From NCBI GenBank assembly GCA_964603095.1, contig CAZRTR010000003.1:1-59509 (forward strand): 59,509 nucleotides of DNA. Reading direction: 5' to 3'. This document shows, piece after piece, positions 1 through 59,509 of the stretch. The stretch comes from an uncultured Planctomycetia bacterium. GTDB taxonomy: Bacteria; Omnitrophota; Gorgyraeia; 1-14-0-20-64-10. Made by a program: the position numbers and the translations under genes. The notes below the pieces were generated by a model. It worked only from the letters and a program-made list of their open reading frames with translations, was not told where the DNA came from and did no database searches. Positions within the stretch are counted from its first letter, which is position 1; each line of letters begins with the position of its first letter.

Positions 1-224
1 CTGATCCCGGCTATGTCGGCCCGGCCGCGATTGTGCAGGCCCACCGGTTCCTGTACGACAGCCGGGACCAGGGGAAGGAGGAGCGTCTGCGGGTCTTGAA
101 CGAGCAGGATGGGGTCTGGCGCTGCCGGACGATCTTCAACTGCACAGACGCTTGTCCGCGTGGGATCAACGTGACCCGCGCCATCGCCGAGGTCAAGCAG
201 GCGTTGCTGAGGGGCAAGGTCTGA
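1..224 (+). CDS. sdhB: succinate dehydrogenase/fumarate reductase iron-sulfur subunit, C-terminal fragment (5' end outside window)
   Basis: Frame open from the window edge. The CRTIFNCTDACPRGINV Cys motif is typical of the SdhB/FrdB C-terminus. Confidence 0.8.
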   Translation, partial: DPGYVGPAAIVQAHRFLYDSRDQGKEERLRVLNEQDGVWRCRTIFNCTDACPRGINVTRAIAEVKQALLRGKV

Positions 225-287
225 AGTGGGGAAAGAAGGGAAAGAGGAAGCGCTGCGGGCCAGACCTGGGATGTCGGGTGGGGAACA

Positions 288-296
288 TGGTAAAAT
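288..296 (+). promoter_or_regulatory. extended -10-like element TGGTAAAAT
   Basis: Lies 7 nt upstream of ATG 304. The same TGGTAnnnT signature precedes other accessory cassettes in this window. Confidence 0.35.
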
Positions 297-303
297 GGCT
301 GGG

Positions 304-498
304 ATGAGACGACGGACAAGGGTTCTTGCGTTAGATCGGGCGAACGAGTCCCGTGAGATCCAGTTTGAGCTGGATTTCCTGAGGTCTCTGACTATTGCCC
401 AGCGATTCCGTTTGATGCGGAAGAAAACCCGAGAGCTCCTCCAGCTTCTTCAGCACAGTGGACACCGAAGGCCTCCTCAAATTCTTCAAAGAGCATAA
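304..498 (+). CDS. small basic/helical protein, partner of nucleotidyltransferase (cassette 1)
   Basis: 64-aa ORF from an internal ATG of track ORF 226..498. It overlaps the downstream NTase by 41 nt. The same arrangement occurs at 7066 and 40692. Confidence 0.4.
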   Translation: MRRRTRVLALDRANESREIQFELDFLRSLTIAQRFRLMRKKTRELLQLLQHSGHRRPPQILQRA

Positions 499-922
499 GG
501 TCGATTTTGTCGTTATCGGGGCGACCGCCTTCCCGGTTCACGGTTATGCCCGCGCCACCCTCGACATCGACCTGTTCATTCGGCCGGCTCCAACCCATGC
601 CAAGCGGGCCTGGGTTGCTTTAAAGGCGTTCGGCTACGATATGGCCGACATTCCGATGGAGAGTCTTTTGCACAAGAAGCTCTTGATTCGCCAGTACGCG
701 GTGGAGGCCGATATTCATCCATTCGTGACCGGTGTGACATTCGACCGAATCTGGAAGAATAAGGTAGGGGCCAAATTCGGGAAGACAGCGGTCCACTTCG
801 CCTCCCTGGCTGATCTCATTGCTATGAAACGTGCTGCGGGTCGCCCCAAGGATCGGGAAGACCTGAAGTATCTCCTTCGCCTCAGGAAAGCGGAGTCCGA
901 CCTGCGCCGACAGGTAAAATAG
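458..922 (+). CDS. minimal nucleotidyltransferase-fold protein (paralog 1)
   Basis: Contains VVIGATAFPVHGYARATLDIDLF (G-x-D-x-D NTase core) and a C-terminal LIAMKRAAGRPKDREDLKYL motif. Both are shared with ORFs 7268 and 40901. The stop lies 2 nt before ATG 925. Confidence 0.75.
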   Translation: MDTEGLLKFFKEHKVDFVVIGATAFPVHGYARATLDIDLFIRPAPTHAKRAWVALKAFGYDMADIPMESLLHKKLLIRQYAVEADIHPFVTGVTFDRIWKNKVGAKFGKTAVHFASLADLIAMKRAAGRPKDREDLKYLLRLRKAESDLRRQVK

Positions 923-924
923 AG

Positions 925-3900
925 ATGTCGATGATCAGACGTCGGGTCGCTGCGATTTTCCTGATCCTTTCCTTATCCTTTCCAGATTCCAGCTACGCCC
1001 TGCGCCAGACCGGGCTGGAGGAATCCCGCCCCACCCGCCAGCAGCTGATCGACTCCCTTACCGGGGGTTTGGAGGAATCAGCGCAAGAGCCGGACGAAGA
1101 TCAACTCCTGGCAGAGGTGGGGAAGAGTTGGCAGTACCGGATCAAGGATGAGAGGGGCCTGCACATCGATGCGCTCGAGGGTGCCCTGGGCGGAAGTAAA
1201 GCCAGAACCCTGCTGCTTCATTCTGCCTTCAAACAGTTCGACGGGGACATCTATCGGCTGCCGCCGGGGCTGTTTGACCTTCCGGTCTGGCAGAGCCCGG
1301 AGACCGGCGCCCTCTACTGGGGTTGGGATACGCTGGCCCAGCTTTCGGATGGTGAAATCCAAGATGCCTTTTCGAACAGCGATTTTGAATCGATTGCGGT
1401 GGTGCATCCAAAAGAACAGCCCCCGCCATCTCCTCCGAAGCAGGAAGCTGTTCTTCCAGCCGTAGGGCCATCGTTTCCTCAAAACAGTGAACCTATACCC
1501 CAGTCCGTCTTGCCGGTGGGACAAGAGCCCAGGCAGGCATCGCCGGTCGATGAGAGGCCGTCTGAGCCAGGCCAGATTAAGGTGAAGGCACCTTCGGCTA
1601 GGGTATCCTACAAACCGGACGATCTGGAACAGCTTTCCTTTTTGGAGCTGGGCGAGGAGATCCTGGATTCGGAGAAGAGCCGCGGGCGCTCTGCGGGGAG
1701 AACCGGGCGGCTATACAAGGGATATCTCCAGGAATTCGAGGGGGACGAGAAGCGACTTCCCGGAGCGGTTGAGAACGACGAGCAAAAGGCACGAAGGGTT
1801 GCCTTGGCTGCCCTGAATGAAGCGAGGCGGTCCCGCCATCTGCCTTCGGTTACGGGGAAGATGCTCGTTGAGAACAGCCGCAATCCCAAGGTGCTGAGGC
1901 AGTTTGAGTTCGTTTTCCGACAGATCGTTTCCAGTGTCTCCAGGGTATATGAAGGACTCCGGTTTGATCGGGAGCAGGGCCTTCCTGCCAGACCAGAGCC
2001 GCCGGAGGGGTCCCGCTCTCCCCAGGAGTATCTGCAAGCGCTAAGGAGCTGGCTCCTCTATGAAGATTGGAAGGAAAGTCATCTGAGTGCCCCTACCTTT
2101 GGCGTTGGATTCGTGGATTTCGGTGCTGACCGTACCTTGGGCGATCCGGTTCCCTTTGGAATCCTTTCGGTACTGGCAGTTCGTCAGATAGGGATGGAGC
2201 CTTCGATCCGCTGTTTCCCGGAGCTTGCCAGGGGATTGGTCGAAAAGGGGGTGACGAAGGTCGAGTATCTCCCTCCGGTTCCAGGGAATCCCCCGGCCTT
2301 GCGGGTCCAGTTCAAAGATCCGATGAGGGATCGCGATACCGCGATGGTGCTTCCCGCTCTGGCTATGGCCGTGCTGAAGGTGCCCCTGCCGGATCTTCCC
2401 TCCCGAGAGGGCCAGAGGGAAGGGGTAGATCTGTCGGATGAGGAGCTTCTTGAGGAAGCCGACCGTTCCATTCGCCATGAGTTGGAATCGGTGGAGTGGG
2501 ATGAGCAGGAGCTCCGCTCACTCGTTTTCACAGAGGATGACCCGTTGGATCAGAGGGTGGCTCGGTTGGAGAAGCTCGTCCGTCTTGCTTTAGAGGGGAA
2601 ACTCCTCCCCCGCTCTGGCTACGACCTTTACTCCGAAGAAGGGAGCCGGCGCTTTGCCCGTTGGCTGGGCCGCACATCCCGAGAGCAAAGGGTCATTCAG
2701 CGGGATCTTAAGATCAAGTTCCAGGATGCCGCTGAGCGGTTGGGTTGGAGACGCCCCCCCGCCACTGCCCAGGTCCAGCAGGAATTGGCCGACCGCTTCG
2801 ATGAGTGGAGCCAGATTCAGCAGGCCTTGCTTCAGCTGGGTGTTCCGGAACGCACAGGCGATCCTCAGGCCGAAAGGAGAGTGCAGCGGATGGTTAAGCG
2901 TCACCTCCTTGATCTGGCCACCCTTGGCTATCTTCCTCTGCTGCGGCTTTTACTGGTGGCCCGAAGCCCGGAGGATTCCTGGCTGCTTTCCCAAGGGGAT
3001 GAGAGGCATCTCTCGAACCGGCTTGAGAAATTTCGTCGTACTCTTCAGGATGCCGGTTCGATTGTCAAAGAGCTGGCCTCTTCGCTGACGGAATCGGACC
3101 GGGCCATCTTCCTGGCTGAGCTGAACCATGCGGTTCTTCGTGCCTTACCTGCCAAGCCCAAGGAGCCGTTTAGGCAGACCACGATGGATGCCGTGCAAGG
3201 GACGTTGGTGCGGCTCAACGCTCAGCTCCTGGGGGCCGATCCGGAGCGGTCCCCTACCGCGCTGATGCTGAGGCGTCAAGAGCGGGATGCCCTGGTGGAA
3301 GCGGTCCGCTCAACGCAGGAACGGATCTGGGAATTGGCCCGCAGTGATATCAGCCGACCCGGAACGGATGAAATGGAGCGTGCCGTCTCCGAGCTGGAAA
3401 CCGCTGCTCGAGAATTGCCGGCCCTCGGGTTAACTCTCTCGCTGGATCCGCCTCCACCGGTTCGACTCGATTCCCCACCGGTGTTCCAGCAGGATCTCAC
3501 TCAACTTCGTTCATGGGTTGTCTCCTCTCTCCAACAGGCGCCGGAGACAGAGCCGGCGGCCGATTTGGCGCAAGCCGGCCTCTACCGGATGCTCCTGGAG
3601 CTGCGGATGCTGGAGGAGATGGGGGATGTCCAGGAAGCATTCCAAAAGAGTCAGGAGGTACTGTCCCGGCTGGGTCCTGCGCAGGGGGAGAAGTTCCTCC
3701 CCATCCGCAATCGAGCGCAGGCCGCCAAGCGTCGTGCCGACCAGCAGGCCCAAGAGGCGGCTTTGCAGCGCCCTTCTTCTCTCCAAGAGCGGGCCGCGGC
3801 GATATTGGGGAGCAGGGAATATCAGACTGCGATTGGAAACAACCGCCTGCTGCAAGAGTTTCTCGGCGCTGTTGCCGAAAACAGAGCGGGGTTCTTCTCA

Positions 3901-6900
3901 CCGGCTAAGCGGAAGCGGTTGGAGAGATTTCTCCGAGGGAAGGGGGCCCGCCTGGCCGAGCCGTTCCAAACCGTCTTAGATCTGCTTTCCGGAACCGAAC
4001 CCCGCGCCGGCCTGGAGGAGCAGGAGCTGAAGAGGTTCAACGCGGATGATCCCACCGGAGGAGCGGAGCAGGCGCTAGCACTGGCCCAAGCGGGGCAGCC
4101 GGCCCTTCTGGTGACCGATCAGACCGATCCATCGTTGATCAGGGACGATCGGATGCTCGTGATGAATCTCCAGATCCGAAACGAAAGTCCTTATGGGGCC
4201 AGACGGTACGTTGGCCGGATGAAGGCCTCTAGGATTGGAGAAGGAGAGTGGGCCTACTTCAAGATCGACTCCACCCTGAAGGGTCCGTGGGTGGAAGCGG
4301 CGAAACAACTGGCGGAGAAGCTCCAGCCGGAGATCCTCCTGGTGGCGCCGGCCAACGTGGCTCAGGGCCGAGTCACTCGTCAGGGAGTGCACGGGTTCCT
4401 CAAGGAGGAGGGTCGTCAGGAGACGTTTGTCCCTCTCCACCAAACGGAGTACGCCGGTTTCTTGGATGGGACACTGACCGAGGCAGGGTCCGATCTAACC
4501 GAATATCTCACCCGGCATCAGATTCGTCCCGTGGTCCATCTTGGGTTTTCGGTAATTGAACGTGGGGTGAAGGATGTGGGGATCTTCCTCCAAGGGATCC
4601 CCTCGGGGGCATGGGTGGTGGCGGATGCGGTGAAGCCGGAGCATCTGGCTGTGTTGGCCCAGGCGGTCAAAGAAACGGATCGTTCCTTCCTCTGCTGCGG
4701 ATCCGCAGGACTTTTCGTTGAACTGGTCAAACCGGATTCTCCGGTTCCGTTGGTCTCCTGGGTGGAACAGCTTCAGACGGCCCGGAGGGGCAGGGGAAAG
4801 ATTCTCGTCTTGGCCGGGTCCCGCAATTCCGTCTCTTTGGATCAGGTGAATCAGGCGTTGCGTGATTTCCCTGATCGGGGGAGCCGAGTCCTGGTGGAGA
4901 CCAAGCCCCTTTTCAGCCGGCGCAAGGGAAGTAGAGAAGGGGTCATCCGGAAGATCCAAGAGGAGGTGCGCCGCGGATGGCGCAAGGGGCAGGGGGTGAT
5001 CCTTCAACTGGACAATTCAATCATCCTTCGGCCCGGCACACCTCAGCAGCAGGCCCTTGGAGAACTTTATCGAGGGCTCATCGGGCCACAAGAGGGGAAG
5101 AATCCGTTGGGGCTCCTGGTCGTCTTTGGCGGCGATACCCTGGATACGGTCTTGAGGGCCTTTCACGCGGGCTACACCGCCAGGGCGGAGGTGACTTACC
5201 GAAGCGGCGAGCCGGCCACCAACGTCTCCTACGGGGAGCTGCTTGCCCCGGATCGGCCCCCTTTGCCGATGGTAGTCAAGTCGGAAGGGTTCGGGCGGCC
5301 GGAGCTTCTTTCGGATCTGTTGATCCAGACCAAGGTCATCGCCACTCCTCGGCTGGCGGTGACGATGGGGGATCCGGCAGGAAGCGGCCCGGAGCTACTT
5401 TGGAGGGCCCTGGTCGAGCAGCCGGAGCTTCTGGAGGAGTCGGATCTGATCGTGGTGGGGGATTCGGCGGTCTTGAAGAGGGCCAAGGAATACTGGGCGA
5501 TCCGGTCCCGACCAGGCAAGAGGTTACGGATCCGACCGATTCAACGGATCGAGGAGGCCGAATTCGGACCTGGAATTCTGAACGTTCTCGATCTGGGAAA
5601 CGTCGATCCGATCCTCTTGGAGCGAAGCTTCGGGCCCGTCGGGATCTCCGATCTGGACGACGAGACACGCCGACACTTTGGGCGGGCGGCGCTCCAGTAC
5701 CTGGATGCGGCGATCGAGTTGGCTTCGGCCGGGAACGTGGATGGCATCGTTACGCTGCCCGTCACCAAGGAGGACATCGCCTTGGTTGAACCCGGTTTCC
5801 GGGGCCACACCGAATACCTGGGGGAGCGGCTGGGCACCTTGAACGGCTCCGGCGAGGTGACGATCGCTTTGATCCACGGCCCCTTGAGAGTCCTTCATGT
5901 GACGACCCACAAGTCCCTGCAAGAAGTGGTCGAGCAATTCCAAGATCCGGCGATCACCGAGCAGATTCTGGAGCGGATTCGGATCGCCGCCCAGATGGGG
6001 AGACGGTATTTTGGATTGGAGAACCCCCGCATCGGAGTGTTGGGGCTGAATCCTCACGCGGGTGAGGGGGGCCTGCTGGGGGAGGAAGACCAGAAACGGA
6101 TCCAGCCGGCGATCGATCTCGCGTTGCAAGAGGGCCTGAACGTAAGCCCCCACCCGGTCCCGGCCGACACCGCTTTTTCTCCCGAGATGCGCGGCCAGTG
6201 GGATTTCCTGATCGCCATGTTCCATGACCAGGGCCACGGACCTTTCAAGACGGTCGCCGGCTTGAAAGGGGTCAACTTCACCGGGAACCTGGCGGTTCCC
6301 CGGATCAGCCCCGATTTTGGAACCGCCCGCAGGGAGGCGTGGAACCGGCAGCGATCCCGCGATCTTTCTCCCCAGGGCGTCGGTGTGGCGATCCGCACCT
6401 TGGCCCAGATGATCGCCGCCGGCCGACAAGTCGACCGCGCCGGGCTCGAGGAGAACCCGATGGATGCGCGGGTGGATCGGGCGTGGGCATGGGCGGCCGG
6501 GGGCCGGCGTCAGCTTCGAGAGGCGGCTCTGGAGGCGTTGAGAGTCGTTGAGTACGTGGCTTTAGAGGGGGTGCCGTTTACCCCTAGGGCGAGAGCCAGG
6601 GCTTGGGGGATCCTTTCGCAGGCGCACGTCCTCTTTGGGCTTTCGGATGCCTCTGTGTTCTTGCCGGCGGTGAGAGTGTCCTGGGGCTTGTCTCTCTTTG
6701 GAATCCGTTCCAGGTGGCTTCTTTCTGCAACCCTCCGGATGTACCATCGAAAACACAATGGCATGAATCCGTCCCGGGTTCTGGCGCAGCGTTGGTTCAG
6801 CGACCCCCAGGCCGGGCTGGAGGAGCCGATGATTCCCTTGCCGATGGGACTCCGGGACCTGTTCGAAGATTACCTTCAAAGCCAGGCCGGGCTGGAGGAG

Positions 6901-6909
6901 GCGGCCTGA
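925..6909 (+). CDS. giant 1,994-aa multidomain protein: signal-like N-terminus, ~1,000 aa unknown region, DUF1537-type acid-sugar kinase, PdxA-like dehydrogenase, C-terminal tail; six xGLEE motifs
   Basis: Uninterrupted 5,985-nt ORF. The N-terminus has RRR followed by hydrophobic AAIFLILSLSF..SSYA. Kinase signatures: ADDPTGG, FKIDSTLKG, VAPANVAQGR. PdxA signatures: GDPAGSGPE, GHTEYL, NPHAGEGG, FHDQGHGP. xGLEE codons lie at 1009, 1063, 4006, 6439, 6811 and 6886. Confidence 0.75.
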   Translation: MSMIRRRVAAIFLILSLSFPDSSYALRQTGLEESRPTRQQLIDSLTGGLEESAQEPDEDQLLAEVGKSWQYRIKDERGLHIDALEGALGGSKARTLLLHSAFKQFDGDIYRLPPGLFDLPVWQSPETGALYWGWDTLAQLSDGEIQDAFSNSDFESIAVVHPKEQPPPSPPKQEAVLPAVGPSFPQNSEPIPQSVLPVGQEPRQASPVDERPSEPGQIKVKAPSARVSYKPDDLEQLSFLELGEEILDSEKSRGRSAGRTGRLYKGYLQEFEGDEKRLPGAVENDEQKARRVALAALNEARRSRHLPSVTGKMLVENSRNPKVLRQFEFVFRQIVSSVSRVYEGLRFDREQGLPARPEPPEGSRSPQEYLQALRSWLLYEDWKESHLSAPTFGVGFVDFGADRTLGDPVPFGILSVLAVRQIGMEPSIRCFPELARGLVEKGVTKVEYLPPVPGNPPALRVQFKDPMRDRDTAMVLPALAMAVLKVPLPDLPSREGQREGVDLSDEELLEEADRSIRHELESVEWDEQELRSLVFTEDDPLDQRVARLEKLVRLALEGKLLPRSGYDLYSEEGSRRFARWLGRTSREQRVIQRDLKIKFQDAAERLGWRRPPATAQVQQELADRFDEWSQIQQALLQLGVPERTGDPQAERRVQRMVKRHLLDLATLGYLPLLRLLLVARSPEDSWLLSQGDERHLSNRLEKFRRTLQDAGSIVKELASSLTESDRAIFLAELNHAVLRALPAKPKEPFRQTTMDAVQGTLVRLNAQLLGADPERSPTALMLRRQERDALVEAVRSTQERIWELARSDISRPGTDEMERAVSELETAARELPALGLTLSLDPPPPVRLDSPPVFQQDLTQLRSWVVSSLQQAPETEPAADLAQAGLYRMLLELRMLEEMGDVQEAFQKSQEVLSRLGPAQGEKFLPIRNRAQAAKRRADQQAQEAALQRPSSLQERAAAILGSREYQTAIGNNRLLQEFLGAVAENRAGFFSPAKRKRLERFLRGKGARLAEPFQTVLDLLSGTEPRAGLEEQELKRFNADDPTGGAEQALALAQAGQPALLVTDQTDPSLIRDDRMLVMNLQIRNESPYGARRYVGRMKASRIGEGEWAYFKIDSTLKGPWVEAAKQLAEKLQPEILLVAPANVAQGRVTRQGVHGFLKEEGRQETFVPLHQTEYAGFLDGTLTEAGSDLTEYLTRHQIRPVVHLGFSVIERGVKDVGIFLQGIPSGAWVVADAVKPEHLAVLAQAVKETDRSFLCCGSAGLFVELVKPDSPVPLVSWVEQLQTARRGRGKILVLAGSRNSVSLDQVNQALRDFPDRGSRVLVETKPLFSRRKGSREGVIRKIQEEVRRGWRKGQGVILQLDNSIILRPGTPQQQALGELYRGLIGPQEGKNPLGLLVVFGGDTLDTVLRAFHAGYTARAEVTYRSGEPATNVSYGELLAPDRPPLPMVVKSEGFGRPELLSDLLIQTKVIATPRLAVTMGDPAGSGPELLWRALVEQPELLEESDLIVVGDSAVLKRAKEYWAIRSRPGKRLRIRPIQRIEEAEFGPGILNVLDLGNVDPILLERSFGPVGISDLDDETRRHFGRAALQYLDAAIELASAGNVDGIVTLPVTKEDIALVEPGFRGHTEYLGERLGTLNGSGEVTIALIHGPLRVLHVTTHKSLQEVVEQFQDPAITEQILERIRIAAQMGRRYFGLENPRIGVLGLNPHAGEGGLLGEEDQKRIQPAIDLALQEGLNVSPHPVPADTAFSPEMRGQWDFLIAMFHDQGHGPFKTVAGLKGVNFTGNLAVPRISPDFGTARREAWNRQRSRDLSPQGVGVAIRTLAQMIAAGRQVDRAGLEENPMDARVDRAWAWAAGGRRQLREAALEALRVVEYVALEGVPFTPRARARAWGILSQAHVLFGLSDASVFLPAVRVSWGLSLFGIRSRWLLSATLRMYHRKHNGMNPSRVLAQRWFSDPQAGLEEPMIPLPMGLRDLFEDYLQSQAGLEEAA
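4036..5340 (+). other. domain region: four-carbon acid sugar kinase (DUF1537) N- and C-terminal domains within the giant ORF
   Basis: aa ~1038-1472. NADDPTGGAEQALALAQAG matches the family's N-terminal DDxTG motif, alongside FKIDSTLKG. The nucleotide-binding half has VLAGSRNSVS...VFGGDT. Confidence 0.65.
5350..6420 (+). other. domain region: PdxA-family (4-phospho-hydroxy-acid) dehydrogenase within the giant ORF
   Basis: aa ~1476-1832 carry the PdxA motifs listed above. The usual D-H-G-T-A is D-F-G-T-A here. Confidence 0.7.
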
Positions 6910-7050
6910 GGACGGGCCACTTAAGGCGTCGATTCCCCGGTCATCTCCACTGCTCAGGGCATCTTTTCTGCTCCAGGCATCTGCTGTACGTTCATCGGTC
7001 GTGGCTCGCCTCGGCTACCCGGAGCGGGGGTGTCCTGTGCCAGAGCGCCG

Positions 7051-7059
7051 TGGTACAAT
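7051..7059 (+). promoter_or_regulatory. extended -10-like element TGGTACAAT
   Basis: Lies 6 nt upstream of ATG 7066, so the mRNA may be leaderless or have a very short leader. Confidence 0.35.
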
Positions 7060-7065
7060 TAACCC

Positions 7066-7347
7066 ATGAGCGTCGGACGTTCGAAGGTTCGGGTCGGGGA
7101 GCAGGCCGCCCAACGATATCAGGCCTTCAGGGATCTGTTGGATTTCTCTGAAGAGCTGGCCCTGGCCGGAATGAGGTCCCAGGGGCTTTCGGAAGACCAG
7201 GGTTGGCAGGTCTGGCGCCGACGCTGGGCGAAGGCATCTCTCGAACATCAGAAGACCAACCGGAAGGTTGCCAAACTCCTTGCGGCACGGGATAGGGTCC
7301 TCCAGCCCGCTCCACGAAGCGCTCGAGAAGATCGTCGAGCTGCTTGA
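7066..7347 (+). CDS. small protein, partner of nucleotidyltransferase (cassette 2)
   Basis: 93-aa ORF overlapping the NTase ORF. It occupies the same position as ORFs 304 and 40692. Confidence 0.4.
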   Translation: MSVGRSKVRVGEQAAQRYQAFRDLLDFSEELALAGMRSQGLSEDQGWQVWRRRWAKASLEHQKTNRKVAKLLAARDRVLQPAPRSAREDRRAA

Positions 7348-7843
7348 ACGCCGGCGTATCCCCTACATGGTGATGGGAGGGCTGTCTCTCTCCGTCTGGG
7401 GACGTGTCCGGGCGACCCAGGATGTTGATCTGGCGGTGGCGTTGGATCCGGGACAAGAGCCGGACTTCCTCCGGGCGATTCGGAAGCAACATTTTCTTCC
7501 TGCGCCTGCGCGGGCCATGCTGGGCCACCGGCTTCTGGTCTGTCGGTATCTGAAGCCGACTCGAGGATTGCCCTTACAGGTTGACCTCTTCCTTGCGCGG
7601 GGGGAGTATCAACAGCAGGCCCTGGCCCGGGCGGTATCCGTCCGGTTGGGCGCTCGATCTTTCCGGGTCATTGCGCCGGAGGATTTGATTCTGTACAAGC
7701 TCCTGGCCGATCGTCCCATTGACCATCTCGACATCCAGACGATCGTTCAGGAACAGAAAGGCCGGTTGGACAGGAGATATTTGATTCAATGGGCCAGGTC
7801 CCTCCGACTCTCCAGGCGACTGAGTTCCGTTCTAAAGGTCTGA
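7268..7843 (+). CDS. minimal nucleotidyltransferase-fold protein (paralog 2)
   Basis: Contains MVMGGLSLSVWGRVRATQDVDLAV and PEDLILYKLLADRPIDHLDIQTIV, and is clearly homologous to ORF 40901. The exact start is uncertain (ATG 7268 or TTG 7280). Confidence 0.75.
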   Translation: MPNSLRHGIGSSSPLHEALEKIVELLERRRIPYMVMGGLSLSVWGRVRATQDVDLAVALDPGQEPDFLRAIRKQHFLPAPARAMLGHRLLVCRYLKPTRGLPLQVDLFLARGEYQQQALARAVSVRLGARSFRVIAPEDLILYKLLADRPIDHLDIQTIVQEQKGRLDRRYLIQWARSLRLSRRLSSVLKV

Positions 7844-7847
7844 TCTG

Positions 7848-8801
7848 ATGGAAGCGGCGAGATCACCGTACATCAAGCATCTCTATGTCTGCGTGAACAG
7901 GCGGGATCCTGGGGTCACCTGCTGTTCGCATGGAGGTGGAGAGGCGATCAAGGAGAGGATAAAGGCCTTTGTCAAAGCCAACGGCTTGAAAGGCAAGGTG
8001 CGGGTCAGCTCCTCCGGCTGCATGGACCTGTGCGCCCAGGGGCCCAACGTGATGGTCACCCCGGACCACCTCTGGTACCACGGGGTCACCCTGGAGGATG
8101 TCGACCGGATCATTGAGGAGCAGCTGGCGCCGCTGGTGAATCAGGGACAGTCCCCTTCGGGGACAGTCCCGTCACCTCATTCCCACATCCGGGCTTTTCT
8201 CCTGGATCTGGGCAACGTTCTGATCCAGTTCGATCACATGCAGGCGGCTAGAACGATCACGGCCAACGCCAAGGCGACCCCGGAGGAGCTGTACCGGATG
8301 TTTTTCGAATCGCCGCTGATCGTCCAGCATGACGAGGGAAGGATCACCACCCGGGATTTCTACGAGGAGCTCAAGAGGATGATTGGGTTTACCCTCTCCT
8401 ACGGCGCCTTCCTCGCCGTTTGGAACGACATCTTCACGGAGAATCAGGAGATGACCGCTTTTGTACGACGGCTGCTGAGCCAATATCCCTGCTTTCTGAT
8501 CTCCAACACGAACCGGCCTCACTTTGAGTTCTGCCGGAAGCGGTTTTCGATCCTGAACGAGATGAACGGCTGGATCCTCTCCTACGAGGTGGGGGCCTTG
8601 AAGCCCAAGCCGATCATCTACCAGCGGGCGCTGGAGATGCTCAGGATTGCCCCTTCCCAGGTCTTCTACATCGATGACCGGACCGATCTGATCGAGGCGG
8701 GGCAGCGGATCGGATTCCAGACGCACCGGTTCACCGGGGTGGAGCCGCTCGTCGAGGAGCTGAAGCAAAGGGGAGTCGGCGGCCTTCCTCGGCTTGGCTA
8801 G
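7848..8801 (+). CDS. fusion protein: thioredoxin-like [2Fe-2S] ferredoxin domain + HAD-superfamily (YihX-like) phosphatase domain
   Basis: The N-terminal domain has Cys in VCVNRRDPGVTCC...GCMDLC. The C-terminal domain has the DLGNV motif I and a HAD-IA-like core. The linker is encoded by a palindromic repeat. Confidence 0.75.
   Translation: MEAARSPYIKHLYVCVNRRDPGVTCCSHGGGEAIKERIKAFVKANGLKGKVRVSSSGCMDLCAQGPNVMVTPDHLWYHGVTLEDVDRIIEEQLAPLVNQGQSPSGTVPSPHSHIRAFLLDLGNVLIQFDHMQAARTITANAKATPEELYRMFFESPLIVQHDEGRITTRDFYEELKRMIGFTLSYGAFLAVWNDIFTENQEMTAFVRRLLSQYPCFLISNTNRPHFEFCRKRFSILNEMNGWILSYEVGALKPKPIIYQRALEMLRIAPSQVFYIDDRTDLIEAGQRIGFQTHRFTGVEPLVEELKQRGVGGLPRLG
8144..8170. repeat. palindromic repeat family A (GGGACAGTCCC), 2 units, translated in frame
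   Basis: The sequence gggacagtcccc-ttc-ggggacagtccc encodes QGQSPSGTVPS in the inter-domain linker. Confidence 0.85.
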
Positions 8802-8813
8802 GGACGCCCTTCT

Positions 8814-9596
8814 TCAATATCGTTCGATTTGGGTGAGGAGGATGAGGCTCAAGTAGTCGCTCGCCGCGATGGCGCGCAGGGCCGCCTTGCGGCGGCGCCA
8901 GAAAGCGCAGCGGCTGATTCCTGCGGCGGAGAAGGCCGCCTCCTCCTTGTAGAAGTTGAAGTAATACAGCTCCACCACCTCCCGCTGCGGGCGCCGCAGT
9001 TGAGCCACCACCCGGTTGACCCTCTCGTGATGGTAAGGGTTGAGGAACTGGTACGGCACACAGCGCAGGTAGGAGTAGGGGGTCAGCCGCCGCTGACGGG
9101 GATCGGCCGGCTCAAGGAGCGCCCGGTAGGACCGCAGGATCATCCACCAAAAATGGTTCTCGACGTACTCCTTGAAGTCGGTGGGAAACAGAGACTCCAG
9201 GTAGCTGATCAGCAGATCCTTGAAGCAGCGGTGGGTGAGGGAATGGAAATCGTTCTCGCTGAAGACCCGGTAGTCGCCCCGGCAGTACCGCTTCTCATCC
9301 GGAGTTCGGGCCAGGAACCGGCAGCCCTGGGTGGAGAGGAGGTACTCCCAGCAGCTGAGGGCCCAGCGGATCGCCGGCTGGAACTCGGCCACCAGCTCCC
9401 CGTACGCCTTTCCCAGTCCGGGGCCGTCGCCTGCCCTGAGCGCTTGGCTCGCCCGCTGGACGATCTCCCTCACCGGGGCCTTGCCCCGGGCCAGGGGAGG
9501 GAGGGCCGGCCGCTGGAAGACCCGCGGCATGGAGATGTCCGCCGGCGGCTGCTCCTCTTCGATCGTCCACAAGATCGAATCGATCGGTCGAAACAT
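8814..9596 (-). CDS. hypothetical protein with C-terminal sigma-70 region-4-like HTH
   Basis: 260-aa ORF. PQREVVELYYFNFYKEEAAFSAAGISRCAFWRRRKAALRAIA resembles sigma region 4. The N-terminal part is not recognisable. Confidence 0.55.
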   Translation of the reverse strand: MFRPIDSILWTIEEEQPPADISMPRVFQRPALPPLARGKAPVREIVQRASQALRAGDGPGLGKAYGELVAEFQPAIRWALSCWEYLLSTQGCRFLARTPDEKRYCRGDYRVFSENDFHSLTHRCFKDLLISYLESLFPTDFKEYVENHFWWMILRSYRALLEPADPRQRRLTPYSYLRCVPYQFLNPYHHERVNRVVAQLRRPQREVVELYYFNFYKEEAAFSAAGISRCAFWRRRKAALRAIAASDYLSLILLTQIERY

Positions 9597-9670
9597 TCGA
9601 GTCCCTTCACGGAATATACCACATATTTCGCGACGTTGACAGGGCGTGGGGCATTCGATAGCATAGGGGC

Positions 9671-10522
9671 ATGCCCACCTCGGAGTCGAGCTTCAAAGCT
9701 CTCATCCATCTGCTGGCCGATGACCACGCGGAGATTGTCGAGGCGGCCCGCGCCAAGCTGGTGGAGCTGACGCCCGAGGCGATCCCGTTTCTCGAGGAGG
9801 CCGCCTCCAAGGATCCGGATCCCAAGGTCCGGGTGGAGGCCAAGGGGGTTCTGGAGCGGATCCGGCTGGCCGGGATTTGCCTGGAGTGGGATCGGATCTC
9901 CAAGCTGCCGGACGACCGGATCGATCTGGAGTCGGCCGCCTTCCTCCTGGCCAAGGTCCGAACCCCGGATCTGGACCCGGTCCCTTACCTGCGCCAGTTG
10001 GATCAGTTGGCCGACCGGATCCGGCCCGGTTTGAAGTCGGGGGCCCTCCCGATCGACCAACTGACGGTGATGAACCGGTTCCTCTTCCAGCAGGAGAAGT
10101 TCCGGGGGAACTGGGCCAACTACTTCGATCCGGAGAACAGCTACCTCAATCGGGTGCTGGACCGGAAGCTGGGGATCCCGATCTCGCTGTCGGTTCTGTA
10201 TCTGCTGGTGGCCCGGCGGCTGAGCATGCCCTTGCAGGGGGTCGGGATTCCGGGGCATTTCATGGTGAAGTACCGGGATGAGCGGACCGAGCTGTACGTC
10301 GATGTCTTTAATGGGGGGCGGTTCCTCACCCGGCCGGAGTGCGTCCAGTTCATCGTGGAGGCCGGCTACCCTTATCAGACGGAGTTTCTCGAAGGGGTCA
10401 GCCCCCGGGAGATCCTGGCCCGGATGCTCCGGAATCTGATCCTGATCTACGTCGATCGGCACGAGCAGACGCTGGAGCGAACGCTGACCCAGTTCCTGGA
10501 CGCTCTTTACCCGACCTCCTGA
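9671..10522 (+). CDS. SirB1/transglutaminase-like family protein with N-terminal HEAT-like repeats
   Basis: GIPISLSVLYLLVARRLSMPLQGVGIPGHFMVKY is typical of the UPF0162/SirB1 transglutaminase-like core. Confidence 0.65.
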   Translation: MPTSESSFKALIHLLADDHAEIVEAARAKLVELTPEAIPFLEEAASKDPDPKVRVEAKGVLERIRLAGICLEWDRISKLPDDRIDLESAAFLLAKVRTPDLDPVPYLRQLDQLADRIRPGLKSGALPIDQLTVMNRFLFQQEKFRGNWANYFDPENSYLNRVLDRKLGIPISLSVLYLLVARRLSMPLQGVGIPGHFMVKYRDERTELYVDVFNGGRFLTRPECVQFIVEAGYPYQTEFLEGVSPREILARMLRNLILIYVDRHEQTLERTLTQFLDALYPTS

Positions 10523-10528
10523 AATCCG

Positions 10529-11359
10529 ATGGATATCCGAATCGGCCACAGTCCGGATCCGGACGACGCCTTCCTCTTCTACGCGCTGACCCAGGGGAAA
10601 CTGGACTGCCCGGGGATGACGATCAGCCACCTGCTGGAGGGGATCGAGCAGCTCAACCAGCGGGCCCTCTCCGGAGAGCTGGAGATGACCGCGATTTCGC
10701 TGGCCGCCTACCCGTACTGCGCCGACCGATACCTCCTGCTTCCGACGGGGGCGAGCGTGGGGGAAGGTTACGGCCCGATCCTCGTGGCCCGGGAGCCGCT
10801 CGATTTGAAGGCACTCTCTCAGATCACCGTGGCGGTGCCGGGGCGGTTCACCACGGCGGCGTTGTTGCTTCGTCTCGCGGTCGGTCCGGTGCAGACGCAG
10901 ATCGTCCCGTTCGACCAGATCCTCCCCGCCGTGAAGGAGGGGCGGATTCCAGCCGGGGTTCTGATCCATGAAGGCCAACTGACCTACGCCGAGTGGGGCT
11001 TGAAGAAGATCCTGGACTTAGGGGAATGGTGGAAAGAGAGGACGGGGCTGCCTGTTCCGCTCGGGGTCAACGTGGTCCGGCGGGACCTGGGCCCCGACCT
11101 GATCCGGCGATTGGCCGGTTGCTTCAAGGATTCGCTCGATTACGCCTTCGCCCATCGGCCCGAGGCGCTGGCCTACGCGGGGGGCTTCGGCCGGGGGTTG
11201 GACCCGGCCCGCACCGACCGGTTCGTCGGGATGTACGTCAACCGGTGGAGCGTCGAGTGTCGGCCGGAGGGAGCGGCCGCCATGCAGCGGCTGCTCGATT
11301 GGGCCGCCGAGGAACAGCTGACTCCCCGCCCTGTTTCCATCCAGTTCGTCGAGTCCTAA
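10529..11359 (+). CDS. mqnD: 1,4-dihydroxy-6-naphthoate synthase-like protein (futalosine menaquinone pathway, MqnA/MqnD family)
   Basis: Motifs IGHSPDPDDAFLFYAL, VAVPGRFTTAALLLRL, IHEGQLTY, DLGEWWKERTGLPVPLG and MYVN match my recollection of MqnD-type proteins. Confidence 0.65.
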   Translation: MDIRIGHSPDPDDAFLFYALTQGKLDCPGMTISHLLEGIEQLNQRALSGELEMTAISLAAYPYCADRYLLLPTGASVGEGYGPILVAREPLDLKALSQITVAVPGRFTTAALLLRLAVGPVQTQIVPFDQILPAVKEGRIPAGVLIHEGQLTYAEWGLKKILDLGEWWKERTGLPVPLGVNVVRRDLGPDLIRRLAGCFKDSLDYAFAHRPEALAYAGGFGRGLDPARTDRFVGMYVNRWSVECRPEGAAAMQRLLDWAAEEQLTPRPVSIQFVES

Positions 11360-11368
11360 GGGCTCGGC

Positions 11369-12103
11369 ATGAATCTGAAGGGGAAGGTGGCGCTGGTGAC
11401 CGGTGGGGCCAAGCGGGTCGGGAAGGCGATCGCCCTGGGACTGGCCGCCCGGGGCTGCCACGTGGCGATCACCTACAACACCTCCGAGCGTCAAGCCCTC
11501 CAGACGGTGCGCGAGATCCGGAACAGGAAGGTGAAGGGGATCCCGGTTGCCGTGGATCAACGGGATGAATCCCAGGTCCGGCAGGCGGTCAAGGAGGTCC
11601 TCTCCACCTTCGGGCGGATCGACGTTCTGATCAACAACGCCTCCTCTTTTTACCCGACCCCGTGGGATCGGGTGACCGAGAGCCAGTGGGAGGATCTTCT
11701 GGCGAGCAACCTGACCGGCCCCTGGCGATTCTGTCAGCAGGTGGGGATGATCATGAAGCGGCGTCGGGCCGGCAAGATCATCAATATCGCCGATGTCTCG
11801 GTGGACTCTCCCTGGACGAACTACCTCCCTTATTGCGTGGCCAAGGGGGGCCTGGTGACCTTAACCCGGGGGTTGGCCAAGGCGCTGGCCCCGGAGGTTC
11901 AGGTCAACGGGATCGCTCCCGGGCCGATCCTGTTTCCGCCGGGGATCTCTTCGCGGGAGAAGGAACGCTCGGTCCGCAGGACCCTGCTGAAAAGGGCCGG
12001 ATCCCCCCGGGACATCCTGGCGGCGGCCCTCTTCTTCCTGGAGGGGTCCGATTTCGTGACGGGGGTGATCCTGCCGGTGGATGGGGGGCGGCTCCTTGCC
12101 TGA
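11369..12103 (+). CDS. SDR-family oxidoreductase (pteridine reductase-like)
   Basis: Contains the Rossmann motif VTGGAKRVGKAI and the YCVAK catalytic motif. Confidence 0.75.
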   Translation: MNLKGKVALVTGGAKRVGKAIALGLAARGCHVAITYNTSERQALQTVREIRNRKVKGIPVAVDQRDESQVRQAVKEVLSTFGRIDVLINNASSFYPTPWDRVTESQWEDLLASNLTGPWRFCQQVGMIMKRRRAGKIINIADVSVDSPWTNYLPYCVAKGGLVTLTRGLAKALAPEVQVNGIAPGPILFPPGISSREKERSVRRTLLKRAGSPRDILAAALFFLEGSDFVTGVILPVDGGRLLA

Positions 12104-12512
12104 TCAATTTCTGGACGTGGCGGTGGCGGTGATCGAGCGACAGGGCCTGTATCTGATCACCCAGCGGATGCCGCAAGATTCTTTCGGGGGATCGTGGGAG
12201 TTCCCCGGCGGAAAGGCGAATCCCGGCGAAGGGATGGAGGAATGCCTGATCCGTGAGATCCGGGAGGAGCTGGGGCTCTCGATTGCCGTGAACGTCAAGC
12301 TGGCCGAGGTGGAGCACCATTACCCTCACCGATCGATCCGCCTGCACTGTTATCGGTGCCGGATCCTGGAGGGGGAGCCGCAGACGATTGAATGCGCCGC
12401 CTGGCGCTGGGTGGTCCCGGAGGAGCTGAGCCAATTCCAGTTTCCACCCGCCAGCAGCCCCCTCATCGCCCAACTTCAGAAGTTCGGTCATGGTGAGCCT
12501 GTCGAACCATGA
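12081..12512 (+). CDS. NUDIX hydrolase (MutT-like)
   Basis: Nudix box GGKANPGEGMEECLIREIREELG. The last residues (GHGEPVEP) are encoded by a family C repeat. Confidence 0.75.
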   Translation: MGGGSLPDQFLDVAVAVIERQGLYLITQRMPQDSFGGSWEFPGGKANPGEGMEECLIREIREELGLSIAVNVKLAEVEHHYPHRSIRLHCYRCRILEGEPQTIECAAWRWVVPEELSQFQFPPASSPLIAQLQKFGHGEPVEP

Positions 12513-12547
12513 CCGTCCATCCTTCGACGGGCTCAGGATGAACGGAC
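12486..12547. repeat. hairpin repeat family C, two adjacent units
   Basis: First unit: ggtcatggt-gagcctgtcga-accatgacc. Second, imperfect hairpin has the loop ttcgacgggctca (reverse orientation of the same loop). Confidence 0.8.
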
Positions 12548-12614
12548 GCTGAACGAGCAAGCTCGCTATTTAGGCGTCGCGGTCGACGCGGCCCAAGAGG
12601 CGGGCCGGATCCTG

Positions 12615-13352
12615 ATGCGGCACCTGGGCCGGCTCAAGACAGGGGAGGTGGTCCGTAAGGGGAAATCGGACTGGGTCACCCGGATCGATCACGCTTCCGA
12701 GGATGCGATCATCCGTGTGTTGGCCAAGGCCTTTCCCAACCACTCGATGAAGGCGGAGGAATCCTCCCCTGAAGCCAAGGCGAGCCCCTATCAGTGGCTG
12801 ATCGATCCGCTGGACGGCACCGTCAACTACATCCACAGCTTCCCGTTTTTCGGCGTGTCGATCGCCCTCATGAAGGAAGGGGTTCTGGAGGTGGGGGCTG
12901 TCTACGACCCTTGCCGACAGGAGCTGTTCACCGCCCGGCGGGGCCGGGGGGCCTGGCTCAACGGCCGTCGCATTCGGGTTTCGCGCCACCCCGGTTTAAG
13001 GGAATCGCTGCTGGCCACCGGTTTCCCGTTCAGGGCCCGGGAGAATCTGGACCTTTATCTGAAGTCGTTCCGCCGGGTCTTCCTGGAAACCGGATCGATC
13101 CGCCGGGCCGGCTCCGCCGCCATCGACCTGGCCTACACCGCCTGCGGCCGGTTCGACGGCTTCTGGGAGATGGCCCTCTCCAGCTGGGACATGGCGGCCG
13201 GGGCTCTGCTGATTCAGGAAGCGGGCGGCAAGGTGAGCGACTTCTTAGGAAAACAAACCTACCTCGAAACGGGACACATCACCGCCGGGAATCCGGCGGT
13301 TCACCCCCGGTTGGTGAGGATCCTTCGGCCGATCTTCCGAGGGAAGATCTAA
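12615..13352 (+). CDS. suhB: inositol monophosphatase family protein (SuhB-like); N-terminus probably extends upstream
   Basis: Contains WLIDPLDGTVNY and WDMAAG motifs. The in-frame upstream stretch AVDAAQEAGRIL looks like a genuine N-terminal helix but has no ATG/GTG/TTG start; CTG 12549 is possible. Confidence 0.75.
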   Translation: MRHLGRLKTGEVVRKGKSDWVTRIDHASEDAIIRVLAKAFPNHSMKAEESSPEAKASPYQWLIDPLDGTVNYIHSFPFFGVSIALMKEGVLEVGAVYDPCRQELFTARRGRGAWLNGRRIRVSRHPGLRESLLATGFPFRARENLDLYLKSFRRVFLETGSIRRAGSAAIDLAYTACGRFDGFWEMALSSWDMAAGALLIQEAGGKVSDFLGKQTYLETGHITAGNPAVHPRLVRILRPIFRGKI

Positions 13353-13353
13353 T

Positions 13354-13380
13354 GGGGTCTGACCCCGCGGGGTCAGACCC
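13354..13380. terminator. palindromic repeat (GGGGTCTGACCCC x2) between convergent genes, likely bidirectional terminator
   Basis: The hairpin ggggtctgacccc-gc-ggggtcagaccc sits exactly between the stop codons of suhB and ORF 13380..13994. Confidence 0.5.
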
Positions 13381-13994
13381 TAAAGCTTCCCGACGGTGGC
13401 GGAGGCGCGGATGCTTGCCCAGATGGCCAAGCATCCCAGGAGGATCGCCATCCCCAGGGCCTGCGCGCTGATCGCCCCGTAATGAGAGGGGGCCAGCATC
13501 CCGAACAGCATCGGGCCGGAGAGGTAGGTGTTGATCCGGGAGGTCAGCAGGGCCTTCTTCCGCAGGGCCGGTGCCTGGTCGCCCGCCTTGCCGGTCAGTA
13601 GCTTTTTCTGGATCGGCCAGATCACGAACCAGACGTTGAACCACATGATCGTTCCCAGCAGCATCCCGAACAGGATCCACATCGCCCGCTGGGTGAGGTG
13701 TCCGGTTTCGATCAGAAGGGAAGTGGGGCCCAGCCCTGCGCCCGGGGTATAAAAATAGGTGAGGGTGAACAGGGTCAGCCCCGCCAGGAAAGTGATCATC
13801 GCTCCCCAGCGGAACCACCAGAGGGCCCGGGGCATCAGCTGCGGGTTCACCGCCTTCTTGGCGGCATCGTCCAGGGCTCCCTGCAGGGGGACGTTGACGA
13901 AATTGAAGAAGTACAGGTGTCCGATCCAGGTGATACCGGCGATCACATGCAACCATCGCACGACCAGGTGAAAGTTGCTGTACAGATCTGGCAT
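13380..13994 (-). CDS. integral membrane protein (resembles the membrane domain family of urate hydroxylase PuuD / COG3748)
   Basis: 204 aa with 4-5 hydrophobic helices and WLHVIAGITWIGHLYFFNF. The family assignment is from memory. Confidence 0.6.
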   Translation of the reverse strand: MPDLYSNFHLVVRWLHVIAGITWIGHLYFFNFVNVPLQGALDDAAKKAVNPQLMPRALWWFRWGAMITFLAGLTLFTLTYFYTPGAGLGPTSLLIETGHLTQRAMWILFGMLLGTIMWFNVWFVIWPIQKKLLTGKAGDQAPALRKKALLTSRINTYLSGPMLFGMLAPSHYGAISAQALGMAILLGCLAIWASIRASATVGKL

Positions 13995-14070
13995 CGCTTT
14001 CCTCCCTAAACAGGTTTGGCAAAGCTAAAACAAAACCCTTTCAGCGTGATACTATAACAGAATCTTTCAG

Positions 14071-15015
14071 ATGGAACAAGTTTACGATCTGATCATCATC
14101 GGAGGGGGGCCGGCCGGCGCGACCGCGGCCCTCTATGCCGCCCGGGCATCACTCAAAACCCTGGTGCTCGACAAGTCGTTGACCTCCGGCGCCCTCGGCG
14201 TGACCGCCAAGATCGCCAACTATCCCGGCGTCCCCGAGGTCCTGACCGGGGCGCAGTTGCTCAAGATCATGTGGGACCAGGCGGCCAGCTTCGGGGCGGA
14301 GATCAAAGCGGAGCAGGTCTTCACCGTCGATCTGTCCGGGGAGATCAAGAAGGTTTACACCGGAACGGGTGAATTCCAGGCCAAGAGTATCATCCTTTGC
14401 ACCGGGGCGATGGGGAGGAAGAACCGGGTTCCCGGGGAGGAGCCCCTCTGGGGCAAGGGGATCTCCAACTGCGGGACCTGCGACGCCGCCTTTTACAAAG
14501 ATCAGGAGGTGGCGGTGGTGGGGGACAACGAGGAGGCGCTGGAGGAGACGCTGTTCCTGACCCGGTACGTGAGCAAGGCCCACCTGGCGCTGCCATCGAA
14601 GAAGGTCAAGGCGAGCGAAGAGACGATTGCCCAGGTCAAGCAGAACCCCAAGGTCCGGTGGCTTTCGGAGTGGCGCTTGAAGTCGGTGGCGGGCAAAGAT
14701 CATCTGGAGTCGGTCACCTTCTTAAGCCCGGAGGGAGCTCAGACCCTGACGGTCAAGGGGCTGTTCATCTACCTTCAAGGGGGCCAGCCGATCACCGAGT
14801 TCCTGAAGGACAGCGGCGTCGAGATGGACCCGGCCGGATTCATCAAGGTCAACAAGGAGATGGCCACCAACTTGCCCGGGGTCTTCGCCTGCGGGGATGT
14901 CTTGGGCCATGAGGTGAAGCAGGCGGTGGTGGCGGCCGGGGAAGGGTGCATCGCCGCCCTGGCGGCCGACAAGTTCATCCACAAGCGGACCCGCGTCATC
15001 GCCGACTACAAATGA
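14071..15015 (+). CDS. thioredoxin reductase-like flavoprotein lacking the NADPH-binding motifs
   Basis: FAD motif GGGPAG and redox CGTCD are present. VVGDNEEALEE replaces GGGDxAxEE, and no HRRxxxR motif is present. Confidence 0.75.
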   Translation: MEQVYDLIIIGGGPAGATAALYAARASLKTLVLDKSLTSGALGVTAKIANYPGVPEVLTGAQLLKIMWDQAASFGAEIKAEQVFTVDLSGEIKKVYTGTGEFQAKSIILCTGAMGRKNRVPGEEPLWGKGISNCGTCDAAFYKDQEVAVVGDNEEALEETLFLTRYVSKAHLALPSKKVKASEETIAQVKQNPKVRWLSEWRLKSVAGKDHLESVTFLSPEGAQTLTVKGLFIYLQGGQPITEFLKDSGVEMDPAGFIKVNKEMATNLPGVFACGDVLGHEVKQAVVAAGEGCIAALAADKFIHKRTRVIADYK

Positions 15016-15053
15016 CCCCGCCCCTCCGGTTCCATGACCTCGCCCCAGCGCCA

Positions 15054-15104
15054 GGGACTGTCCCCGTCTTGTTACCAGCAGGTAGCTCCAAAGGGGACTG
15101 TCCC
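15054..15104. repeat. palindromic repeat family A, 2 units, intergenic
   Basis: Units gggactgtcccc (15054-15065) and ggggactgtccc (15093-15104) lie between the two trxB-like genes. Confidence 0.8.
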
Positions 15105-15226
15105 TTTTCAGTGGCCCACCCCCAGAAAGGGCGAGGTCACTCTGCCGAGCGGACGCTCGGCAGAGGCGCCGTCCAGGTTCTTCTTTATGCTGCGCCGAAC
15201 GACGGCGCAGGAACCGGAGGGGCGGG

Positions 15227-16162
15227 GTGAGCGTCGAGAATGTCGTCATCCTCGGCTCCGGCTGCGCCGGTTTGACGGCGGCGATCTACACCGCCCGGGC
15301 CGACTTGAAACCGCTTCTGGTCGAGGGTTCTTTGATGGGCGGGCAGCTGGCCATCACGACCGACGTGGAGAACTTTCCCGGATTCCCGGAGGGGATCCAG
15401 GGCCCGGAGCTGATGGAGCGGATGAAGAAGCAGGCCGAGCGCTTCGGCACCCGGTTCATCTCCGGCAGCGCCACGAAGGTGGATGTCCGGCAGCGCCCCT
15501 TTACCGTGGAGGTGGAGGATCAGGTTTTCAAGACCAAGGCCCTGATCGTGGCCACCGGCGCCTCGGCCAAGTTCCTGGGGTTGGAATCGGAGCAGGCCTT
15601 GATCGGCCACGGCGTCTCCGCCTGCGCTACCTGTGACGGCTTTTTCTTCAAAGGCAAAGAGGTAGTGGTGATCGGCGGCGGTGACACCGCCATGGAGGAG
15701 GCCACCTTCCTGACGAAGTTCGCCAACAAGGTGACGGTGGTCCACCGGCGGGAGGCCCTCCGGGCCTCCAAGATCATGCAGGAGCGGGCCAAGCAAAACC
15801 CGAAGATCCAATGGATTTTCAACTCGGAGGTAGTGGATGTCCGGGATCCGGCTATAAAAAAGGTCACCGGTGTCCGATTGAAGGATGTCAACGGCGGCAA
15901 GGAGACCGACCTCCCTTGTCAGGGGCTGTTCGTGGCGATCGGGCATGAGCCGAATACCGGGTTCCTCAAAGGGCAGGTGGAGTTGGACGAGAAGGGGTAT
16001 CTTATCTTAAAGAAGGGAACGCAGACGTCGGTGGAGGGGGTCTTCGGCTGCGGGGACATCCACGATGTCCGGTACAAGCAGGCGGTCTCCGCCGCCGGCT
16101 GGGGCTGCATGGCGGCGCTGGACTGCGAGCGGTACATTCAGGAACATGACGCATCCAACTGA
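15227..16162 (+). CDS. trxB: thioredoxin-disulfide reductase
   Basis: GTG start. Contains CATCDG, VIGGGDTAMEEA and VHRREALRAS motifs. Confidence 0.88.
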   Translation: MSVENVVILGSGCAGLTAAIYTARADLKPLLVEGSLMGGQLAITTDVENFPGFPEGIQGPELMERMKKQAERFGTRFISGSATKVDVRQRPFTVEVEDQVFKTKALIVATGASAKFLGLESEQALIGHGVSACATCDGFFFKGKEVVVIGGGDTAMEEATFLTKFANKVTVVHRREALRASKIMQERAKQNPKIQWIFNSEVVDVRDPAIKKVTGVRLKDVNGGKETDLPCQGLFVAIGHEPNTGFLKGQVELDEKGYLILKKGTQTSVEGVFGCGDIHDVRYKQAVSAAGWGCMAALDCERYIQEHDASN

Positions 16163-16919
16163 TTCCCTGTTCGATCTGACGGATAAGGTGGCCCTGGTGA
16201 CCGGGGCCTCCCGCGGTTTGGGCAAGGCGATGGCGGTGGCGCTGGCAAAGGCCGGATGCCATGTCGCGCTGAACGCCCGGGCGGCCGAGTCGCTCAAGGA
16301 GGTGTCCGAGGAGATCCAGCGGCTGGGCCGCCGGACCTTTCTCGCCGTGGGGGACGTGTCGGATGAGTCGCAGGTCGACTCGTTCGTCAAGGCGACCCAC
16401 CAGGAGTTCGGCCGGATCGACATCCTGGTGAACAACGCCGGGGTCTGGGAAGGAACTTACCTGGTCCGTTTGAAGAAGGAAGACTGGGACAAAGTGATTG
16501 AGACGAATCTGACCGGCGCCTTCCTCGTGGCCAAGGCGGTGGCCCGGATCATGCTGAAAGCCCGCTCCGGCAAGATCATCAACATCTCCTCCGTCTCCGG
16601 ATTTCGGGGCTCCCCCGAGTCGCTCGCCTACTGCGCGGCCAAGGCCGGGGTGATCCAGATGACCCGCGTCATGGCGATCGAGATGGGTCCGGCCGGCGTC
16701 CAGGTCAACGGCATCGCGCCGGGGCTGTTCGCCACCGACATGACGAAGGAGTACACCGAGGATCCGGAGGCGATGAAACAATACCTCCCCCGGATTCCTT
16801 CGCAGCGGTACGGGCAGCCGGAGGAGCTGGCCGGAACGGTCGTTTTCCTTTGCTCCAAGGCCTCGGACCACATCACCGGCCAGACGATCGTGATCGACGG
16901 CGGAGCGTCGCTCGTTTAA
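16146..16919 (+). CDS. SDR-family oxidoreductase (FabG/gluconate 5-dehydrogenase-like)
   Basis: Internal ATG of track ORF 16065. Contains VTGASRGLGKAM, NNAG and YCAAK. Confidence 0.8.
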   Translation: MTHPTDSLFDLTDKVALVTGASRGLGKAMAVALAKAGCHVALNARAAESLKEVSEEIQRLGRRTFLAVGDVSDESQVDSFVKATHQEFGRIDILVNNAGVWEGTYLVRLKKEDWDKVIETNLTGAFLVAKAVARIMLKARSGKIINISSVSGFRGSPESLAYCAAKAGVIQMTRVMAIEMGPAGVQVNGIAPGLFATDMTKEYTEDPEAMKQYLPRIPSQRYGQPEELAGTVVFLCSKASDHITGQTIVIDGGASLV

Positions 16920-16968
16920 GGTGTCTGACACCGTTTTGTCTGTTGAAAAGGTGTCTGACACCGTTTTT
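16918..16968. repeat. palindromic repeat family B (GGTGTCTGACACC), tandem 30-nt units
   Basis: aaggtgtctgacaccgtttt occurs twice, between the SDR stop and the glpK start. Confidence 0.85.
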
Positions 16969-16972
16969 AACA

Positions 16973-18445
16973 ATGAGTGACTTTATTCTGGCGATCGATC
17001 AGGGGACCACCGGAACCCGGGCCATCCTTTACGATCGCCGGGGCAGAGCCGTCTCCTCCTCCTACCAGGAGATCCGCCAGCATTTCCCGAAACCCGGCTG
17101 GGTGGAGCATGATCCGCAGGAGCTGTGGGCCTCCACCCTTCAAGTGATTCGCAAGGCGCTCGCGCAAAGCCGGACTCGGCCCGGCTCCATCGCGGCGATC
17201 GGGATCACCAACCAGCGGGAGACCACCCTCCTGTGGGACCGTCGGACCGGCCGCCCCGTCCATCGGGCGATCGTCTGGCAGGACCGCCGCACCGCCGAGA
17301 TCTGCCGGGCTCTCAAACGCCACGAGCCGTCCACCCGCCGGATCACCGGGCTGGTTCTGGACCCCTATTTCTCCGGCACCAAGATCGCCTGGCTCCTCAG
17401 ACATTCCCCCTCGATCGCCTCCGCCGCGAAAAAAGGGCGGCTCTGCTTCGGAACCGTCGACTCCTGGCTCCTCTGGAAACTGACCGGCGGCAGGGTGCAC
17501 GCCACCGACGTCACGAACGCCTCCCGGACTCTCTTGATGGATTTGAAGAGCAGCCGATGGTCCGACCCGATGCTCCGGATGCTTGATGTTCCAAAGGGGC
17601 TGCTCCCCCGGATCCTTCCCTCTAGTGGCCGGTTCGGCGCCACCGTCTCCGTGGGCCCTTTGCCGGCCGGCATCCCGATCACCGGGATCGCCGGGGACCA
17701 GCAGGCGGCCCTGTTCGGGCAGGGCTGCGTCCGGCCGGGCCAGGCCAAGAACACCTACGGGACCGGCTGTTTTCTTTTGATGCAGACCGGCCGCCGGCGG
17801 ATCCGGTCGACCCACGGCCTGATCACCACCGCCACCTGCGACGCGGCGGGGCAGCCGGCCTTTGGCCTGGAAGGTTCGGTCTTCATCGCGGGGGCGGCGA
17901 TCCAATGGCTGCGGGACGGCCTGGGGCTCATCCGGAAGGCGGCCGAGTCGGAACGGCTGGCCCGTTCGGTTCCGGATACCGGCGGGGTCTATTTCGTGCC
18001 CGCCTTCGTCGGGTTGGGGGCTCCTTACTGGCGGCCGGATGCCAGGGGCTTGATCTGCGGTTTGACCCGGGGGACGACGCGGGCCCATCTGGTGCGGGCC
18101 GCTCTGGAGGCGATCGCCTTCCAGTCGCAGGAGCTCCTCCAGGCAATGGAGCAGGATTCGAAGATTCGGCTTAAATCCCTCCGGGTTGACGGCGGTGCGG
18201 TGAGGAACAACTTCCTCCTCCAGTTCCAGGCCGATCTGGCCGGCCTCCCGGTGGTCCGGCCCAGGATCATCGAGACGACCGCGCTCGGGGCCGCCCAGTT
18301 GGCCGGGCTCGGGGTTGGCTTCTGGAGCCAGACCGATCTTGCCCGGATGCGGGCGGTCGACCGGTCCTTCCGCCCGGCCTGGAACCGCTCCCAGCGTGAG
18401 TCGGCCTTGAGCCGTTGGGAAGCCGCCATCCAGCGCGCATTATGA
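16973..18445 (+). CDS. glpK: glycerol kinase
   Basis: ILAIDQGTTGTRAILYD, GITNQRETT and FGTVDSWLLWKLTGG support the call. The start is an internal ATG of track ORF 16850. Confidence 0.92.
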   Translation: MSDFILAIDQGTTGTRAILYDRRGRAVSSSYQEIRQHFPKPGWVEHDPQELWASTLQVIRKALAQSRTRPGSIAAIGITNQRETTLLWDRRTGRPVHRAIVWQDRRTAEICRALKRHEPSTRRITGLVLDPYFSGTKIAWLLRHSPSIASAAKKGRLCFGTVDSWLLWKLTGGRVHATDVTNASRTLLMDLKSSRWSDPMLRMLDVPKGLLPRILPSSGRFGATVSVGPLPAGIPITGIAGDQQAALFGQGCVRPGQAKNTYGTGCFLLMQTGRRRIRSTHGLITTATCDAAGQPAFGLEGSVFIAGAAIQWLRDGLGLIRKAAESERLARSVPDTGGVYFVPAFVGLGAPYWRPDARGLICGLTRGTTRAHLVRAALEAIAFQSQELLQAMEQDSKIRLKSLRVDGGAVRNNFLLQFQADLAGLPVVRPRIIETTALGAAQLAGLGVGFWSQTDLARMRAVDRSFRPAWNRSQRESALSRWEAAIQRAL

Positions 18446-18460
18446 TCAATCCACGCGCCG

Positions 18461-18487
18461 TTCGCCCTGAGCTTGTCGAAGGGCGAA
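18461..18487. repeat. hairpin repeat family C, intergenic glpK-glpD
   Basis: ttcgccc-tgagcttgtcgaa-gggcgaa. Confidence 0.8.
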
Positions 18488-18494
18488 TGAGCTG

Positions 18495-19994
18495 ATGACT
18501 CGCGACCTCCCCCAGCTCTCCAACCAAACCTTCGACCTCCTGGTCATCGGCGGGGGCATCCTCGGCGCCGGCATCGCGTGGGACGCCGCCACCCGGGGGC
18601 TCTCCTGCGCCTTGGTGGAGCAGGGGGACTTCGCCGGCGGAACCTCCTCCAAGACGACCAAGCTGATCCACGGCGGGATCCGTTATCTTGAAAATCTGGA
18701 GTTCAAACTGGTCCGGCAATCGATCCGGGAGCGCTGGTGGCTGCTGCGCTTCGCCCCGAACCTGGTCAAGCCGTTGCCGTTCCTCGTCCCTGTGGTCGGG
18801 AACTCTCCCCGGCCCTGGCCGTTGGTGAAGATCGGCGTTTTCCTGTACGACCTTCTGGCCGGCAAGCGCTCGATCCACCCCCACCGGTTCCTGAACCGAT
18901 CTGAAGTGGAACAGATGGAGCCGCTCCTGCGTCAGGTGAAGGTCCGGAAGGGGGCCCTCTATTACGACGCCCAGATGGATGACGCCGGTCTCGTTCTGGA
19001 GGCGCTCAAGGCCGCCTCCCAGGCCGGGGCGAAGGCGGCCAATTACTGTCCGGTCACCCGGTTCCTTTCGCAAGGGGGCCGCCTGGTCGCAGCGGAGGTG
19101 GAGGATCGGTTGACCGGCAAACGGTTCGAGGTCCGCGCCCGGCTGCTGATCAACGCCACCGGCCCCTGGGTCGACCGCCTGCGCCGGTTAGCCGATCCCG
19201 CCGCCAAGCCGATCGTCCGCCCCTCCAAGGGGATTCATCTCCTCTATCCGGATTTGGGGCTCAGGCAGGCGCTGCTCCTCTCCTCCCCCAGCGACCAGAG
19301 GATCTTCTTCTTAATCCCCTGGCGGGGGATGACCCTGATCGGCACCACCGACACCGACTATTCCGGCGATCCGGGCGCCGCCCGCGCCGAGCCGTCCGAC
19401 GTGGAATATCTGATCCGTGAGACGAACCGGCTCCTCCCGAAGCTTCGGCTCGACCCCAAGAAGATTATCTCCACCTTCGCCGGGGTCCGTCCCCTCGTTG
19501 CCCAGGAGAAGAAAGATCCCTGGGCGGTCAGCCGCGGCCACCTCATCCACGAAGATTCCAACGGTCTCCTCAGCATTGTCGGCGGCAAGTTCACCACCTT
19601 CCGGATGATCGCGCAGGATCTCGTCGACCGGGTTTCTCCCCGACTGCCGGGAAAAGGGATCGGCCCCTGCCGGACCGGGCAGCTTCCCCTGGGTCGCGCC
19701 GAGGAGAAAGAGAGGATGATCCGAGGATGGATCGAGCAGGATCCCTCCCTAGCGCAGCCCCTGTGCCCCCACCATGCGTTCCGCAAGGCCGATCTCCGCT
19801 ACGCCGTAGAGGAAGAGATGGCCCTCCACCTCTCCGGCCTCCTGTTCCGCCGTCTCGGAGTCGCCTGGTCCCCCTGCCAGGGCCTCGACTCTCTCGACTC
19901 CGCCGCCGACTACCTCGGCCATCTCCTCGGCTGGGACCCCGCCGAGCGCCAGCGCCAAATCGCCGCCTACCGCCAGGAGATCTCGCTCGGGTAA
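18495..19994 (+). CDS. glpD: FAD-dependent glycerol-3-phosphate dehydrogenase
   Basis: DLLVIGGGILGAGIAWDAATRG, TSSKTTKLIHGGIRYL and position next to glpK support the call. Confidence 0.88.
   Translation: MTRDLPQLSNQTFDLLVIGGGILGAGIAWDAATRGLSCALVEQGDFAGGTSSKTTKLIHGGIRYLENLEFKLVRQSIRERWWLLRFAPNLVKPLPFLVPVVGNSPRPWPLVKIGVFLYDLLAGKRSIHPHRFLNRSEVEQMEPLLRQVKVRKGALYYDAQMDDAGLVLEALKAASQAGAKAANYCPVTRFLSQGGRLVAAEVEDRLTGKRFEVRARLLINATGPWVDRLRRLADPAAKPIVRPSKGIHLLYPDLGLRQALLLSSPSDQRIFFLIPWRGMTLIGTTDTDYSGDPGAARAEPSDVEYLIRETNRLLPKLRLDPKKIISTFAGVRPLVAQEKKDPWAVSRGHLIHEDSNGLLSIVGGKFTTFRMIAQDLVDRVSPRLPGKGIGPCRTGQLPLGRAEEKERMIRGWIEQDPSLAQPLCPHHAFRKADLRYAVEEEMALHLSGLLFRRLGVAWSPCQGLDSLDSAADYLGHLLGWDPAERQRQIAAYRQEISLG
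19919..19972. repeat. 54-bp perfect direct repeat, left copy (inside glpD 3' end)
   Basis: Identical to 21377..21430. Its flanks are similar but diverged, mostly at synonymous positions. Confidence 0.9.
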
Positions 19995-20095
19995 GCAGCC
20001 GGGTTTCCTTATTAAACGTTCCGCCCGTTTTGTTTAATAACGATTTTGCTTATGAAACGATCGTGAGATAAGGAACCGCAACTACTCGATGCGTT

Positions 20096-20127
20096 TGTGT
20101 AAAGTAATCGCTAAATTACTTTACACA
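20096..20127. promoter_or_regulatory. 13-bp perfect inverted repeat (putative operator) upstream of fic
   Basis: tgtgtaaagtaat-cgctaa-attactttacaca, with a TATAGT -10-like hexamer at 20140..20145. Confidence 0.5.
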
Positions 20128-20159
20128 AAATGGATTGCGTATAGTATACTTGACACAGG

Positions 20160-21272
20160 ATGGAACCCTTTATCGCTCAGTCTGTTCCGGTTACCAACGT
20201 CGACCTGGTTTCGCTGATTCCGCTCATCGGTCCAGCCAACCGAGCCGTAGCGCATTATGACGGCCTGCTCTATGGGATCCGGAACCCCCACGTTCTTTTA
20301 TCACCCTTGACGACGCAAGAAGCAGTCCTGTCCTCCCGCATTGAGGGAACTCAGGCGACGCTGGGAGAAGTGCTGAAATATGAAGCAGGTGAAGAGCCGG
20401 CGCAGGAGTCCAGGCGGCAGGACATCCAGGAAATCATCAATTACCGCCATGCCCTGCGCAGGGCGCAAGAGATCCTCAAGACCAAGCCGTTCCATCTGAA
20501 CCTGCTGTTGGAACTGCATGCCATCCTGCTGAACAGCGTGCGCGGTCGAGACAAGGAGCGTGGCCGGTTCCGGACAAAGCAGAATTGGATCGGTCCTCCG
20601 GACTGCCCCATCGAGCAGGCCCGCTTCGTACCGCCGGAACCGATGAGTGTCCCCGGACTGCTGGACAACTGGGAAAAGTATTATCACCGCGAAGAGCCCG
20701 ATGTGTTGGTGCAGCTGGCCGTCCTCCATGCGCAGTTCGAGATCATCCATCCGTTCGTGGATGGCAACGGTCGCATCGGCCGGCTGCTCCTGCCGCTGTT
20801 TCTCTACGAGAGGCGGCTGCTGTCCAAACCGATGTTCTATTTGTCCGCCTACTTCGAACGGCATCGTGACGAATATTACGAGCGCCTCCGCCCTCTCGGC
20901 GCATCGCAGGATGCCTGGAACCAATGGATTGCCTTCTTCTTGAAGGCGGTGTGTGAACAAGCCGATGAAAATACCAAGAAGGCGCGCCAGATCCTTGATC
21001 TCTATGAGCGGTTGAAAGATCGGGTGCGCGAGCTGACCCACTCGCAGTTTGCCGTGCCTTTATTGGATCGGTTGTTCGATCAACCCATCGTGCAGACCAC
21101 CGAACTTGCCCGTCATCGGTCCATGCCGAGCCGCCCGATGGTGATGGTCCTTTTGGGGAAGCTGAGAGCCGCCGGAATTCTGAAAACGGTTCGCCCCGGC
21201 AGCGGCCGCAGGGCCGAGGTGCTGGCCCTGGCCGAGCTCATCAATCTCTGCGAAGGGAGAAAGGTGTTTTGA
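20160..21272 (+). CDS. Fic family protein (AMPylase-type) with N-terminal inhibitory motif and C-terminal wHTH-like region
   Basis: Fic motif HPFVDGNGRIGR. SSRIEG matches the [ST]xxxE[GN] inhibitory helix. Confidence 0.88.
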   Translation: MEPFIAQSVPVTNVDLVSLIPLIGPANRAVAHYDGLLYGIRNPHVLLSPLTTQEAVLSSRIEGTQATLGEVLKYEAGEEPAQESRRQDIQEIINYRHALRRAQEILKTKPFHLNLLLELHAILLNSVRGRDKERGRFRTKQNWIGPPDCPIEQARFVPPEPMSVPGLLDNWEKYYHREEPDVLVQLAVLHAQFEIIHPFVDGNGRIGRLLLPLFLYERRLLSKPMFYLSAYFERHRDEYYERLRPLGASQDAWNQWIAFFLKAVCEQADENTKKARQILDLYERLKDRVRELTHSQFAVPLLDRLFDQPIVQTTELARHRSMPSRPMVMVLLGKLRAAGILKTVRPGSGRRAEVLALAELINLCEGRKVF

Positions 21273-21376
21273 CCAGAACTAAGCAGACTGCACACATCGG
21301 TATGTCTCAGGTCGGCTGAAAGCCGCTTAGACCGGTTCACCGGCAGAAAGATCAGCCCCTGTCAGGGCCTCGCCTC

Positions 21377-21430
21377 CCATCTCCTCGGCTGGGACCCCGC
21401 CGAGCGCCAGCGCCAAATCGCCGCCTACCG
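21377..21430. repeat. 54-bp perfect direct repeat, right copy (displaced glpD 3' remnant)
   Basis: Reads HLLGWDPAERQRQIAAYREEISLAG-stop, compared with the glpD end HLLGWDPAERQRQIAAYRQEISLG-stop. Confidence 0.9.
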
Positions 21431-21648
21431 GGAGGAAATATCTCTTGCCGGTTGATAGCAAATTTCCTTCCAACGGGACCTTTCTTCTGTTACAATTTGA
21501 ATCACTTTACCGTCACCCGTCTGGCTAGGGGGATAGAAGTAGTGGAAGCCGATAACCTGTCCCTCGGTACGCGGTGCCGATTGGGCGCGCGAACTATAAC
21601 TTTGAGTGCCTTATTTTGAACAGGAAGGATGTTGGGAGCCTTCTGCTG

Positions 21649-22563
21649 CTAGCGGATGAACTGTCCTCCCGGTATGTCTCCCCCGGAACTGCTTGGCATG
21701 GTCAAAGGGGCCACTTTTATGGCCCACTCGCAGAAACCGCACTCGCTGTCGGCCGACGGGCATGAGCGCTTGGAAAGCAGATCAACCGCTTCCCTGAAAA
21801 TCTTCCGTGCCCGTTCGGGGTCGGTGTCCACCTTGACCGGATGCATGTGGAAGGTGATCCGGCCCCCGTCGTTCTGCTCGAGAGGATGGTAGAAGACCAG
21901 GTAGGCGCAGCCGGCGGTCTGGTAGCCGTTTTCCTGTAGCAGCAGCGTGTAGATGTTGAGCTGATCCTGGTAGTAGGACGGCGTATCCTCCTTTACGGGG
22001 TAGCCCCGGGTTTTGTAGTCCAGCGGAAGGTAACGGTCCTCCTGAACCAGGCAATCGTCCAGAAGCCCCATGAGAGTCGCCCCGACCTCCTTGTCGGAAT
22101 ACCGCAGGCCCCGGTGGCGGGCACGCCAGAGGTCCAGCAGCTTCTGGTCCGGGAACAGCGTCCCTTCCAGTTTCCCTTCGAGCTCGGGCGGGAGCTTCCC
22201 CAGGACCCGGAACCGGTCGAAGTACTTTTTGATGATGCCGTCCATGCCCCCCGGCAGCGAAGGAAAGATCGTATCGGGCCGGCTGATCCCCTTGACCTTT
22301 TCCAGCCAGAAGCAGCGTGGACACTCCGTAAAGAGACTCAGCGAACTGTAGGAGAGGCAGATCTGCTTTTCGGCCACAGACCGGATACTACCACTCAGGA
22401 GGCGTGGGTGACAACCCGGAGATTTTGCTTGCCCCCTTGGCGCCGGGGGTCTCTTGGGCTGGGACCCCCCCTCCAACGTCAGATCGATTCCTACCGCCAG
22501 GAATGCAGCGCCTGACAGGATGCGTGAGGCGTATAATGTGGGAATACAGGAGGTTTGAGACAT
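21649..22563 (-). CDS. PD-(D/E)XK nuclease, Cas4/RecB-like with Cys cluster
   Basis: Contains CPRCFW...LPLDYK...QLNIYTLLL...CPSADSECGFCEW (1+3 Cys, D..D/ExK, QxxxY). The true start may be GTG 22377. Confidence 0.7.
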   Translation of the reverse strand: MSQTSCIPTLYASRILSGAAFLAVGIDLTLEGGSQPKRPPAPRGQAKSPGCHPRLLSGSIRSVAEKQICLSYSSLSLFTECPRCFWLEKVKGISRPDTIFPSLPGGMDGIIKKYFDRFRVLGKLPPELEGKLEGTLFPDQKLLDLWRARHRGLRYSDKEVGATLMGLLDDCLVQEDRYLPLDYKTRGYPVKEDTPSYYQDQLNIYTLLLQENGYQTAGCAYLVFYHPLEQNDGGRITFHMHPVKVDTDPERARKIFREAVDLLSKRSCPSADSECGFCEWAIKVAPLTMPSSSGGDIPGGQFIR

Positions 22564-22637
22564 GGCGGATGGCGGGTTTTTAGTCAGGTTTGAGGGAAAG
22601 GAACCCCAAAGGTGTTACGCGGTAGAATTCGATTACG

Positions 22638-24113
22638 ATGAGCGGTCCTACGCGATCAACGGAGGAAAAAAGGAGGAGATACCCAAGGGGATCCAGAGGA
22701 TCATTATTGAGGTCGAGGAGACCGGCCTTTGACTTGAAACGCGTCGCCCCCGCTTTTCTGCTGCCCCTCCTCTTGGCAACCGCCGCCTCCGCCCATCCCG
22801 CCGACGTCGAAAACATCCTGCCTGACCGCTACTTTGAAGTCGCACGGAACGAGATCCAACGGGCGGAATCCTCCATCCGCCTCTACATGTACCTGATCGC
22901 CCTTCCGCCGAACCGGCTGAATTCCAAGGTCTACCGCCTGGTAGACGCGCTGGTGGAGGCCAAAGACAGGGGTGTGGACGTTCAGGTGATGCTGGACCGG
23001 AATATTGACTGGAAGGATGAAAGCAACCTCGGTTTCTGGGACTCCGCCGGCAAGAATGCCAGGGCCTACAGTTACCTCCGGGAGAAGGGAATCAGCGCCT
23101 ATTTTGATGACGAGGCGATCTTCACGCACGCCAAGGTGCTGGTGATCGACCGGAAAACCGTGATTCTGGGCTCGGCAAATTGGAGCGAGGCGGCATTGGC
23201 CCGCAACCTGGAAGCCAATGTTCTGATCCGGTCCGAGGAGTTCGCCAAGGAGGTCCTGGAGCGCTTTGAGGGGTTGGAGCTCCACACCCCGGAGGGTGGG
23301 AACTCTGAGACCGTCGCGGTGCCGCAGCCCTTCTTGAGCAGTAAACACCTGTTGGGACGGATGGTGACCGATGCTGATGAACGGGCTTTTGACGCCTACC
23401 TCTTTCTACTAAGGGTCTTCGGCGAGGAAGAGCAAGGGAAAGAAAAGGTTGTGGATTACGAGCCGCTCAAGGTGGCGCTTGGAATTCGGGGCAAGAGCGA
23501 ATGGAATAACAGGCGGGCTGTCAGAAGGGTTCTGGATCGGCTACAGGACAAGTATAGGTTGATCGCCGTCTCTTACAGGCGGGGAGATGAGCCGGCGGTC
23601 TCTCTAAAGGCGATAGAAGGCCGGACCGGGCCAGGCGTCGCTTCAGAGACGGCACCGGTGGAGATTCCCGTCACCTACTGGGAATGGGATTGGAATAAAG
23701 AGCTGAGCTTCGCGGGGAAGGTGATGTACGTTCTGGGGGCTATGTATTCCTCCGCGTCGACGACGGCCCCGAGATGGTTCAGGTCAACGGGCGATCTGGC
23801 GAAGAGGCACGGTTTCACAAGGAGTTTTGTTGAGGATGGATTTATGGACTTGCGGCGGCGTAACCTGGTGGAGGTGGAACCGGGCCGGCTCAACCCGGCA
23901 AACTACAGCGACCGGAAGGCGAACCGGTACGCTCCAAACCCGTTGTACGATCCCAAGGAGCTGGAACAGGCATTCCGCAGACTGGAGGAACGGCATGGAG
24001 CGGAGAAGGTGAAGAAGGCCGCTGGCTACGCTGCGCTGGTTTATGAGGGTAGCGATGAAGATGGGAAGGTGATGAAAGGTGGCGGGTCGACCCGACCCCT
24101 TGGAAATGGTTGA
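22638..24113 (+). CDS. secreted phospholipase D/Nuc-like (single HKD) protein with ~270-aa C-terminal extension
   Basis: HKD motif HAKVLVIDRKTVILGSANWS. Signal-like KRVAPAFLLPLLLATAASAHPA. The probable real start is TTG 22734. Confidence 0.75.
   Translation: MSGPTRSTEEKRRRYPRGSRGSLLRSRRPAFDLKRVAPAFLLPLLLATAASAHPADVENILPDRYFEVARNEIQRAESSIRLYMYLIALPPNRLNSKVYRLVDALVEAKDRGVDVQVMLDRNIDWKDESNLGFWDSAGKNARAYSYLREKGISAYFDDEAIFTHAKVLVIDRKTVILGSANWSEAALARNLEANVLIRSEEFAKEVLERFEGLELHTPEGGNSETVAVPQPFLSSKHLLGRMVTDADERAFDAYLFLLRVFGEEEQGKEKVVDYEPLKVALGIRGKSEWNNRRAVRRVLDRLQDKYRLIAVSYRRGDEPAVSLKAIEGRTGPGVASETAPVEIPVTYWEWDWNKELSFAGKVMYVLGAMYSSASTTAPRWFRSTGDLAKRHGFTRSFVEDGFMDLRRRNLVEVEPGRLNPANYSDRKANRYAPNPLYDPKELEQAFRRLEERHGAEKVKKAAGYAALVYEGSDEDGKVMKGGGSTRPLGNG
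24072..24094. repeat. 23-bp perfect direct repeat, left copy (inside PLD gene 3' end)
   Basis: atgaaaggtggcgggtcgacccg, identical to 24798..24820. Confidence 0.9.
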
Positions 24114-24135
24114 AAGAGCGTGACTCAAGTGGTAT

Positions 24136-24166
24136 CCTATGTATGGTAGTGTGTACCATACATAGG
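24136..24166. promoter_or_regulatory. 13-bp perfect inverted repeat (putative VapB operator)
   Basis: cctatgtatggta-gtgtg-taccatacatagg overlaps the TGGTATCCT -10-like element (24130..24138), 12 nt before ATG 24178. Confidence 0.55.
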
Positions 24167-24177
24167 AGGGTTGACCA

Positions 24178-24381
24178 ATGACGACGAAGATCACCACCTA
24201 TATCGATGAGCAGTTGCTCAAGAAGGCCCTGAAGGTGTCCCGGTCCAAGTCGAAACGGGAGGTTTTGGAGAGCGGCCTGCGTACCCTGTTGGCGGAGGTC
24301 CAGCGCAACACCTTCGTCAGGGAATTTGACCACCTGCGCCTGCGCCTTTCTCCGGAGGAGCTTGCGCGGTCCCGCCGTTAG
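24178..24381 (+). CDS. vapB: type II antitoxin, VapB-like
   Basis: 67 aa with N-terminal TTYIDEQLLKKALK, located 3 nt upstream of a PIN gene. Confidence 0.8.
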   Translation: MTTKITTYIDEQLLKKALKVSRSKSKREVLESGLRTLLAEVQRNTFVREFDHLRLRLSPEELARSRR

Positions 24382-24384
24382 AGA

Positions 24385-24801
24385 ATGGCGCTGGTTCTGA
24401 TCGACACCTCGGCCTGGATCTTTAACTTCCCACCCAGAACCGTACCGGCCATCCGGACTCGGATCACGGAGTTGCTTCAGCGGGATCAGGCCGCGGTGAC
24501 CTCTCCCATCCTCTTTGAGCTCCTGCAGGGAGCTCGATCGGGCGACCAGTTTCGGCAGATGCACCAGCGCCTCTCCGGCCTTCACCCGTTTCCTCTCACG
24601 GAGGTGGATTGGCTGAAGGCGGCCCAGTGGGCCTGCCGGCTCCGGGCCGGCGGAATCACGGTGAAGACCGTCGATTTCCTCATTGCCTACAAGGCGATGA
24701 GGCATAGGCTGACCCTGCTTCATGCGGATGCAGATTTCGATCGTTTGGCCCGCTTGGTTCCATTAAAGGTGGAAAGTTTCGTCCGGCAGGTGCGTTCATG
24801 A
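24385..24801 (+). CDS. vapC: PIN-domain toxin, VapC-like
   Basis: LIDTSAWI at the N-terminus, with conserved acidic residues (E in ILFELLQG, D in TVDFLIA, D in HADADFD). Confidence 0.85.
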   Translation: MALVLIDTSAWIFNFPPRTVPAIRTRITELLQRDQAAVTSPILFELLQGARSGDQFRQMHQRLSGLHPFPLTEVDWLKAAQWACRLRAGGITVKTVDFLIAYKAMRHRLTLLHADADFDRLARLVPLKVESFVRQVRS

Positions 24802-24820
24802 AAGGTGGCGGGTCGACCCG
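24798..24820. repeat. 23-bp perfect direct repeat, right copy
   Basis: Overlaps the vapC stop codon. Confidence 0.9.
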
Positions 24821-24914
24821 GGAAACGCGGACCGGGGACGAGGGAGATAGCTGATGGAGGCGGACGGGGTTTTTGAGGGGGGCGGGGAATCACCCTTGCG
24901 GAGTGAGATTTTTT

Positions 24915-24959
24915 GGGGTATAATTTCAACGTGGAGATGATTTCAACGGATGTTGAAAT
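24915..24959 (+). promoter_or_regulatory. promoter/operator region of the AbiE-like pair
   Basis: Contains GGGGTATAAT, the direct repeat atttcaac at 24923 and 24940, and the inverted pair atttcaac-ggat-gttgaaat ending 1 nt before ATG 24960. Confidence 0.45.
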
Positions 24960-25661
24960 ATGGTTGACAGTGAAACTATGACTCGACCGGTGCAGAACAT
25001 CTTCAGCGACCGGGCCTCCCTGGTCCTGCGCGCCTTCCTCAGGCAGCCGGAGAAGAAGTGGGTCATTCCCGACTTCTGTCGAGAGGGGCTCTCGGCAGGG
25101 CTGGCCAGCGGGGTGCTCAACCGGGCGGAGGCCCTGGGGTACATTCACCGGTCCAGGAGGGGGAGGGAGAGTCATTCCCGGCTGGTCCGGAAGGAGCTTC
25201 TTCTGAAGGATTGGTGCCAGGCCTATCGGTTCGACCGCAACGTCACCGCCACCTACTTCTATCCCGGGGAGGATTTCCTGAAAAGGGTCGTTCGACGGCT
25301 TGCCCAGGACAAGGTGGAGTATGCCCTGACCCTCTTCAGCGCCAGCCGCCTCATTTCACCCTACGTCAAGGATGCCCGTCATTTCGTCTATCTGAATCGG
25401 CGCGGGGAGGCGTTCTGGAGGTGCCTGGACCAGATGGAGCGGGAGCAGCTCATCTACAAGCTGGCCCGGGGTGGAAACGTCTGGTTCATTTCGCCCTTTT
25501 ATCGCAGCTGCGTCTTTCGGGATTCCCGGACGCTGAAAGGGTGCCGGGCGGTCTCCAACCTTCAGCTGTATCTGGATTTGATCGGTTTTCCCCCCACCGG
25601 TCCCGAGGAGGCCAGGCACCTGGAGGAGTTCTTCAAGAAGCGGGGAGAGCCCTTTGTCTGA
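24960..25661 (+). CDS. AbiEi-like putative antitoxin/transcriptional regulator (wHTH N-terminus)
   Basis: 233-aa ORF overlapping the downstream NTase by 8 nt, the architecture of type IV AbiE modules. The family call is tentative. Confidence 0.55.
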   Translation: MVDSETMTRPVQNIFSDRASLVLRAFLRQPEKKWVIPDFCREGLSAGLASGVLNRAEALGYIHRSRRGRESHSRLVRKELLLKDWCQAYRFDRNVTATYFYPGEDFLKRVVRRLAQDKVEYALTLFSASRLISPYVKDARHFVYLNRRGEAFWRCLDQMEREQLIYKLARGGNVWFISPFYRSCVFRDSRTLKGCRAVSNLQLYLDLIGFPPTGPEEARHLEEFFKKRGEPFV

Positions 25662-26448
25662 GCCGAGAGGATTGGAGCGTGCCTTTCTGGATACCTTGGT
25701 TGCCTTAGACCCGGAGCTGCCCCGTCTGGTGATTGTCGGCGGTTGGTGTCCCTACCTTTACGCCACCTACCTCTGGAGGAAGAAAATACCGAACATTCCC
25801 ACGACGATGGACGTCGATTTGGGTGTCACCGAGACCGGCTCCAGGAAGTTTGAGACAACCGTTTACGACCGGCTTAAGGCGATGGGATTGGCCATGGAGC
25901 GGATTCACGAAGAGGAACCGGAGCCAATCGAGTTCATCTACAAGGAGAAGAACCTGGAGATGAAGCTGGAGTTCATCACCTCCTTTGAAACTTCCGATGA
26001 TACGCTGAACCGGTTCTTGGGGCAGAAACTGGCTTGCCACCGGATCGAGGCCTTTGAGATCCTACTGAAGGACCCTCTCACGCTTCAGGTTGACGCTGGC
26101 CCGAGGAGACTGCATGTGCAGGTGCCCAGGCCGGAGCTGTTCCTCTTTCACAAGGGGATCACCTTTGTCGGCCGGCCTGACTCCATCAAGCGGGACAAGG
26201 ATCTGTTCTACGTCTACTTCTTCCTCCGGTTCAGCCCGGATCCTCCTGCGCTGTTGGAGGCGATTGTCGGCCTTAAATCCCACGACTATTTCGGGACCTT
26301 TCGCCGGAACCTGGCCGACCATCTTTCGGACCCATCCCGCCCAGGGTACCTCATGCTTCGGCCTTTTGTCTCCCGGTGGGTCGAGGAGCGGGATGTCAGC
26401 CGGGAAATCGAGGAAACCTTCCGGGATCTGCTGCGGGTCGTGGGGTGA
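25654..26448 (+). CDS. AbiEii-like nucleotidyltransferase (putative toxin)
   Basis: Contains VIVGGWCPYLY...TMDVDLGV (G-x-D-x-D) and KRDKDLFYVYFFL motifs. Confidence 0.65.
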   Translation: MSEPRGLERAFLDTLVALDPELPRLVIVGGWCPYLYATYLWRKKIPNIPTTMDVDLGVTETGSRKFETTVYDRLKAMGLAMERIHEEEPEPIEFIYKEKNLEMKLEFITSFETSDDTLNRFLGQKLACHRIEAFEILLKDPLTLQVDAGPRRLHVQVPRPELFLFHKGITFVGRPDSIKRDKDLFYVYFFLRFSPDPPALLEAIVGLKSHDYFGTFRRNLADHLSDPSRPGYLMLRPFVSRWVEERDVSREIEETFRDLLRVVG

Positions 26449-26538
26449 TAGGGAGCTTGCGGAGTCCCGCCGGTAAGTAACAGGACCGCCTTTCCCTTCC
26501 ACATTCCAGGAAAGCCGATTAGAATGGTGGGGTCTTTT

Positions 26539-27264
26539 TTAGAGGCGGAAGGTCCAGGCCGGGTCGGAGTAGCGGGTGGTGACGAGGCGGGCGATCCGGG
26601 CGGAGAGGGAGCCGTTCAAGGGGAGGGGCTCGGCGACGGCCCAGCCGGAGGAGAGGGCCTGTTTAACAACCTGGGGAGGAAGGTCAAGCTGGGTCAGGAA
26701 TTGGGTGTGGGGGCGGTCGGAACGGTAAGCAGGCCGGCGGCTGGGCAGGGGCAGGATCCTCTCCATGAGCGGAAAATCCACCCGCAGGAGGAAGGAGCCG
26801 TGGAACAGGAGGTGGCTCTTCTTTCGGCGCTGCGAGTTGCCGGAGAATTTCCGATTTCCCAGGGTGAGGTCGGTATCCCCCTGGAGTTGGACCGGCTTAT
26901 TCAGGAGCGGTTCAAGGATTTGGCGATGGCGCTCGAGGATGAAGCGGTTGGCACGGGCGATGGTGGTGAGAGGGCCGGGATTCCGGATCTTGAGGATCAG
27001 CGCATAGTTGAGAACGCCAGGGCCTTGGAGAACGGCGCCGCCGCCGCTGACGCGGCGCAGGATCGGGATCTGATGGAAGCGGCAGTGGTCGAGGGCCGCC
27101 TCCGACGCATGGCGGCCGGAGATCCCCAGCACGATGAACGGCTGGGCCGGCTCCCAGAAACGGAGGATCTCCTCCTCCGGTCCCGCTTCGCATTCTTCCA
27201 GCAGGGCCTCGTCGCAGGCCAGGTTCTCCTCGGGGGTGGGGAGGGTCAAGTCGAGGATCTGCAT
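26539..27264 (-). CDS. lipoate-protein ligase / octanoyltransferase family protein (BPL_LplA_LipB)
   Basis: RRVSGGGAVLQGPG and KFSGNSQRR motifs. It is divergent from the PDH operon. Confidence 0.75.
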   Translation of the reverse strand: MQILDLTLPTPEENLACDEALLEECEAGPEEEILRFWEPAQPFIVLGISGRHASEAALDHCRFHQIPILRRVSGGGAVLQGPGVLNYALILKIRNPGPLTTIARANRFILERHRQILEPLLNKPVQLQGDTDLTLGNRKFSGNSQRRKKSHLLFHGSFLLRVDFPLMERILPLPSRRPAYRSDRPHTQFLTQLDLPPQVVKQALSSGWAVAEPLPLNGSLSARIARLVTTRYSDPAWTFRL

Positions 27265-27283
27265 AGGATCTATTATAAGATTG

Positions 27284-27303
27284 ATCCTCGCTTTCGCGAG
27301 GAT
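27284..27303. repeat. hairpin repeat family D
   Basis: atcctcgc-tttc-gcgaggat lies in the divergent lplA/aceE intergenic region. Confidence 0.8.
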
Positions 27304-27308
27304 GACGT

Positions 27309-29810
27309 TTGAACACTCCGTACGTTAACACGATCCCGCCGGGGGAGGAGCCGCCCTACCCGGGAGATCGGGAGATCGAGCGGCGGATCAAGAGCACCAT
27401 CCGCTGGAACGCGATGGCGATGGTGGTGAAGGCCAACCGGACCCACGACGGGATCGGCGGACACATCTCCACCTACGCCTCCTGCGCCACCCTGTATGAG
27501 GTGGGGTTCAACCATTTCTTCCGGGGGCCGGAGGGGGAGAGGCCCGGAGATCTGGTCTATTTCCAGGGGCACGCGGCGCCGGGCAACTACGCCCGGGCCT
27601 ACCTGGAAAGGCGCATGGAGCCGAAGCAGCTTCACAATTTTCGGCAGGAGCTGGCCGAAGGGGGAGGGCTCTCCTCCTATCCGCATCCCTACCTGATGCC
27701 GAAGTTCTGGCAGTTCCCGACCGTCTCGATGGGGCTCTCCCCGATCCTGTCGATCTACCAGGCCCGGTTCATCCGATATCTGAAGGCGCGGGGGTTTCTG
27801 GCGGAGGAGCCGAAGGTTTGGTGCTTCGTCGGGGACGGGGAGATGGATGAGCCGGAGTCGATGGGGGCGCTGACGCTGGGGGGGAGGGAGACGCTGGACA
27901 ACCTGATCTGGGTGGTCAACTGCAACCTGCAGCGGCTGGATGGGCCGGTCCGGGGAAACGGGAAGATCATCCAGGAGCTGGAGGCGATCTTCCGGGGGGC
28001 CGGCTGGAACGTGATCAAGGTGATCTGGGGGGTCGCCTGGGATCCGTTGCTTCAATCCGACACGAAGGGGCTTCTCGTCAAAAGGATGTCGGAGGCGGTC
28101 GACGGGGATTACCAGAAATACTCGGTGGAGCCGGGCAGCTACGTCCGGAAACATTTCTTCGGGAAATATCCGGAGCTTCTGGAGATGGTCAACCGGATGA
28201 CCGACGATGAGATCGAGAAGCTGTTGCGGGGCGGGCACGATCCTCAGAAGGTTCACGCCGCCTACAAGAAAGCGGCGGAGCATCGGGGAAGCCCCACCGT
28301 GATCCTGGCCAAGACGGTCAAGGGGTACGGCCTGGGGGAGGCGGGGGAGGGGCGCAACGTCACCCATCAGCAGAAGAAGCTGAACGAGAAGGAGCTTCGG
28401 GAGTTCCGGGCCCGGTTCGACATTCCGCTCAGCGACGGGGAGGTGGTGAAGGCCCCCTTCTACCGGCCGGCGCCGGAGAGTGTGGAAACCCAGTATCTTC
28501 TGGAGCGACGCAAGGAGCTGGGCGGATTCCTCCCCCAGCGGTTGGTGAAGAAACAGTCGCTCAACGTCCCGAAGATCGGCTTTTTCAGCGAGTTCCTGAA
28601 AGGGGCCGGGCATCGGACCCTCTCCACCACGATGGCCTTCGTCCGGATCCTGACGAAGCTGCTGGGCCACCCGGAGATCGGGAGGCGGGTGGTGCCGATC
28701 ATCCCGGACGAGGCCCGGACCTTCGGGATGGATGCCTTGTTCCGGCAGATCGGGATCTACTCCCCGAAAGGACAGCTGTACGAGCCGGTCGATCGGGAGA
28801 CGCTTCTCTACTATCAGGAGGCCAAGGACGGCCAGCTTCTGGAGGAGGGGATCACCGAGGCGGGGGCGATGAGCTCCTTCATCGCGGCCGGGACCTCCTA
28901 CGCCAACCACGGGGTCCCGATGATTCCGTTTTACATCTACTACGCGATGTTCGGATTCCAGAGGATCGGGGATCTGATCTGGGCGGCGGCCGACAGCCGG
29001 GCGAAAGGATTCCTCCTGGGGGCGACGGCCGGGCGGACCACGTTGAACGGGGAAGGGCTGCAGCACCAGGATGGGCACAGCCACCTGATGGCCGGGGCGA
29101 TTCCGACGCTGCTGTCGTACGATCCGGCCTTCGGCTACGAGATCGCCGTGATCCTGCAGGAGGGGATGCGGCGGATGTTTGACAAGGGGGAGGATCTGTT
29201 TTACTACCTGACCCTGTACAATGAGAATATCCCGATGCCGTCGATGCCGAAGGGAGCGGAGGAAGGGATTCTTGAGGGAATCTATCGGTTCCGGCAGGGG
29301 CGGGGGAAGGGGCACAAGGCCCATCTGTTGGGAAGTGGGCCTCTGCTTCTGGAGGCGCTCAGGGCGCAGGAGATTCTGGGGGAGCGTTATGGGATCTCCG
29401 CCGATGTCTGGTCGGTGACCAGCTACCGGCAGCTGCGGGTGGGGGCGTTGGAGGCGAGGCGCTGGAACATGCTGCACCCGACGGAGAAACCGAGGGTCTC
29501 CTATCTGGAGCGGACGCTGGAGGGGGAGAAAGGAGTCTTCGTGGCCGTCTCCGACTACCTGAAGACGGTGGCGGATCAGATCGCCCCCTGGGTGGCCGGA
29601 GGCCTGACGACGCTGGGAACCGACGGGTTCGGCCGAAGCGATACCCGACCTGCTTTAAGGCGATTCTTCGAGGTGGATGCCGAGATGATCACGGTGGCGA
29701 CGCTGCACGCCCTTTCACAGAAGGGTCGGGTCAAGCCGAAGGCGGTGCAGAAGGCGATCCGAGAGCTGAAGATCGATCCGGAGAAGCCGTTTCCGGCGGT
29801 GGTGGCTTAG
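27309..29810 (+). CDS. aceE: pyruvate dehydrogenase E1 component, homodimeric type
   Basis: 833 aa. Contains GGHISTYAS, GDGEMDEPES and NCNLQRLDGPVRGN. TTG start directly after an in-frame stop. Confidence 0.9.
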   Translation: MNTPYVNTIPPGEEPPYPGDREIERRIKSTIRWNAMAMVVKANRTHDGIGGHISTYASCATLYEVGFNHFFRGPEGERPGDLVYFQGHAAPGNYARAYLERRMEPKQLHNFRQELAEGGGLSSYPHPYLMPKFWQFPTVSMGLSPILSIYQARFIRYLKARGFLAEEPKVWCFVGDGEMDEPESMGALTLGGRETLDNLIWVVNCNLQRLDGPVRGNGKIIQELEAIFRGAGWNVIKVIWGVAWDPLLQSDTKGLLVKRMSEAVDGDYQKYSVEPGSYVRKHFFGKYPELLEMVNRMTDDEIEKLLRGGHDPQKVHAAYKKAAEHRGSPTVILAKTVKGYGLGEAGEGRNVTHQQKKLNEKELREFRARFDIPLSDGEVVKAPFYRPAPESVETQYLLERRKELGGFLPQRLVKKQSLNVPKIGFFSEFLKGAGHRTLSTTMAFVRILTKLLGHPEIGRRVVPIIPDEARTFGMDALFRQIGIYSPKGQLYEPVDRETLLYYQEAKDGQLLEEGITEAGAMSSFIAAGTSYANHGVPMIPFYIYYAMFGFQRIGDLIWAAADSRAKGFLLGATAGRTTLNGEGLQHQDGHSHLMAGAIPTLLSYDPAFGYEIAVILQEGMRRMFDKGEDLFYYLTLYNENIPMPSMPKGAEEGILEGIYRFRQGRGKGHKAHLLGSGPLLLEALRAQEILGERYGISADVWSVTSYRQLRVGALEARRWNMLHPTEKPRVSYLERTLEGEKGVFVAVSDYLKTVADQIAPWVAGGLTTLGTDGFGRSDTRPALRRFFEVDAEMITVATLHALSQKGRVKPKAVQKAIRELKIDPEKPFPAVVA

Positions 29811-29813
29811 CCG

Positions 29814-31016
29814 ATGGAGATCCGGGTTCCTCAACTGGCCGAAGGGGCCGACACCGGGACGGTGGTGAATATCCTGGTCTCGGAAGGGGACCGGATCCGG
29901 AAGGGGCAGACGATCCTGGAGCTGGAGAACCAGAAGGCGGTGGCCCCGATCCCCTCTCCGCAGGCCGGCGCCGTCTCGAGGATCCATGTGAAGGTGGGGG
30001 ATCCGGTGTCGGTGGGGCAGGTGCTGATCACCCTTTCCGAGGGGGAAGGGGAAGCCCTTCGACGCGCCGGCCCTGAGCGACGTTCGTCCTTCGACTATGC
30101 TCAGGACGAACGGAGTCGAAGGGCTCAGGACGAACGGAGGGGGCAATTGGCGCCGGTCTCCGCCAGCGGAGCCCCGCCGCCGGCCTCTCCCTCCATCCGG
30201 AAGATGGCGGCCCAGTTGGGGATTGACCTGACCCGGGTCAAAGGGTCGGAGCCGGGCGGGCGGATCACGGTGAAAGATCTTCAGGATTACCTGAAGGAGA
30301 TTCAAAAGGGGGCCCCGCCCCCCCATCGGAGGATCGATTTCGCCCAATGGGGGCCGGTCACGAGGAAACCGCTGACCTCGCTGCGAAAAGCGATCGCATC
30401 CGGTGTCACCGACTCCTGGAGGACGATCCCCCACGTCACCCTGTTCGACGAGATCAACATCGCCCGGATCCTGGAGCTGAAGGAGAGATACACTCCCGGC
30501 TACCAGGCGCAGGGAGTCTCTCTCACGATCACCGGCTTTTTCCTGAAAGGGGTCGTCTCGGTTCTCAAGATCTACCCGATTTTCAATTCTTCGCTGGATG
30601 AGGAGACCGAGGAGATCATCTTGAAAGGGTATCACCATATCGGCGTGGCGGTCGACACCAAGGCGGGGCTGATCGTCCCGGTCTTGAAGGATGTGGACAA
30701 GAAGTCTCTCCTGGTCCTTTCGCGGGAGCTGGACCAGCTGGCGCAGCGGACCCGGGAACGGAAGATCTCTTTGGAGGAGCTTCAAGGGGGAACCTTCACC
30801 ATCTCGAACCAGGGGGGGATCGGAGGGGGGCACTTCACCCCGATCATCCGGAAACCGGAGGTGGCGATCTTGGGGGTGGGCCGAGGAAAAGAGAATCGGG
30901 CGCCGGTCTCACTCTCCTACGATCACCGGGTGATCGACGGGGCGGACGCGGCCCGTTTCATGGTGGCTCTGGCCAAGGCGCTGGAGTCATTCCCCGAGGA
31001 ACAGGTGAGGATTTAA
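29814..31016 (+). CDS. aceF: dihydrolipoamide acetyltransferase (E2)
   Basis: Lipoyl domain (LENQKAVAPIPSP), PSBD (PSIRKMAAQLGIDL) and catalytic SYDHRVIDGADAARF. Confidence 0.88.
   Translation: MEIRVPQLAEGADTGTVVNILVSEGDRIRKGQTILELENQKAVAPIPSPQAGAVSRIHVKVGDPVSVGQVLITLSEGEGEALRRAGPERRSSFDYAQDERSRRAQDERRGQLAPVSASGAPPPASPSIRKMAAQLGIDLTRVKGSEPGGRITVKDLQDYLKEIQKGAPPPHRRIDFAQWGPVTRKPLTSLRKAIASGVTDSWRTIPHVTLFDEINIARILELKERYTPGYQAQGVSLTITGFFLKGVVSVLKIYPIFNSSLDEETEEIILKGYHHIGVAVDTKAGLIVPVLKDVDKKSLLVLSRELDQLAQRTRERKISLEELQGGTFTISNQGGIGGGHFTPIIRKPEVAILGVGRGKENRAPVSLSYDHRVIDGADAARFMVALAKALESFPEEQVRI
30081..30137. repeat. hairpin repeat family C, 1.5 units, translated in the E2 linker
   Basis: cgttcgtcc-ttcgactatgctca-ggacgaacg plus a partial copy, encoding SSFDYAQDERSRRAQDERR. 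Confidence 0.85.
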
Positions 31017-31024
31017 TGGGAATC

Positions 31025-31057
31025 CCGTTCGTGGTTCGACAGGCTCACCACGAACGG
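31025..31057. repeat. hairpin repeat family C, intergenic E2-E3
   Basis: ccgttcgtgg-ttcgacaggctca-ccacgaacgg. Confidence 0.85.
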
Positions 31058-31073
31058 TACCCATGGACTTAAG

Positions 31074-32492
31074 ATGAAACCGATCGAGACAGAAATTCTC
31101 GTGGTGGGAGCGGGCCCGGGAGGATACACCGCCGCCTTCTACGCCGCCGATCTAGGAAAGAAGGTGATCCTGGTGGAGCAGGAGAAACGGCTGGGAGGGG
31201 TCTGCTTGAACCGGGGATGCATTCCGTCCAAGGCGCTGCTGCACGCCACTGAGATGATTCGTGATGAGGAAAGATCGAAGGATCGGGGAATCGCCTTCGG
31301 GCCCCCCGTGATCGAGCTGGAGAAGCTTCGCGGCTGGAAGGAGTCGGTTCTGGAGAGGATGGGGGGCGGGATCCGAATGCTGGCCCAGAAAAGGGGAGTG
31401 GACCTTTGGACCGGGCGGGGCCATTTCGAGGATTCGCGGACCCTCCGGGTGGAGACCTCCGAGGGGCAGAAGTTCATCCGGTTTGAGAAGGCGATCATCG
31501 CCGTCGGATCGAAGCCGGCCATGCCGCAGCCCTTTGATCTGGGGAACAAACGGATTATGACCTCCACCGAGGCGTTGGAGCTGGAGGAGATCCCCAAGGA
31601 GCTGCTGGTGATCGGAGGCGGCTACGTCGGGATGGAGCTGGGGACGGTGTATGCGACCTTGGGGAGCAAGGTGGTTCTGGTCGAGGCGACCGATTCGATC
31701 CTGATCGGGGCCGACCCGGACCTGGCCCGGCCGGTCCTCCAGGTTTTGCAAAACCTATTCAGCGAGGTTCGTCTGAAGACCAAGGTTTCCAAGATGGAGA
31801 CGGCCGGGAAAGAGATCAAGGTTTACCTGGATCTGGAGGGGAAGGAGACGGAAGAGATGTACGACCGGGTCCTGGTGGCGGTGGGGCGGGTGGCGAACTG
31901 CGACGATCTGGGGTTGGAGAACACGAAGGTGAGCCGGGACGGAAAAGGATTCATCCAGGTGGATGACCAACAGCGAACCTCCGATCCGATGATCTGCGCC
32001 ATCGGGGACGTGGTGGGTGGAGCGATGCTCGCCCACAAGGCCTCCAAGGAGGCCCGGATCGCGGTGGAGGGGATCGCGGGGGAGCCGGCCGGATCGATCC
32101 GGGAGGTGGTGATCCCGGCGGTCGTCTTCACCGACCCGGAGGTGGCCTGGTGCGGGCTGACGGAGACGGAGGCGGGGCAGAAGCAGATCCCGGTGGAGGT
32201 GGTCCGGTTTCCCTGGGCCGCTTCCGGCCGGGCGGTGAGCATCGACCGGCCGGAGGGGATGACGAAGCTGATCCTGGAGCCGGAGACGGAGCGGGTCCTC
32301 GGGGTCGGGATCGTCGGGGCCCGGGCCGGCGACCTGATCAGCGAGGGGATCCTGGCCGTGGAGATGGGGGCCACGGCGAAGGATCTGGCCGAGACGGTCC
32401 ATCCGCACCCGACCCTGTCGGAGACCCTGATGGAGTGCGCGGAACTTTTCTATGGAACAGCCACACACATGATGTCGAGGAGGAGGTCATGA
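31074..32492 (+). CDS. lpdA: dihydrolipoyl dehydrogenase (E3)
   Basis: Contains GAGPGGY, the redox centre GGVCLNRGCIPSKALL, and C-terminal HPHPTLSE. Confidence 0.92.
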   Translation: MKPIETEILVVGAGPGGYTAAFYAADLGKKVILVEQEKRLGGVCLNRGCIPSKALLHATEMIRDEERSKDRGIAFGPPVIELEKLRGWKESVLERMGGGIRMLAQKRGVDLWTGRGHFEDSRTLRVETSEGQKFIRFEKAIIAVGSKPAMPQPFDLGNKRIMTSTEALELEEIPKELLVIGGGYVGMELGTVYATLGSKVVLVEATDSILIGADPDLARPVLQVLQNLFSEVRLKTKVSKMETAGKEIKVYLDLEGKETEEMYDRVLVAVGRVANCDDLGLENTKVSRDGKGFIQVDDQQRTSDPMICAIGDVVGGAMLAHKASKEARIAVEGIAGEPAGSIREVVIPAVVFTDPEVAWCGLTETEAGQKQIPVEVVRFPWAASGRAVSIDRPEGMTKLILEPETERVLGVGIVGARAGDLISEGILAVEMGATAKDLAETVHPHPTLSETLMECAELFYGTATHMMSRRRS

Positions 32493-32878
32493 GCGAGAAG
32501 AAGCGTATCCTGGTGGTGGACGACGAGGTGGACTTCACGAACCAGATCAAATATTTCCTTGAGACGAAAGGCGACTACGAGGTGAAGGAGGAGAACAAGG
32601 GAAGCCGCGCCTTGGTGACGGCCCGGATCTTCAAGCCGGACCTGATCCTGCTGGATGTGATGCTCCCGGGGGCCGATGGGGGGGAGATCGCCTCCAAGAT
32701 CAAGACCGACCCGGAGCTGGCCGGGACCCCGGTCGTCTTCCTGACGGCGGCGCTGTTAAAGGAGGAGGCGGAGAAACGGTCCGGATGGATCGGGGGTCAG
32801 CCGTTCCTGGCCAAACCGACCAACCTGGATGAGGTGGTCGCCTGCATCCAGAAGCATCTCAAGCCAGAAGCTCCTTGA
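32489..32878 (+). CDS. single-domain response regulator (receiver)
   Basis: ATGA overlap with the lpd stop. Contains ILVVDDE, LILLDVMLPG and LAKP. Confidence 0.8.
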   Translation: MSEKKRILVVDDEVDFTNQIKYFLETKGDYEVKEENKGSRALVTARIFKPDLILLDVMLPGADGGEIASKIKTDPELAGTPVVFLTAALLKEEAEKRSGWIGGQPFLAKPTNLDEVVACIQKHLKPEAP

Positions 32879-33752
32879 GGGCCGGTTCCAGCAGCGGGTG
32901 CTTCCAGCGGAAGCCGCCGGCCGCCAGCTTGACCGGAGAGACCTTGGCGCTGGCCAGAAGCGCCTCGTCGGCCAGCTCGCCGAACAGCAGCCGCACCGCG
33001 AAGGCCGGAACCGGGAATCGGGCCGGGCGGCCCAACGCCTTTCCCAGCGTGGTGGTGAATTCCAAGTTGATCACCGGGTTGGGGGAGACGGCGTTGACCG
33101 GCCCCTGAACGCTCTCAACGGCCAGGGCGTGAAGGACCGCTCCGACCGCGTCGTCGATCGAGATCCAGCTCATGAACTGCTTCCCGCTGCCCAGCCGCCC
33201 GCCCAGCCCCATCTTGAAAGGGGGCAGCATCATCCTCAAGGCCCCTCCCTGGATCCCAAGAATGATCCCGTAGCGCAGGTGAACCACCCGGATTCCGTTC
33301 CGGGCCGCCTCTGAAGCCGCCTGCTCCCACTCCTGCCCCACCCGCGCGAGGAATCCTTTTCCGGGAGCGCTTTGTTCCGTCAGCATCTCCGCGCCCCGGT
33401 TTCCGTAGATGCCGATCGCCGAGGCGCAGACAAGGATCTTGGGACGGCTGTTCAGCCGGGCCAGATTCTCGGCCAACAGCTGGGTTCCCTGGACTCGGCT
33501 GTCCCGGATCAAGGCCTTCTTCTGCGCGGTCCAGCGGCCGGTGGCGATCGGTTCGCCGGCCAAGTGGACCACCGCGTCGAACCGATCCAGGCGCGAGGAA
33601 TCCAACTTTCCGGTAGATGGGTCCCATTCGATCTCCGAGTCGGACCGAGGGGTAGAACGCACCAGGCGGACCACCGAATGCCCCTCCCGAGTTAAAGAAG
33701 GGATCAGGGCGGAACCGACGAAACCGCGCGAACCGCTCACGAGGATTCTCAT
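32859..33752 (-). CDS. epimerase family protein (TIGR01777/YfcH-like, SDR39U1)
   Basis: N-terminal ILVSGSRGFVGSAL and a C-terminal DUF1731-like region. Confidence 0.8.
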   Translation of the reverse strand: MRILVSGSRGFVGSALIPSLTREGHSVVRLVRSTPRSDSEIEWDPSTGKLDSSRLDRFDAVVHLAGEPIATGRWTAQKKALIRDSRVQGTQLLAENLARLNSRPKILVCASAIGIYGNRGAEMLTEQSAPGKGFLARVGQEWEQAASEAARNGIRVVHLRYGIILGIQGGALRMMLPPFKMGLGGRLGSGKQFMSWISIDDAVGAVLHALAVESVQGPVNAVSPNPVINLEFTTTLGKALGRPARFPVPAFAVRLLFGELADEALLASAKVSPVKLAAGGFRWKHPLLEPALKELLA

Positions 33753-33782
33753 ACAGCGGGATTGTAACAGCCCGGTGTTACA

Positions 33783-34979
33783 ATGGCAATCCGAATGAAT
33801 CGCACAATCCTCTCCTGGTGCCTGTACGACCTGGCCAACACGATCTTCGCCATGAACATGACCAGCTACTATTTCCCGGTTTGGGTGGTGGTCGACCGGG
33901 GCGGGACGGAGCTGGCGTACAGTTTGGCCTTCGGGCTGTCGATGTTCGTTTCGGCCCTGTTCATGCCCCGGGTGGGGGCCGACTCGGATCGCAGCGGCGG
34001 GAGGATCCCCGCCTTGATCGGCTGGACGTTGGGCTGCGTCGGATTGACCGCCGCCTTAGGAAGCATCTCCCACCTGCCGCTGGCGTTGATCGTCTTCGCC
34101 GGAGCCAACTTCTGCTATCAGTTGGCCGGGATCTTCTACAATGCGCTGCTTCCGTTTGTCTCCCCGTCCGATCGGATCGGGAAGGTCTCCGGCTACGGGG
34201 TCGCTCTGGGGTACGTCGGGACCTTGGTCGGGATCCTGGCCACCACCCCGATCGCTTTCCACTGGGGCCGGCAAGCGACTTTTCTGCCCACCGCACTCCT
34301 GTTCCTGATCTTGTCGCTCCCCTGCTTCTTCTGGGTGAAGGACACACCCCTGTTGAAAACGGTGTCAGACACTGTTTTCAACAGGGTGTCTGACACCGAA
34401 GTGCGTGGTTTCCTCTTGGCCTCATTCTGGGGCCTGAGCGCCGTCAGCACCGTCATCCTGTTCATGTCGGTCTACGCCAAACAGGCGATCGGTTTCAACG
34501 ACGCGACTCTGCACCGGTTCCTCCTGTTTTCCACCGGTGTGACGATCGTCGGCTCCCTCGGCTGGGGCTGGCTCACGGATCGGATCGGCGGCTACCGAAC
34601 CTTAGGGATCGTTTGGGCTCTGTGGGCTTTCGTTTTCGCCTTGGCGGCGGTCAGCAGAAATCCGATCCTGTTCTGGGGGCTGGGAAGTTTGGCCGGGGTG
34701 GCGCTGGGCGGGACCTGGGTCGCCTCCCGGGTGCTGCTGGTCGAGTGGGTCGGCCCGGAGAGGGTGGGGGAGGCCTTCGGGCAGTTCGGGCTGGTGAGCC
34801 GGCTCTCGTCGATCCCGGGCCCGGTCGTCTGGGGATTGATCCTCTGGGGGGCGGCGCCCCTGGGGATGGAGCGGTACCGGCTCGGGATGGCGGCCCTTCT
34901 GGGGTTCGTTCTCGTCGGTGGATGGCTGTACTTTCGATTGTCCAAAGGAATCTCTGATACAATGGAGAGAAAGCGATGA
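33783..34979 (+). CDS. MFS transporter (UMF1/Atg22-like)
   Basis: About 12 hydrophobic helices and N-terminal SWCLYDLANTIF. The central loop carries a family B repeat. Confidence 0.8.
   Translation: MAIRMNRTILSWCLYDLANTIFAMNMTSYYFPVWVVVDRGGTELAYSLAFGLSMFVSALFMPRVGADSDRSGGRIPALIGWTLGCVGLTAALGSISHLPLALIVFAGANFCYQLAGIFYNALLPFVSPSDRIGKVSGYGVALGYVGTLVGILATTPIAFHWGRQATFLPTALLFLILSLPCFFWVKDTPLLKTVSDTVFNRVSDTEVRGFLLASFWGLSAVSTVILFMSVYAKQAIGFNDATLHRFLLFSTGVTIVGSLGWGWLTDRIGGYRTLGIVWALWAFVFALAAVSRNPILFWGLGSLAGVALGGTWVASRVLLVEWVGPERVGEAFGQFGLVSRLSSIPGPVVWGLILWGAAPLGMERYRLGMAALLGFVLVGGWLYFRLSKGISDTMERKR
34349..34398. repeat. palindromic repeat family B, translated inside the MFS central loop
   Basis: tgttgaaaac-ggtgtcagacact-gttttcaaca-gggtgtctgacacc encodes LLKTVSDTVFNRVSDT. 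Confidence 0.85.
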
Positions 34980-36004
34980 AAGCCGTTCTTCTGAATCAGC
35001 ATGGCGGGTTGGAGGCCCTCAAGTACGGCGAGGTTCCGATCCCGAAGTTGGATGAAACCCAAGCCCTCGTCGAGGTGGAGGCCTGCGGGCTGAATCACCT
35101 GGACCTGTGGATCCGCCGGGGGCTGCCGGGGATCCAGATCCCGCTTCCCCACGTGCTCGGATGCGAGGTCGTCGGGAGGGTCTCCAAGGTGGGGGCCAAG
35201 GTGACCCATGTCAAGCCGGGGGATCGGGTCCTGGTGGCTCCTGGAATCAACTGCGGTTCCTGCCCCGCCTGCCTGAACGGCCGGGAGTCGCTGTGCCGGG
35301 AGTTCAAGATCATGGGGCTTCAGGTCGACGGCGGCTACGCCGAAGTGACCGCCGCACCGGGAAGGAACCTGATCCCTGTCTCCTCGAAGCTCAAGCCGGA
35401 GGAGTGGGCCGCGGTTCCGCTGGTTTTCATGACCGCCTGGCACATGCTGGTGACCCGGGGAGGGTTGAAGGCGGGGGAATCGGTTCTGGTCCATGCCGGC
35501 GGCTCCGGTGTCGGATCGGCGGCGATCCAGGTGGCCAAGCTGTGCGGGGCGACGGTCTTCACCACCGTCGGTTCCGAGGGAAAGATGCGCAAGGCCCGGC
35601 TCTTGGGGGCCGACTGGGTGATCAATTACCACAAGAGGGACTTCGCCGAGGAGATCCACCGCCTGACCGAAGGGCGGGGGGTGGATCTGGTTCTGGAGCA
35701 TATTGGCCCGGCCACCTGGCGAGACAGCATGAAGTGTCTGGCCCGGGGAGCGCGGCTGGTCACCTGCGGGGCCACCACCGGCCCGATCGTGGAGATCGAC
35801 CTGCGCTTCTTCTTCACCAAGGAGCTGAGCGTCATCGGCTGCTACATGGGCAGCCGCCGGGAGCTGGAGGAGGTGCTGCGCCTGGTGGCGGAGGGGCGCT
35901 TGAAGCCGGTGGTCGACACCGTCTTTCCTTTAAAGGAGGCGGCCAAGGCCCAGGCGAAGATGGAGAGCCGGGAATTCTTCGGGAAGCTGGTTCTGAAAGT
36001 GTGA
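34976..36004 (+). CDS. zinc-type alcohol dehydrogenase/quinone oxidoreductase family protein
   Basis: GCEVVGRV, the structural-Zn motif CGSCPACLNGRESLC, and GGSGVGSAAIQ. Confidence 0.85.
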   Translation: MKAVLLNQHGGLEALKYGEVPIPKLDETQALVEVEACGLNHLDLWIRRGLPGIQIPLPHVLGCEVVGRVSKVGAKVTHVKPGDRVLVAPGINCGSCPACLNGRESLCREFKIMGLQVDGGYAEVTAAPGRNLIPVSSKLKPEEWAAVPLVFMTAWHMLVTRGGLKAGESVLVHAGGSGVGSAAIQVAKLCGATVFTTVGSEGKMRKARLLGADWVINYHKRDFAEEIHRLTEGRGVDLVLEHIGPATWRDSMKCLARGARLVTCGATTGPIVEIDLRFFFTKELSVIGCYMGSRRELEEVLRLVAEGRLKPVVDTVFPLKEAAKAQAKMESREFFGKLVLKV

Positions 36005-36005
36005 C

Positions 36006-37079
36006 ATGGTGACCGAGCAGGCGGTCTGGGAGGCGTTAGCCAAGGTGGAGGATCCGGAACTCCACCGGGATGTCGTCTCTCTTGGCATGATCCAGAATCT
36101 GAAGGTGGAGGGGGATCAGGTTTCCTTGACTTTAGTCCTGACCACCCCCGCCTGCCCGGTTCGGGGGAAGTTTGAGCAGGATGTCCGGGCCGCTGTCGCT
36201 TCGATTCCGGGGATTTCCAAGGTGGAGCTGGCCACCTCCGCCATGGTCAGGTCGACCCGCCCCTTTGACCAGCAGGGGATGCCCGGCGTCCGGAACGTCA
36301 TCGCCGTCGCCAGCGGCAAAGGGGGAGTCGGCAAGACCACGGTGTCGGTCAACATCGCTGTGGCCCTGGCGAAAGAGGGGGCCAAGGTGGGACTGATGGA
36401 CGCCGACATCTACGGCCCGAACGTCCCCCTCATGATGGGGTTGACTGCCGTGCCGGCCCTGAAGGATCAGAGAATCGTCCCGGCGGAGAATTTCGGGGTC
36501 AAGGTGATGTCGATGGGGTTCCTGATCCGGCAGGAGGAGGCGGTGATCTGGCGGGGGCCGATGCTCCACGGGGCGATCAACAAGTTCTTGAAAGAGGTGG
36601 AGTGGGGGGATCTGGATTACCTCGTGGTGGATCTTCCGCCCGGGACCGGCGACGTGCAGTTGTCCCTCTCCCAATCGATCCCGCTGACCGGAGCCCTCAT
36701 CGTCACCACCCCGCAGGACGTGGCCCTGCAGGATGTCCGCCGCTCGATCGCCATGTTCGAGAAGGTGAAGGTTCCGATTCTGGGTGTCGTGGAGAACATG
36801 TCCGGGTTTGTTTGCCCCCACTGCGGCAAGCCGACCGACATCTTCTCCAAGGGGGGCGGGGCGGAGGCGGCGCGGCGGCTGAAGATTCCGTTTCTGGGGG
36901 AGGTCCCGCTCGTCCCGGAGGTCCGGATCGGCTCCGACACCGGGCACCCGATCGTCCTGACCCACCCCGATTCTCCGGCGGCGGCGGCGTTGATCCAAGC
37001 GGCGAAGAGGATGGCGGCGCAGGTCTCCATCCTGGCGGTCGATGAGGCGGAGCATCGCAAAACCGTATGGAAAGTGTAG
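36006..37079 (+). CDS. apbC: Mrp/NBP35 (ApbC) Fe-S cluster carrier ATPase
   Basis: N-terminal DUF59-like domain, the deviant Walker A SGKGGVGKTT, and CPHCG. Confidence 0.88.
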   Translation: MVTEQAVWEALAKVEDPELHRDVVSLGMIQNLKVEGDQVSLTLVLTTPACPVRGKFEQDVRAAVASIPGISKVELATSAMVRSTRPFDQQGMPGVRNVIAVASGKGGVGKTTVSVNIAVALAKEGAKVGLMDADIYGPNVPLMMGLTAVPALKDQRIVPAENFGVKVMSMGFLIRQEEAVIWRGPMLHGAINKFLKEVEWGDLDYLVVDLPPGTGDVQLSLSQSIPLTGALIVTTPQDVALQDVRRSIAMFEKVKVPILGVVENMSGFVCPHCGKPTDIFSKGGGAEAARRLKIPFLGEVPLVPEVRIGSDTGHPIVLTHPDSPAAAALIQAAKRMAAQVSILAVDEAEHRKTVWKV

Positions 37080-37303
37080 CGGCGGACGAGGTGCTGGACT
37101 GCTATGGGCTCCTGTGCCCGGTTCCGGTGCGCAAGACGGCGCAGGCGATTGCGGGACTCCTCCGGGGCCAGGTGCTGCACGTGGTCGCCACCGACGAATG
37201 GTTCGGCCCGGATCTGGAGGCCTGGCTTCGCCACCAGCCCCATCAGCTTCTTGGCCTGGAGCAGGTCGGGCAGGAGATCCACGCCTACCTTAAGAAGCAG
37301 TGA
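37067..37303 (+). CDS. TusA/SirA-like sulfurtransferase
   Basis: 78 aa with the LDCYGLLCPVP active-site Cys-Pro motif. Confidence 0.75.
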   Translation: MESVAADEVLDCYGLLCPVPVRKTAQAIAGLLRGQVLHVVATDEWFGPDLEAWLRHQPHQLLGLEQVGQEIHAYLKKQ

Positions 37304-38100
37304 CTCCCGCCATCGTTGTTGAACATCTCGTCAAGACCTTCAATGGGCTGACGGCGGTCGACGATCTTTCCTTTGACGTTCCCACCGGAGAGCTGTTCGG
37401 GTTCCTCGGGCCCAACGGGGCGGGGAAGACCACCACGATCAACATCCTGTGCACCCTGCTCACCCCCAACAAGGGCCGATGCTCCGTGGCCGGGTTCGAT
37501 TGCCTCACCCAGCCGTTTCAGGTCCGGCGGTCGATCGGGATCGTCTTCCAGGATCCGTCGCTGGACGAGCGGCTGACCGCCTGGGAGAACCTGGAGTTCC
37601 ACGGGATGATCTACCATCTTCCGAAGAAGGTCCGCCGGCGGCGGATGGAAGAGGTTCTGAACCTGGTGGAGCTGACGGAGCGGCGCCATTCGATCGTGCG
37701 CACCTTCTCCGGCGGAATGAAACGGCGACTGGAGGTGGCCCGGGGCCTGATGCACCAGCCAAAGGTCCTCTTTTTGGACGAGCCGACGATCGGGCTGGAT
37801 CCCCAGACCCGGCACCGGATCTGGGAGACGATCGACAATCTGCGCAGGGAGCATCGGGTGACCCTGTTCCTCACCACCCACTCGATGGAGGAGGCGACCC
37901 GCTGCGCCCGGGTGGCGATCCTGGACCGGGGGAAGCTCCTGGCGCTGGATCAGCCGAAGAATCTGATTGAGCGGCACCGAACCGGGAATCTGGAGGAGGT
38001 CTTCCTGAAGATCACCGGCCACGACCTGAGAGACAACCAGACCGCCTCCGAGGGAGAGATGGCCAGGCAAAGTCTGCGCCGCCTCAAGCGATGGCGTTGA
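37300..38100 (+). CDS. ABC transporter ATP-binding protein (ABC-2/DrrA-like)
   Basis: Walker A GPNGAGKTT, signature FSGGMKRRL, and Walker B LFLDEP. Confidence 0.9.
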   Translation: MTPAIVVEHLVKTFNGLTAVDDLSFDVPTGELFGFLGPNGAGKTTTINILCTLLTPNKGRCSVAGFDCLTQPFQVRRSIGIVFQDPSLDERLTAWENLEFHGMIYHLPKKVRRRRMEEVLNLVELTERRHSIVRTFSGGMKRRLEVARGLMHQPKVLFLDEPTIGLDPQTRHRIWETIDNLRREHRVTLFLTTHSMEEATRCARVAILDRGKLLALDQPKNLIERHRTGNLEEVFLKITGHDLRDNQTASEGEMARQSLRRLKRWR

Positions 38101-38843
38101 CGCTGGCTCCGATTTGGATGATCTGGAGGCGGGACCTGATCCGCCTCTCCCGGGACCGGGCCCAGATCGCCGGGTCGCTGGCCCGGCCGCTCCTGTGGCT
38201 GGTCCTGCTGGGCCTGGGGATGGGCTCCGCCTTTCCCGGCTTCGGCGGCGTCCGGTACATCGAGTATCTTTTCCCCGGGGTGGTGGCCTTGAACCTGTTG
38301 TTCGCCTCCTTTCTGTCGGCCATCTCCGTGATCTGGGACCGGGAATTCGGATTCCTGAAAGAGATGCTCGTCGCCCCGATCTCCCGCTCCGCGATCGCCT
38401 TCGGAAAGACGGCCAGCGGGGCGACGGTCTCCTGCATCCAGGGGTGCCTCGTCCTGGCCTTCCTGCCGTTGGTGGGGATCTCGGTGGAGCCGTGGCGGCT
38501 TTTGTCAGCGATCCCGGTGATGCTGCTCATCTCCTTCACCATGACCTCTCTGGGGTTGGTCGTCTCCTCCCGGATGACCTCCTTCGAGGGGTTCGGGACG
38601 ATCGCCAACTTCCTGATCATGCCGATGTTCTTCCTCTCCGGGGCGATCTTCCCCCTGGAGACGGCCCCCCCGTGGATCCGGCTCGTCTCCCGGATCAACC
38701 CGATGAGCTTCGCGGTCGATGGGCTGCGGACCGTCTTCCTGGGAACTCACCGGTTCCCCCTCCTCTGGGACCTGGCGGTTTTGTTCGCCTTCGCCGCCGT
38801 GGCGGTGACCCTCGCCGTCCGCTCCTTCCGCCGCCTCGCGTAG
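38091..38843 (+). CDS. ABC-2 type transporter permease
   Basis: 250 aa with 6 hydrophobic helices. It overlaps the ATPase gene. Confidence 0.85.
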   Translation: MALTLAPIWMIWRRDLIRLSRDRAQIAGSLARPLLWLVLLGLGMGSAFPGFGGVRYIEYLFPGVVALNLLFASFLSAISVIWDREFGFLKEMLVAPISRSAIAFGKTASGATVSCIQGCLVLAFLPLVGISVEPWRLLSAIPVMLLISFTMTSLGLVVSSRMTSFEGFGTIANFLIMPMFFLSGAIFPLETAPPWIRLVSRINPMSFAVDGLRTVFLGTHRFPLLWDLAVLFAFAAVAVTLAVRSFRRLA

Positions 38844-38883
38844 ATTTTTTGCAATTAATTTTGTTGCTCTGACAATCGATCTG

Positions 38884-38892
38884 TGGTATCTT
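38884..38892 (+). promoter_or_regulatory. extended -10-like element TGGTATCTT
   Basis: Upstream of the retropepsin-like gene. An RBS, gaggagga, precedes ATG 38918. Confidence 0.35.
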
Positions 38893-38917
38893 AATGAGTA
38901 GAGAAGAGGAGGAATGG

Positions 38918-39280
38918 ATGGGTGCTGTCCACGTTAAGGTAAAGTTGTTGGGGTTGCCGGACCGCCCAGTTGAGCCGCAAACGGTTGAGGCGCTGGTCGA
39001 TACCGGAGCTACTCTTTCTATTCTGCCAGGAGCGCTGTTGAGGAAAGTGGGTGTTAAATCGCTTCATTCAGTAAGGACCCGGCTAGCGGACGGAACCATT
39101 GTCCGGCGGTCTGTCGGTGAGGCAAGATTAAAACTGAACGGCGAAATCGTCACTACGCGCGTCCTTTTCGGTCAGAAACATGATGCCACCGTCATCGGTC
39201 TGGTCACTCTGGAGAGCTTAGGTCTTACCGTGGATCCTGTCCGCCGCCGCCTCGTCCACACCGATTATCTGATGCTGTAG
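38918..39280 (+). CDS. retropepsin-like aspartic protease (single domain)
   Basis: ALVDTGATLSILP (D-T-G-A catalytic motif) and the later VIGLVTLESLGL. AT-richer than its neighbours. ATG 38894 is an alternative start. Confidence 0.75.
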   Translation: MGAVHVKVKLLGLPDRPVEPQTVEALVDTGATLSILPGALLRKVGVKSLHSVRTRLADGTIVRRSVGEARLKLNGEIVTTRVLFGQKHDATVIGLVTLESLGLTVDPVRRRLVHTDYLML

Positions 39281-39306
39281 TCTCCTTCCGGGTATCCCTT
39301 CCTCTG

Positions 39307-39335
39307 TTGACAAGTGGAATGGGCCTTGGTAACCT
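39307..39335 (+). promoter_or_regulatory. sigma-70-like promoter TTGACA-N17-TAACCT
   Basis: Read directly from the sequence, about 37 nt upstream of ATG 39372. Confidence 0.4.
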
Positions 39336-39371
39336 ACCGTTAGTGTTTTCTAAAGACTTAAGAACTCCCCG

Positions 39372-40634
39372 ATGATCAAGCAAACGAAGATTCAAGCTAT
39401 CCCGATCTGGCTACTCATCTTCACGCTGGCCATCCCGCCTACTTCCGCCCACGCCCTGCGGCACGCCGTTCGCCCTGAGCCTGTCGAAGGGCAGACCCTG
39501 TGCAACATGAACGCCGAGCGTGCCGGCCTCGAGGAGGAGCTCACGCGAGCCCTCACCGGCTCCGCCGGGCTGGAGGAGAAGAAGCGGATCGCGAGGAGGG
39601 ATCTGCTGGCATGGGGCATTGGGGTGGCATCCGGGGTGCCGGCCACGTTGGCGGCCCTGGCGGTCAGAGAGGCCCTGTGGAGGGGTCACTCGACACTACC
39701 GATGGTTCGACTTCCCATCCCCCTGCCCAAGGCGTCTGTCGGAGAGAAGGACCTCCGGGTGAATCTGCCTGAGGTGTTGGCAGGTCGGGTGGCGGTCCCG
39801 TATCTGCTGATCGGTGACCGGTATCAGCCGCAGCCCTCCCTCAAGACCGTTCCGAGCGATGGAGTTGTGACGTTCCGCATCCAATCCGAGGATCCGGAGG
39901 AATTGTACGTTAACTGGTGGAAGGCCAGAGGGATTCGTATCGTCGTCTTTGAGGACCCAAAAGAGGCGCGGAAGGGCAAAGAAGCGATCATTGTCGTTGC
40001 GATTGGAAAACCAACCATTTTTGGACGTGCCTCGGCCGCCATCATCCGGGGCAAGCTGCCTTCTCTATCGGTTGAGCCGGAGGTGACGATTCAGCCGCCC
40101 GCTGGGTTGGAGGAGGTTCCTCGACTGGCCTCAGCCCTCCGGGGTTTCTTCGCCAACCAGCGATTGACTTCCGCCCCTGTTCCCCAAGAAACGTTGACCG
40201 TTGTGGATTTGACGGCGCCGACAGGGGTCTTGTTGGCGCCGGAACTGCCTCCCGGTGTCATCGGAATCGTCCGGCGGGAGGATTATCCGACGATTCTGCA
40301 GGTGGTTTCTGCAGAGCGGGCCCTTCCGAGGCAAAACGAGCATCTCTTCTTCCTTGAAGACTACCCGGATTTCGTCGAGGCGGTCTGGAGCGTTGTTTCA
40401 AGAAGCGGGTCGGATTTGGAGGGGCTGCGGCTCATCACTGGGCGATCGGGTGAGGAGTTAGGCGGTTTGATCCAGCGATTGAGTGGGCAAGGCCTGGAGA
40501 TCCATCTCGTTCGTGTCAAAACGGCGCAGGATATCCTCAAGCTCCTCTGGGTAAACGACCAGTCCCGTTCCGGTCTGGAAGAACTCCTCCAGCGATCCCA
40601 AGCCAACTGGGTTGCCCTGGCCGATTATCTCTAA
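39372..40634 (+). CDS. hypothetical protein with four xGLEE motifs, N-terminal signal-like segment and RR-hydrophobic segment
   Basis: 420-aa ORF. Its N-terminus resembles the giant ORF's (..SAHALRHA vs ..SYALRQT, followed by GLEE motifs). xGLEE codons lie at 39522, 39564, 40101 and 40569. ARRDLLAWGIGVASGVPATLAALA is Tat-signal-like. ATG 39507 is an alternative start. Confidence 0.65.
   Translation: MIKQTKIQAIPIWLLIFTLAIPPTSAHALRHAVRPEPVEGQTLCNMNAERAGLEEELTRALTGSAGLEEKKRIARRDLLAWGIGVASGVPATLAALAVREALWRGHSTLPMVRLPIPLPKASVGEKDLRVNLPEVLAGRVAVPYLLIGDRYQPQPSLKTVPSDGVVTFRIQSEDPEELYVNWWKARGIRIVVFEDPKEARKGKEAIIVVAIGKPTIFGRASAAIIRGKLPSLSVEPEVTIQPPAGLEEVPRLASALRGFFANQRLTSAPVPQETLTVVDLTAPTGVLLAPELPPGVIGIVRREDYPTILQVVSAERALPRQNEHLFFLEDYPDFVEAVWSVVSRSGSDLEGLRLITGRSGEELGGLIQRLSGQGLEIHLVRVKTAQDILKLLWVNDQSRSGLEELLQRSQANWVALADYL
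39468..39492. repeat. hairpin repeat family C (partial), translated
   Basis: gttcgccc-tgagcctgtcgaa-gggc encodes VRPEPVEG, inserted right after the HALRHA segment. Confidence 0.8.
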
Positions 40635-40660
40635 GCAGGTTCCTCAGGATGACATGGCTA

Positions 40661-40669
40661 TGGTATCCT
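40661..40669 (+). promoter_or_regulatory. extended -10-like element TGGTATCCT
   Basis: Lies 22 nt upstream of ATG 40692. An RBS, ggaggg, lies between them. Confidence 0.35.
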
Positions 40670-40691
40670 AAGAAGTGGAGGGAAGGACCCG

Positions 40692-40904
40692 ATGGTGAAA
40701 TCAATTCGTCGTTACACCGAGGAGTCGGAGCGTCAACGTGTCCGCCACTTGCAGCAGCTCACCTGCCGAGAATCTGCAGCGATCTTGGAACTCCTCCTTC
40801 GCTCTCGTCTGGCGTTTGAACTCCATTTTGCGGAAGACGACCATCCCATAGCTCTGTCTCATTACCACCGTTTTCATCCGAACAGACGTCGAAAAGCGGC
40901 GTGA
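40692..40904 (+). CDS. small protein, partner of nucleotidyltransferase (cassette 3)
   Basis: 70 aa with a GTGA overlap onto the downstream NTase. Confidence 0.45.
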   Translation: MVKSIRRYTEESERQRVRHLQQLTCRESAAILELLLRSRLAFELHFAEDDHPIALSHYHRFHPNRRRKAA

Positions 40905-41473
40905 AGGCACCCACCCTTGAGGATGTCTACGGAACCTTTCTGGGCGTCCTCCATTCCTCTCGACAGCGCTACCTGGTGATCGGTGCATTGGCCGTGGGAA
41001 TGCTGGGCGAGGCTCGCCTCACGCACGACCTGGATTTCCTGCTGTTCCTGTCCTCGGAGGAGCTTCCCCGATTTCTTCGGCGGGTCAAGCAGCGAGGATT
41101 CCAGTTCGATTCCAAGACGATTCATCAGCACGCCAGCGAAACGGGAGCTTTTCGATTGTCCTATCACGGGGTTCCCGTTGACTGTTTGATGGCGACCACT
41201 TCTCTGGAAGAACAGATGTGGCATCGGTCCAAGAAGCTGCGCCTTCACCGGCGGCTGGCCCATTTCCCTTCTCCTGAAGATCTGATTCTGCTCAAGCTGC
41301 TGCCCGGGCGCCCCAAGGACCTCCTGGATGTGGAGAGCATCTTTACCCGCCGCGGAAAAGGTTTAGATGTGGGGTATCTGAAGAAAACGGCCCAACGGAT
41401 GGCCGATGAGCTTCAAGATGCCCGGATTTGGCACCGACTCCAGCCCCTCTTAAAGTCCGCGAGCTCCCGTTAG
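40901..41473 (+). CDS. minimal nucleotidyltransferase-fold protein (paralog 3)
   Basis: LVIGALAVGMLGEARLTHDLDFLL and PEDLILLKLLPGRPKDLLDVESIF. Confidence 0.78.
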   Translation: MKAPTLEDVYGTFLGVLHSSRQRYLVIGALAVGMLGEARLTHDLDFLLFLSSEELPRFLRRVKQRGFQFDSKTIHQHASETGAFRLSYHGVPVDCLMATTSLEEQMWHRSKKLRLHRRLAHFPSPEDLILLKLLPGRPKDLLDVESIFTRRGKGLDVGYLKKTAQRMADELQDARIWHRLQPLLKSASSR

Positions 41474-41511
41474 GTTCCCGCCGGAAGTCATTGCGCCTCA
41501 TTCGATAAATT

Positions 41512-41520
41512 CGGTACAAT
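41512..41520 (+). promoter_or_regulatory. -10-like element CGGTACAAT
   Basis: Lies 6 nt upstream of GTG 41527, so the mRNA may be leaderless. Confidence 0.3.
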
Positions 41521-41526
41521 AACGAA

Positions 41527-42312
41527 GTGCGCCGAGTTTACGTCGATGTCGGGGGATTGACCTGCCCGAAGAAAGGATCGAAGTCGGTGGTGGAGGCGCT
41601 GAACCGGGCGATCCGGCGGGCCGGGTTGGAGCAGGAGGTTCAGGTGATTCCCCGGGGCTGCTTCGGGCTGTGCAACCTGGCCCCGAACCTGTACATCGAG
41701 CCGGACGGGATCTGGTACTCCCGATTCACCGTCCGGGACGCCTCGATCATCGTCCGGAAGCATCTGGTGAAGGGAAAGCCGGTCACCCGGCTCATCCATT
41801 ATCCGGTTCGGCGGGAAATCAACGGAAAGAGAGGAGGTGTTCGGATGCCGGAGACACTCGTGGCACGGGAAGTGGAGGTGGGGGAGATCGCCCCCGATTT
41901 CGCCCTCAAGGATCAGGACGGCAAAGAGGTGGCCCTCTCCAGCTTTCGGGGGAAGAAGAATGTGGCGCTTTGCTTTTACCCCTTCGACTGGAGCCCGGTC
42001 TGCACGACGGAGAACTGCGCCTTGACGGAGGATCTGCCGAAGTTTGAAGGCAAGGACACGGTGATCCTCGGGGTCAGCTGCGACTCCCATTTCTCCCACA
42101 AGGCCTGGAGGGAGAGCATGGGGTTGAAGCAGACCTTGTTGAGCGATCTGAAGCGGGAGGTGTCGAAGAAGTACGGGCTTTTCTTCGAGGATCTGAACTG
42201 CTCGAAGAGGGCCACCGTGGTGATCGACCGGTCGGGGAAGGTGATCTTCAAGAAGGTTCAGGAGATCAAAGTGCCGAGGAACAATCAAGAGATTATCGCT
42301 GCGCTCAAGTGA
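41527..42312 (+). CDS. fusion protein: thioredoxin-like ferredoxin domain (3 Cys) + peroxiredoxin (Bcp/AhpC-TSA) domain
   Basis: The N-terminal domain aligns with ORF 7848 (LTC...GCFGLC, WY). The Prx part has [13 protein letters not shown]. Confidence 0.78.
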
Positions 42313-42319
42313 CGAAGGC

Positions 42320-42362
42320 ATCCTCGCGCAAGCGAGGATCTGATTCCCGCTTTCGCGGGAAT
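42320..42362. repeat. hairpin repeat family D, two tandem units
   Basis: atcctcgc-gcaa-gcgaggat and attcccgc-tttc-gcgggaat lie between the Prx stop and the nuoB start. Confidence 0.85.
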
Positions 42363-42371
42363 GACGGAGAA

Positions 42372-44816
42372 ATGTCAGGACAGTCGGTAGAGCAAGGGCT
42401 AACGGAGGATCAGATTTTGGAGCAGGAGGTCCGCCGGCATGTGCTGGTGACCCCGTGGGACCAGCTTCTTAAACTGGTCGACCCGATCTACAACTGGGGC
42501 CGGAGGAACTCCCTCTGGCCGCTCCAGTTCGGGCTGGCCTGCTGCGCGATCGAGATGATCTGCACCGCCGCCTCACGCTTCGACATCGCCCGGTTCGGGG
42601 CGGAGCTGTTCCGGGCCTCCCCCCGCCAGGCCGATCTGATGATCGTCTCCGGAACCGTGACGAAGAAGATGGTCCCGATGATCGTCCGGCTGTACGACCA
42701 GATGCCGGAGCCGAAGTATGTGATCTCGATGGGGGCCTGCGCCACCGCCGGCGGGCCGTTCAAGGAGGGGTACAACGTCGTCTCCGGGATCGACAAGTTC
42801 CTTCCGGTCGATGTCTACATCCCCGGCTGCCCCCCCACTCCCCAGGCGCTGCTTCACGCCCTGATCACGCTGCAGAAGAAGATCGACGGGCAGTCGATCG
42901 GCCAGGTTCGCTGGTACGCCAAGGAGGCGCCGCCGGAGATTCCGGTGCCGGAGCTGGGCCCGGATCTGGTGGATGTCCGACGGGCGGAGGAGATCAAGCA
43001 AAAGTGCGCCGGGCCAGGCGTCGAGCAGAAACCGGCGGCCCTTCCGACGATGATCCCGGCCCCGACGAAGACGGATGAGCGGACCCGGATCGTCGAGCCG
43101 AGCCGGCTTCTGGAGACGGCCCGGGAGATGAGGAACAACCCCGATTCGGCGTTGGATTACCTGGCCAATCTCACCTGCGTCGATTACCAGGACTGTTACG
43201 AACTGGTCTACCACCTTTACTCCATCAAACATTACCGTCCGCCGCTGGCTCTCAAGGTGCGGGCGAAGAAGGAGGACCCGAGGATTCCATCGGTCGTTTC
43301 CATCTGGCCCGGGGCCGATCTGCAGGAGCGGGAGGTCTGGGACCTGTACGGGGTCCGGTTCGAGGGTCACCCGAACCTGAAACGGATCCTGATGTGGGAA
43401 GGGTTCGAGGGCCACCCGATGCGGAAAGATTACCTGGAGCCGTATTACGAAGCGCCGGGGAAGATCTTCCCCAGCCGGTGGAAGGAGGGGCGCCATCAGC
43501 GGGCGGAAGAACGGGTTGCTTTTTCCGATAACGTTAGATACCCACCTGGATTTGATCCGACACAGGGACAGTCCCCTTTGGAAAAGGGACAGTCCCCTTT
43601 AGATCGCCTCCCAGAGGGCGCTACTTCGGGGACAGTCCCTGCGGGGACAATCCTTGGGGGGACTGTCCCTTATGAAGAATTGACTCCGGTCACCTCCCAG
43701 TCGCTCGAGTCCCTCAAGACCGACACCCTGGTGATCAACCTCGGCCCCCAGCACCCTTCCACCCCTGGGGTCTTCCGGATGAAGGTGGTGGTGGACGGCG
43801 AACGGATTGTGAAGCTGGAGCCGGTGATGGGCTACATGCACCGGAACCACGAGAAGATCGGGGAGCGGAACACCTATCTCATGAACTTCCCCTACACCGA
43901 CCGGCTGGATTACATCTGCTCGATGTCGAACAACCTGGGCTACGCCCTGACGGTCGAAAAGATGCTGGGGTTGAAGCCCCCGGAGCGGGCCGAGTATATC
44001 CGGGTGATCATGGCGGAGCTGACCCGGATCGTCAACCATTTCTGGGCGATCGGGTTTCTCCTGAACGATCTGGGGGCCTTCTTCACCCCGGCCCTGTACG
44101 CCATCGAGGAGCGGGAGCTGATCCTGGACCTGTTCGAGATGGCCTCCGGCTCCCGGATGATGTGCAACTACATGCGCTTCGGCGGAGTGGCGGCCGATCT
44201 GCCGGACGAATTCTTCCCGATCTTCACCTCCCTGATCCATGACCGGCTGCCGAAGGGGATCGAGCAGATCGACCGGTATCTGACCCGCAACGAAATTCTG
44301 CTCAGCCGCTGCCGGGGGGTGGGGGTGCTTCCCCGGGACGCGGCGGTCGCCTATTCCGCGGCCGGGCCGGTTCTGCGGGGTTCCGGCGTCCCGTACGACG
44401 TCCGGAAAGCGGAGCCCTACTCGATCTACGACCGGTTCGATTTCGAGATCCCCACCTTCCCGGAGGGGGATGTCTACGCCCGGTACCGGGTCCGGATCGC
44501 GGAGATGTGGCAGTCTTTGAAGATCCTCCGCCAGGCCTTCCGGGACCTTCCGAAGGGGGAGATCCTGGCCGGCAAGAAGCTCTGGAACATCCGGGTGCTG
44601 GCCGGGGAGGCGTACGGGCGGGTGGAGAATCCGAAGGGGGAGCTGGGTTTCTATATCGTGAGCGATGGGACCGACCACCCGTACCGGTACCATGTGCGGG
44701 CCCCTTCCTTTATCAACCTAACCGCATTGGGGCTGATGTGCCAGGGGCATCTGGTGGCCGACGTGGTGGCGATCCTGGGCTCGATCGACATCGTTCTCGG
44801 CGAGACGGATCGATAA
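42372..44816 (+). CDS. nuoBCD: fused NADH-quinone oxidoreductase subunits B, C and D
   Basis: NuoB: [22 protein letters not shown]. NuoC: [18 protein letters not shown]. NuoD: [16 protein letters not shown] 42372 with a ggaga RBS is preferred over track start 42309, which would translate the repeats. Confidence 0.88.
43565..43669. repeat. palindromic repeat family A, five units, translated in the NuoC-NuoD linker
   Basis: Units at 43565, 43586, 43628, 43643 and 43656 encode [36 protein letters not shown]. Confidence 0.88.
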
Positions 44817-44855
44817 TGGGGTCTGGCTCTTTTTTACTGGGGATCAGGAGGGTTG

Positions 44856-44882
44856 GTGAAAAAGTGCCTGGCCCCTTTTCAC
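44856..44882. repeat. degenerate palindromic repeat (gtgaaaa-core-ttttcac), intergenic nuoD-nuoI
   Basis: 7-bp inverted arms flank agtgcctggcccc. A further degenerate unit, ggggtctggctc, lies at 44818. Confidence 0.55.
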
Positions 44883-44883
44883 A

Positions 44884-45513
44884 ATGAAGATTTATGGCTT
44901 AGAGCTTTTACGGGGCCTCGGAATAACGCTGAAGCACTTCATCTTCAGCTACACGGCCGGGATCCGGCGGGGTTTCCGCAATCGGCTGCGGGGGCATGTT
45001 CGCCAACACCCGGGGGAGAAGGGGATCTTCACCGTCCAGTACCCGGAGGAACGGCTGAAGGTTCCGGAGCGGTTCCGGGTGCTGCCGGTCCTGATCTTTG
45101 ACGGCAAGCAGGGGGAGAGTTGGGCGACCGAGACGGAACGGTGCACCGCCTGCGGAATCTGCGCCAAGGTCTGCCCTCCGCAGTGCATCTGGATCGTGCA
45201 GGGAAAGGATCCGACGGGGAAGCCGATCGCCAAGGCCTCCGAGTTTACCATCGATGTGGATGTCTGCATGAACTGCGGCTTCTGCGCCGAGTACTGCCCC
45301 TTCGACGCGATCAAGATGGATCACAAGTTCGAATGGGGCTCCGGTGAGCGGCAGAATTCCCACATCTTCGACATCGACAAGCTTCATGTCTCGACCGAAT
45401 ATTACGCCAAGACCCACCCGAAGGCCTGGGCCGAAGAAGAAGCCCATCGCAAGGCGGAGCAAGCGAAGAAGGCGGCCGCCGCGGCCGCCAAACCGGCGGG
45501 AGGGCAGGGGTGA
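44884..45513 (+). CDS. nuoI: NADH-quinone oxidoreductase subunit I (2x[4Fe-4S])
   Basis: CTACGICAKVCP and CMNCGFCAEYCP, plus an Ala/Lys-rich C-terminal tail. Confidence 0.88.
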   Translation: MKIYGLELLRGLGITLKHFIFSYTAGIRRGFRNRLRGHVRQHPGEKGIFTVQYPEERLKVPERFRVLPVLIFDGKQGESWATETERCTACGICAKVCPPQCIWIVQGKDPTGKPIAKASEFTIDVDVCMNCGFCAEYCPFDAIKMDHKFEWGSGERQNSHIFDIDKLHVSTEYYAKTHPKAWAEEEAHRKAEQAKKAAAAAAKPAGGQG

Positions 45514-45872
45514 GCTACAATCTGAATTACCTGTTCCTGGGGTTGTTCTTCATCGGGGCGATGGTGGTGCCGCTTCTGCCGATCGTTCTGGCCCGATTCG
45601 TCGCTCCCAAGAGGCCGGGGCCGAACAAACTGGATTCTTATGAGTGCGGGATGGAGACCGAGGGGGACACCTGGGTCCAGTTCCGGATCCAGTATTACCT
45701 GTTCGCGATCCTGTTCGTGATCTTCGATGTGGAGGCCCTCTTCCTCTTCCCCTGGGCGGTGATCTTCCGGGAGGCCGGGATCTCCGGGTTGATCGCCATG
45801 GGGGTTTTCCTGGGGGTGCTGGCGTTGGGGCTGGTCTACGCCTGGCAGGAGGGGGCGTTGGAATGGGACTGA
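45510..45872 (+). CDS. nuoA: NADH-quinone oxidoreductase subunit A
   Basis: 120 aa, 3 TM, with YECGME and FDVEALFLFPW. GTG start overlaps the nuoI stop. Confidence 0.88.
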   Translation: MSYNLNYLFLGLFFIGAMVVPLLPIVLARFVAPKRPGPNKLDSYECGMETEGDTWVQFRIQYYLFAILFVIFDVEALFLFPWAVIFREAGISGLIAMGVFLGVLALGLVYAWQEGALEWD

Positions 45873-46990
45873 CGCTGCCGGCTTGGCTCCTCACGCTGAT
45901 TCAACTGATTGTGCCGATGGCGGTGATCCTGGCGGCGGCGCCGGTCGGGATGATGTACCTGACTTGGGCAGAGCGGAAGGTGATCGCCCGGATGCAGGAC
46001 CGGTTCGGCCCGAACCGGGTCGGACCCTATGGATTGCTCCAGCCGGTCGCCGATATGATCAAGATGTTGACGAAGGAGGATATCGTTCCCTCCGGAGCCG
46101 ATCGGTTGTGCCATTTCCTGGCCCCGGTGCTGATCGTGGTGCCGGCCCTGTTCCTCTTCACGGTGCTTCCGTTCGGGGAGGAGTTGGTCGCAGCGCCGCT
46201 GACGACGGGGCTGCTTTTCTTTGTGGCGATCGGATCGGCCGAGACGCTGACGATCTTCATGGCCGGCTGGGGATCCCGGAACAAGTTCTCCTTGCTTGGT
46301 GCCGTCCGGACCGCTGCGCAGCTGGTGGCCTACGAGGTGCCGTTTGTTCTGGCCCTGGTGGTGGTGCCGATGGTGACGGGGTCTCTCAACCTGGTGGAGA
46401 TTGTCCGGCAACAGCAGGGGCATTGGTTCTTCTTCACCCCGTGGGGGTTCGTCGCCTTCTTCCTGGTTCTGACGGCCGGCCTGGCGGAGGTGAACCGGAC
46501 CCCGTTCGACCTGCCGGAGGCGGAGTCGGAGATCGTGGCCGGGTTCCACACCGAGTACAGCGGGATGAAGTTCGCCCTCTTCTACATGGCGGAGTTCTTG
46601 AGCGCCTTGGCGCTGGGGGCCCTGTTGAGCGTCCTGTTCCTCGGAGGGTGGGACGGTCCGGCCCCGGTCGCCGGTTGGATCTGGATGGTTTTCAAGACCT
46701 TGGGGATGGTTTTCGTGATGATCTGGATCCGGGGGACCTTCCCCCGCTTCCGGATCGATCAGCTGATGCGGATGGCCTGGGTGGTGATGATCCCGATGAC
46801 CCTGGCGAACCTGGTGGGAGCGGCGATCTGGTGTCTGGCAGAGGGAATGGGTCGGATTTTCTGGTCGGCCTCGGCGCCGGCGGTCACCTTCCTGGTGACG
46901 ACCCAACTGTGGCTCCGCCCGAAGCCGCATCTGACGGCGAAATGGGTCGAACCGGTTCTAGAGGGCTTGACGGAACCGCCGCGGGAATGA
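45863..46990 (+). CDS. nuoH: NADH-quinone oxidoreductase subunit H
   Basis: Internal ATG of track ORF 45644. Contains AERKVIARMQDRFGPNRVGPYGLLQP and PFDLPEAESEIVAGFHTEYSG. Confidence 0.9.
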   Translation: MGLTLPAWLLTLIQLIVPMAVILAAAPVGMMYLTWAERKVIARMQDRFGPNRVGPYGLLQPVADMIKMLTKEDIVPSGADRLCHFLAPVLIVVPALFLFTVLPFGEELVAAPLTTGLLFFVAIGSAETLTIFMAGWGSRNKFSLLGAVRTAAQLVAYEVPFVLALVVVPMVTGSLNLVEIVRQQQGHWFFFTPWGFVAFFLVLTAGLAEVNRTPFDLPEAESEIVAGFHTEYSGMKFALFYMAEFLSALALGALLSVLFLGGWDGPAPVAGWIWMVFKTLGMVFVMIWIRGTFPRFRIDQLMRMAWVVMIPMTLANLVGAAIWCLAEGMGRIFWSASAPAVTFLVTTQLWLRPKPHLTAKWVEPVLEGLTEPPRE

Positions 46991-47017
46991 GATACTGAGT
47001 ATAAAAGGGAGGAGAGG

Positions 47018-47335
47018 ATGGAGACAACTGGAAAGTTTGTTAGGGTAGCGGCCACGTCCGAGATTCCGCCGGGGGAAGGGCGGTGCTTCGAGACGGAGGG
47101 GCGGGAAATCGCCGTTTTCAATCTGGGCGGCAGTTTCTATTGTATCGACAACACCTGCACCCACGCCGGCGGCCCTCTGGGAGAGGGAACGGTGCAGGGG
47201 GAGCAGGTGGAGTGTCCGTGGCATGGCGCCAACTTTAACGTGAAAACGGGTCAGGTCTTGAGCGCCCCGGCCGCCGAGGGGGTGGCCTGCCACAAGGTTC
47301 GAGTCAACGGCTCGGACATCGAGGTCGAGTTTTAG
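47018..47335 (+). CDS. small Rieske-type [2Fe-2S] protein (NirD/ferredoxin-like)
   Basis: CTHAGGPL...CPWHGANF. Confidence 0.85.
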   Translation: METTGKFVRVAATSEIPPGEGRCFETEGREIAVFNLGGSFYCIDNTCTHAGGPLGEGTVQGEQVECPWHGANFNVKTGQVLSAPAAEGVACHKVRVNGSDIEVEF

Positions 47336-47408
47336 TTTCCAGCTTTGCCAGGTTTCTAACTTTGCCAAACCTATCCTGGCGAGCTCAACAGGGAGGACTG
47401 AGGGAACG

Positions 47409-47720
47409 ATGTCTTACGTGATTACCGGCAAGTGCTTAGGGGAACAGTACGCTTCCTGTGTGGAGGTTTGTCCCGTGGATTGCATCTATCCCGGGGATCA
47501 CCAGGGGGAAAAATTCATGGTGATTGACCCGGAGATCTGCATCACCTGCGGGGCCTGCCTGCCCGTCTGTCCGATCGGGGCGATCGTCGAGTCGGAGGAT
47601 TACGATCCGGAGTTCGCCAAGGTGAACGCGGAGTTGTCCCCGAAGTTCAAGGTGAACCCCAAGGTGACCCCGCGGCCTTCGAACGATCCTCCTCGAAAGC
47701 CGACCAACAAACTCGTCTAG
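47409..47720 (+). CDS. ferredoxin, 7Fe (3Fe-4S + 4Fe-4S) FdxA-like
   Basis: CLGEQYASCVEVCPVDCI and CITCGACLPVCP. Confidence 0.85.
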   Translation: MSYVITGKCLGEQYASCVEVCPVDCIYPGDHQGEKFMVIDPEICITCGACLPVCPIGAIVESEDYDPEFAKVNAELSPKFKVNPKVTPRPSNDPPRKPTNKLV

Positions 47721-47729
47721 CCGCTTCAT

Positions 47730-49304
47730 TTGCCCAACTCCCAGGAGCAGATTAAGGAGAGGATCGGCAATCCTTTCCTGGTCCGCGAACGAATCGAGGC
47801 CGCGGCGAAGGAGGGGTTCACCACCTTAACCGAAGACGACAAGTTTCTGGCCAAGTGGTACGGGCTGTACACGCACCGCAAGGAGCCCGGCTTTTTTATG
47901 CTCCGGCTCAAGATCCCCAACGGCTTCCTGACCTCGGCTCAATTAAAGACGATCGCCCGGATCGCGACGGAGCAGAATAAAGATTTCGGGGACATCACCA
48001 CCCGCCAGGATATCCAGCTCCACTGGATCAAGACGGAGGAGGCCCCGGCGATTCTGGAAGAACTCAAAGGGGTCGGGATCTCCACGCTGGGGGCCTGCGG
48101 GGACATCATGCGCAACCTGGTCGGCTGCCCGGTGGCCGGGGTGGACGCTCAGGAGTATTTCGACGCTTCCCCGGTCTTGATGGAGGCGAACCGCTTCTTC
48201 CTGGGCAACACGGAGTTCGCCAACCTTCCGCGGAAATACAAGATCTCCATCGCGGGCTGCCGGGACCAGTGCCAGCAGCCGGAGATCCAGTGCGTCAGCT
48301 TTGTCGGGATGGAGCGGCGAAGAAACGGGACGGCGGAACTCGGCTTCGATCTGCGCGCCGGCGGGGGGCTCTCCACCAAATGGTACTACGGACAGCGGCT
48401 GAACGCCTTCGTCAGACCGGAGCAGGTCCTCCCGGTCTTGAAGGTAATCACCGAGATCTACCGGGACGCGCCGGACTACCGGAAGAGTCGGGCCCGGGCT
48501 CGGCTGAAGTATCTGGTGGCCGACTGGGGGGTGGAGAAGTTCCGGGCGGCGATCCAGGCGAGGATGGAGTTCCCCCTGGAGGAGACCGGCCCTTATGAGG
48601 AGCCGCTCGACACCTACAAGGATCATGTGGGGGTGCATGAGCAGAAGCAGCCGGGGCTGTTCTACGTCGGAGTCCCGGTGCCGGTGGGGCGGATCACCGG
48701 GGGGCAGATGAGGAAGGTGGCGGAGCTGGCGGAGCGGCACGGGAATGGGACGGTCCGGCTCACCGTCCGTCAGAATCTCCTAATCCTGAATATCCCGAGG
48801 GACCGAGTGGCGGCCGTTCTGGAGGGGTTGGAGTCGGTGGAGCTCAAAGTCAACGCCTCCCCGATTCTTCGGGGGGTGCTGGCCTGCACCGGGATCGAGT
48901 TCTGCCGCCTAGCCGTCACCGAGACCAAGGCCCGGGCGATGGAGATTGTTCGGTACCTGGAGTCCCGCGTTGCTCTGGAGGAGCCGCTTCGGATCCATGT
49001 GACCGGGTGTCCCAACACCTGCGCCCAATCCCCGATCGCCCATATCGGGCTGCAGGGCTCCCAAACCAAGGTGGGGGATCAGACGGTGGAGTCGTACGAT
49101 GTCGCGGTGGGAGGGCAGCTGGGCCGCGACCGGGCGTTCAACCATTTCGTTCTTCGGAAGATCCCCGCCACGGAGGTCAAGGTTCGGCTGGAGCGGCTGC
49201 TGCTGGGATACAAGAGGAACCGCAATCCGGGAGAGCTGTTCAACGACTTCTGCAAGCGGGTGGGGGATCAGACGGTGGTGAAACTCCTTTCCGCGGAAGA
49301 GTGA
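47730..49304 (+). CDS. ferredoxin-dependent nitrite/sulfite reductase (NirA/Sir family, siroheme-[4Fe-4S])
   Basis: Duplicated NiR/SiR ferredoxin-like and 4Fe-4S domains, with CTGIEFCRLA...GCPNTCAQ. TTG start. Confidence 0.85.
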   Translation: MPNSQEQIKERIGNPFLVRERIEAAAKEGFTTLTEDDKFLAKWYGLYTHRKEPGFFMLRLKIPNGFLTSAQLKTIARIATEQNKDFGDITTRQDIQLHWIKTEEAPAILEELKGVGISTLGACGDIMRNLVGCPVAGVDAQEYFDASPVLMEANRFFLGNTEFANLPRKYKISIAGCRDQCQQPEIQCVSFVGMERRRNGTAELGFDLRAGGGLSTKWYYGQRLNAFVRPEQVLPVLKVITEIYRDAPDYRKSRARARLKYLVADWGVEKFRAAIQARMEFPLEETGPYEEPLDTYKDHVGVHEQKQPGLFYVGVPVPVGRITGGQMRKVAELAERHGNGTVRLTVRQNLLILNIPRDRVAAVLEGLESVELKVNASPILRGVLACTGIEFCRLAVTETKARAMEIVRYLESRVALEEPLRIHVTGCPNTCAQSPIAHIGLQGSQTKVGDQTVESYDVAVGGQLGRDRAFNHFVLRKIPATEVKVRLERLLLGYKRNRNPGELFNDFCKRVGDQTVVKLLSAEE

Positions 49305-50398
49305 GAGTCCTCCTCGTCGGGGCGGGAATCATCGGCCTGAGCATCGCGGAGGAGCTGACCCGCCGGGGCGTGGAGGTGGAGCTGTTCGAGAAAGGGGCCA
49401 GGCCGGGGTGTGAGGCCTCCTCCGCCGCGGCGGGGATCCTCTCCCCACAAGGTGAGGCCGACGGGCCCGGTCCATTCCTTAACCTGCTGCTGGCCGGCTA
49501 CCCACTGATCCCGGAGGCGGTGGCCCGCCTGAGCGCTTTGACCCAGGTCGACTTAAGATACCGGGCCAGCGGAATGATCTTGGTCGCTCTGACCGAGCGG
49601 GATGAGGAGGAGCTGGACCGGCAGATCGCCTGGCAGCAGAGGGCCGGCCTGCGGTTGGAGCGGTTGACCGCCGGACAGATCAAGGAGATGGAGCCGGCCA
49701 TCGACGGCCCGGTCCGATCCGGCGTCTGGTGGCCCCAGACGGCCCAGATCGACAATACCCGGCTGGTGGAGGCGATCGCGGAGGTGGTTCAGGCCCAGGG
49801 AGGGACAATCCATACCGACGCTCCGGTCAGCCGCTTCCTTCTCGAGGGAAACCGGGTGACCGGAGTGGAGACGGCCCATGGAGAGGTCCGGGCCGATTGG
49901 GTGGTCAACAGCTCCGGTTCCTGGGCCGGGTTTGATGAGAGCTTGTCGCTGACGATCCCCGCCGTTCCGGTCAAAGGGCAGATCCTCCAGTATCGGACCG
50001 ACGGTCCCGTGGTTGAGCGGATCATCAAGTCCCCCCGGGCCTATCTCGTCCAACGCTCCGACCGGGAGTTGATCGTCGGAACCACCGTCGAGCATGCCGG
50101 GTACGATAAGCGGGTAACCGATGAAGGTCGCCGCCAGATCCAGGCCGGAGCGCGGGAGATCAGTTCCCGGTTAGACACGTTGACCCTGGAAAGTTCCTGG
50201 GCCGGCTTAAGGCCGGGGACCCCGGATCGGCTTCCGATTCTGGGACCCACTCCTCTGGATCGGCTCCTGGTGGCCGCCGGCCATTATCGCAACGGGATCC
50301 TCCTGGCTCCCTTGACCGGACGGCTGATCGCCGATTGGATCACCCGGGGCGACTGTTCCGTCGACTTGTCCCCCTTCGGGTTGGCCCGGTTTTTATGA
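49301..50398 (+). CDS. FAD-dependent oxidoreductase (glycine oxidase ThiO/DAO family)
   Basis: GTGA overlap with the upstream stop. Contains VLLVGAGIIGLSIAEEL and C-terminal GHYRNGILLAP. Confidence 0.78.
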   Translation: MRVLLVGAGIIGLSIAEELTRRGVEVELFEKGARPGCEASSAAAGILSPQGEADGPGPFLNLLLAGYPLIPEAVARLSALTQVDLRYRASGMILVALTERDEEELDRQIAWQQRAGLRLERLTAGQIKEMEPAIDGPVRSGVWWPQTAQIDNTRLVEAIAEVVQAQGGTIHTDAPVSRFLLEGNRVTGVETAHGEVRADWVVNSSGSWAGFDESLSLTIPAVPVKGQILQYRTDGPVVERIIKSPRAYLVQRSDRELIVGTTVEHAGYDKRVTDEGRRQIQAGAREISSRLDTLTLESSWAGLRPGTPDRLPILGPTPLDRLLVAAGHYRNGILLAPLTGRLIADWITRGDCSVDLSPFGLARFL

Positions 50399-50424
50399 TA
50401 TCCTATTAACCATGGAGTCATGGG

Positions 50425-54098
<3,674 letters not shown>

Positions 54099-54153
54099 AA
54101 ACCGTCCCACAGGGACTTCACTCTACTGGCCGCTGGCGCGGCCAAAAACGTAG

Positions 54154-54798
54154 ATGATGTTGCGACGGGCGTCCTACTGGGTGACGGGGTGGGTTCTGGC
54201 GATGCTCTTGACGGCGCCGATCCTGCTGTTTCAGGGCCGCGCCGCCTCCCACCGGGTTTCCTTCTCCTCTTCAGAGATGGCCCGGACCCAGGGACCTTTG
54301 GCCGCGCCGGTCCGGCTGGTGGAATACAGCAACTTCCGGTGTCCCGCCTGCCATGAGGTTCAGCCGACCCTGGCTCATCTTCTCGGCCGATACCCCGGCA
54401 AGATCCGGTATGAGTTCCGGCATTTCCCGGCGGCGAACGACCGCCGCTCGGTGATGGCCCATCTGGCGGCCGAGGCGGCGGCCGCCCAAGGCCGATTCTG
54501 GCCTTACCACCATCGGTTGTTTCAAGACCGGGCCCGACGGATGAACGCCTCGAACCCGTTGGAGTCGTTCCTCCAGTTCGCCGTGGAGTTGGGTTTGGAT
54601 GAAGATCGTTTCTCGATGGCGTTCGTCGATCCGGAGACATTGAAGCGTGTGGAGCAGGATCTGAACGCCGGTCGGGCGCTGGGGGTACGGGCCACTCCGG
54701 CCTTTTTCATCCAGGGCCATGTCCTGGTCGGGCCCCGTCAGTTCGAGCAGGAGGCGGAGAAATGGATCCAGGAAGCCCTTCAACCACCGGCAGCCTAG
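54154..54798 (+). CDS. DsbA-family thiol:disulfide oxidoreductase, membrane-anchored
   Basis: N-terminal TM helix and a FRCPAC active site. Confidence 0.8.
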   Translation: MMLRRASYWVTGWVLAMLLTAPILLFQGRAASHRVSFSSSEMARTQGPLAAPVRLVEYSNFRCPACHEVQPTLAHLLGRYPGKIRYEFRHFPAANDRRSVMAHLAAEAAAAQGRFWPYHHRLFQDRARRMNASNPLESFLQFAVELGLDEDRFSMAFVDPETLKRVEQDLNAGRALGVRATPAFFIQGHVLVGPRQFEQEAEKWIQEALQPPAA

Positions 54799-55223
54799 TG
54801 GTCCGCCTCTGCGCCCGGGCGCTTGTGGGGGCCGTCTTCGCCTACGCCGGGTTTTTGAAGCTGATGGAGCCCCCCGCCAACTTCCAGGCGGTTCTGGAGC
54901 ATTATCCGCTCCTGCCGGCGGCTCTAGCGCCGTTCCTGGCCCGGACGGTTCCTTGGGCGGAATGGCTGGGCGGGATGTTCCTGCTCATCGGCTACATGAC
55001 GCGGGCCGGCGCGCTGCTGCTGACGCTGCTGTCCCTGGGCTTCGTGGCGGTGTTGACCGGTTCGGTTTTCGGCCCCAAGGCGGCCGAATCGTGCGGCTGC
55101 TTCGGCTCCGGGCTGGCCTTGACCGTCCGCCAGGCCTATCTGCTCGACTGGGCCACCCTCCTTCTTGGGATTTTTCTTTTTCGGTTGGAGAGCCATCCTT
55201 TCGCGCTGGAGAATCGGTTATGA
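54798..55223 (+). CDS. DoxX/MauE-family membrane protein
   Basis: A GTG overlapping the DsbA stop is preferred over track start 54762. Four TM helices. Confidence 0.7.
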   Translation: MVRLCARALVGAVFAYAGFLKLMEPPANFQAVLEHYPLLPAALAPFLARTVPWAEWLGGMFLLIGYMTRAGALLLTLLSLGFVAVLTGSVFGPKAAESCGCFGSGLALTVRQAYLLDWATLLLGIFLFRLESHPFALENRL

Positions 55224-56175
55224 AGAGACGCGCACCCGCGCGCCAAATCAAGAAGGTCTGGAAGAGCATACCCACGATCGAAGGGGCCGGGGTCCGGCTG
55301 CGGCGTGTCTTCGGCTTCCATCAGGTGCCGCAGCTGGATCCGTTCCTGCTGCTGGACTGCTTTGATTCCGACAACCGGGATGACTACGTCAGGGGCTTCC
55401 CCTGGCACCCGCACCGGGGGATTGAGACGATCACCTACGTCTTGGACGGCGATGTAGAGCACCAGGACAGTCTGGGCAACAAAGGCGTCATCCGGCCGGG
55501 CGACGCGCAGTGGATGACGGCGGGCATCGGCATCATCCACCAGGAGATGCCGCAGGGATCTCCCACCGGTCGGATGTGGGGATTCCAGCTCTGGGCGAAC
55601 CTGCCCCGGAAGCAGAAGATGATGGATCCCAGGTACCGGGAGGTGACCGCCCAGCAGATCCCGGCGGTCAAGACCCCCGAGGGAGCGACGGTGCGGATCA
55701 TCTGCGGGGCGGTAGGCGGCGTGCAAGGGCCGGTCCGGGAGATCGTGACCGATCCGGAGTACCTGGATGTCTCACTGCCGGCGGGGAAAACCTTTACGCA
55801 TTCGGTCAAGCCGGGCTACAGGTTTTCGCCTACGTCGTTGAGGGGGAGGGCTACTTTGATCCGGGGCGCAATCCGTTCGACCGGCAAGTTATCGGGGAGA
55901 GCTATTTCGACATGAAGCCGTCGTGCGTCTGCAAGGAGGGGGAGATCGCCCTTTATGAGTCGGACGGAGACACCGTGCTGGTCGCGGCCGACAAGAAGCC
56001 CGTTCGCTTCCTGCTGGTATCCGGCAAGCCGCTCAAAGAGCCGGTCGCCTGGTACTGCCCGATCGTCATGAACAGCCAGGAGGAGCTGGAAACCGCCTTC
56101 CGGGAGTACCGAGCCGGAACCTTCGTCAAAGAGGTCGGCGCGCCGAGAGAAAAAACAAAGGAAAGGAGGAGCTAG
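55220..56175 (+). pseudogene. pirin-family protein interrupted by a frameshift near 55820
   Basis: The N-half (HPHRGIETITYV...) is in the frame of track ORF 54719. The C-half (VFAYVVEGEGYF...) is in the frame of ORF 55510. Total length is 956 nt, not a multiple of 3. Confidence 0.75.
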
Positions 56176-56178
56176 CCG

Positions 56179-56703
56179 ATGGGATTCCCTGAAGAGGCCA
56201 TGCTGGCGGCGTGCGCCGCCATGGAACAGGCGGCGGAGCGGGTTGTCATCACCGATCGGAAAGGGACCATTCTCTACGTCAACCCGGCTTTTGAAAGAAC
56301 GACCGGCTACAGCAAGACCGAGGCGATCGGGAAGAACCCGCGCATCGTGAAATCGGGCCAGCACGACCAGCGGTTCTATCAGGGGTTATGGAAGGCCTTG
56401 CTCAGCGGGCGGTCGTTCCATGCGCGCTTCTTGAACCGGAGGAAGAACGGCGAGCTGTACTACGAGGAGCAGACCATCTCTCCCCTCCGGGACGGGCGGG
56501 GGGAGGTGGCCTATTTTATCTCCACCGCGATCGATCTGACGCCTCGGGTCGAGCGGGAGCAGGGGCGCAAGCTCGCGGAGGAGAGCCTGCGGCGTCTCGA
56601 AGAAATCAGTGTGAGCCGGGAGGGCCGCGTCGTGGAGTTGAAGCTGGAGGTCAACGCCCTGTTGAAGGAGCTGGGAAGGGCGCCCAAATACCATCTGGGG
56701 TAG
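56179..56703 (+). CDS. single PAS-domain protein with conserved C-terminal helix motif
   Basis: PAS core (ITDRKGTILYVNPAFERTTGYSKTEAIGKNPR) and the tail REGRVVELKLEVNALLKELGRAPKY. Confidence 0.8.
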   Translation: MGFPEEAMLAACAAMEQAAERVVITDRKGTILYVNPAFERTTGYSKTEAIGKNPRIVKSGQHDQRFYQGLWKALLSGRSFHARFLNRRKNGELYYEEQTISPLRDGRGEVAYFISTAIDLTPRVEREQGRKLAEESLRRLEEISVSREGRVVELKLEVNALLKELGRAPKYHLG

Positions 56704-56793
56704 CGGAGTCACCTGTGGTCAGCGACCATACCGGGAGCTAGCATAGTGGTACCCGGTACCGAGGAGACAGGTTGAAAAGATTATTTCTCCAAA

Positions 56794-56928
56794 CCTACGG
56801 CTGACCATAGTGGTGGAATACCTGGACTTTCTGAACCACCCCGACAAGCGCCAGGGGAGGACGCCAGTCAGGTGCTCCAGGCGCTGGCGGAGGGGTTGCA
56901 GGTGGCGCTGGCTACCCTAGACTCATGA
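56794..56928 (+). repeat. cassette-boundary module copy R1 (codon-periodic, in frame with upstream gene)
   Basis: Encodes ..HSGGIPGLSEPP..QVLQALAEGLQVALATLDS-stop. Contains the 35-bp core at 56878..56912. Confidence 0.8.
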
Positions 56929-57029
56929 GGGGTATGATTGTTCGGATTGGAGCGAGATCGAGTCATCGGGTGATGGCCGCGTGCCGTTGGTAGACATGCT
57001 GGAGGTGGATGATGTCGGTTGAGCGCATT

Positions 57030-57041
57030 GGGGGGGGGGGG
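57030..57041. repeat. homopolymeric G12 tract
   Basis: Twelve consecutive G ending 1 nt before ATG 57043. Confidence 0.95.
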
Positions 57042-57042
57042 C

Positions 57043-57930
57043 ATGCAAGCACTTCTTGAACTGTTGCCGGATGCGGCCATTCTTACCGATCACGAAGGTC
57101 GGATCGTGCAGGCCAGCCGGCAAGCCGAGGTCATGTTCGGTTACGGCTCTGGCGAACTGCTGAACCAGCCCGTTGAGATGTTGATGCCGGAGCGCCTGCG
57201 TCGGCACCACGTCAAGCAGCGCCAGGGGTACGTCCGGCAGCCGACCAAGCGCCTCATGGGCCAGCGGGGGGTGGAGTTGTGGGGTCGGCGCAAGGACGGC
57301 AGCGAGTTCCCGGTGGACATCGCCATCGGCCCGTTCGAGGCAGCGGGCAACGGCCCGTTGGTGCTGGCGCTTGTCCGTGATATGACACTCCGAAGGAAGA
57401 TGGAATCACAGTTAAGCGAGCACCGGGAGCGCCTGCGCGCCATCGTGGAGACCTCCCGCGATGCCATCGTGGCCGCTGACCAGCAGGGGCGCGTGACCTA
57501 CTGGAATCCGACAGCCGAGTCCATGTTCGGGTACAGCGCAGAGGAGATGCACGGCCAGCCCCTCACACGGATTATGCCGGAGCGGTTCAAAGAGGCCCAT
57601 ACCGCAGGCATGAGCCGCTTCCTGACGACCGGAAAGTCGCGGGTCATCGGCCAGACGGTCGAGTTGGCAGGTCTGCGGAAAGACGGCACGGAGTTTCCGC
57701 TAGAGCTGTCGTTGGCAAGCTGGAAGCGAGACAGCGAGGCGATGTTCGCCGCCATCATCCGGGACATCACCGAGCGCAAACGAATCGAAGAGACGCTCAG
57801 GAAAGACAAAGACGCCCTGGAACGGGACATGAAGATCATGATGGATCGAGAGGGGCGCGTCGTGGAACTCAAACAAGAAATCAACGCCCTACTCAAAGAA
57901 CTGGGCCGCCCGCCGCAGTACGGGGCGTAA
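57043..57930 (+). CDS. tandem PAS-domain protein with the same C-terminal helix motif
   Basis: Two PAS cores and the tail REGRVVELKQEINALLKELGRPPQY. ATG 57043 is preferred. Track start TTG 57019 would translate the G tract. Confidence 0.8.
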   Translation: MQALLELLPDAAILTDHEGRIVQASRQAEVMFGYGSGELLNQPVEMLMPERLRRHHVKQRQGYVRQPTKRLMGQRGVELWGRRKDGSEFPVDIAIGPFEAAGNGPLVLALVRDMTLRRKMESQLSEHRERLRAIVETSRDAIVAADQQGRVTYWNPTAESMFGYSAEEMHGQPLTRIMPERFKEAHTAGMSRFLTTGKSRVIGQTVELAGLRKDGTEFPLELSLASWKRDSEAMFAAIIRDITERKRIEETLRKDKDALERDMKIMMDREGRVVELKQEINALLKELGRPPQYGA

Positions 57931-57951
57931 ACCGCATGGCACAACATATCT

Positions 57952-58119
57952 ACCTACGGTCATTCGGGTGACCGTTGTTCCGAGAACATAGAACTTTCTG
58001 AGCCAGGTGGGGACGTGGTATCGGCGGACACACTGCTGGTCTTTCAGGCGCTGGCGGAGGGGTTGCAGGTGGCGCTGGCGAACACAACAGAGGGCCGTCT
58101 CAACAATGACAACGCGTAG
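57952..58119 (+). repeat. cassette-boundary module copy R2
   Basis: Encodes TYGHSGDRCSENIELSEPGGD..LLVFQALAEGLQVALAN.. with no stop between the PAS gene's TAA and the module. The 35-bp core lies at 58045..58079. Confidence 0.8.
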
Positions 58120-58627
58120 CAGGAGGGTGTGGTGGCTGTTGTGGGCAGCCGTAGGGGGGGCAGTGGCTGGTGCATGGCTTCTGCTCCAACCTGGATATGC
58201 GGGGGAACCCGTGACCGATGAGGAAATCACGGAAATGTTCAAGCGGTCGCATAATGTCATGAAAGGGCAGAGCCAGCGCATCCATGCGATACTGGATGGT
58301 TTCTTCGCAGGCGATCTTGGGGCTGTCCAACGCCACGCTGAGGAACTTGCGCAAAGCGTAGATGCGGCGTCTCGCTTGTTTCCTCCCCAGGTGGGGAAGG
58401 AGGCTGATCAATGGGAGGCGATGGCGGAACTTGTTCGTCATGCAGCTCAGATGAAACAGGAAGCTGGGCGCGGGAACTACGGAGCAGCCTATCAGCACTT
58501 TTCGGCCATGACCTATCAGTGTCTCAAATGTCATCAGGTACGGAGAGACTGGGGCACTTTCCCTGAACCGAAGCTGCCTGACGAGAAGGAAGCCGACGCC
58601 AAGCAACAGGATCGACAGACCAATTGA
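58106..58627 (+). CDS. secreted class II (cytochrome c'-like) c-type cytochrome
   Basis: Internal ATG of track ORF 58007. Signal peptide, helical body, and a C-terminal CLKCH haem motif. Confidence 0.7.
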   Translation: MTTRSRRVWWLLWAAVGGAVAGAWLLLQPGYAGEPVTDEEITEMFKRSHNVMKGQSQRIHAILDGFFAGDLGAVQRHAEELAQSVDAASRLFPPQVGKEADQWEAMAELVRHAAQMKQEAGRGNYGAAYQHFSAMTYQCLKCHQVRRDWGTFPEPKLPDEKEADAKQQDRQTN

Positions 58628-58660
58628 TCTGTGAGATGAAACGTATCTGGTTGCAGACTT

Positions 58661-58795
58661 TTGGCTGGCCGTTGTTCCGGAATACCAGGATTATCCCAGT
58701 CCCCTCAGCCGGCTATGGCGGATCTAAACAGGGTCCTTCAAGTGGTTGCTGAGGGTTTACAGGTCGCCTTTGGCCGTGAATTAGAAATGGTATAA
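58661..58795 (+). repeat. cassette-boundary module copy R3 (diverged)
   Basis: Encodes ..GRCSGIPGLSQSPQPAMADLNRVLQVVAEGLQVAFGRELEMV-stop. It differs from the R1/R2 core mainly at third codon positions. Confidence 0.75.
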
Positions 58796-58796
58796 T
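58788..58796 (+). promoter_or_regulatory. extended -10 element TGGTATAAT
   Basis: Lies 17 nt upstream of ATG 58814. An RBS, ggag, lies between them. Confidence 0.45.
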
Positions 58797-58813
58797 CTCA
58801 GACGGAGTTCGTC

Positions 58814-59152
58814 ATGACGCCACTGTGGGCTATAACGCCGGAGAAGATCGAGGAAGCTGTTCAGAAGATCATCGCTTTCGAACAGCCGAAGAGGATCATT
58901 CTGTTCGGTTCCGTTGCTCGGGGAGATACGAACATTCACAGCGATGTGGATTTCCTTGTTGTGACAAAGGATGAGGTCGAAAGTCCGCGCAAAGAAAGTG
59001 TTCGGATCCGCCAAGCGCTGGACAGCGTTTCGATGCCAATGGATATCCTGGTGATCTCGGAAAAGCGGCTGAAAGAGTTGGGAGAGCAGCCGGGTTTGGT
59101 CTATCGAGAGGCATTACGTGCCGGAAAAGTAGTTTATGAATCCGCCGCTTAG
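58814..59152 (+). CDS. MNT-type nucleotidyltransferase (type VII antitoxin-like)
   Basis: ILFGSVARGDTNIHSDVDFLV. Confidence 0.85.
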   Translation: MTPLWAITPEKIEEAVQKIIAFEQPKRIILFGSVARGDTNIHSDVDFLVVTKDEVESPRKESVRIRQALDSVSMPMDILVISEKRLKELGEQPGLVYREALRAGKVVYESAA

Positions 59153-59492
59153 ACGCGACCCTCCCGGTTCTCCCAAGGATTGGCTGGTTCACGCCGAGAG
59201 CGATCTTAAATTGGCACGTGTCGCCGGAGAGCGGAACGATATTCTTCCTGAGCAAGCGTGCTTCCATGCTCAACAATCAGCTGAGAAAGCTCTCAAGGCC
59301 GTCCTTCTCTTTAAGCGCATAGAGTTCCCTCTCGTTCACGACATTAAAACGCTTGTTGGCCTCCTGCAAGGGAATGCCATCCCTTTCCCTCCGGAGATCC
59401 GCGAGGCCGGCTCGCTTACTCCTTACGCCGTGGAAGCCCGTTATCCGGGGCATCTTGAACCTGAAAACGCCGCGAAGCGGCCCATTTTTTGA
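59136..59492 (+). CDS. HEPN-domain protein (toxin-like partner of MNT)
   Basis: Overlaps the MNT gene by 17 nt. Contains the HEPN-like helices AEKALKAVLL...HDIKTL. Confidence 0.8.
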   Translation: MNPPLRRDPPGSPKDWLVHAESDLKLARVAGERNDILPEQACFHAQQSAEKALKAVLLFKRIEFPLVHDIKTLVGLLQGNAIPFPPEIREAGSLTPYAVEARYPGHLEPENAAKRPIF

Positions 59493-59509
59493 GCCCGCCC
59501 GTCGGAAGG

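Follow-up and report, generated by a model that had tools for sequence, protein, structure and literature searches.

A recurrent xGLEE pentapeptide at the module junctions of a giant Omnitrophota protein provides candidate recognition sites in a polyprotein-like molecule

Viral polyproteins, such as those associated with picornavirus 3C, potyvirus NIa and coronavirus Mpro, are long precursors in which unrelated modules are bordered by strict sites of 4–6 residues that differ between lineages. MARTX and large clostridial toxins are giant exported proteins with several enzymatic cargo domains, which are freed by cuts in the inter-domain linkers. On a much smaller scale, multi-core cyanobactin precursors are cut by PatA directly behind the sequence GLEAS (PMC4282754). 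Among uncultivated bacteria, the Omnitrophota and others encode giant chains of many enzyme domains, the majority with a signal peptide or transmembrane segments (bioRxiv 10.1101/2023.11.21.568195, 10.64898/2026.06.07.730766). The literature on these giants asks whether they act as a single chain or are cut, and states that no cleavage-point information exists (bioRxiv 10.1101/2023.11.21.568195); a punctuating motif is described in neither report, the text of the latter having been searched.

Here we describe a giant modular protein of 1,994 aa (925..6909, + strand) encoded in the window, that is, the whole 59,509-nucleotide stretch of Omnitrophota DNA that was analysed. Comparison of this protein with its relatives argues that selection has maintained the pentapeptide xGLEE, or more broadly [A/S/T/G]-G-[L/M/V/A]-E-E, as a short linear motif that marks module junctions. 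The motif offers concrete candidate sites for the question raised above, being a strict pentapeptide at module borders with different ones in independent lineages.

The giant family is like viral polyproteins in its short, lineage-strict border motifs, and lineage-specific, strictly kept short sites at each module border are indeed the look of viral polyprotein cleavage sites. Unlike in viruses, however, the gene is chromosomal in bacteria and located at syntenic positions, the precursor is devoid of a protease domain, and no relatives were found in viral contigs. The family differs from MARTX and other CPD toxins in that (i) Pfam detects neither a cysteine protease domain nor RTX repeats in the giant protein, its relatives P0002 and P0010/P0015, or the relative encoded at locus L004, (ii) MARTX sites are loose (Leu-small residue) while the giant protein has a strict pentapeptide, and (iii) its cargo comprises metabolic or regulatory enzymes and not recognised toxins. 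As in the cyanobactin precursor PatE, the units of a longer chain are each bordered by a recurring putative recognition sequence, and the PatA site GLEAS resembles GLEE-S (twice in the giant protein and four times in P0002), a likeness that spans only three to five residues; the units are, however, domains of 100–800 aa and not core peptides of 6–8 residues, and the window contains no genes for a PatA-like S8 protease, PatG or a heterocyclase. Finally, the sortase, exosortase and rhombosortase signals (LPXTG, PEP-CTERM, GlyGly-CTERM) likewise represent conserved short peptides in a restricted set of proteins, in their case exported ones, and are read by a dedicated enzyme. Yet such signals are single, C-terminal and followed by a transmembrane helix and a basic tail, whereas xGLEE occurs 4–8 times per protein, mostly internally; its last copy is trailed by just 2–16 residues (e.g., AGLEE|AA) with no transmembrane helix or hydrophobic segment, and no NCBIfam sorting-signal model matches at E<=1.

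The original prediction for this locus, made from the nucleotide sequence, had placed six xGLEE copies in the 1,994-aa ORF with the x residue at nt 1009, 1063, 4006, 6439, 6811 and 6886, which is exactly where we find them. Six GLEE compare with 0.14 expected from composition, a count reached in 0 of 20,000 shuffles of the protein, whose top over-represented 4-mer is GLEE. The second motif gene anticipated there, ORF 39372..40634, has four copies (three AGLEE and one SGLEE) versus 0.03 expected, and GLEE is absent from the 53 other predicted CDSs (15,055 aa) in the window, where 0.59 would be expected. A six-frame scan locates any further GLEE solely in overlapping non-coding frames. Across six loci, the ORFs of the family contain 36 motif copies in 14,496 aa, and all other six-frame ORFs at these loci contain one in 86,994 aa.

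In the giant protein, the order of modules is putative signal peptide, two motifs, N-domain, core, motif, kinase-PdxA cargo, motif, tail, motif, short segment and a terminal motif followed by AA, all of them on the + strand. Sec signal peptides consist of a basic n-region, a hydrophobic h-region of 10–15 aa and a small-x-small cleavage site, and inspection by eye of the signal-peptide-like N-terminal region (925..1008) reveals MSMIRRR, the hydrophobic stretch VAAIFLILSLSF and the ending PDSSYA|LR, a layout that recurs in ORF 39372, P0002 and the L004 protein; only motif-bearing proteins have the ending [YFH]-A-L-R. Copies 1 (TGLEE, aa 29–33, 1009..1023) and 2 (GGLEE, aa 47–51, 1063..1077) follow, and these align with the first and second SGLEE of P0002, copy 2 aligning in addition with AGMEE (aa 1891) of the L004 protein. 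The N-domain (aa 53–223, 1081..1593), homologous to the segment after that AGMEE, leads to the family-defining core (aa 224 to about 1022, 1594..3990), which is mostly helical with a small β-sheet. Copy 3 (AGLEE, aa 1028–1032, 4006..4020) lies in the linker from the last core helix to the kinase, 8 residues ahead of the first SBD_N-matched residue (aa 1040). The cargo comprises a four-carbon acid sugar kinase with SBD_N and NBD_C (aa 1040–1466, 4042..5322) and then a PdxA-like dehydrogenase (aa ∼1472–1810, 5338..6354), with Pfam E-values of 3.5e-26 for SBD_N, 5.1e-05 for NBD_C (under its gathering score) and 4.7e-67 for PdxA; pdxA and D-threonate kinase are matched in NCBIfam only under the equivalog cut-offs, so that the exact substrate is not assignable from these. 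The two enzymes catalyse consecutive steps and, both here and in the ortholog P0007, no motif separates them, an observation in favour of cleavage. Copy 4 (AGLEE, aa 1839–1843, 6439..6453) is located about 15–30 aa past the end of the PdxA match (aa 1807–1810) and aligns with TTAGLEET of P0007. Copy 5 (AGLEE, aa 1963–1967, 6811..6825) lies in SDPQAGLEEP, a context similar to KSPQSGLEES of P0002 and RSPQAGAEEE of the L004 protein, and after copy 6 (AGLEE, aa 1988–1992, 6886..6900) only AA and the stop codon remain. The placement proposed earlier, with two copies behind a signal-like N-terminus, one before the kinase, one after PdxA and two in the tail up to the ..AGLEEAA end, thus holds, and in neither the giant protein nor the distant relative P0011 does a junction motif ever fall inside a Pfam domain or the core.

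These positions are retained in relatives. In P0007 and in homologs of 28–34% identity, [AST]-G-[LMVA]-E-E recurs behind the signal-like N-terminus, on either side of the core, around kinase-PdxA and close to the C-terminus. P0007, the syntenic ortholog, has 8 copies, of which the two flanking kinase-PdxA align exactly, with differing flanks; P0002 (34% identity) has 6 copies plus one variant at matching positions, and the L004 protein (28% identity), in which the core is duplicated, exhibits AG[VMA]E[EQ] at its unit borders. Neither G nor the first E varies in any of 52 motif instances, and the flanks are not conserved. Codons at the motif vary in the giant ORF (CTG/TTG/CTC, GAG/GAA, ACC/GGG/GCC), in P0002 (CTC GAA GAA, TTG GAA GAG, TTG GAG GAA) and in ORF 39372 (CTG GAA GAA). 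Conservation therefore resides at the level of the peptide and not of the DNA, as had been proposed; of the codons listed in support, GCT is not used at the motif in the giant ORF and occurs there in ORF 39372 only.

In distant members of the family, other motifs occupy the homologous junctions: R[SAT]E[VLAMT]R occurs 21 times in P0011, and nowhere else in 40.7 kb, RSEAR occurs in P0015, RSE[VL]R in P0010, and [AS]SLG six times in P0019. Every lineage has a motif about 5–15 residues past the last core helix, and stand-alone core proteins terminate at that very point. Such different lineage-specific motifs at the same junctions suggest programmed cutting or docking. The motifs are furthermore not confined to proteins with a core. 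ORF 39372 (39372..40634, 420 aa) encodes an orphan protein with a signal-like N-terminus ending in S-A-H-A-L-R, a TM- or Tat-like segment at aa 72–100 and four motif copies (39522-39536, 39564-39578, 40101-40115 and 40569-40583); it does not match the core profile and has only the signal ending and the motif in common with the family. Likewise, the core-less protein L087:9025-12333 has 6 copies of [AG]GAEE, the local motif of its genome. Since core-less proteins bear the local motif of the genome in which they occur, a reader acting in trans is implied, and the presence of one motif in unrelated proteins of a single genome implies a dedicated recognition system.

The core of about 800 aa defines a very rare, hitherto undescribed protein family: just 26 representatives among 1.84 billion match its profile (A2) at E<=0.001, the giant protein doing so with E=0, and there is no Pfam or NCBIfam match for the domain, which is a different, unannotated one from those of the published Omnitrophota giants. 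AlphaFold predicts its structure with confidence (pLDDT 89), and the model finds no Foldseek match in the PDB and BFVD libraries searched, so that the predicted fold is novel. In the AlphaFold model of aa 224–1060 the core is confident, and aa 1024–1060, which include AGLEE, have a pLDDT of 34–41, which indicates that the junction motif is probably situated in a flexible, accessible linker. In summary of what is observed directly, the motif is real, conserved as a peptide and in position, restricted to these proteins, in a linker, and replaced by others in other lineages. Of the original prediction that these are processing, docking or modification sites in a polyprotein-like molecule, the module-border part is borne out by the different motifs at homologous junctions and by the low-confidence linker, and the evidence chooses none of the three functions.

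Our best explanation, for which we would put the chances somewhat short of even, is that xGLEE is recognised by a lineage-specific endopeptidase, which divides a precursor of polyprotein type into its modules. Acting in trans, this protease would find the motif in exposed linkers and would release individual modules both from the giant precursor and from core-less clients, ORF 39372 among them, akin to the processing of viral polyproteins. In the giant gene, a single ORF does unite several autonomous modules whose borders bear a recurrent short site; a cognate endopeptidase, however, is found neither within the precursors, as family proteins have no Pfam peptidase domain, nor as a recurrent neighbour at the loci compared. 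The only endopeptidase-like gene near any motif protein is a retropepsin-like aspartyl protease ORF (38894..39280, +, 128 aa) directly upstream of ORF 39372, and the gene tables of the other loci do not repeat this pairing, which is seen once. Further points stand against cleavage, namely that no residue set of catalytic appearance is conserved in the core, that a cut at the last copy would free only a few residues, for no obvious purpose, and that P0004 and P0005 have one copy within the helical part of the core, though at a helix-helix junction and at the start of a helix. Moreover, the need of the cargo enzymes for ATP or NAD is hard to reconcile with export via a Sec signal. It is nonetheless tempting to speculate, with more doubt than conviction, on an undescribed bacterial system of cellular polyproteins, or beads on a string, in which the core and a variable enzyme cargo are carried behind a signal peptide, a junction pentapeptide code (AGLEE, RSEVR, ASLG) co-evolves with a putative lineage-specific reader, and the same code serves unrelated core-less proteins of the genome. 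Should a protease be the reader, the motif would yield a cleavage map of giant bacterial proteins predicted from sequence, the first of its kind, and virus-like polyprotein logic would operate in cellular bacteria, delivering or co-regulating sets of enzymes. Whichever way the motif is read, it allows giant ORFs that are otherwise intractable to be divided into modules, so that their structures can be predicted and their parts annotated.

As the chief alternative, the pentapeptide might be bound and not cut, by a lineage-specific reader that is possibly the fast-evolving core acting in trans, so that giants and clients such as ORF 39372 form a multivalent complex or an envelope-attached array; we regard such docking as possible, though on balance rather unlikely, and it would constitute a new peptide-motif scaffolding system. 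It would account for motifs both in accessible linkers and at both termini, the extreme C-terminal AGLEEAA suiting binding over cutting, for the presence of the motif in core-less proteins, and for the tandem copies 14–18 aa apart that are kept after the putative signal peptide in four proteins and fit avidity. The core, moreover, has no conserved set of catalytic-looking residues, its conserved positions being mostly L, P, G, F, R and W, and evolves faster than the cargo (31% versus 55% identity between the giant protein and P0007), as expected under co-evolution with the motif. Yet its best-conserved surface motifs, NPPAL, GRT and RQxG, are identical across lineages with unrelated pentapeptides, and a single strict site at each border between modules is a pattern seen more typically in processed than in scaffolding proteins. 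AlphaFold also leaves the adjacent motif undocked on the core, a weak argument given the shallow alignment and a test restricted to binding in cis.

It is improbable, in our view, that GLEE is read by nothing and merely represents a favoured helix N-cap or linker ending spread by domain shuffling within one family. G-x-E-E is a plausible capping sequence, a low-confidence helix begins at L-E-E in the DSSP trace of the AlphaFold model, and the in-core copy of P0004 and P0005 has already been noted at a helix start; capping, however, does not require an invariant G and E over all instances at such low background identity, does not explain why the unrelated RSEVR and ASLG occupy homologous junctions or why orphan proteins without homology to the family bear the motif, and would not predict its absence from all other protein of the window. 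Quite improbable, too, is a modification site, at which the motif would direct an enzyme acting on the linker, for example on the glutamates. Candidates would be DUF6036 or MNT-like nucleotidyltransferases, since the three DUF6036/DUF2204 genes of the window (458-922, 7268-7843, 40901-41473) all adjoin the two motif genes, the gene for P0010 is immediately preceded by a DUF6036 gene of 30% identity, and NTP_transf_2 and HEPN genes are located beside the giant gene at the P0007 locus. Against this, such genes resemble ordinary toxin-antitoxin modules, which cluster in accessory regions, and are absent from the P0002, P0008, P0011, P0015, P0019 and L004 loci; MNT-type AMPylation targets Tyr, the invariant G and E are not known to be acceptors for it, and RSEVR and ASLG have no acceptor residue in common with GLEE. 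A nucleic-acid signal, in which GGN-CTG-GAG-GAG with its Shine-Dalgarno-like GGAGGAG would set internal starts or ribosome pauses at domain borders, is barely credible even though four of the six giant-ORF copies read CTGGAGGAG and two have an ATG 3–6 nt after GGAGGAG (GLEENPM, GLEEPM), because the motif codons vary to the point that those of P0002 and ORF 39372 leave no common nucleotide string, and given further that the small residue before G is conserved and that the motifs of other lineages are not Shine-Dalgarno-like.

No PADLOC model of anti-phage defence matches the giant protein, ORF 39372, the retropepsin-like ORF or the three nucleotidyltransferases. Finally, the DUF6036 nucleotidyltransferase gene at 458..922 (+) ends 2 nt before the giant ORF, and a functional link between the two genes is possible.

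The giant protein encoded by ORF 925..6909 on the forward strand (1,994 aa) contains six GLEE tetrapeptides, located at aa 30, 48, 1029, 1840, 1964 and 1989, and the residue preceding each glycine starts at nt 1009, 1063, 4006, 6439, 6811 and 6886, that is, where the original prediction had placed its xGLEE pentapeptides. Composition leads one to expect 0.14 copies, and a count of six was not attained in any of 20,000 shuffles. Pfam and NCBIfam assign a four-carbon acid sugar kinase to aa 1040-1466 and a PdxA-like domain to aa ~1472-1810, and the first 1,030 and last 150 residues match nothing in these two databases. The proposed placement at domain borders is borne out: two copies lie past the signal-like N-terminus, a third closely precedes the kinase, a fourth follows the PdxA-like domain at a short distance, and the last two are in the tail, with the protein ending in AGLEEAA. 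Scanning the entire window in six frames located four further GLEE in ORF 39372..40634 (forward strand; hereafter ORF 39372), the remaining matches falling only in overlapping non-coding frames. The 53 other predicted CDSs of the window (15,055 aa) contain none (0.59 expected), so that GLEE is, as had been claimed, confined to these two genes among credible CDSs. Across six loci, family proteins, defined by a ~800-aa core domain (aa 224-~1022 of the giant protein), and 'clients', that is, core-less proteins bearing the motif, hold 36 copies in 14,496 aa, compared with one copy in 86,994 aa for the remaining six-frame ORFs (≥100 aa). The shuffles and this comparison of family with non-family ORFs rule out chance or composition as the source of the motif. 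We conclude that the module-border motif of the giant protein is real and selected, and that the protein represents a new and very rare family.

An exhaustive HMMER search of 1.84 billion cluster representatives with a profile of the shared region (A2) retrieved just 26 proteins, among them many giants of up to 6,894 aa, and all ten of these core-bearing proteins that were looked up are singleton clusters. Neither GTDB species representatives nor viral contigs yielded relatives of the core, and neither the core nor ORF 39372 has relatives in Pfam, NCBIfam, PADLOC, PDB or BFVD. The core could be aligned across 22 members. L, P, G, F, R and W make up most of its conserved positions, among which no set looks catalytic. 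An AlphaFold2 model based on this alignment is confident (pLDDT 89, pTM 0.80) and mostly helical with a small β-sheet; Foldseek comparison with the PDB and BFVD libraries gave no match below an E-value of 0.001, and a search of PDB sequences with the core profile returned nothing significant. Judged from the model, the fold is novel. An autoproteolytic core was rejected, given the absence of conserved catalytic residues and of fold or sequence matches to any peptidase. Homology among the C-terminal domains of family members was rejected, pairwise matches being weak only. In P0004 (aa ~1460) and P0005 (aa 811) an additional xGLEE occurs within the core where two long helices meet, and the core match of two others, P0008 and P0009, stops at that very site, which suggests a sub-module boundary within the core.

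Conservation can be followed in three relatives. P0007 (2,835 aa; NCBI assembly GCA_964373805.1) is the ortholog of the giant protein because its locus is collinear with the window: the giant gene is followed in both, in this order, by a nucleotidyltransferase/HEPN pair, a HAD hydrolase, a reverse-strand gene, and Transglut_core2, VitK2_biosynth, SDR, NUDIX and inositol monophosphatase genes. Between these orthologs the kinase-PdxA cargo is 55% and the core 31% identical. P0007 contains eight xGLEE, and every other ORF of its 28.5 kb contains none. The motif before the kinase aligns exactly despite differing flanks (TEPRAGLEEQEL in comparison with NKPTAGLEERWV), as does the one after PdxA (VDRAGLEEN and ETTAGLEET, respectively), and both orthologs lack a motif between kinase and PdxA. 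A second syntenic position, consisting of CDP-alcohol phosphatidyltransferase, PgpA, the giant gene and CinA (reverse strand), is shared by P0002 and P0008. A phage or mobile origin was discarded, considering that viral contigs contain no relative and that a second genome has the giant gene in a syntenic place on its chromosome.

P0002 (1,649 aa, from a groundwater metagenome) was the single match of a word-indexed search with the N-terminal 1,029 residues of the giant protein (34% identity). Its C-terminal cargo is unlike that of the giant protein, yet it possesses six xGLEE and one AGLEQ: two copies after the signal peptide align with the first two of the giant protein, one closing the shared region aligns with aa 1028-1032, and one lies at the extreme C-terminus (...AGLEEAVREAA). 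The codons vary freely (CTC GAA GAA, TTG GAA GAG, TTG GAG GAA; first residue AGC, TCC, GCC, GCT, GCA), and the motif is therefore not conserved at the nucleotide level; the view that the peptide and not the DNA is conserved is thus upheld. A 3,597-aa protein from a metagenome scan (locus L004) carries the shared region as two tandem copies and is devoid of GLEE, but contains six [AS]G[VMA]E[EQ] where 0.3 are expected; one variant, located where the second unit begins, aligns with copy 2 of the giant protein, and another with the end-of-unit copy. With aligned copies in all three relatives, motif positions have been kept in the ortholog and in homologs alike. The general motif is then [A/S/T/G]-G-[L/M/V/A]-E-E, with G and the first E invariant in 52 instances, the second E present in 47 of these, and the flanks unconserved.

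In distant members the most over-represented k-mers differ from GLEE: P0011 has 21 copies of R[SAT]E[VLAMT]R, a motif that the remaining ORFs of its 40.7 kb all lack, P0015 has RSEAR, P0010 RSE[VL]R, P0019 [AS]SLG (6 copies) and P0022 AMAK. About 10-25 residues upstream of the first core helix (F-x-x-L-[LIV]-x-E-I-L-D) one encounters AGLEE, RSEVR, RAEVR, RSEAR or ASLG[TQ], and ~5-15 residues past the last core helix AGLEE, RSELR, RAETR, RSEAR or ASLGT. In these alignments, lineage-specific motifs occupy homologous positions at the core borders. Stand-alone core proteins (P0020, P0024-26) stop precisely at the point expected for the downstream motif, and in P0011 the LOG, protein kinase and FHA Pfam domains as well as the core all lie between motifs. 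Between TM-rich blocks, P0021 exhibits four copies of a longer repeat unit (...RDVSP.PKSLPA..LQTQPLQ...) and three of GAGMIP, and P0022 repeats P[LF]AMAK[RKG]P four times; these may be further lineage-specific punctuation. Giant or large ORFs often adjoin family genes (L089:11890-18324, L091, L088:3-2045; P0017 is flanked by large ORFs). The P0019 locus encodes a second giant (2,144 aa, signal-bearing) with a glutamate dehydrogenase domain and an N-terminal 'HIQDAHxNFEAQ' domain common to P0010, P0011 and P0018, and without the ASLG motif. The ORF upstream of P0015 contains RSE[VA]R twice.

A second AlphaFold model, of aa 224-1060 built from nine sequences, is confident up to the last core helix (aa ~1012-1022), with pLDDT values of 34-41 for aa 1024-1060 including AGLEE. 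The motif at aa 1028-1032 is thus predicted to lie in a low-confidence, and probably flexible, linker between core and kinase and not to pack on the core. No homolog of ORF 39372 (420 aa) turned up in a search of 5.8 billion proteins, in PDB or among the family proteins; the ORF combines its four motifs with the same signal-peptide ending as the giant protein. This ending, P-x-[ST]-[SA]-[YFH]-A-L-R, is likewise present in P0002 and the L004 protein, and, over the four loci scanned, no further credible CDS has it (a single 78-aa ORF matches without a signal-like N-terminus). Next to P0008, a 1,103-aa ORF without Pfam match contains six [AG]GAEE. Since unrelated proteins of one genome share the motif, its putative reader must act in trans. 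In ORF 39372, the Sec-like signal and two motifs are followed at aa 72-100 (window 39585-39671) by ARRDLLAWGIGVASGVPATLAALAV, which looks like a downstream twin-arginine signal or TM anchor, in which case the predicted topology would change.

A strict pentapeptide, an exposed linker at each module border and a sequence varying between lineages at a kept position together point to a specific recognition event, and the motif would then be more than a passive linker. The layout most resembles that of protease sites in viral polyproteins. By this analogy, we rank first, while granting it somewhat less than an even chance, proteolytic processing in which an as yet only postulated trans-acting endopeptidase would cut at the motif. 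A protease with a similar site is known in PatA, whose cleavage of multi-core cyanobactin precursors takes place after GLEAS (PMC4282754); this likeness may serve as a lead and does not imply membership of the cyanobactin system. However, family proteins contain no protease domain and none recurs beside their genes, the core does not look catalytic, cleavage at the last copy would free only 2-16 residues, and a cargo requiring ATP or NAD is odd behind a Sec-like signal. The main rival, which we hold to be unlikely though well worth weighing, is that the motif serves for docking and is possibly read by the fast-evolving core. Terminal and tandem copies are then explained better than by processing, but conserved surface motifs of the core are identical in lineages with different pentapeptides, which is a poor fit, and the AlphaFold model offers no support: docking in cis on the core was rejected, as the motif is left at low confidence and apparently disordered. 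A passive helix cap is improbable and fits poorly, and post-translational modification of the motif is quite improbable, being kept alive by the neighbouring nucleotidyltransferases. An RNA-level signal likewise fits poorly and is exceedingly improbable; a Shine-Dalgarno-like element or internal start (GGAGGAG) is ruled out by codons differing between homologs, and occurrences of GGAGGAG in motif copies of the window are, from sequence comparison, taken as incidental.

We rate the punctuating motif of this giant family as outside the known kinds. Known sorting signals and Pfam or NCBIfam repeats gave no match, nor did PADLOC support a defence system. C-terminal sorting signals differ in copy number and in having a TM tail, MARTX-type toxins possess CPD and RTX domains that are missing here, and the cyanobactin system differs in scale and relies on PatA and PatG genes that are likewise missing. 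Giant bacterial proteins have been described as multi-enzyme and membrane-associated (bioRxiv 10.1101/2023.11.21.568195; 10.64898/2026.06.07.730766), and the question of their cleavage has been raised without an answer, cleavage points being undocumented (bioRxiv 10.1101/2023.11.21.568195). We found no description of punctuating motifs in this literature, and string searches for AGLEE, SGLEE, RSEVR and RAEVR returned nothing relevant. If simple processing were proven, the motif system would constitute a bacterial variant of polyprotein logic.

A C-terminal -AA is shared by 9 of 20 family or client proteins (the giant protein, where it is encoded at window 6901-6906, and P0002, P0010, P0011, P0012, P0014, P0015, P0017 and P0019), with -LELIIQA in two others and -YL in three; the second giant at the P0019 locus ends in ...LDQAA. 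Such a terminus recalls C-terminal recognition of the ssrA/ClpX or Tsp/PDZ type. Directly upstream of ORF 39372, window 38894-39280 encodes a 128-aa retropepsin-like aspartyl protease (Asp_protease_2, gag-asp_proteas), with a GC3 below that of core genes and no equivalent seen at the other loci. The window has three DUF6036/DUF2204 nucleotidyltransferase genes (458-922, 7268-7843, 40901-41473), all of which adjoin the two motif genes, the first ending 2 nt before the giant ORF. The distant member P0010 has a 30%-identical DUF6036 gene directly upstream (L090:133-633), and NTP_transf_2 and HEPN genes stand beside the giant gene in the P0007 locus (L085:130-447 and 18620-19370). This adjacency may reflect a genuine functional connection or simply toxin-antitoxin genes cluttering accessory regions.

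GC3 is ~0.67-0.75 in the two motif genes, in the nucleotidyltransferases beside them and in the 20-26 kb region, compared with ~0.85 for housekeeping genes, and codon scores are also lower. These values suggest low expression or accessory origin, although synteny of the giant gene extends to a second genome. A low-GC island (window 20160-26448, GC 0.57-0.59), which contains a Fic/DOC gene, a PD-(D/E)XK nuclease, a signal-bearing PLD-like protein, a VapB-PIN pair and an NTP_transf_8 (AbiEii-like) gene with upstream partner, is a probable defence or toxin-antitoxin island. The window contains no tRNAs, and its PDH E1 gene shows 59-68% identity to counterparts in many phyla, the closest (68%) being that of a Nitrospira MAG. 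Finally, at window 42309-44816, a single 835-aa ORF fuses NuoB (20 kDa), NuoC (30 kDa) and NuoD (49 kDa) of complex I and is followed by NuoI-like and NuoH genes.

Follow-up and report, generated by a model that had tools for sequence, protein, structure and literature searches.

A giant reading frame and its surroundings

The window (the whole stretch of 59,509 nucleotides that was analysed) has a cellular chromosome context, with PDH, complex I and PFOR genes, and is part of a metabolically complete genome. Positions 925–6909 of the forward strand, on which all the features discussed here lie, form a single uninterrupted reading frame encoding a modular protein of 1,994 aa whose N-terminus is signal-like and in which GLEE occurs six times as a delimiter. 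The initial annotation had placed a kinase and PdxA-like module inside a giant signal-bearing ORF, and this is borne out by the one continuous frame and the Sec-like segment at its start. This Sec-type signal-like segment (aa 1–26, 925–1002) reads MSMIRRRVAAIFLILSLSFPDSSYA/LR, i.e., it ends SSYA/LR, and has its hydropathy peak at aa 8. It is located at the extreme N-terminus and contains no helix-breaking charge; the only other 19-residue Kyte-Doolittle windows above 1.5 (aa 473 and 660–661) are both within the folded N-domain described below. Two leader GLEE motifs follow (aa 30–33 and aa 48–51, 1012–1077), and then a small conserved "bead" (ca. aa 52–165), matching residues 1127–1291 of protein P0012 (E=1e-9), and a Pro-rich linker (ca. 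aa 165–225) assigned by reading the sequence, both within 1078–1599. Beyond the N-domain and the kinase-PdxA module, the protein finishes in a C-terminal tail (aa 1844–1994, 6454–6906) that carries two further GLEE motifs (6814–6825 and 6889–6900) and ends in AGLEEAA. For this tail there was no homologue within the family set and no family match, and its structure was predicted with low confidence.

The N-domain itself (aa 226–1028, 1600–4008) consists of a mixed alpha/beta core and a long helical region. The initial annotation had described the ca. 1,030 residues upstream of the kinase as unrecognisable, a description that does not hold, since they contain a conserved family domain of ca. 800 aa, for which a set of 1.84 billion proteins holds 26 representatives at 50% identity, mostly giant chains of unrelated enzymes. 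The domain gave no match in Pfam, NCBIfam or PADLOC, and its AF2 model (mean pLDDT 84.7, pTM 0.68) found nothing with E<0.2 in a fold search of the PDB and viral structures. PADLOC and NCBIfam also returned nothing for the leader, the C-terminal tail and the second GLEE protein of the window.

This second protein (39372–40634, 420 aa) has the same signal-ALR(-GLEE) leader and four GLEE motifs, and a 99.8% identical copy of it is found on another NCBI contig. The signal-like leader is also present in P0002, P0013, P0015, P0017, P0021 and P0025, and its "[FYH]-A-L-R" end is kept in the relatives. Directly upstream of the second GLEE gene there is a retropepsin-like (DTGA) aspartic protease (38894–39280; Pfam PF13650/PF13975) that scores 53 bits against TIGR03698, below the cut-off. 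It lacks a signal peptide and is the sole DTGA ORF across the window and the loci of two relatives (L001 and L002). We have discarded it as a conserved partner, as no DTGA ORF was found near those relatives. Small ORFs overlapping DUF6036 or DUF2204 nucleotidyltransferase genes, in TA-like cassettes, are found beside both GLEE genes. One precedes the giant ORF (226–922; small ORF 226–498, DUF6036/DUF2204 gene 458–922, with its stop 2 nt ahead of the giant ORF's ATG), another follows it (7066–7843; small ORF 7066–7347, DUF2204/DUF6036 gene 7268–7843), and the third is downstream of the second GLEE gene (40692–41473; small ORF 40692–40904, DUF6036 gene 40901–41473). A functional tie of these three nucleotidyltransferases to the GLEE genes was rejected. 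They have their own overlapping TA-style small ORFs and the cassettes are absent beside the relatives, so that co-location in accessory patches of low GC3 is the simpler reading. The GC3 of the GLEE genes is indeed lower than that of their housekeeping neighbours.

The GLEE motifs and the proteins that carry them

The frequency of GLEE in these proteins is far from that expected by chance. There are six in the giant ORF vs 0.09 expected (P ~8e-10), four in ORF 39372–40634 vs 0.02 expected, and none in the remaining 14,916 residues of the window; in L001 and L002, scanned in all six frames, the motif was likewise confined to the giant ORFs. The delimiter takes the form [A/S]GLEE and is placed at module boundaries, in predicted disordered linkers. 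Every motif covered by the two structure models falls in a segment with pLDDT<50, and two of them flank the kinase-PdxA fold, one immediately before the kinase (aa 1029–1032, 4009–4020; pLDDT<50 in both models) and the other immediately after the PdxA domain (aa 1840–1843, 6442–6453; within the segment aa 1839–1868 of pLDDT<50). Within the window the motif is written with differing synonymous codons for Gly, Leu and Glu, and this variation is greater still in L001; it argues for selection on the peptide and rules out a repeat or recombination site at the DNA level as its origin. Along similar lines, the 22-nt direct-repeat family D1 turned out to be the GLEE motif written in GC-biased codons and not a separate element.

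Elsewhere, homologous N-domains are bracketed by other motifs (RSEVR/RAEVR/RSEAR, ASLG and G[AM]EE), which are found at the edges of Pfam domains as well. In other words, the delimiter peptide differs by lineage while the flanking N-domain stays homologous. A full-text literature search on AGLEE, RSEVR, RAEVR and related strings retrieved nothing relevant, and a preprint on the long proteins of Omnitrophota does not mention motifs, linkers or cleavage.

Relatives of the giant protein are scarce. A word-indexed homologue search with the full-length protein retrieved one, the same search with alignment A1 none, and scans of public collections gave a single locus apiece (L003 being almost the same as L001). 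The most informative is P0014, a metagenomic protein of 2,835 aa with the N-domain, a GLEE-bracketed kinase-PdxA module and eight GLEE motifs. Its module is 55% identical to that of the window over 826 residues, the alignment running from GLEE to AGLEE, and both share the sequence GTAR[R/Q]EAWNR. It differs from the window protein in reading SPDHGTA, with the His kept, and in having additional modules, among them TPR-containing regions and further stretches without assignment. Among the modules of other relatives are PAS-His-kinase, receiver, PCMT and alpha/beta hydrolase.

What do these motifs do? We believe that they are most likely recognition sites, and probably cleavage sites. Independently folding modules would be strung together with a short lineage-specific peptide between them, in disordered linkers, and the delimiters would be recognized in the protein itself by a partner acting in trans, most probably a protease that splits the precursor into its modules as in a polyprotein. 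The GLEE-type proteins themselves offered no candidate for this protease, as no peptidase family, HExxH or DTGA motif was detected in them, and HExxH (an internal zincin) occurs only in some distant giants. The nearby retropepsin-like protein, with no signal peptide and no counterpart near the L001 and L002 relatives, has two points against it as the cleavage partner. It is possible to go further and propose an undescribed type of bacterial polyprotein system, with giant Sec-exported precursors made up of cytoplasm-type enzymes and a novel-fold carrier, and with a lineage-specific pentapeptide (GLEE in the window, RSEVR, ASLG and others elsewhere) cut by a co-evolving protease, the modules being released outside the cytoplasm or in another cell. 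We consider this version rather doubtful. In either version, enzymes that depend on ATP or NAD(P) have no obvious use beyond the cytoplasm, which counts against export.

Another alternative for the motifs is that they are not cut at all but act as multivalent docking motifs ("stickers"), the protein staying whole as a membrane-tethered scaffold of many modules. Their location in disordered linkers and their number (4–8 copies per protein) would suit such a role, as would the fact that no dedicated protease was found. Besides, in four of the four full-length GLEE-type proteins examined the C-terminal motif is only 2–17 residues from the end, and a motif 2–8 residues from the terminus, as in AGLEEAA, makes poor sense as a cleavage site and would be easier to understand as a docking motif. 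The partner could be imagined as, e.g., a receptor domain, a scaffold or a component of the envelope. However, no candidate binding partner was identified either, and the placement at boundaries and the replacement of the motif from lineage to lineage are equally expected of protease sites. We regard docking as unlikely.

Less probable still is a polymorphic effector or toxin-like system, with a conserved N-terminal delivery region and exchangeable C-terminal cargo, in which the enzymes would act in another cell and GLEE would be a demarcation motif for cassette exchange, and possibly release, analogous to VENN in CdiA. It is true that different cargo follows the N-domain and motif in P0001, P0002, P0013, P0014 and P0015, that a signal peptide is combined here with enzymes requiring ATP or NAD(P), and that the genes have a lower GC3 than their housekeeping neighbours and are beside TA-like cassettes. 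However, the cargo (acid-sugar kinase/PdxA, PCMT, response regulator, alpha/beta hydrolase) is of housekeeping type and includes no known toxin domain, no known delivery domains were found, and neither PADLOC nor toxin matches were obtained. There is also no consistently downstream immunity-like gene, the genes found in that position being the TA-like nucleotidyltransferase cassettes. Moreover, the relatives in L001 and L002 are within conserved housekeeping synteny (RimO/MiaB-like ... CinA, RecA), and the metabolic completeness of the genome to which the window belongs is a further point against this alternative.

The kinase-PdxA module and its DFGTA loop

In residues 1033–1839 a DUF1537 kinase is joined to a dehydrogenase of the PdxA family, on which Pfam and the predicted fold agree. 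The fusion had been proposed from the start (at 4036–6420), and the Pfam coordinates of SBD_N, NBD_C and PdxA, together with the predicted fold, confirm it. The kinase, of the four-carbon acid-sugar type, covers 4042–5307. Its SBD_N domain (PF07005, aa 1040–1264) scores 92.8 bits vs a Pfam cut-off of 25, and its NBD_C domain (PF17042, aa 1294–1461) scores 24.3 bits vs a cut-off of 28.3, with a match that spans positions 1–167 of the 168 in the profile; the NBD_C of the P0014 module reaches 59 bits. The predicted kinase model matches the DUF1537 structures 1yzy, 3dqq and 5dmh (TMt 0.57–0.68), and the motifs ADDPTGG (DDxTG), DSTLKG, GSAGL, GGDT and KSEGFG are all found in the sequence. Against the NCBIfam equivalogs DtnK (68.8, cut-off 450) and OtnK (30.5, cut-off 350) the matches were weak and below the cut-offs.

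The dehydrogenase domain (aa 1476–1838, 5350–6438) belongs to PF04166, the PdxA family, which has an isocitrate/isopropylmalate dehydrogenase-like fold. It scores 226.8 bits vs a Pfam gathering cut-off of 27 (aa 1507–1807), and is below the cut-offs of the NCBIfam equivalogs TIGR00557 (230.4, cut-off 290.35) and PdxA2 NF002891 (186.4, cut-off 583). By sequence it matches 2hi1, 4jqp and 6e85 in the PDB (E ~1e-52), and the AF2 model matches 4jqp, 2hi1, 6e85, 1yxo, 1r8k and 1ps6 (E 4e-24 to 2e-20, TMt 0.79–0.86).

In this domain the sequence DHGTA, in which the His is kept by all five comparators (P0014 and the stand-alone fusions P0003–P0006), reads D-F-G-T-A. The change from His to Phe noticed in the initial annotation is real and in frame, a TTT codon at 6316–6318 (F1798). 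It requires at least two base changes from CAT or CAC, so that a single miscall could not explain it; the frame is continuous, and the residues after the codon can be aligned with P0014 and PdxA2 without any shift of frame. A frameshift or miscall was thus rejected.

It had also been suggested that the substituted His was a metal ligand, but this does not agree with the residue numbering. By the numbering of chain 1r8k it is residue 297. The metal histidines of the E. coli/Salmonella PdxA we take to be H166 (GHTE), H211 (NPHAGE) and H266 (xxHDQG), with D247 and D267 as presumed active-site aspartates and K274, N283 and R292 as presumed binders of the substrate phosphate, roles that reportedly go back to UniProt P19624 and to Sivaraman in 2003. 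Each of these numbers falls on the correct residue type in 1r8k. GHTE, NPHAGE and FHDQG are all present in the window domain, i.e., the three metal histidines are conserved (the equivalents of the metal and active-site residues include H1711, D1748, H1767 and D1768), and so are the three phosphate binders, as K1775, N1784 and R1793. Judging from these residues, the fused module looks intact, with an apparently untouched metal site.

The ca. 30 residues after DFGTA, described as divergent and taken as a sign of decay, are better seen as a feature of the clade. The stretch reads ARREAWNRQRSRD in the window and ARQEAWNRDRDVS in P0014, where the His is kept, and it resembles the PdxA2-type AFDIAWTGKA as well, so that it does not indicate decay. 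Nor does the module appear to be decaying in general, with eight unique changes at otherwise invariant columns vs 7–18 in the five comparators. However, three positions that are otherwise invariant have changed only in the window (DSTL[R>K]G, K-x-[G>E]-G-F-G and H>F), so that this copy may have reduced activity, and two more unique changes (V>F and P>A) cluster on the strand that bears the His-to-Phe substitution.

The DHGTA loop is presumably comparable to the HG[ST]AP loop of IDH and IPMDH, which we take to bind the adenosine of NAD(P). By this analogy we infer that the His lies in a loop that binds NAD(P), and the expected effect of its replacement, together with the GTAR[R/Q]EAW stretch, would be altered cofactor binding or preference and not loss of the metal. 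Of the lost or altered catalysis proposed initially, altered cofactor handling is therefore plausible, while loss of metal binding is unsupported, as the ligands are conserved. That the PdxA domain is a pseudoenzyme, made inactive by the loss of a metal ligand, seems to us very improbable. The loss of a His invariant among five comparators, the neighbouring V>F and P>A and the two unique changes in kinase motifs are all in its favor, but the affected His maps to 297 and the metal ligands are 166, 211 and 266, all of them conserved, as are the aspartates and phosphate binders, and the module has no more unique substitutions than the comparators do. In addition, the module is close to its His-bearing P0014 counterpart and its fold is predicted with confidence. 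Hardly credible is that the giant ORF arose as a chimera of the assembly or as a set of separate genes joined through sequencing errors, for although the exact protein is present in one assembly only, the independent P0014 has the same N-domain, kinase-PdxA module and GLEE brackets, related giant ORFs exist in P0002, L002 and L003, GC3 along 925–6909 is fairly even (0.61–0.82) with no abrupt break, and the kinase lacks a separate start codon ahead of its DDxTG motif.

The overall reading and its counterparts in known systems

The enzyme fusion is ordinary and the supposed metal-site defect is absent; the kinase-PdxA module is one bead in a rare, undescribed kind of giant, putatively exported protein. 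Putting the pieces together, the product of ORF 925–6909 would be exported or anchored by its N-terminus. Residues 1033–1839 would work within it as a self-contained acid-sugar kinase and a metal- and NAD(P)-dependent 4-phospho-acid-sugar dehydrogenase of the PdxA/PdxA2 type, phosphorylation by the kinase coming before oxidative decarboxylation. The metal and substrate-phosphate sites would be intact, the change from His to Phe probably shifting cofactor binding or preference. To this joint picture, i.e., an exported or anchored modular protein with an intact two-enzyme module and GLEE motifs read by a partner that is most probably a cleaving protease, we would give about an even chance.

The family is rare, and consists of giant proteins that join unrelated and normally cytoplasmic enzymes behind a signal peptide, with their boundaries marked by a short peptide. 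To our knowledge, motif-punctuated polyproteins have not been recognized in bacteria as a general strategy. If the GLEE motifs are cleavage sites, they would represent a new way of producing or delivering proteins and a new protease-substrate recognition code; a docking role would imply a multivalent scaffold of a new type. In both cases the site is defined down to the single residue, and the 420-aa paralogue from the same genome, with its four sites, is a tractable substrate.

The kinase-PdxA fusion is an existing architecture and not a new one. DUF1537 kinases and PdxA2 are described as partners in acid-sugar catabolism (Zhang et al., 2016, PNAS, as cited in PMC9997740). The stand-alone fusions P0003–P0006 (709–779 aa, two of them labelled "4-hydroxythreonine-4-phosphate dehydrogenase" by JGI) have the same order SBD_N, NBD_C, PdxA and the same catalytic motifs, with 29–39% identity to the window module at coverages of up to 92%. 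However, they are free-standing, cytoplasmic-looking and keep DHGT, whereas the window module is bracketed by GLEE in a signal-bearing protein of 1,994 aa and has DFGT and an Arg-rich replacement of FDIAGKG.

As to the motif, polymorphic toxins have demarcation motifs such as VENN in CdiA and PxxxxDPxGL in Rhs. Like VENN-type motifs, GLEE is a short conserved peptide between a conserved N-terminal region and variable C-terminal modules, but it is repeated at every module boundary and also in the leader, and no toxin/immunity pair was recognized. Besides, unlike in polymorphic toxins, the identity of the motif shifts between lineages while the N-domain remains homologous.

Giant ORFs that string modules together are reportedly known from the MARTX toxins, associated with Satchell, and from the polyvalent proteins of phages and conjugative elements that Iyer, Aravind and colleagues are said to have described in 2017. 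The modules of both are freed by cleavage within the linkers between them. The GLEE giants resemble them in having several unrelated enzymatic modules per ORF (kinase, PdxA and N-domain in the window). They are different in that the GLEE-type proteins showed no sequence or fold homology to either and no RTX repeats, cysteine protease or zincin domain, and by their housekeeping-like cargo and the strict lineage-specific pentapeptide in their linkers. In viral polyproteins, short conserved sites are processed by retropepsin or 3C-type proteases. Unlike these, the GLEE giants are encoded on a cellular chromosome, and the protease encoded there lacks both a signal peptide and a counterpart near the relatives. 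The likeness to viral polyproteins is that the sites are between independently folding modules, that the site sequence co-varies with the lineage, and that a retropepsin-like gene adjoins the second GLEE gene.

A kinase-PdxA module within a giant protein

Window positions 925-6909 (forward strand) are a single ORF without interruption (1,994 aa), one that we consider real. The initial annotation had a DUF1537 kinase and a PdxA-like dehydrogenase fused in it, and Pfam domains and predicted fold agree: residues 1040-1264 match the DUF1537 N-terminal sugar-binding domain (92.8 bits), 1294-1461 the DUF1537 nucleotide-binding domain (24.3 bits, slightly below the 28.3 cut-off) and 1507-1807 PdxA (226.8 bits). 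The module is folded confidently in an AlphaFold model of residues 1000-1994, for which structural matches were PdxA (TMt 0.79-0.86) and DUF1537 proteins (TMt 0.57-0.68), and its PDB sequence matches were PdxA2, PdxA and D-threonate-4-P dehydrogenase (E about 1e-52). NCBIfam agrees at the family level, with equivalog cut-offs missed throughout (pdxA, 230 vs 290; D-threonate-4-P dehydrogenase, 186 vs 583; D-threonate kinase, 69 vs 450), so the substrate cannot be named. The DUF1537-PdxA fusion and its pathway are already known; four free-standing fusions (709-779 aa) all carry DHGT.

By sequence, a classical Sec-like signal forms the N-terminus (MSMIRRRVAAIFLILSLSFPDSSYA/LR), as first noticed, and the remaining above-threshold hydropathy windows all fall inside a folded upstream domain (the N-domain, described below). 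The conserved signal and AxA/LR site suggest that the protein would be exported. Six GLEE tetrapeptides, most preceded by Ala, lie at residues 30, 48, 1029, 1840, 1964 and 1989 (0.09 expected, P about 8e-10). Those at 1029 and 1840 are in segments of pLDDT <50 and exactly bracket the well-predicted module. A second protein (39372-40634, forward strand, 420 aa) has four GLEE (0.02 expected) and the same signal-'ALR'-GLEE-GLEE leader; the motif is absent from the window's other gene products (14,916 residues). Its codons vary synonymously, which argues for selection on the peptide itself. The closest relative of the module lies inside a 2,835-aa metagenomic protein, P0014 (55% identity over 826 residues), and the alignment starts and stops at the same GLEE motifs, so that an assembly chimera is a poorly supported explanation of the giant ORF.

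Past its two leader motifs, the second protein reads 'KKRIARRDLLAWGIGVASGVPATLAALAV' (residues 70-100), which resembles either a twin-arginine signal or another membrane segment, an odd feature to follow a Sec-like signal. An 18-nt inverted repeat (6813-6830/7292-7309, 89% complementary) has as one arm the coding DNA for a GLEE motif from the tail of the giant ORF; its other arm is at the start of the nucleotidyltransferase gene downstream, where the antisense would encode SGLED. This may be chance.

The altered DHGTA loop

The change from D-H-G-T-A to D-F-G-T-A is real and in frame (F1798, codon TTT, 6316-6318), but the substituted histidine is not the metal ligand it had been taken for. Counting along the Salmonella PdxA chain 1r8k, aligned with the window module, it is residue 297. 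The metal ligands of E. coli/Salmonella PdxA include H211 and H266, with D247 and D267 also functional, and K274, N283 and R292 are the substrate binders (reportedly from UniProt P19624 and Sivaraman et al. 2003). Each position has the expected residue type in 1r8k, and all are kept in the window (H1711, D1748, H1767, D1768, K1775, N1784 and R1793), as is the equivalent of H166 (GHTE). Judged by alignment, the metal site is intact and the kinase-dehydrogenase module looks intact. The PdxA stretch 'DHGTAFDIAG' is presumably the counterpart of the isocitrate dehydrogenase loop 'H339-G-T-A-P-K344-Y345-A-G' and of 'HGSAPDIAG' in isopropylmalate dehydrogenase, loops that hold the NAD(P) adenosine and carry the NAD/NADP specificity determinants. 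In the window and P0014 it reads [F/H]GTAR[R/Q]EAW, with Arg or Gln where NAD-specific enzymes typically have Asp. Because the histidine falls in this putative NAD(P) loop and the Asp is replaced, altered cofactor handling is, by homology, the more likely consequence.

Together with the histidine change, divergence after DFGTA had been taken to suggest lost or altered catalysis. There are no signs of decay, however: P0014 has the same downstream sequence and keeps the histidine. Across six aligned sequences, the window module departs uniquely from the rest at eight otherwise invariant columns, compared with 7-18 for each of the others. Close to F1798 there is a cluster of three such changes (V>F, P>A, H>F), and two affect motifs of the kinase (DSTL[R>K]G and K-x-[G>E]-GFG), and therefore some functional shift is possible, but with the functional residues conserved and no excess of unique changes a pseudoenzyme is poorly supported.

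The N-domain family and its genomic surroundings

The upstream residues, initially considered unrecognisable, contain a conserved domain of ~800 residues (226-1032; mean pLDDT 84.7). When 1.84 billion representatives were searched exhaustively with HMMER, 26 family proteins were found, 17 of them at E<1e-30. The domain had no fold match in either PDB (best E 1.1) or BFVD (best E 0.27), and Pfam, NCBIfam and PADLOC gave no hit. The majority of relatives are giants (2,000-6,894 aa) in which its position varies among unrelated modules, including PAS-histidine kinase, receiver, protein isoaspartate methyltransferase, alpha/beta hydrolase and TPR. Closer relatives (P0002, P0013 from locus L002, P0014, P0015, P0017, P0020, P0021 and P0025) have an [A/S]G[L/M/A]EE delimiter; in other members R[S/A]E[V/L/A]R (up to 20 copies in P0019), [A]ASLG, AMAK[R/K]P or LQTQPLQ is over-represented, and these peptides also adjoin domain edges. 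In P0016, RSEVR lies 20 residues past the receiver domain and 4 residues ahead of the N-domain. Thus, a homologous module is bracketed by non-homologous, lineage-specific punctuation, a pattern to be expected of a motif that co-evolves with some reader acting in trans. The protein that houses the kinase-PdxA module belongs to this family of motif-punctuated giants, which is rare.

Most full-length members end in -AA, -QA or -MA (e.g., AGLEEAA, LIIQA, AKAA, AQAA; P0002, P0015, P0016, P0019-P0022, P0024, P0025, P0027, P0034 and window residues 1989-1994), reminiscent of ssrA-like or PDZ-binding C-termini. Several relatives (P0002, P0013/L002, P0021; e.g., locus L001 about 5600-6900) have one copy, or two, of a ~90-aa module, 'A.VSYRGTN....GF.P.SE...DP.....L..KMAWL', which has no Pfam match and looks S1/OB-fold-like by eye.

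As a chromosomal region the window is ordinary, with the futalosine pathway, pyruvate dehydrogenase complex, PFOR, glycerol kinase, G3P dehydrogenase and complex I, whose NuoB (20 kDa), NuoC (30 kDa) and NuoD (49 kDa) are fused in one 835-aa ORF (42309-44816), followed by NuoI-like and NuoH genes. Both GLEE genes have a GC3 of 0.70-0.71, against about 0.80-0.88 in most annotated housekeeping genes. DUF6036/DUF2204 nucleotidyltransferase genes border both of them, each preceded and overlapped by a small ORF. These form three paralogous TA-like cassettes (226-922, 7066-7843 and 40692-41473), all directly adjoining the two GLEE genes; the first stops 2 nt 5' of the giant ORF's start codon. Directly past the second is a HAD-family hydrolase (7848-8801), whose N-terminal stretch has a weak, below cut-off match to thioredoxin-like [2Fe-2S] ferredoxin (E=7e-4). 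A retropepsin-like DTGA protease gene, lacking a signal peptide, lies 5' of the second GLEE gene and has no counterpart near the relatives. A low-GC patch (0.565-0.589; 20160-26448) has defence- or mobile-looking genes: a SoFic-type Fic protein (20160-21272; PADLOC E=9e-110), a Cas4-like PD-(D/E)XK protein (21649-22563, minus strand), a PLD/DrmC-like nuclease with a signal (22638-24113), a PIN-like ORF by eye (24385-24801) and an NTP_transf_8 protein (25654-26448). The GC3 of 0.58-0.72 in the GLEE, TA-like, retropepsin, Fic and PLD genes suggests that they are accessory or recently acquired. In L001 and L002 the giant ORF is the only GLEE carrier, in conserved housekeeping surroundings (RimO/MiaB-like upstream, CinA downstream, then RecA in L002).

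Possible roles of the punctuation

The GLEE delimiters are probably recognition sites, and their strict boundary placement, together with lineage-specific motif replacement, favours a specific reader of some kind. Tentatively, we put first proteolytic processing at the delimiters, which would make the giant protein polyprotein-like; against cleavage, one GLEE motif is almost at the C-terminus and a dedicated protease was not found. Both points would be accommodated less awkwardly by non-cleaved docking motifs, which we nevertheless rank second and consider rather unlikely, while a polymorphic-effector arrangement appears less probable still. The punctuated family, its leader and its N-domain matched no curated family or solved fold, and no description of them was found in the searchable literature. 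The polyprotein reading is a high-value possibility; as an architecture, we rate these proteins with the giant multi-module proteins, a known kind.

Follow-up and report, generated by a model that had tools for sequence, protein, structure and literature searches.

The 3′ end of glpD as a possibly reused insertion site for a fic module and a Cas4-like nuclease module in an Omnitrophota genome

The glpD gene examined here encodes an intact glycerol-3-phosphate dehydrogenase/oxidase of 499 amino acids (18495–19994, + strand) possessing the Pfam domains DAO and DAO_C; its homologues in Candidatus Omnitrophota metagenome-assembled genomes (MAGs) share 57–67% identity with it. Three copies of the 3′-tail of this gene are found in the window (the whole stretch of DNA analysed, 59,509 nt), where they bracket two single-gene modules in the order functional tail, fic, tail copy 2, Cas4-like nuclease, and tail copy 3. 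The modules measure 1.4 kb and about 0.95 kb (0.95–1.0 kb for the nuclease module), lack any mobility gene, and form the head of a low-GC defence/toxin–antitoxin island (19995 to about 26500). In the sequence-only reading the fic islet was taken for a stand-alone element between two repeats; it is in fact the leading member of an array that comprises three tails and two modules. The rest of the island (22562–26448, + strand) lies downstream of tail copy 3 and consists of a 56-residue ORF, a DrmC/NucT-like PLD nuclease (22707–24113, +), vapB/vapC (24178–24801, +), and an AbiEi-like protein with a nucleotidyltransferase (24960–26448, +). The core genome picks up again at lipB (26539–27264, − strand). 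No fourth copy of the glpD tail was found deeper in the island or near lipB, and a weak match at 26625–26659 (− strand) was rejected as an extra tail because it sits within lipB.

The portion of glpD that is homologous to copy 2 (tail copy 1; 19871–20045, +) comprises a 54-nt block, a diverged terminus and stop codon, a terminator-like hairpin (19985–20004, +), and an AT-rich inverted repeat. The block (19919–19972, +) matches 21377–21430 at 54 of 54 positions, which confirms the perfect direct repeat reported earlier, and is the putative crossover zone. A 47-nt sub-pattern of the block is present exactly two times in the window but absent from all of 100 dinucleotide-preserving shuffles. A single dyad, CTCGGC-N9-GCCGAG (19926–19946), is located within the block. 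Ungapped similarity between copies 1 and 2 covers 69 nt at 93%, and gapped homology extends from 19871/21356 to about 20045/21500, past the stop codons and approximately 50 nt of 3′ UTR; the bracketing repeat is the glpD tail (54 nt perfect, about 120–175 nt gapped). The AT-rich inverted repeat TTATTAAAC/GTTTAATAA (20009–20017/20032–20040) is present, and, since it lies in 3′ UTR that is homologous between the two copies, it belongs to the glpD tail and not to the fic element. The contents first ascribed to the insert are therefore retained for fic and its operator, but not for this repeat.

In tail copy 2 (21356–21500, + strand, the right end being approximate) the block is preceded by a 21-nt stretch that resembles glpD (19/21), with a gap of 27 nt, as compared with glpD, between the two, and is followed by a terminus and a diverged 3′ UTR. 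The terminus reads REEISLAG* (+ strand, stop at 21453–21455), and the last seven codons of glpD specify RQEISLG* (19973–19994, +), the putative incoming-type terminus; the encoded ends, …AAYRQEISLG* (copy 1) versus …AAYREEISLAG* (copy 2), are as previously claimed. Within the block none of the 18 codons differs. Immediately 3′ of it six of the seven aligned sense codons do, five synonymously and one non-synonymously (Q>E), the count for the seven codons as a whole being 6 synonymous versus 1 non-synonymous, and the termini are further distinguished by a one-codon indel and by TAA/TGA stops. Overall, the codon differences outside the block are 8 synonymous versus 2 non-synonymous, where about 24% synonymous would be expected (p≈3e-4), a result congruent with the earlier description of the termini as alternative, mostly synonymously differing versions. 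Copy 2 has retained its reading frame, its length, and a terminator-like hairpin.

Because the differences outside the block are almost only synonymous, copy 2 is not a decayed local duplicate; it appears once to have been a working glpD end, that of another allele. The sharp mosaic of block and terminus suggests that two functional alleles have been joined by crossover, and the mostly synonymous terminus differences suggest that a separate glpD end arrived with the incoming DNA. Of the earlier proposal of an element carrying its own version of the target-gene end (attL/attR), this part stands; site-specific integration is one of the possible routes. The 27-nt gap, although in frame, was dropped as evidence for a natural allele, the nine-residue segment being kept in all relatives; it is more likely a decay or junction feature of the untranslated arm. 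A search for the donor lineage of the foreign tail among the glpD loci of relatives revealed just a generic 75% similarity to one of them (L006).

The fic gene (20160–21272, + strand) encodes a SoFic-type class II Fic AMP-transferase with Pfam domains Fic_N and Fic and a C-terminal domain. The solved SoFic structures are its best PDB matches (3eqx; E≈1e-36), the PADLOC SoFic profile is matched over the full length (residues 3–364; E=8.7e-110), and the score against the NCBIfam equivalog for Shewanella oneidensis SoFic is 166 bits with a cut-off of 550; the PADLOC match and the sub-cut-off NCBIfam score together place the protein in the SoFic family, but not as an equivalog. The active-site motif HxFx(D/E)GNGRxxR is present as HPFVDGNGRIGR, as read from the translation. 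Class II Fic proteins are defined by an inhibitory motif, (S/T)xxxE(G/N), in N-terminal position, and this is found within Fic_N (Pfam E=1.8e-25) as SSRIEG. Upstream of the gene is a palindromic operator, TTTGTGTAAAGTAAT-N6-ATTACTTTACACAAA (20094–20129, +), the existence of which had been recognized; its perfect arms are 15 nt in length (20094–20108 and 20115–20129) and not the 13 bp originally given. A promoter-like site (TTTACA-16-TAGTAT; 20120–20147, +) overlaps its right half. Of 62 related loci, 50 carry such a palindrome 52–83 nt ahead of fic, versus 3 of 2757 background segments. The protein is a candidate abortive-infection defence toxin; from its family membership it probably does act in this manner, and probably represses its own promoter via the operator.

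With the closest fic loci, nucleotide homology runs from the operator through the fic stop codon (20094 to 21270–21272). The conserved and presumably transferable unit is operator, promoter, and fic only (20094–21272, 1.18 kb). The arm that separates fic from tail copy 2 (21273–21355, +) is homologous neither to glpD nor to other fic loci, and the approximately 100 nt following the fic stop are too short for a small downstream antitoxin-like gene. A search of phages and plasmids with the Fic family yielded zero phage matches and a single plasmid match at 50% identity, on which basis a phage- or plasmid-borne family was rejected.

The second module contains a solitary Cas4-like PD-(D/E)XK nuclease of 242 amino acids (21649–22377, − strand; Pfam PDDEXK_1; gene call in L081) with a promoter-like site at 22414–22385 (−). 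The protein keeps the fold family and the conserved CxxC…CxxC residues, and it is Cas4-like by PADLOC and NCBIfam, though below the curated NCBIfam cut-offs (Cas4: 24 versus 65 bits). No cas genes are found beside it, and its usual GIY-YIG partner gene, present beside its relatives, is absent here. A CRISPR-associated Cas4 was rejected on the basis of the sub-cut-off score, the lack of adjacent cas genes, and the pairing of the relatives with a GIY-YIG gene. Nucleotide homology to these relatives is restricted to 21723–22368, the C-terminus being an unrelated extension, and the gene in the window is a severed fragment of the two-gene unit seen in them. The nearest relatives (81% and 74% identity) both reside on integrase-bearing elements, with either a tyrosine integrase and an Xis-like HTH_17 protein or a large serine recombinase; no glpD-like sequence was found in these elements.

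Tail copy 3 (22447–22515, + strand) is frameshifted, possesses about 75% identity, and reads GLLGWDP…/…QRQIDSYRQECSA*. Its homology begins at approximately 19921 in glpD coordinates, which is where the 54-nt block has its left edge, and its poly-C run is of a different length in a sibling MAG. Decay rises with distance from glpD: copy 2 is 93% identical over 69 nt, and copy 3 about 75% identical and frameshifted. The sequence-only reading did not include this third tail, the 21-nt stretch of copy 2, or the tail origin of the AT-rich repeat.

The islet had been described as devoid of a recombinase, and Pfam analysis extends this to the island and to the called ORFs of the 59.5-kb window, with zero matches to the Phage_integrase, Resolvase, Recombinase, and transposase families. 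A search for arm motifs common to both modules gave nothing above shuffled controls. The sole close relative, a MAG that is 99.7% identical, exhibits an unchanged arrangement, and the comparison with related genomes, with this one close genome occupied, revealed no empty site. Such occupancy without polymorphism was half of what had been named as evidence against an inserted element; the other half would require a simple local duplication, which the bias towards synonymous changes excludes. In relatives whose GlpD is ≤67% identical there is one tail, there are no island genes, and the downstream synteny differs from that of the window, and in none of 35 relatives were extra tails or island genes found 3′ of glpD. 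The 42-nt repeat core gave zero matches to metagenome and viral contig collections, whether as empty, circular, or other-host forms. The GlpD cluster contains no 500-residue REEISLAG allele, only two 499-residue alleles from occupied sites, and exact-protein look-ups for the window GlpD and two further window proteins returned no record. Removal of the insert in silico restores an intact glpD. Over a 232-nt tract of glpD (18809–19040) the window and a sibling MAG, elsewhere 99.9% identical, diverge by 12%, which indicates that diverged glpD alleles recombine into the locus.

Bracketing duplications are also found at other fic loci. With a strict criterion (≥40 nt at ≥87%), which replaced a loose blastn threshold that caught paralogue-level similarity (28 of 225 control windows), they are present at 7 of 62 non-redundant related loci from other metagenomes, against 0 of 225 and 1 of 117 windows in two controls (Fisher, 1.7e-5 and 0.003, respectively). 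The seven repeats are 47–391 nt in length, mutually unrelated, and share no common core; in at least three loci they are gene 3′ ends (cysS-like, protease, and rsmI-like), and rebuilding the empty sites recovers these genes intact. The inserts are 1.2–2.3 kb and hence too small for a recombinase. At the rsmI-like locus (L162) a sharp left edge is followed by perfect stretches of 56+249+15 nt and then by a diverged terminus of about 70 nt, in which frame and length are kept and the differences are 13 synonymous versus 11 non-synonymous (p=0.002). Judged by its sequence, this is a second independent locus with glpD-type anatomy. Another locus, L133, carries fic and one host-gene tail fragment head-to-tail, which is the arrangement predicted of a circular or tandem unit. 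The test for synonymous bias, applied to five bracketing repeats other than that of glpD, is decisive for L162 alone, the differences elsewhere being too few; most bracketed fic loci possess too few differences to separate an allele from an in-situ duplication.

We put at about even the chance that the 3′ end of glpD has been reused as an insertion site by two recombinase-less modules via Campbell-type crossovers. The Cas4-like nuclease module would have entered first and fic, with its own operator and promoter, second, in each case by one reciprocal crossover in which the glpD tail in residence recombined with a homologous tail, from another allele, on the incoming DNA. Each event would leave glpD intact with the incoming last codons and displace the previous tail downstream as a spare, and the 54-nt block would be the sole stretch alike enough between the two alleles to cross over. 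The likeliest catalyst would be the homologous recombination machinery of the host, with a module plus one tail, in circular or tandem form, as its substrate; here we infer the circular intermediate, as well as the sequence of events and the enzyme. Several observations run counter to this crossover model. The searches yielded neither an empty site nor an excised circle nor a polymorphic relative, and bracketing repeats are present at only 11–15% of fic loci. The left edge of tail 3 is that of the block, and one crossover point in two events would be expected from a site-specific recombinase. The absence of a recombinase covers one window, so that an integrase could act in trans, and the nuclease relatives are carried by integrase-bearing elements. 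Lastly, the 54/54 identity beside synonymously saturated codons calls for an explanation, for which repeated exchange, gene conversion, or selection on a recombination site are candidates.

It is conceivable, although we consider it doubtful, that the modules are cis-mobilizable: originally integrase-bearing elements that targeted the 3′ end of glpD by site-specific recombination and accreted in tandem, and which have lost their integration genes or are served by an integrase in trans, the tails being attL, a hybrid att site, and attR. Direct repeats of a gene 3′ end together with an element-supplied replacement end are the classic signature of such elements; the site has been used twice, tails 2 and 3 having an equal left limit (about 19919–19921), although tail 2 also has glpD-like sequence upstream of this edge. 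The dyad inside the block and the residence of the nearest nuclease relatives (81% and 74%) in tyrosine-integrase or serine-recombinase elements point in the same direction, but those elements are without glpD-like sequence, and an integrase is absent from the island and the window. Precedents exist in the CIME and accretion at fda and tRNA genes (PMC5704250) and in the serial ssrA-tail repeats of Dehalococcoides, where some islands lack integration modules (PMC3146451). For single-gene modules of 1.0–1.4 kb, however, two-sided decay must end precisely at each att copy, the two modules have no arm-type motifs in common, and the unrelated 47–391 nt repeats at fic modules are inexplicable by one integrase specificity. 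Because the duplications at related fic modules vary and share no core, recombinase-independent insertion fits at least as well as attL/attR integration.

In-situ duplication or unequal crossing-over of the glpD tail followed by decay, with fic and the nuclease arriving separately, is very unlikely. Direct repeats by themselves are compatible with it, and several fic loci possess 95–97% repeats with no synonymous bias (L161, 1 synonymous versus 5 non-synonymous). The differences in the window are strongly synonymous (8:2), however, and the repeats bracket every inserted gene exactly; the kept frame, length, and hairpin of copy 2, with differences that only flank a perfect block, are not what neutral decay of a spare copy predicts. 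Least credible of all is a chimeric join of co-occurring strains during assembly. The source is a MAG, and repeats longer than k break assembly graphs (the Logan unitig L083 ends 30 nt into each copy). Yet that unitig independently confirms the inner junctions (block to terminus 1 and arm to block), two assemblies 37 SNPs apart carry the identical structure, the second has a copy 2-specific SNP within the block, and copies 2 and 3 are distinct sequences not derivable from a single-copy genome.

Prophage e14 and phage 21 integrate inside the 3′ part of a housekeeping gene, icd of E. coli, as at glpD, and supply a replacement 3′ end with mainly synonymous changes, the original end becoming a pseudo-copy. 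Unlike the glpD modules, they are complete or defective prophages that encode an integrase of their own and have a short, defined core. ICESt1/CIME at fda and the Dehalococcoides ssrA islands (PMC5704250, PMC3146451) likewise possess serial 3′-end repeats that delimit tandem islands, an intact target gene upstream, some units without integration genes, and a most proximal unit that is plausibly the newest. In those arrays the att cores are short and conserved (e.g., 20 bp), the units run to several kb, and cognate integrases can be identified within the array or the species, whereas the glpD array consists of single-gene units of 1.0–1.4 kb, no integrase is seen, and the repeats at related fic genes are unrelated. 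Integron cassettes are also (mostly) single self-contained genes separated by recombination-site-like repeats, but here there is no IntI, attI, or attC-type imperfect palindrome, and each module has its own promoter. An integron cassette array was rejected, there being no integrase and the repeats being glpD coding sequence rather than attC-like palindromes. With the SoFic single-gene anti-phage system (PADLOC model; PMC12249575) the fic module shares the full-length profile match and the Fic and intramolecular inhibitory motifs; it differs in offering no room for a gene such as the AS1 antitoxin of E. coli.

The array fits the pattern termed “insertion with long target duplication” (Nobusato et al. 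2000; Furuta, Abe & Kobayashi 2010, PMC2853133), the mechanism of which is given there as unknown. As described there, members of this class lack a mobility gene, have target repeats of 46–423 bp whose length differs by event, include the solitary nuclease mcrA among their cargos, and are defined by empty sites; the repeats often span the stop codon, so that the target gene survives. The likenesses are small mobility-gene-free units (<20 kb), a target-derived repeat of >30 bp, and repeat length and sequence that vary between insertions of related cargo. The cargo there is restriction-modification and here a SoFic-type Fic and a Cas4-like nuclease; here two events are stacked on one site, no empty-site genome is at hand for the glpD locus, and the insert-adjacent tail, both in the window and at L162, is a diverged functional allele and not a copy of resident sequence. 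The passages of PMC2853133 covered here make no mention of a foreign-allele tail beside an insert.

The glpD locus extends a poorly understood kind of mobility to a SoFic-type toxin and a solitary Cas4-like nuclease as cargo, with two insertion events stacked on a single housekeeping gene. The mechanistic clue lies in the foreign functional allele of the target end that adjoins the insert at glpD and at the unrelated rsmI-like locus, which suggests that the incoming DNA carries the target tail as a homology handle. Core-gene 3′ ends are thereby flagged as sites at which defence islets may accumulate in Omnitrophota and other uncultured phyla. Very tentatively, and rather against the balance of probability, single-gene defence/toxin modules, SoFic being the type case, might constitute a class of recombinase-free mobile cassettes, each with a portable host-gene tail, a circular or tandem form, Campbell-type entry that leaves the housekeeping gene intact, and integron-like stacking. 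Were such a class to exist, the mechanism that “insertion with long target duplication” lacks would be at hand, and with it a general way for defence islets without an integrase to spread.

The gene order in this region is glpK, glpD, a 6.5-kb island, lipB and the pyruvate dehydrogenase genes, the GC content of the island being 0.55-0.60 versus 0.64-0.69 for the core. Its genes include fic (20160-21272), a Cas4-like PD-(D/E)XK nuclease on the minus strand (21649-22377), a DrmC/NucT-like PLD nuclease, vapBC, and an AbiEi-like protein with a nucleotidyltransferase. Copies of the glpD 3′-end enclose exactly the first two of these, in the order tail 1, fic, tail 2, nuclease, tail 3. The sequence-only reading had reported no recombinase in the fic insert, and this now extends further: neither the island nor the scanned ORFs of the 59.5-kb window gave a match to a recombinase or transposase family, in a scan that comprised all called ORFs except a giant one of 1994 amino acids at the window start (925-6909) and left a few ORFs with no family match. 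No tRNA gene was found in the window. Three paralogous DUF6036/DUF2204 nucleotidyltransferase-like genes (458-922, 7268-7843, 40901-41473) are dispersed among core genes and may be separate toxin-antitoxin-type islets. Another small inserted islet may lie between the ABC-transporter and respiratory-complex genes at 38894-40634, where a 420-residue ORF (39372-40634) with no Pfam or NCBIfam match comes after a retropepsin-like aspartyl protease ORF (38894-39280), both of lower GC3.

Comparison within the window reveals that the reported perfect repeat is real: 19919-19972 and 21377-21430 are identical at 54/54 positions, and a 47-nt sub-pattern occurs exactly twice in the window and in 0/100 shuffles. 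Ungapped similarity between tails 1 and 2 covers 69 nt (93%), and gapped homology starts at 19871/21356 and runs across both stop codons some 50 nt into the 3′ UTR. The encoded termini are indeed alternatives, AAYRQEISLG-stop in the functional glpD and AAYREEISLAG-stop in copy 2, and the differences are, as first described, mostly synonymous. Outside the 54-nt block, 8 codon differences are synonymous and 2 non-synonymous, where approximately 24% synonymous would be expected (p≈3e-4); the seven codons 3′ of the block contribute six and one, respectively, plus a one-codon indel, and within the block 0/18 codons differ. Copy 2 also retains a hairpin and T-rich stretch beyond its stop. A spare copy decaying neutrally would be expected to show neither the synonymous bias, the unchanged block nor the kept hairpin, which makes duplication in situ a very improbable source of the repeat. 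Tail 2 is a formerly functional glpD end from a different allele, which confirms what the sequence-only reading had proposed, and the transition at 19972/19973 is a sharp recombination boundary. Copy 2 has a 27-nt in-frame gap upstream of the block; this was dropped as a sign of function because the segment removed is present in all relatives.

Two features had been overlooked. A third tail, at 22447-22515, is approximately 75% identical, frameshifted, reads QRQIDSYRQECSA up to its stop, and is older than copy 2. The AT-rich inverted repeat at 20009-20040 adjoins a terminator-like hairpin (19985-20004) and lies in the 3′ UTR stretch homologous between copies 1 and 2, so that it belongs to the gene tail and not to a fic element. 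GlpD homologues at 57-67% identity all derive from Candidatus Omnitrophota MAGs, which marks the source of the window as a genome of Candidatus Omnitrophota type. Many of those at 60-66% (P0034-P0066; loci L004, L005 and L035) comprise only about 400 residues, matching query residues 1-395/399 and lacking the C-terminal DAO_C domain, which indicates natural variation or truncation of the glpD 3′ region in a sister clade.

The PADLOC SoFic profile covers the Fic protein end to end (E=8.7e-110), its best PDB matches are the solved SoFic structures, and the translation contains the active-site motif HPFVDGNGRIGR and the inhibitory motif SSRIEG. Its score falls below the NCBIfam equivalog cut-off, and we thus regard it as belonging to the family without being an orthologue. 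SoFic itself has been described as a toxic protein that defends by abortive infection (PMC12249575). Of the two inverted repeats originally assigned to the insert, the one upstream of fic (20094-20129, 15-nt arms) stands as a genuine, conserved putative operator: a TGTGTAAAG-N-CTTTACACA palindrome is found 52-83 nt 5′ of fic in 50/62 related loci versus 3/2757 background segments. Its right half coincides partly with a promoter-like site. Between the window and the closest fic loci (80%), nucleotide homology begins precisely at the left edge of the operator and ends at the stop codon (20094-21270); the transferable unit is therefore operator, promoter and fic, approximately 1.18 kb. In the loci of the closest fic relatives (L169, L170 and L171; 83% identity) a 69-residue HTH_3 (XRE-type) gene follows fic, BrnT/BrnA toxin-antitoxin genes lie nearby, and a 20-nt direct repeat flanks fic on both sides, its copies differing at one position and sharing a 16-nt exact core, CCCTCGATTTTTATCC. 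The small HTH gene, which has no equivalent in the window, might be the counterpart of the E. coli gene reported as an anti-SoFic partner.

The Cas4-like nuclease possesses all family-conserved residues followed by an unrelated 17-residue C-terminal extension. Homology to its relatives ends at 21723, the point at which their GIY-YIG partner gene starts; this overlapping gene always follows in the relatives (L173-L177) and is missing from the window. Relatives at 81% and 74% identity reside in elements with either a tyrosine integrase and Xis-like HTH_17 protein or a large serine recombinase. The second module is thus what remains of a two-gene unit carried by mobile elements.

A survey of 84 metagenome fic loci, 62 of them non-redundant with usable flanks, reveals bracketing direct repeats (at least 40 nt, at least 87% identity) in 7/62, compared with 0/225 and 1/117 random 1.1-kb control windows from unrelated and the same loci (Fisher 1.7e-5 and 0.003). 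Where both flanks reach at least 500 nt, the count is 6/39. These repeats measure 47-391 nt and have no motif in common; the inserts between them, of 1.2-2.3 kb, leave no room for a recombinase. When the empty site is reconstructed in silico, an intact housekeeping gene with the repeat as its extreme 3′-end is recovered at four or more loci, the window among them (glpD; cysS-like; TPR/aspartyl-protease; rsmI-like). One of the fic loci, L162, reproduces the mosaic of the window: after a sharp left edge and perfect stretches of 56+249+15 nt comes a diverged terminus of about 70 nt (GPAEC-stop versus GPARR-stop) that keeps frame and length, with 13 synonymous to 11 non-synonymous differences (p=0.002). 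In another, L133 (JGI contig Ga0315276_10257114; 1849 nt), fic lies head-to-tail with a 3′ fragment of an adenylylsulfate-kinase-like ORF (185-409), and the first and last 116 nt are identical, the overlap including the last 20 nt of fic. This could be a circular or tandemly amplified unit of module and one tail, or alternatively an assembly-graph effect.

The sibling MAG contig (GCA_947085735.1; L081/L082), 99.71% identical across 13.1 kb, likewise carries three tails, with a private SNP within the block of copy 2. In the decayed tail 3 it differs by one C in the length of the poly-C run at 22464-22472, a hypervariable homopolymer, and by one substitution. A Logan unitig (L083) corresponds exactly to 19943-21406 and so contains the non-repeated sequence flanked by 30 nt of either repeat copy. 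Both inner junctions are thereby confirmed; the ends of the unitig are as expected from a k=31 graph break and carry no information on excision. The repeat structure is real and richer than first noted, and an assembly artefact is scarcely credible. In the comparison with related genomes, suggested originally as a search for the empty site, no such allele is on record, the sibling being occupied; more distant relatives have a single glpD tail and no island genes, with variable downstream synteny. The repeat core is absent from the metagenome and viral contig collections searched. For these reasons mobility of the modules is something we infer from sequence rather than observe. Within glpD, 28/37 SNPs between the window and L082 fall at 18809-19040, a 12% divergence over 232 nt (nine amino acid changes) in DNA otherwise 99.9% identical; fic is 100% identical. 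The tract has the appearance of a diverged glpD allele brought in by homologous recombination, or else of strain mixing in one assembly; diverged alleles evidently recombine into this locus.

The anatomy requires a Campbell-type crossover in the block to have occurred twice. A single reciprocal exchange within the 54 nt would join the resident tail to an incoming tail-bearing unit, the decay order of the tails placing the nuclease module first and fic second. As catalyst we favour, with about as much confidence as doubt, host homologous recombination acting on a unit of module plus one tail, because an integrase is lacking, the repeats at related fic insertions are unrelated and of many different lengths, nothing outside the block is similar enough for recombination, and diverged glpD alleles have visibly recombined close by. 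A site-specific recombinase acting in trans, or decayed integrative elements, is a serious if less likely rival: the left homology limit is the same in tails 2 and 3, the perfect identity of the block is hard to obtain by chance, and the nuclease relatives sit on integrase-bearing elements.

The array resembles the integration of e14 and phage 21 in icd; it is not an integron. It also resembles cis-mobilizable elements accreted site-specifically at a gene 3′-end (PMC5704250, PMC3146451). The pattern corresponds to insertion with long target duplication as described for restriction-modification genes (PMC2853133): there is no mobility gene, the mechanism is given as unknown, the repeats vary in length from 46 to 423 bp and often span the stop codon, and a solitary nuclease is among the cargos. 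The window locus offers a concrete, testable handle on how defence islets that lack a recombinase are inserted.

Follow-up and report, generated by a model that had tools for sequence, protein, structure and literature searches.

Short palindromic repeats between genes and in frame within protein linkers of an uncultured bacterium

The window, that is, the whole 59.5-kb stretch of DNA analysed here, from a genome of 62% G+C, holds short palindromic repeats of at least five families, grouped in 13 clusters. Seven of these clusters are intergenic, five lie wholly within ORFs of unrelated function and one straddles the end of a gene; non-coding DNA represents 7% of the window yet holds seven of the 13 clusters (P about 1e-5). 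In all the genic copies the reading frame passes through the repeat uninterrupted, and all of them lie between or outside the protein domains delimited by Pfam. The families are probably REP/REPIN- or MITE-like interspersed repeats, short, G+C-rich and hairpin-forming, whose genic copies survive only in permissive sites compatible with the frame. All the evidence comes from metagenome assemblies, namely this single window and a few related contigs.

The elements measure about 27-70 nt, are G+C-rich and hairpin-forming (9-20 residues if translated), or form arrays of such units. Family A has the core GGGACWGTCCC, with exact or one-mismatch copies at 8144, 8160, 15054, 15094, 43565, 43586, 43629 and 43659; its 17 strand-matches compare with 3.15 +/- 1.88 in shuffled sequence, and none of 100 shuffles yielded 17 or more. 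Family B (GGTGTCWGACACC) has four copies against 0.05 expected, and family C (core CGTTCGYCCTGAGC) nine matches against 1.65 expected (0/100 shuffles). The predicted folds of the repeat clusters are strong (z between -3.3 and -5.5), with the exception of the decayed copy at 39466. Direct inspection shows all six frames of the family A 11-mer core to be free of stop codons. Family A units are almost all perfect 11-mers, and decayed copies also exist (43644, 39466 and the second unit in contig L086). Nested architectures are seen in the nuo array of the window and in contig L003. Rfam holds no family matching any repeat in the window or in the repeat-rich loci, and a tRNA search of the window returned none. 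All the repeat sites listed in a preliminary description of this DNA were recovered at their coordinates, with every family far above chance by shuffles or expectation, and this includes the intergenic copies at 15054, 16920, 18459 and 31023. Families D (27282-27305 and 42318-42368) and E (13354-13380) had been overlooked in that description. The intergenic copies are the following.

13354..13380, no strand assigned: family E 27-nt pair GGGGTCTGACCCCGCGGGGTCAGACCC, between convergent genes.
15054..15104, no strand assigned: family A pair with internal hairpin, between thioredoxin-reductase-like genes 14071-15015 and 15227-16162 (-31.7 kcal/mol, z = -4.8).
16920..16962, no strand assigned: family B pair, between an SDR gene (stop 16919) and a glycerol-kinase-like gene (ATG about 16973).
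18459..18489, no strand assigned: family C hairpin, between glpK-like and glpD-like genes.
27282-27305: third copy of the newly added family D.
31023..31059, no strand assigned: family C-variant hairpin, between the E2 and E3 genes.
42318..42368, no strand assigned: two family D hairpins (CCTCGCGCAAGCGAGG, TTCCCGCTTTCGCGGGAA), between a peroxiredoxin gene and the nuoBCD ATG.

One of the genic clusters is an array of family A units within a fused complex I gene.

42372..44816, plus strand: nuoBCD, fused NADH-quinone oxidoreductase B, C and D gene, host of the array (Pfam Oxidored_q6, Complex1_30kDa and Complex1_49kDa; homologs; solved NuoCD/NuoD chains).
43565..43669, plus strand: family A array in the NuoC-NuoD linker, with units at 43565, 43586, 43629, 43644 (degenerate) and 43659, coding 35 residues.

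The likely ATG of nuoBCD is that at 42372, the ORF being open from 42309 and running through the family D hairpins. With three domains in one polypeptide, collinear with its homologs, the gene is an ordinary member of the fused complex I subunit class. The repeats make up residues 398-433 of the 814-residue protein, after the 30-kDa (NuoC) domain and before residue ~443, the first to align to solved NuoD chains. The unit at 43644-43654 (GGGACAATCCT), which brings the linker to five, has two mismatches to the core, and a small inner palindrome occupies positions 43600-43623. The RNA of the array is predicted to fold into nested hairpins (-63.6 kcal/mol, z = -4.1). The five-unit count is taken from the assembly alone, copy number within palindromic arrays being prone to mis-assembly, and an AlphaFold model of NuoBCD (31 sequences) has a mean pLDDT of 50 and is uninformative on the linker.

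Among relatives the C-D linker occurs in three states: with five units (the window), with a two-unit 27-mer at identical boundaries (L001), and with nothing (P0002/L002). The window's array exceeds the two-unit version of L001 by 78 nt; between the two the units are 23/24 identical and the flanking codons about 75% identical. Near-identical units within diverged flanks agree better with insertion that was recent or recurrent, with homogenisation or with selection acting on a DNA or RNA motif than with old neutral passengers. Also, an ortholog 80% identical to NuoBCD has a C-D linker devoid of the insert, and a few homologs carry family A peptides in the B-C linker.

A second family A copy lies in the linker of a ferredoxin-HAD fusion protein.

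8144..8170, plus strand: family A 27-nt pair GGGACAGTCCCCTTCGGGGACAGTCCC in the ferredoxin-HAD linker (gene 7848-8801), coding GQSPSGTVP (hairpin -20.8 kcal/mol, z = -5.1).

This pair is the reverse complement of the nuo-linker pair of L001 and codes residues 100-108, between the two Pfam domains. In the AlphaFold model of the protein (mean pLDDT 89), residues 102-109 are the sole internal segment scoring below 50. The same linker harbors at least five palindrome families across different lineages: of about 100 fused homologs, at least 14 have linker peptides with motifs of family A, B, C or D, and the linker DNA of L087 contains a family E unit and another hairpin. As judged from these sequences, the linker is an insertion hot spot that no fewer than five palindrome families have reached independently. 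The GTVP linker peptide of P0186 (L265) was considered as a further family A case and rejected, its DNA being a different, GGTACC-type palindrome. In contigs L003 and L004 a family C element in this linker breaks the frame, leaving two overlapping ORFs whose stop and start overlap as ATGA. Since the element supplies both the stop and the start, the repeat splits the ferredoxin-HAD gene rather than fusing it. The split arrangement occurs in three contigs, two of which are shown, from ENA and JGI.

The remaining genic copies, including the one that straddles a gene end, belong to families B and C.

12485..12547, plus strand: family C two-hairpin element at the MutT/IMPase junction (-34.9 kcal/mol, z = -3.9).
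30081..30137, plus strand: family C hairpin and half-unit in the E2 linker (gene 29814-31016), coding RSSFDYAQDERSRRAQDER.
34348..34397, plus strand: family B element in the central loop of an MFS transporter (gene 33783-34979), a 39-nt near-perfect palindrome with a second unit, coding LLKTVSDTVFNRVSDT (z = -5.5).
39466..39492, plus strand: decayed family C half-element in ORF 39372-40634, coding VRPEPVEGQ (residues 32-41).

In the E2 protein the repeat codes residues 90-108, between the lipoyl (2-74) and E3-binding (122-157) domains, and in the MFS transporter residues 189-205, the loop having the same length as that of the closest representative, P0247. The MFS loop and the E2 linker are no longer than those of their homologs, so net insertion is not demonstrated at either; the E2 alignment is a distant one, the homologs among the matches listed having at most 52% identity, belonging mostly to Verrucomicrobia and Proteobacteria and showing no close synteny. 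The contigs from the E2 homolog scan provided 1.29 Mb of background sequence. At the MutT/IMPase junction, the last nine codons of MutT (12081-12512) and its TGA stop (12510-12512) are supplied by the family C element, which has also displaced the start of IMPase, with loss of the start codon. The element is responsible for the present arrangement, in which both genes share one frame with a single TGA between them; in L087 the junction is an empty site and the genes overlap at GTGA. At no other site does a repeat come close to joining two genes. The copy in ORF 39372, a protein with no Pfam match, sits just past an apparent signal peptide (judged by eye).

The placement of family A in the ferredoxin-HAD linker, of family C in the E2 linker and at the MutT C-terminus and of family B in the MFS central loop agrees with the preliminary description. 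Two of its sites are to be amended: the NuoC-NuoD linker has the five family A units reported, one of them with two mismatches, but Pfam identifies the gene as a NuoB-C-D triple fusion; and the family C copy at the N-terminus of ORF 39372 is present there but as a decayed half-element with no significant fold (z = +0.56), not a hairpin. Its suggestion that such repeats are tolerated only in flexible segments is supported by the position of the genic copies between or outside domains, the occupation of one linker by at least five families and the low pLDDT of the repeat-coded segment.

These patterns can be accommodated as follows. The repeats would have spread, now or formerly, through the genome, most of the surviving copies being intergenic. 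Survival within a gene would require a length that preserves the frame, a unit lacking stops in the frame used, and a disordered linker, surface loop or protein end in which to reside, where the ribosome would translate the hairpin into a short peptide of arbitrary sequence (GQSP, GTVP, VRPEPVEG, SFDYAQDE and others) that is presumably neutral. Pre-existing linkers of already fused proteins would thus serve as permissive landing sites and not be products of the repeats. Insertion of repeats into each other would generate arrays such as that of nuoC-D, and insertions that are not frame-neutral would split a gene or displace its start or stop codon. Transposases, including RAYT, were searched for by Pfam in the called genes of the window except nuoH and the POR genes, and none was found. 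Comparison of filled with empty sites defines no target-site duplication, so we infer mobility only from these sites and from copy number; the differences between relatives would then reflect insertions, presumably by a dedicated enzyme. The only candidate, a CTT duplication, was read by eye around the inner 24-nt palindrome at 43600-43623.

Family A is not confined to the window. Metagenome contigs ranging from 27 to 77% GC, and viral contigs too, contain pairs of GGGACWGTCCC, again in frame within conserved enzymes, and in-frame copies recur across many unrelated data sets. The spacers of the doublets peak at 5-6 nt and at 20-30 nt; in many doublets both units have the same orientation, each unit being itself a palindrome, and the units are near-perfect while internal spacers and flanks diverge. 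Depending on frame and orientation, one DNA unit gives GQSP and GTVP (within one linker) or DSP, DCP and GLSP (elsewhere). The reading of the same unit in different frames and orientations, and its occurrence untranslated between genes, indicate that the DNA is conserved rather than the peptide. A length of 27 nt (nine codons) was considered as an intrinsic frame-neutral design and rejected as a rule, in-gene pairs elsewhere having spacers of 3-7 nt. All-against-all BLASTP of 1,349 ORFs from 80 metagenome loci revealed no gene family recurrent beside the family A copies; the 27-mer had no match in INPHARED phages or PLSDB plasmids, and in full-text literature searches neither the family A 11-mer in connection with bacteria nor the family C peptides turned up in any paper. 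Tentatively, the GGGACWGTCCC hairpins could be one homologous, phylum-crossing family of miniature elements, partly phage-borne, with an 11-mer core recognised by a putative conserved protein and, being open in six frames, able to colonise the coding linkers of essential enzymes, and to remain there, in many bacterial phyla; in places they would perhaps be selected and not merely tolerated. We regard this broader proposal as possible rather than likely.

Selection could also act on the hairpins as cis-elements, involved in protein binding, ribosome pausing between domains or mRNA stability and processing, with translation as a side effect. The near-perfect units amid diverging flanks and spacers, the presence of the core in viral contigs and over such a range of GC content, and the strong predicted structures are all consistent with this, and a location at the boundaries of domains would be apt for pauses during co-translational folding. 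However, orthologs do without repeats at the same sites, unrelated palindrome families occupy one linker in different lineages, copies such as those at 43644, 39466 and the second L086 unit have decayed, and the ferredoxin-HAD split and the loss of the IMPase start are damaging. Nor does any Rfam family match, and scanning the nuo region for terminators gave no signal within the linker. A cis-acting explanation of the repeats is unlikely.

In the preliminary description, the in-frame repeats were also proposed to have bridged formerly separate genes. Insertion between neighbouring genes would in this case have erased a stop and a start, creating the NuoC-D and ferredoxin-HAD fusions. The repeats do lie exactly at domain junctions; the MutT/IMPase element, by setting formerly overlapping genes in one frame a single TGA apart, shows bridging to be mechanically possible; and the presence of HAD-only homologs in distant taxa implies that the ferredoxin-HAD fusion did arise at some point. 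The alignment of orthologs, however, goes against this proposal, as the fusions are found in homologs without repeats. All of the best 120 NuoBCD homologs (120/120) carry the three Pfam domains in one protein, with labels including Omnitrophica, Chloroflexi, Blackallbacteria, Obscuribacterales and Isosphaeraceae. The window's insert of ~33 residues is absent from 30 of 30 aligned homologs, among which P0003 (81% identity) is the only case with a family A pair, in a short two-unit version, at the C-D place. NuoCD fusions of the same fused-subunit class as the window's nuoBCD are well known in organisms lacking these repeats (E. coli 7awt_D and 7p61_C; 7q5y_B), family A in the C-D linker being found only in the window and, in shorter form, in L001. 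Likewise, about 90 fused ferredoxin-HAD homologs were found, down to 45% identity, many with repeat-free linkers, and in close relatives the one case of separate ferredoxin and HAD genes has a repeat between them. The fusions are older than the repeats, which did not create them, and a bridging origin is very improbable.

Collapse or chimeric joining of repeats during assembly or binning is likewise very improbable. The window and all its relatives are metagenome contigs and palindromic arrays are difficult to assemble, but at every site the frame is intact and so are the conserved residues on either side, the independent assembly L001 has the element at identical nucleotide boundaries, the ferredoxin/HAD split is shared by contigs from ENA and JGI, and in-frame copies recur in unrelated data sets. 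Finally, selection of the peptides as flexible linkers, with DNA palindromy incidental, can practically be dismissed: the GQSP/GTVP and Arg/Asp/Glu-rich runs are linker-like (Gly/Pro/Ser/Thr-rich or charged) and predicted to be disordered, but one DNA gives unrelated peptides in different frames, the repeats also stand untranslated between genes, and orthologous linkers are unrelated in sequence.

As interspersed repeats tolerated within genes, the elements find their closest precedent, by analogy, in the Rickettsia palindromic elements (RPEs), and they also resemble REP/REPIN sequences. RPEs are described as palindromic families found between genes and in frame in many unrelated housekeeping genes (Ogata et al. 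2000 Science 290:347; Ogata et al. 2002 Genome Res 12:808; summaries in PMC10969869 and PMC3184786). According to the same summaries, they measure about 105-150 bp, add 35-50 residues, and were described in Rickettsia, an obligate intracellular alphaproteobacterium; the added peptide is regarded as one that the host protein's fold can accommodate, and in these accounts no transposase is encoded within the element (PMC10969869, PMC3184786). Similarly, palindromes of the window are found both in frame in unrelated ORFs and in non-coding DNA, and the peptide lies outside the functional core, as seen from Pfam placement and the ferredoxin-HAD pLDDT. Compared with RPEs on length and host taxon, they differ on both counts, with units of 27-70 nt and another host taxon, the relatives of the host being labelled Omnitrophica; the hosts here are free-living-type MAGs, and the family A core is common to contigs of very different G+C and to viral contigs.

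REP/REPIN sequences are short (20-60 nt), G+C-rich imperfect palindromes mobilised by RAYT, with several families per genome and with doublets whose spaced units form a longer hairpin; classic REPs lie almost entirely outside genes (Bertels & Rainey 2011, PMC3116915; PMC3337134). The window has short, repeated, over-represented imperfect palindromes as well, and the clusters and the nesting are further likenesses. In placement and doublet structure the agreement is partial. Copies are enriched in non-coding DNA, but 5-6 of the 13 window clusters are genic (38-46%) versus about 1% for the REPs of P. fluorescens SBW25, where 14 of 1,067 16-mers overlap genes (PMC3116915); doublets with a spacer are the rule and fold, but many family A doublets are co-oriented, each unit being a palindrome. 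No RAYT gene was seen in the window or beside the 80 metagenome copies. Bacterial MITEs and small repeats (ERIC, BOX/RUP/SPRITE, Correia, Coxiella QMITE, Anabaena MITEs) are known to fuse with host ORFs, MITEs being typically 100-400 bp long with terminal inverted repeats and target-site duplications (PMC3184786, PMC10969869, PMC5896051), and in-frame insertion has precedents in RPEs, ERIC, BOX/RUP and QMITE (PMC10969869, PMC3184786). In-frame internal insertions, 3' or 5' extensions of genes and stops or starts supplied by the repeat (here MutT/IMPase) are shared with them. The present elements differ in being much shorter, essentially a bare hairpin in which the whole element is the palindrome, and in that neither terminal inverted repeats nor target-site duplications could be recognised and no partner insertion sequence was seen.

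By this analogy, the repeats may represent a further form of the Rickettsia-type "selfish DNA inside genes" in an uncultured bacterium. Repeat-derived peptides inflate and distort the protein predictions of these MAGs: N-termini are falsely extended, as by the 21 codons that precede the nuoB ATG, starts and stops are displaced, and genes are split. They may also seed spurious similarity between unrelated proteins; the peptide SFDYAQDE used in the E2 search was itself repeat-derived. The repeats also offer a natural experiment on where proteins tolerate insertions, and gene boundaries are remodelled in both directions, a fused gene being split in a relative while MutT/IMPase in the window stands one stop short of fusion. 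If family A were a single mobile, cross-phylum family with a dedicated recognition protein, it would constitute an undescribed and very widespread class of miniature elements, and would extend the Rickettsia phenomenon to free-living bacteria and phages.

All the repeat sites named in the preliminary description proved to be real, and its central observation, that palindromic repeats are translated in frame within protein linkers and loops, was confirmed with corrections, among them the calling of a triple NuoBCD fusion and the addition of families D and E, which it did not include.

Palindromic repeats of the window
43565, 43586, 43629 and 43659 (within 43565-43669): four copies of the family A 11-mer palindrome GGGACWGTCCC, in nuoBCD (42372-44816, forward strand)
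43644: degenerate fifth family A copy, GGGACAATCCT
8144-8170: family A 27-nt pair GGGACAGTCCCCTTCGGGGACAGTCCC, coding for GQSPSGTVP between the thioredoxin-like ferredoxin and HAD domains of ORF 7848-8801
MFS transporter central loop and SDR/glycerol-kinase intergenic spacer: family B, GGTGTCWGACACC
Five places (E2 linker, MutT end, ORF 39372, two intergenic spacers): family C, core CGTTCGYCCTGAGC...GTCGAAGGGC
27282 and 42318-42368: family D hairpins
13354-13380: family E 27-nt pair (GGGGTCWGACCCC), between convergent genes

Allowing up to one mismatch, GGGACWGTCCC matches the two strands of the window 17 times, against 3.15 +/- 1.88 times in dinucleotide shuffles, none of 100 of which reached 17. 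Four copies of family B and nine matches to family C were found where 0.05 and 1.65 are expected, respectively. For most elements, folding is much stronger than in shuffled controls (z from -3.3 to -5.5). According to a hand-curated gene map, in which 92.9% of the window is coding, 7 of the 13 repeat clusters are intergenic, 5 lie wholly in genes and 1 extends across a gene end, an excess of intergenic clusters with P ~1e-5. Families A, B and E have in common the 13-mer architecture GGNGNC-W-GNCNCC.

The array at 43565-43669 lies inside a single unbroken reading frame (42309-44816) that encodes a NuoB-NuoC-NuoD triple fusion, as assessed with Pfam. The fusion is not limited to NuoC and NuoD. 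The five family A units previously placed in the NuoC-NuoD linker are borne out as four copies and a degenerate one, with a small additional palindrome between units 2 and 3. The array corresponds to residues 398-433, C-terminal to the 30-kDa (NuoC) domain and N-terminal to the first residue aligning with solved NuoD chains (~443), and folds into nested hairpins (-63.6 kcal/mol, z = -4.1). The likely start of the gene is ATG 42372, the 21 codons upstream being read-through of two intergenic family D hairpins; the longest ORF begins at GTG 42309 only because both hairpins are open in that frame (42309-42371), and gene prediction could readily append a spurious N-terminus derived from the repeats. 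The start of the orthologs corresponds to ATG 42372. The genes of this region (42372-53227) are, in order, nuoBCD, nuoI-like, nuoA, nuoH, a Rieske protein, a ferredoxin, a sulfite/nitrite-reductase-like protein, an FAD oxidoreductase and a 2-oxoacid:ferredoxin oxidoreductase, with no nuoEFG or nuoJKLMN adjoining. This order is kept as far as the FAD oxidoreductase in loci L001 and L002 from two relatives (GCA_964372955.1 and GCA_016177405.1); the 2-oxoacid:ferredoxin oxidoreductase genes are present in L002 too, and in L001 their place is taken by a MIP-family gene, after which the locus ends.

The proposal that repeat insertion created the fusions by bridging separate genes is rejected by alignment of the orthologs. 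All three domains occur in one protein in each of the best 120 NuoBCD homologs (52-81% identity), assigned, where a source is given, to Candidatus Omnitrophica, Chloroflexi, Blackallbacteria, Obscuribacterales and Isosphaeraceae, and fusions exist without repeats, as in the L002 nuoBCD (80% identical), the DNA of which has no family A unit. In an alignment with 30 of these homologs, the C-D insert of ~33 residues occurs only in the window protein, the consensus linker being short (DPxxWxPxxEEFxPVTS). The L001 ortholog (81% identical), sister of the window nuoBCD in a neighbour-joining tree, carries exactly one 27-nt pair (GGGACTGTCCCCGAAGGGGACTGTCCC); its left and right boundaries equal those of the window array, the latter exceeding it by 78 nt (26 codons). 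The simplest history is that one pair would have been gained in the common ancestor of both, or twice at the same spot, and that self-insertion of the element would later have enlarged the array in the lineage of the window. In a more distantly related ortholog (L086) it is the B-C linker that has a family A pair. Nearly all family A units are perfect, and those of the window and L001 are 23/24 identical, compared with ~75% identity of the flanking codons, two observations that keep a functional reading alive without favouring it.

At 45-69% identity, ~90 ferredoxin-HAD homologs are full-length fusions, and several (e.g. P0127, P0132, P0192, P0193, P0207) have linkers devoid of repeat-derived peptide, so this fusion predates the family A pair of the window and does not depend on it. 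Its linker stands out as an insertion hot spot. At residues 100-131, a peptide recognisable as repeat-type is present in at least 14 of ~100 fused homologs, and other lineages have linker peptides that match, as motifs at the protein level, family C (HPEPVEGERLHPSTSSGRTE and similar), family D (SRESENLIPACAGMT) and, in one case, a family B-like type. In DNA, the linker of locus L087 contains a family E unit together with another hairpin (L087:10295-10350), and that of L265 (L265:950-985) an unrelated perfect 33-nt palindrome, GGGTACCGGGTACCGGAACGGTACCCGGTACCC, built on GGTACC and read as GVPGTGTVPGT. In the lineage of L003 (2960-3030) and L004 (1375-1445) the fused gene is split by a repeat: the linker holds a nested family C element with a length that is not a multiple of three, and the ferredoxin (112 aa) and HAD (220 aa) parts are encoded by two ORFs that differ in frame and overlap by ATGA within the repeat. 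This arrangement occurs in three contigs, two of which, from ENA and JGI, are shown. A second hot spot lies inside the ferredoxin domain, directly after the CC motif (P0129, P0135, P0137, P0139, P0156), where several lineages have GGxSGAASxSGSHA-type segments differing in length (alignment A2, columns 33-82); the window protein has no such segment after this motif.

The other reading proposed initially, that repeats are tolerated only in flexible segments, is supported. In the AlphaFold model of ferredoxin-HAD (mean pLDDT 89) the sole internal segment with pLDDT below 50 is residues 102-109, in the repeat-coded stretch (100-108); the NuoBCD model was too poor for use. Family C in E2 (29814-31016) occupies the linker from the lipoyl to the E3-binding domain, where it gives an Arg/Asp/Glu-rich stretch in place of the usual Ala/Pro-rich one, the linker being no longer than in homologs of ~50% identity. 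The central loop of the MFS transporter equals in length that of its closest representative (65% identity). For both sites the conclusion is limited to the presence of the repeat in a variable segment and does not extend to net insertion. In ORF 39372, family C is present as a decayed half-element after an apparent signal peptide. The E2 catalytic domain (30990-31005 region) is missing ~19 residues just before SYDHRVIDG that are present in 10 of 10 aligned homologs.

Only at the MutT/IMPase junction does a repeat come close to bridging two genes, with a single stop codon between them. In the syntenic L087, the NUDIX gene ends in ...LENGR, with a stop overlapping the GTG at which the inositol-monophosphatase gene starts (GTGA). 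The window has at this junction a two-hairpin family C element of ~60 nt; MutT ends in ...KFGHGEPVEP, its TGA (12510-12512) lying within hairpin 1, and the IMPase frame, the same as that of MutT, is open from 12513. As its first ATG, GTG or TTG (12615) is downstream of the beginning of the Pfam match (~12564), the native start is gone, and the sole candidate seen is CTG 12549, with AGGA upstream.

Other features were also observed. A 69-nt copy (93% identical) of a glpD-like 3' end flanks a Fic gene on both sides (19919-19987 and 21377-21445). The lower-G+C stretch that follows, which encodes a PD-(D/E)XK nuclease, a PLD-like protein, VapB/PIN and nucleotidyltransferases, resembles an inserted defence or toxin-antitoxin islet (~20000-26500). 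The pirin gene seems to be frameshifted, with the N-terminal cupin in frame 54719-55915, the C-terminal cupin in frame 55510-56175 and the switch at ~55805-55825, near a TTTT run (GGCTACAGGTTTTCGCCTAC); this may be either a sequencing error or real, and bears no relation to the repeats.

With respect to known systems, the anatomy of the repeats is REP/REPIN-like or MITE-like: short G+C-rich palindromes, spacer doublets, several families, intergenic enrichment, nesting, and filled and empty sites between relatives. However, classic REPs are nearly always extragenic, overlapping genes in 14 of 1,067 cases in P. fluorescens SBW25 (PMC3116915), and the high share of in-frame genic copies in the window is rather that of Rickettsia palindromic elements and of further repeats for which fusion with host ORFs is known (PMC10969869, PMC3184786). 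The window repeats are RPE-like in-frame palindromes made of REP-like mini-hairpins, a new variant on a known phenomenon. No Rfam family matches them, or the repeat-rich loci described below. Pfam analysis of the called genes, except nuoH and the POR genes, revealed no transposase in the window, so both mobility and its enzyme are ones that we infer.

The family A core also occurs well beyond the window. When public metagenome contigs were scanned for GGGACWGTCCC pairs with a separation of 3-30 nt, at least 120 stretches were recovered; among the matches listed (80 loci, L088-L167) the contigs have 27-77% G+C, and the 27-mer shared by the window and L001 is found unaltered in contigs with 44-68% G+C. 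Spacer lengths have two maxima, at 5-6 and 20-30 nt, and the longer spacers contain an internal hairpin of variable sequence between exact flanking units (often unit-hairpin-unit). A complete scan of IMG/VR yielded 57 viral contigs with pairs (L208-L264), with at most 5 per contig; the 27-mer is absent from cultured phage and plasmid collections. A background of 1.29 Mb from 80 unrelated genomes contains one single family A unit, and families B, C and E are absent from it. In the metagenome loci, pairs occur in frame within bona fide enzymes, including a NifS-like aminotransferase, FolC, PfkB kinase, SufD, mannose-1-phosphate guanylyltransferase, an ELP3-like radical SAM protein, a CysA-like ABC ATPase (between the ABC and TOBE domains) and a precorrin-methylase/CobB fusion (in the linker). 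A long open frame covers 39 of the 77 pairs that lie away from contig ends, compared with 72% of random positions; in G+C-rich DNA this measure is approximate. No genes recur beside the pairs in these loci, and a literature search found no description of GGGACWGTCCC in a bacterial context. The natural guess for an 11-mer retained in genomes so unlike one another is that a conserved protein recognises it, and the wide spread of the family A core represents an undescribed lead that is worth following up.
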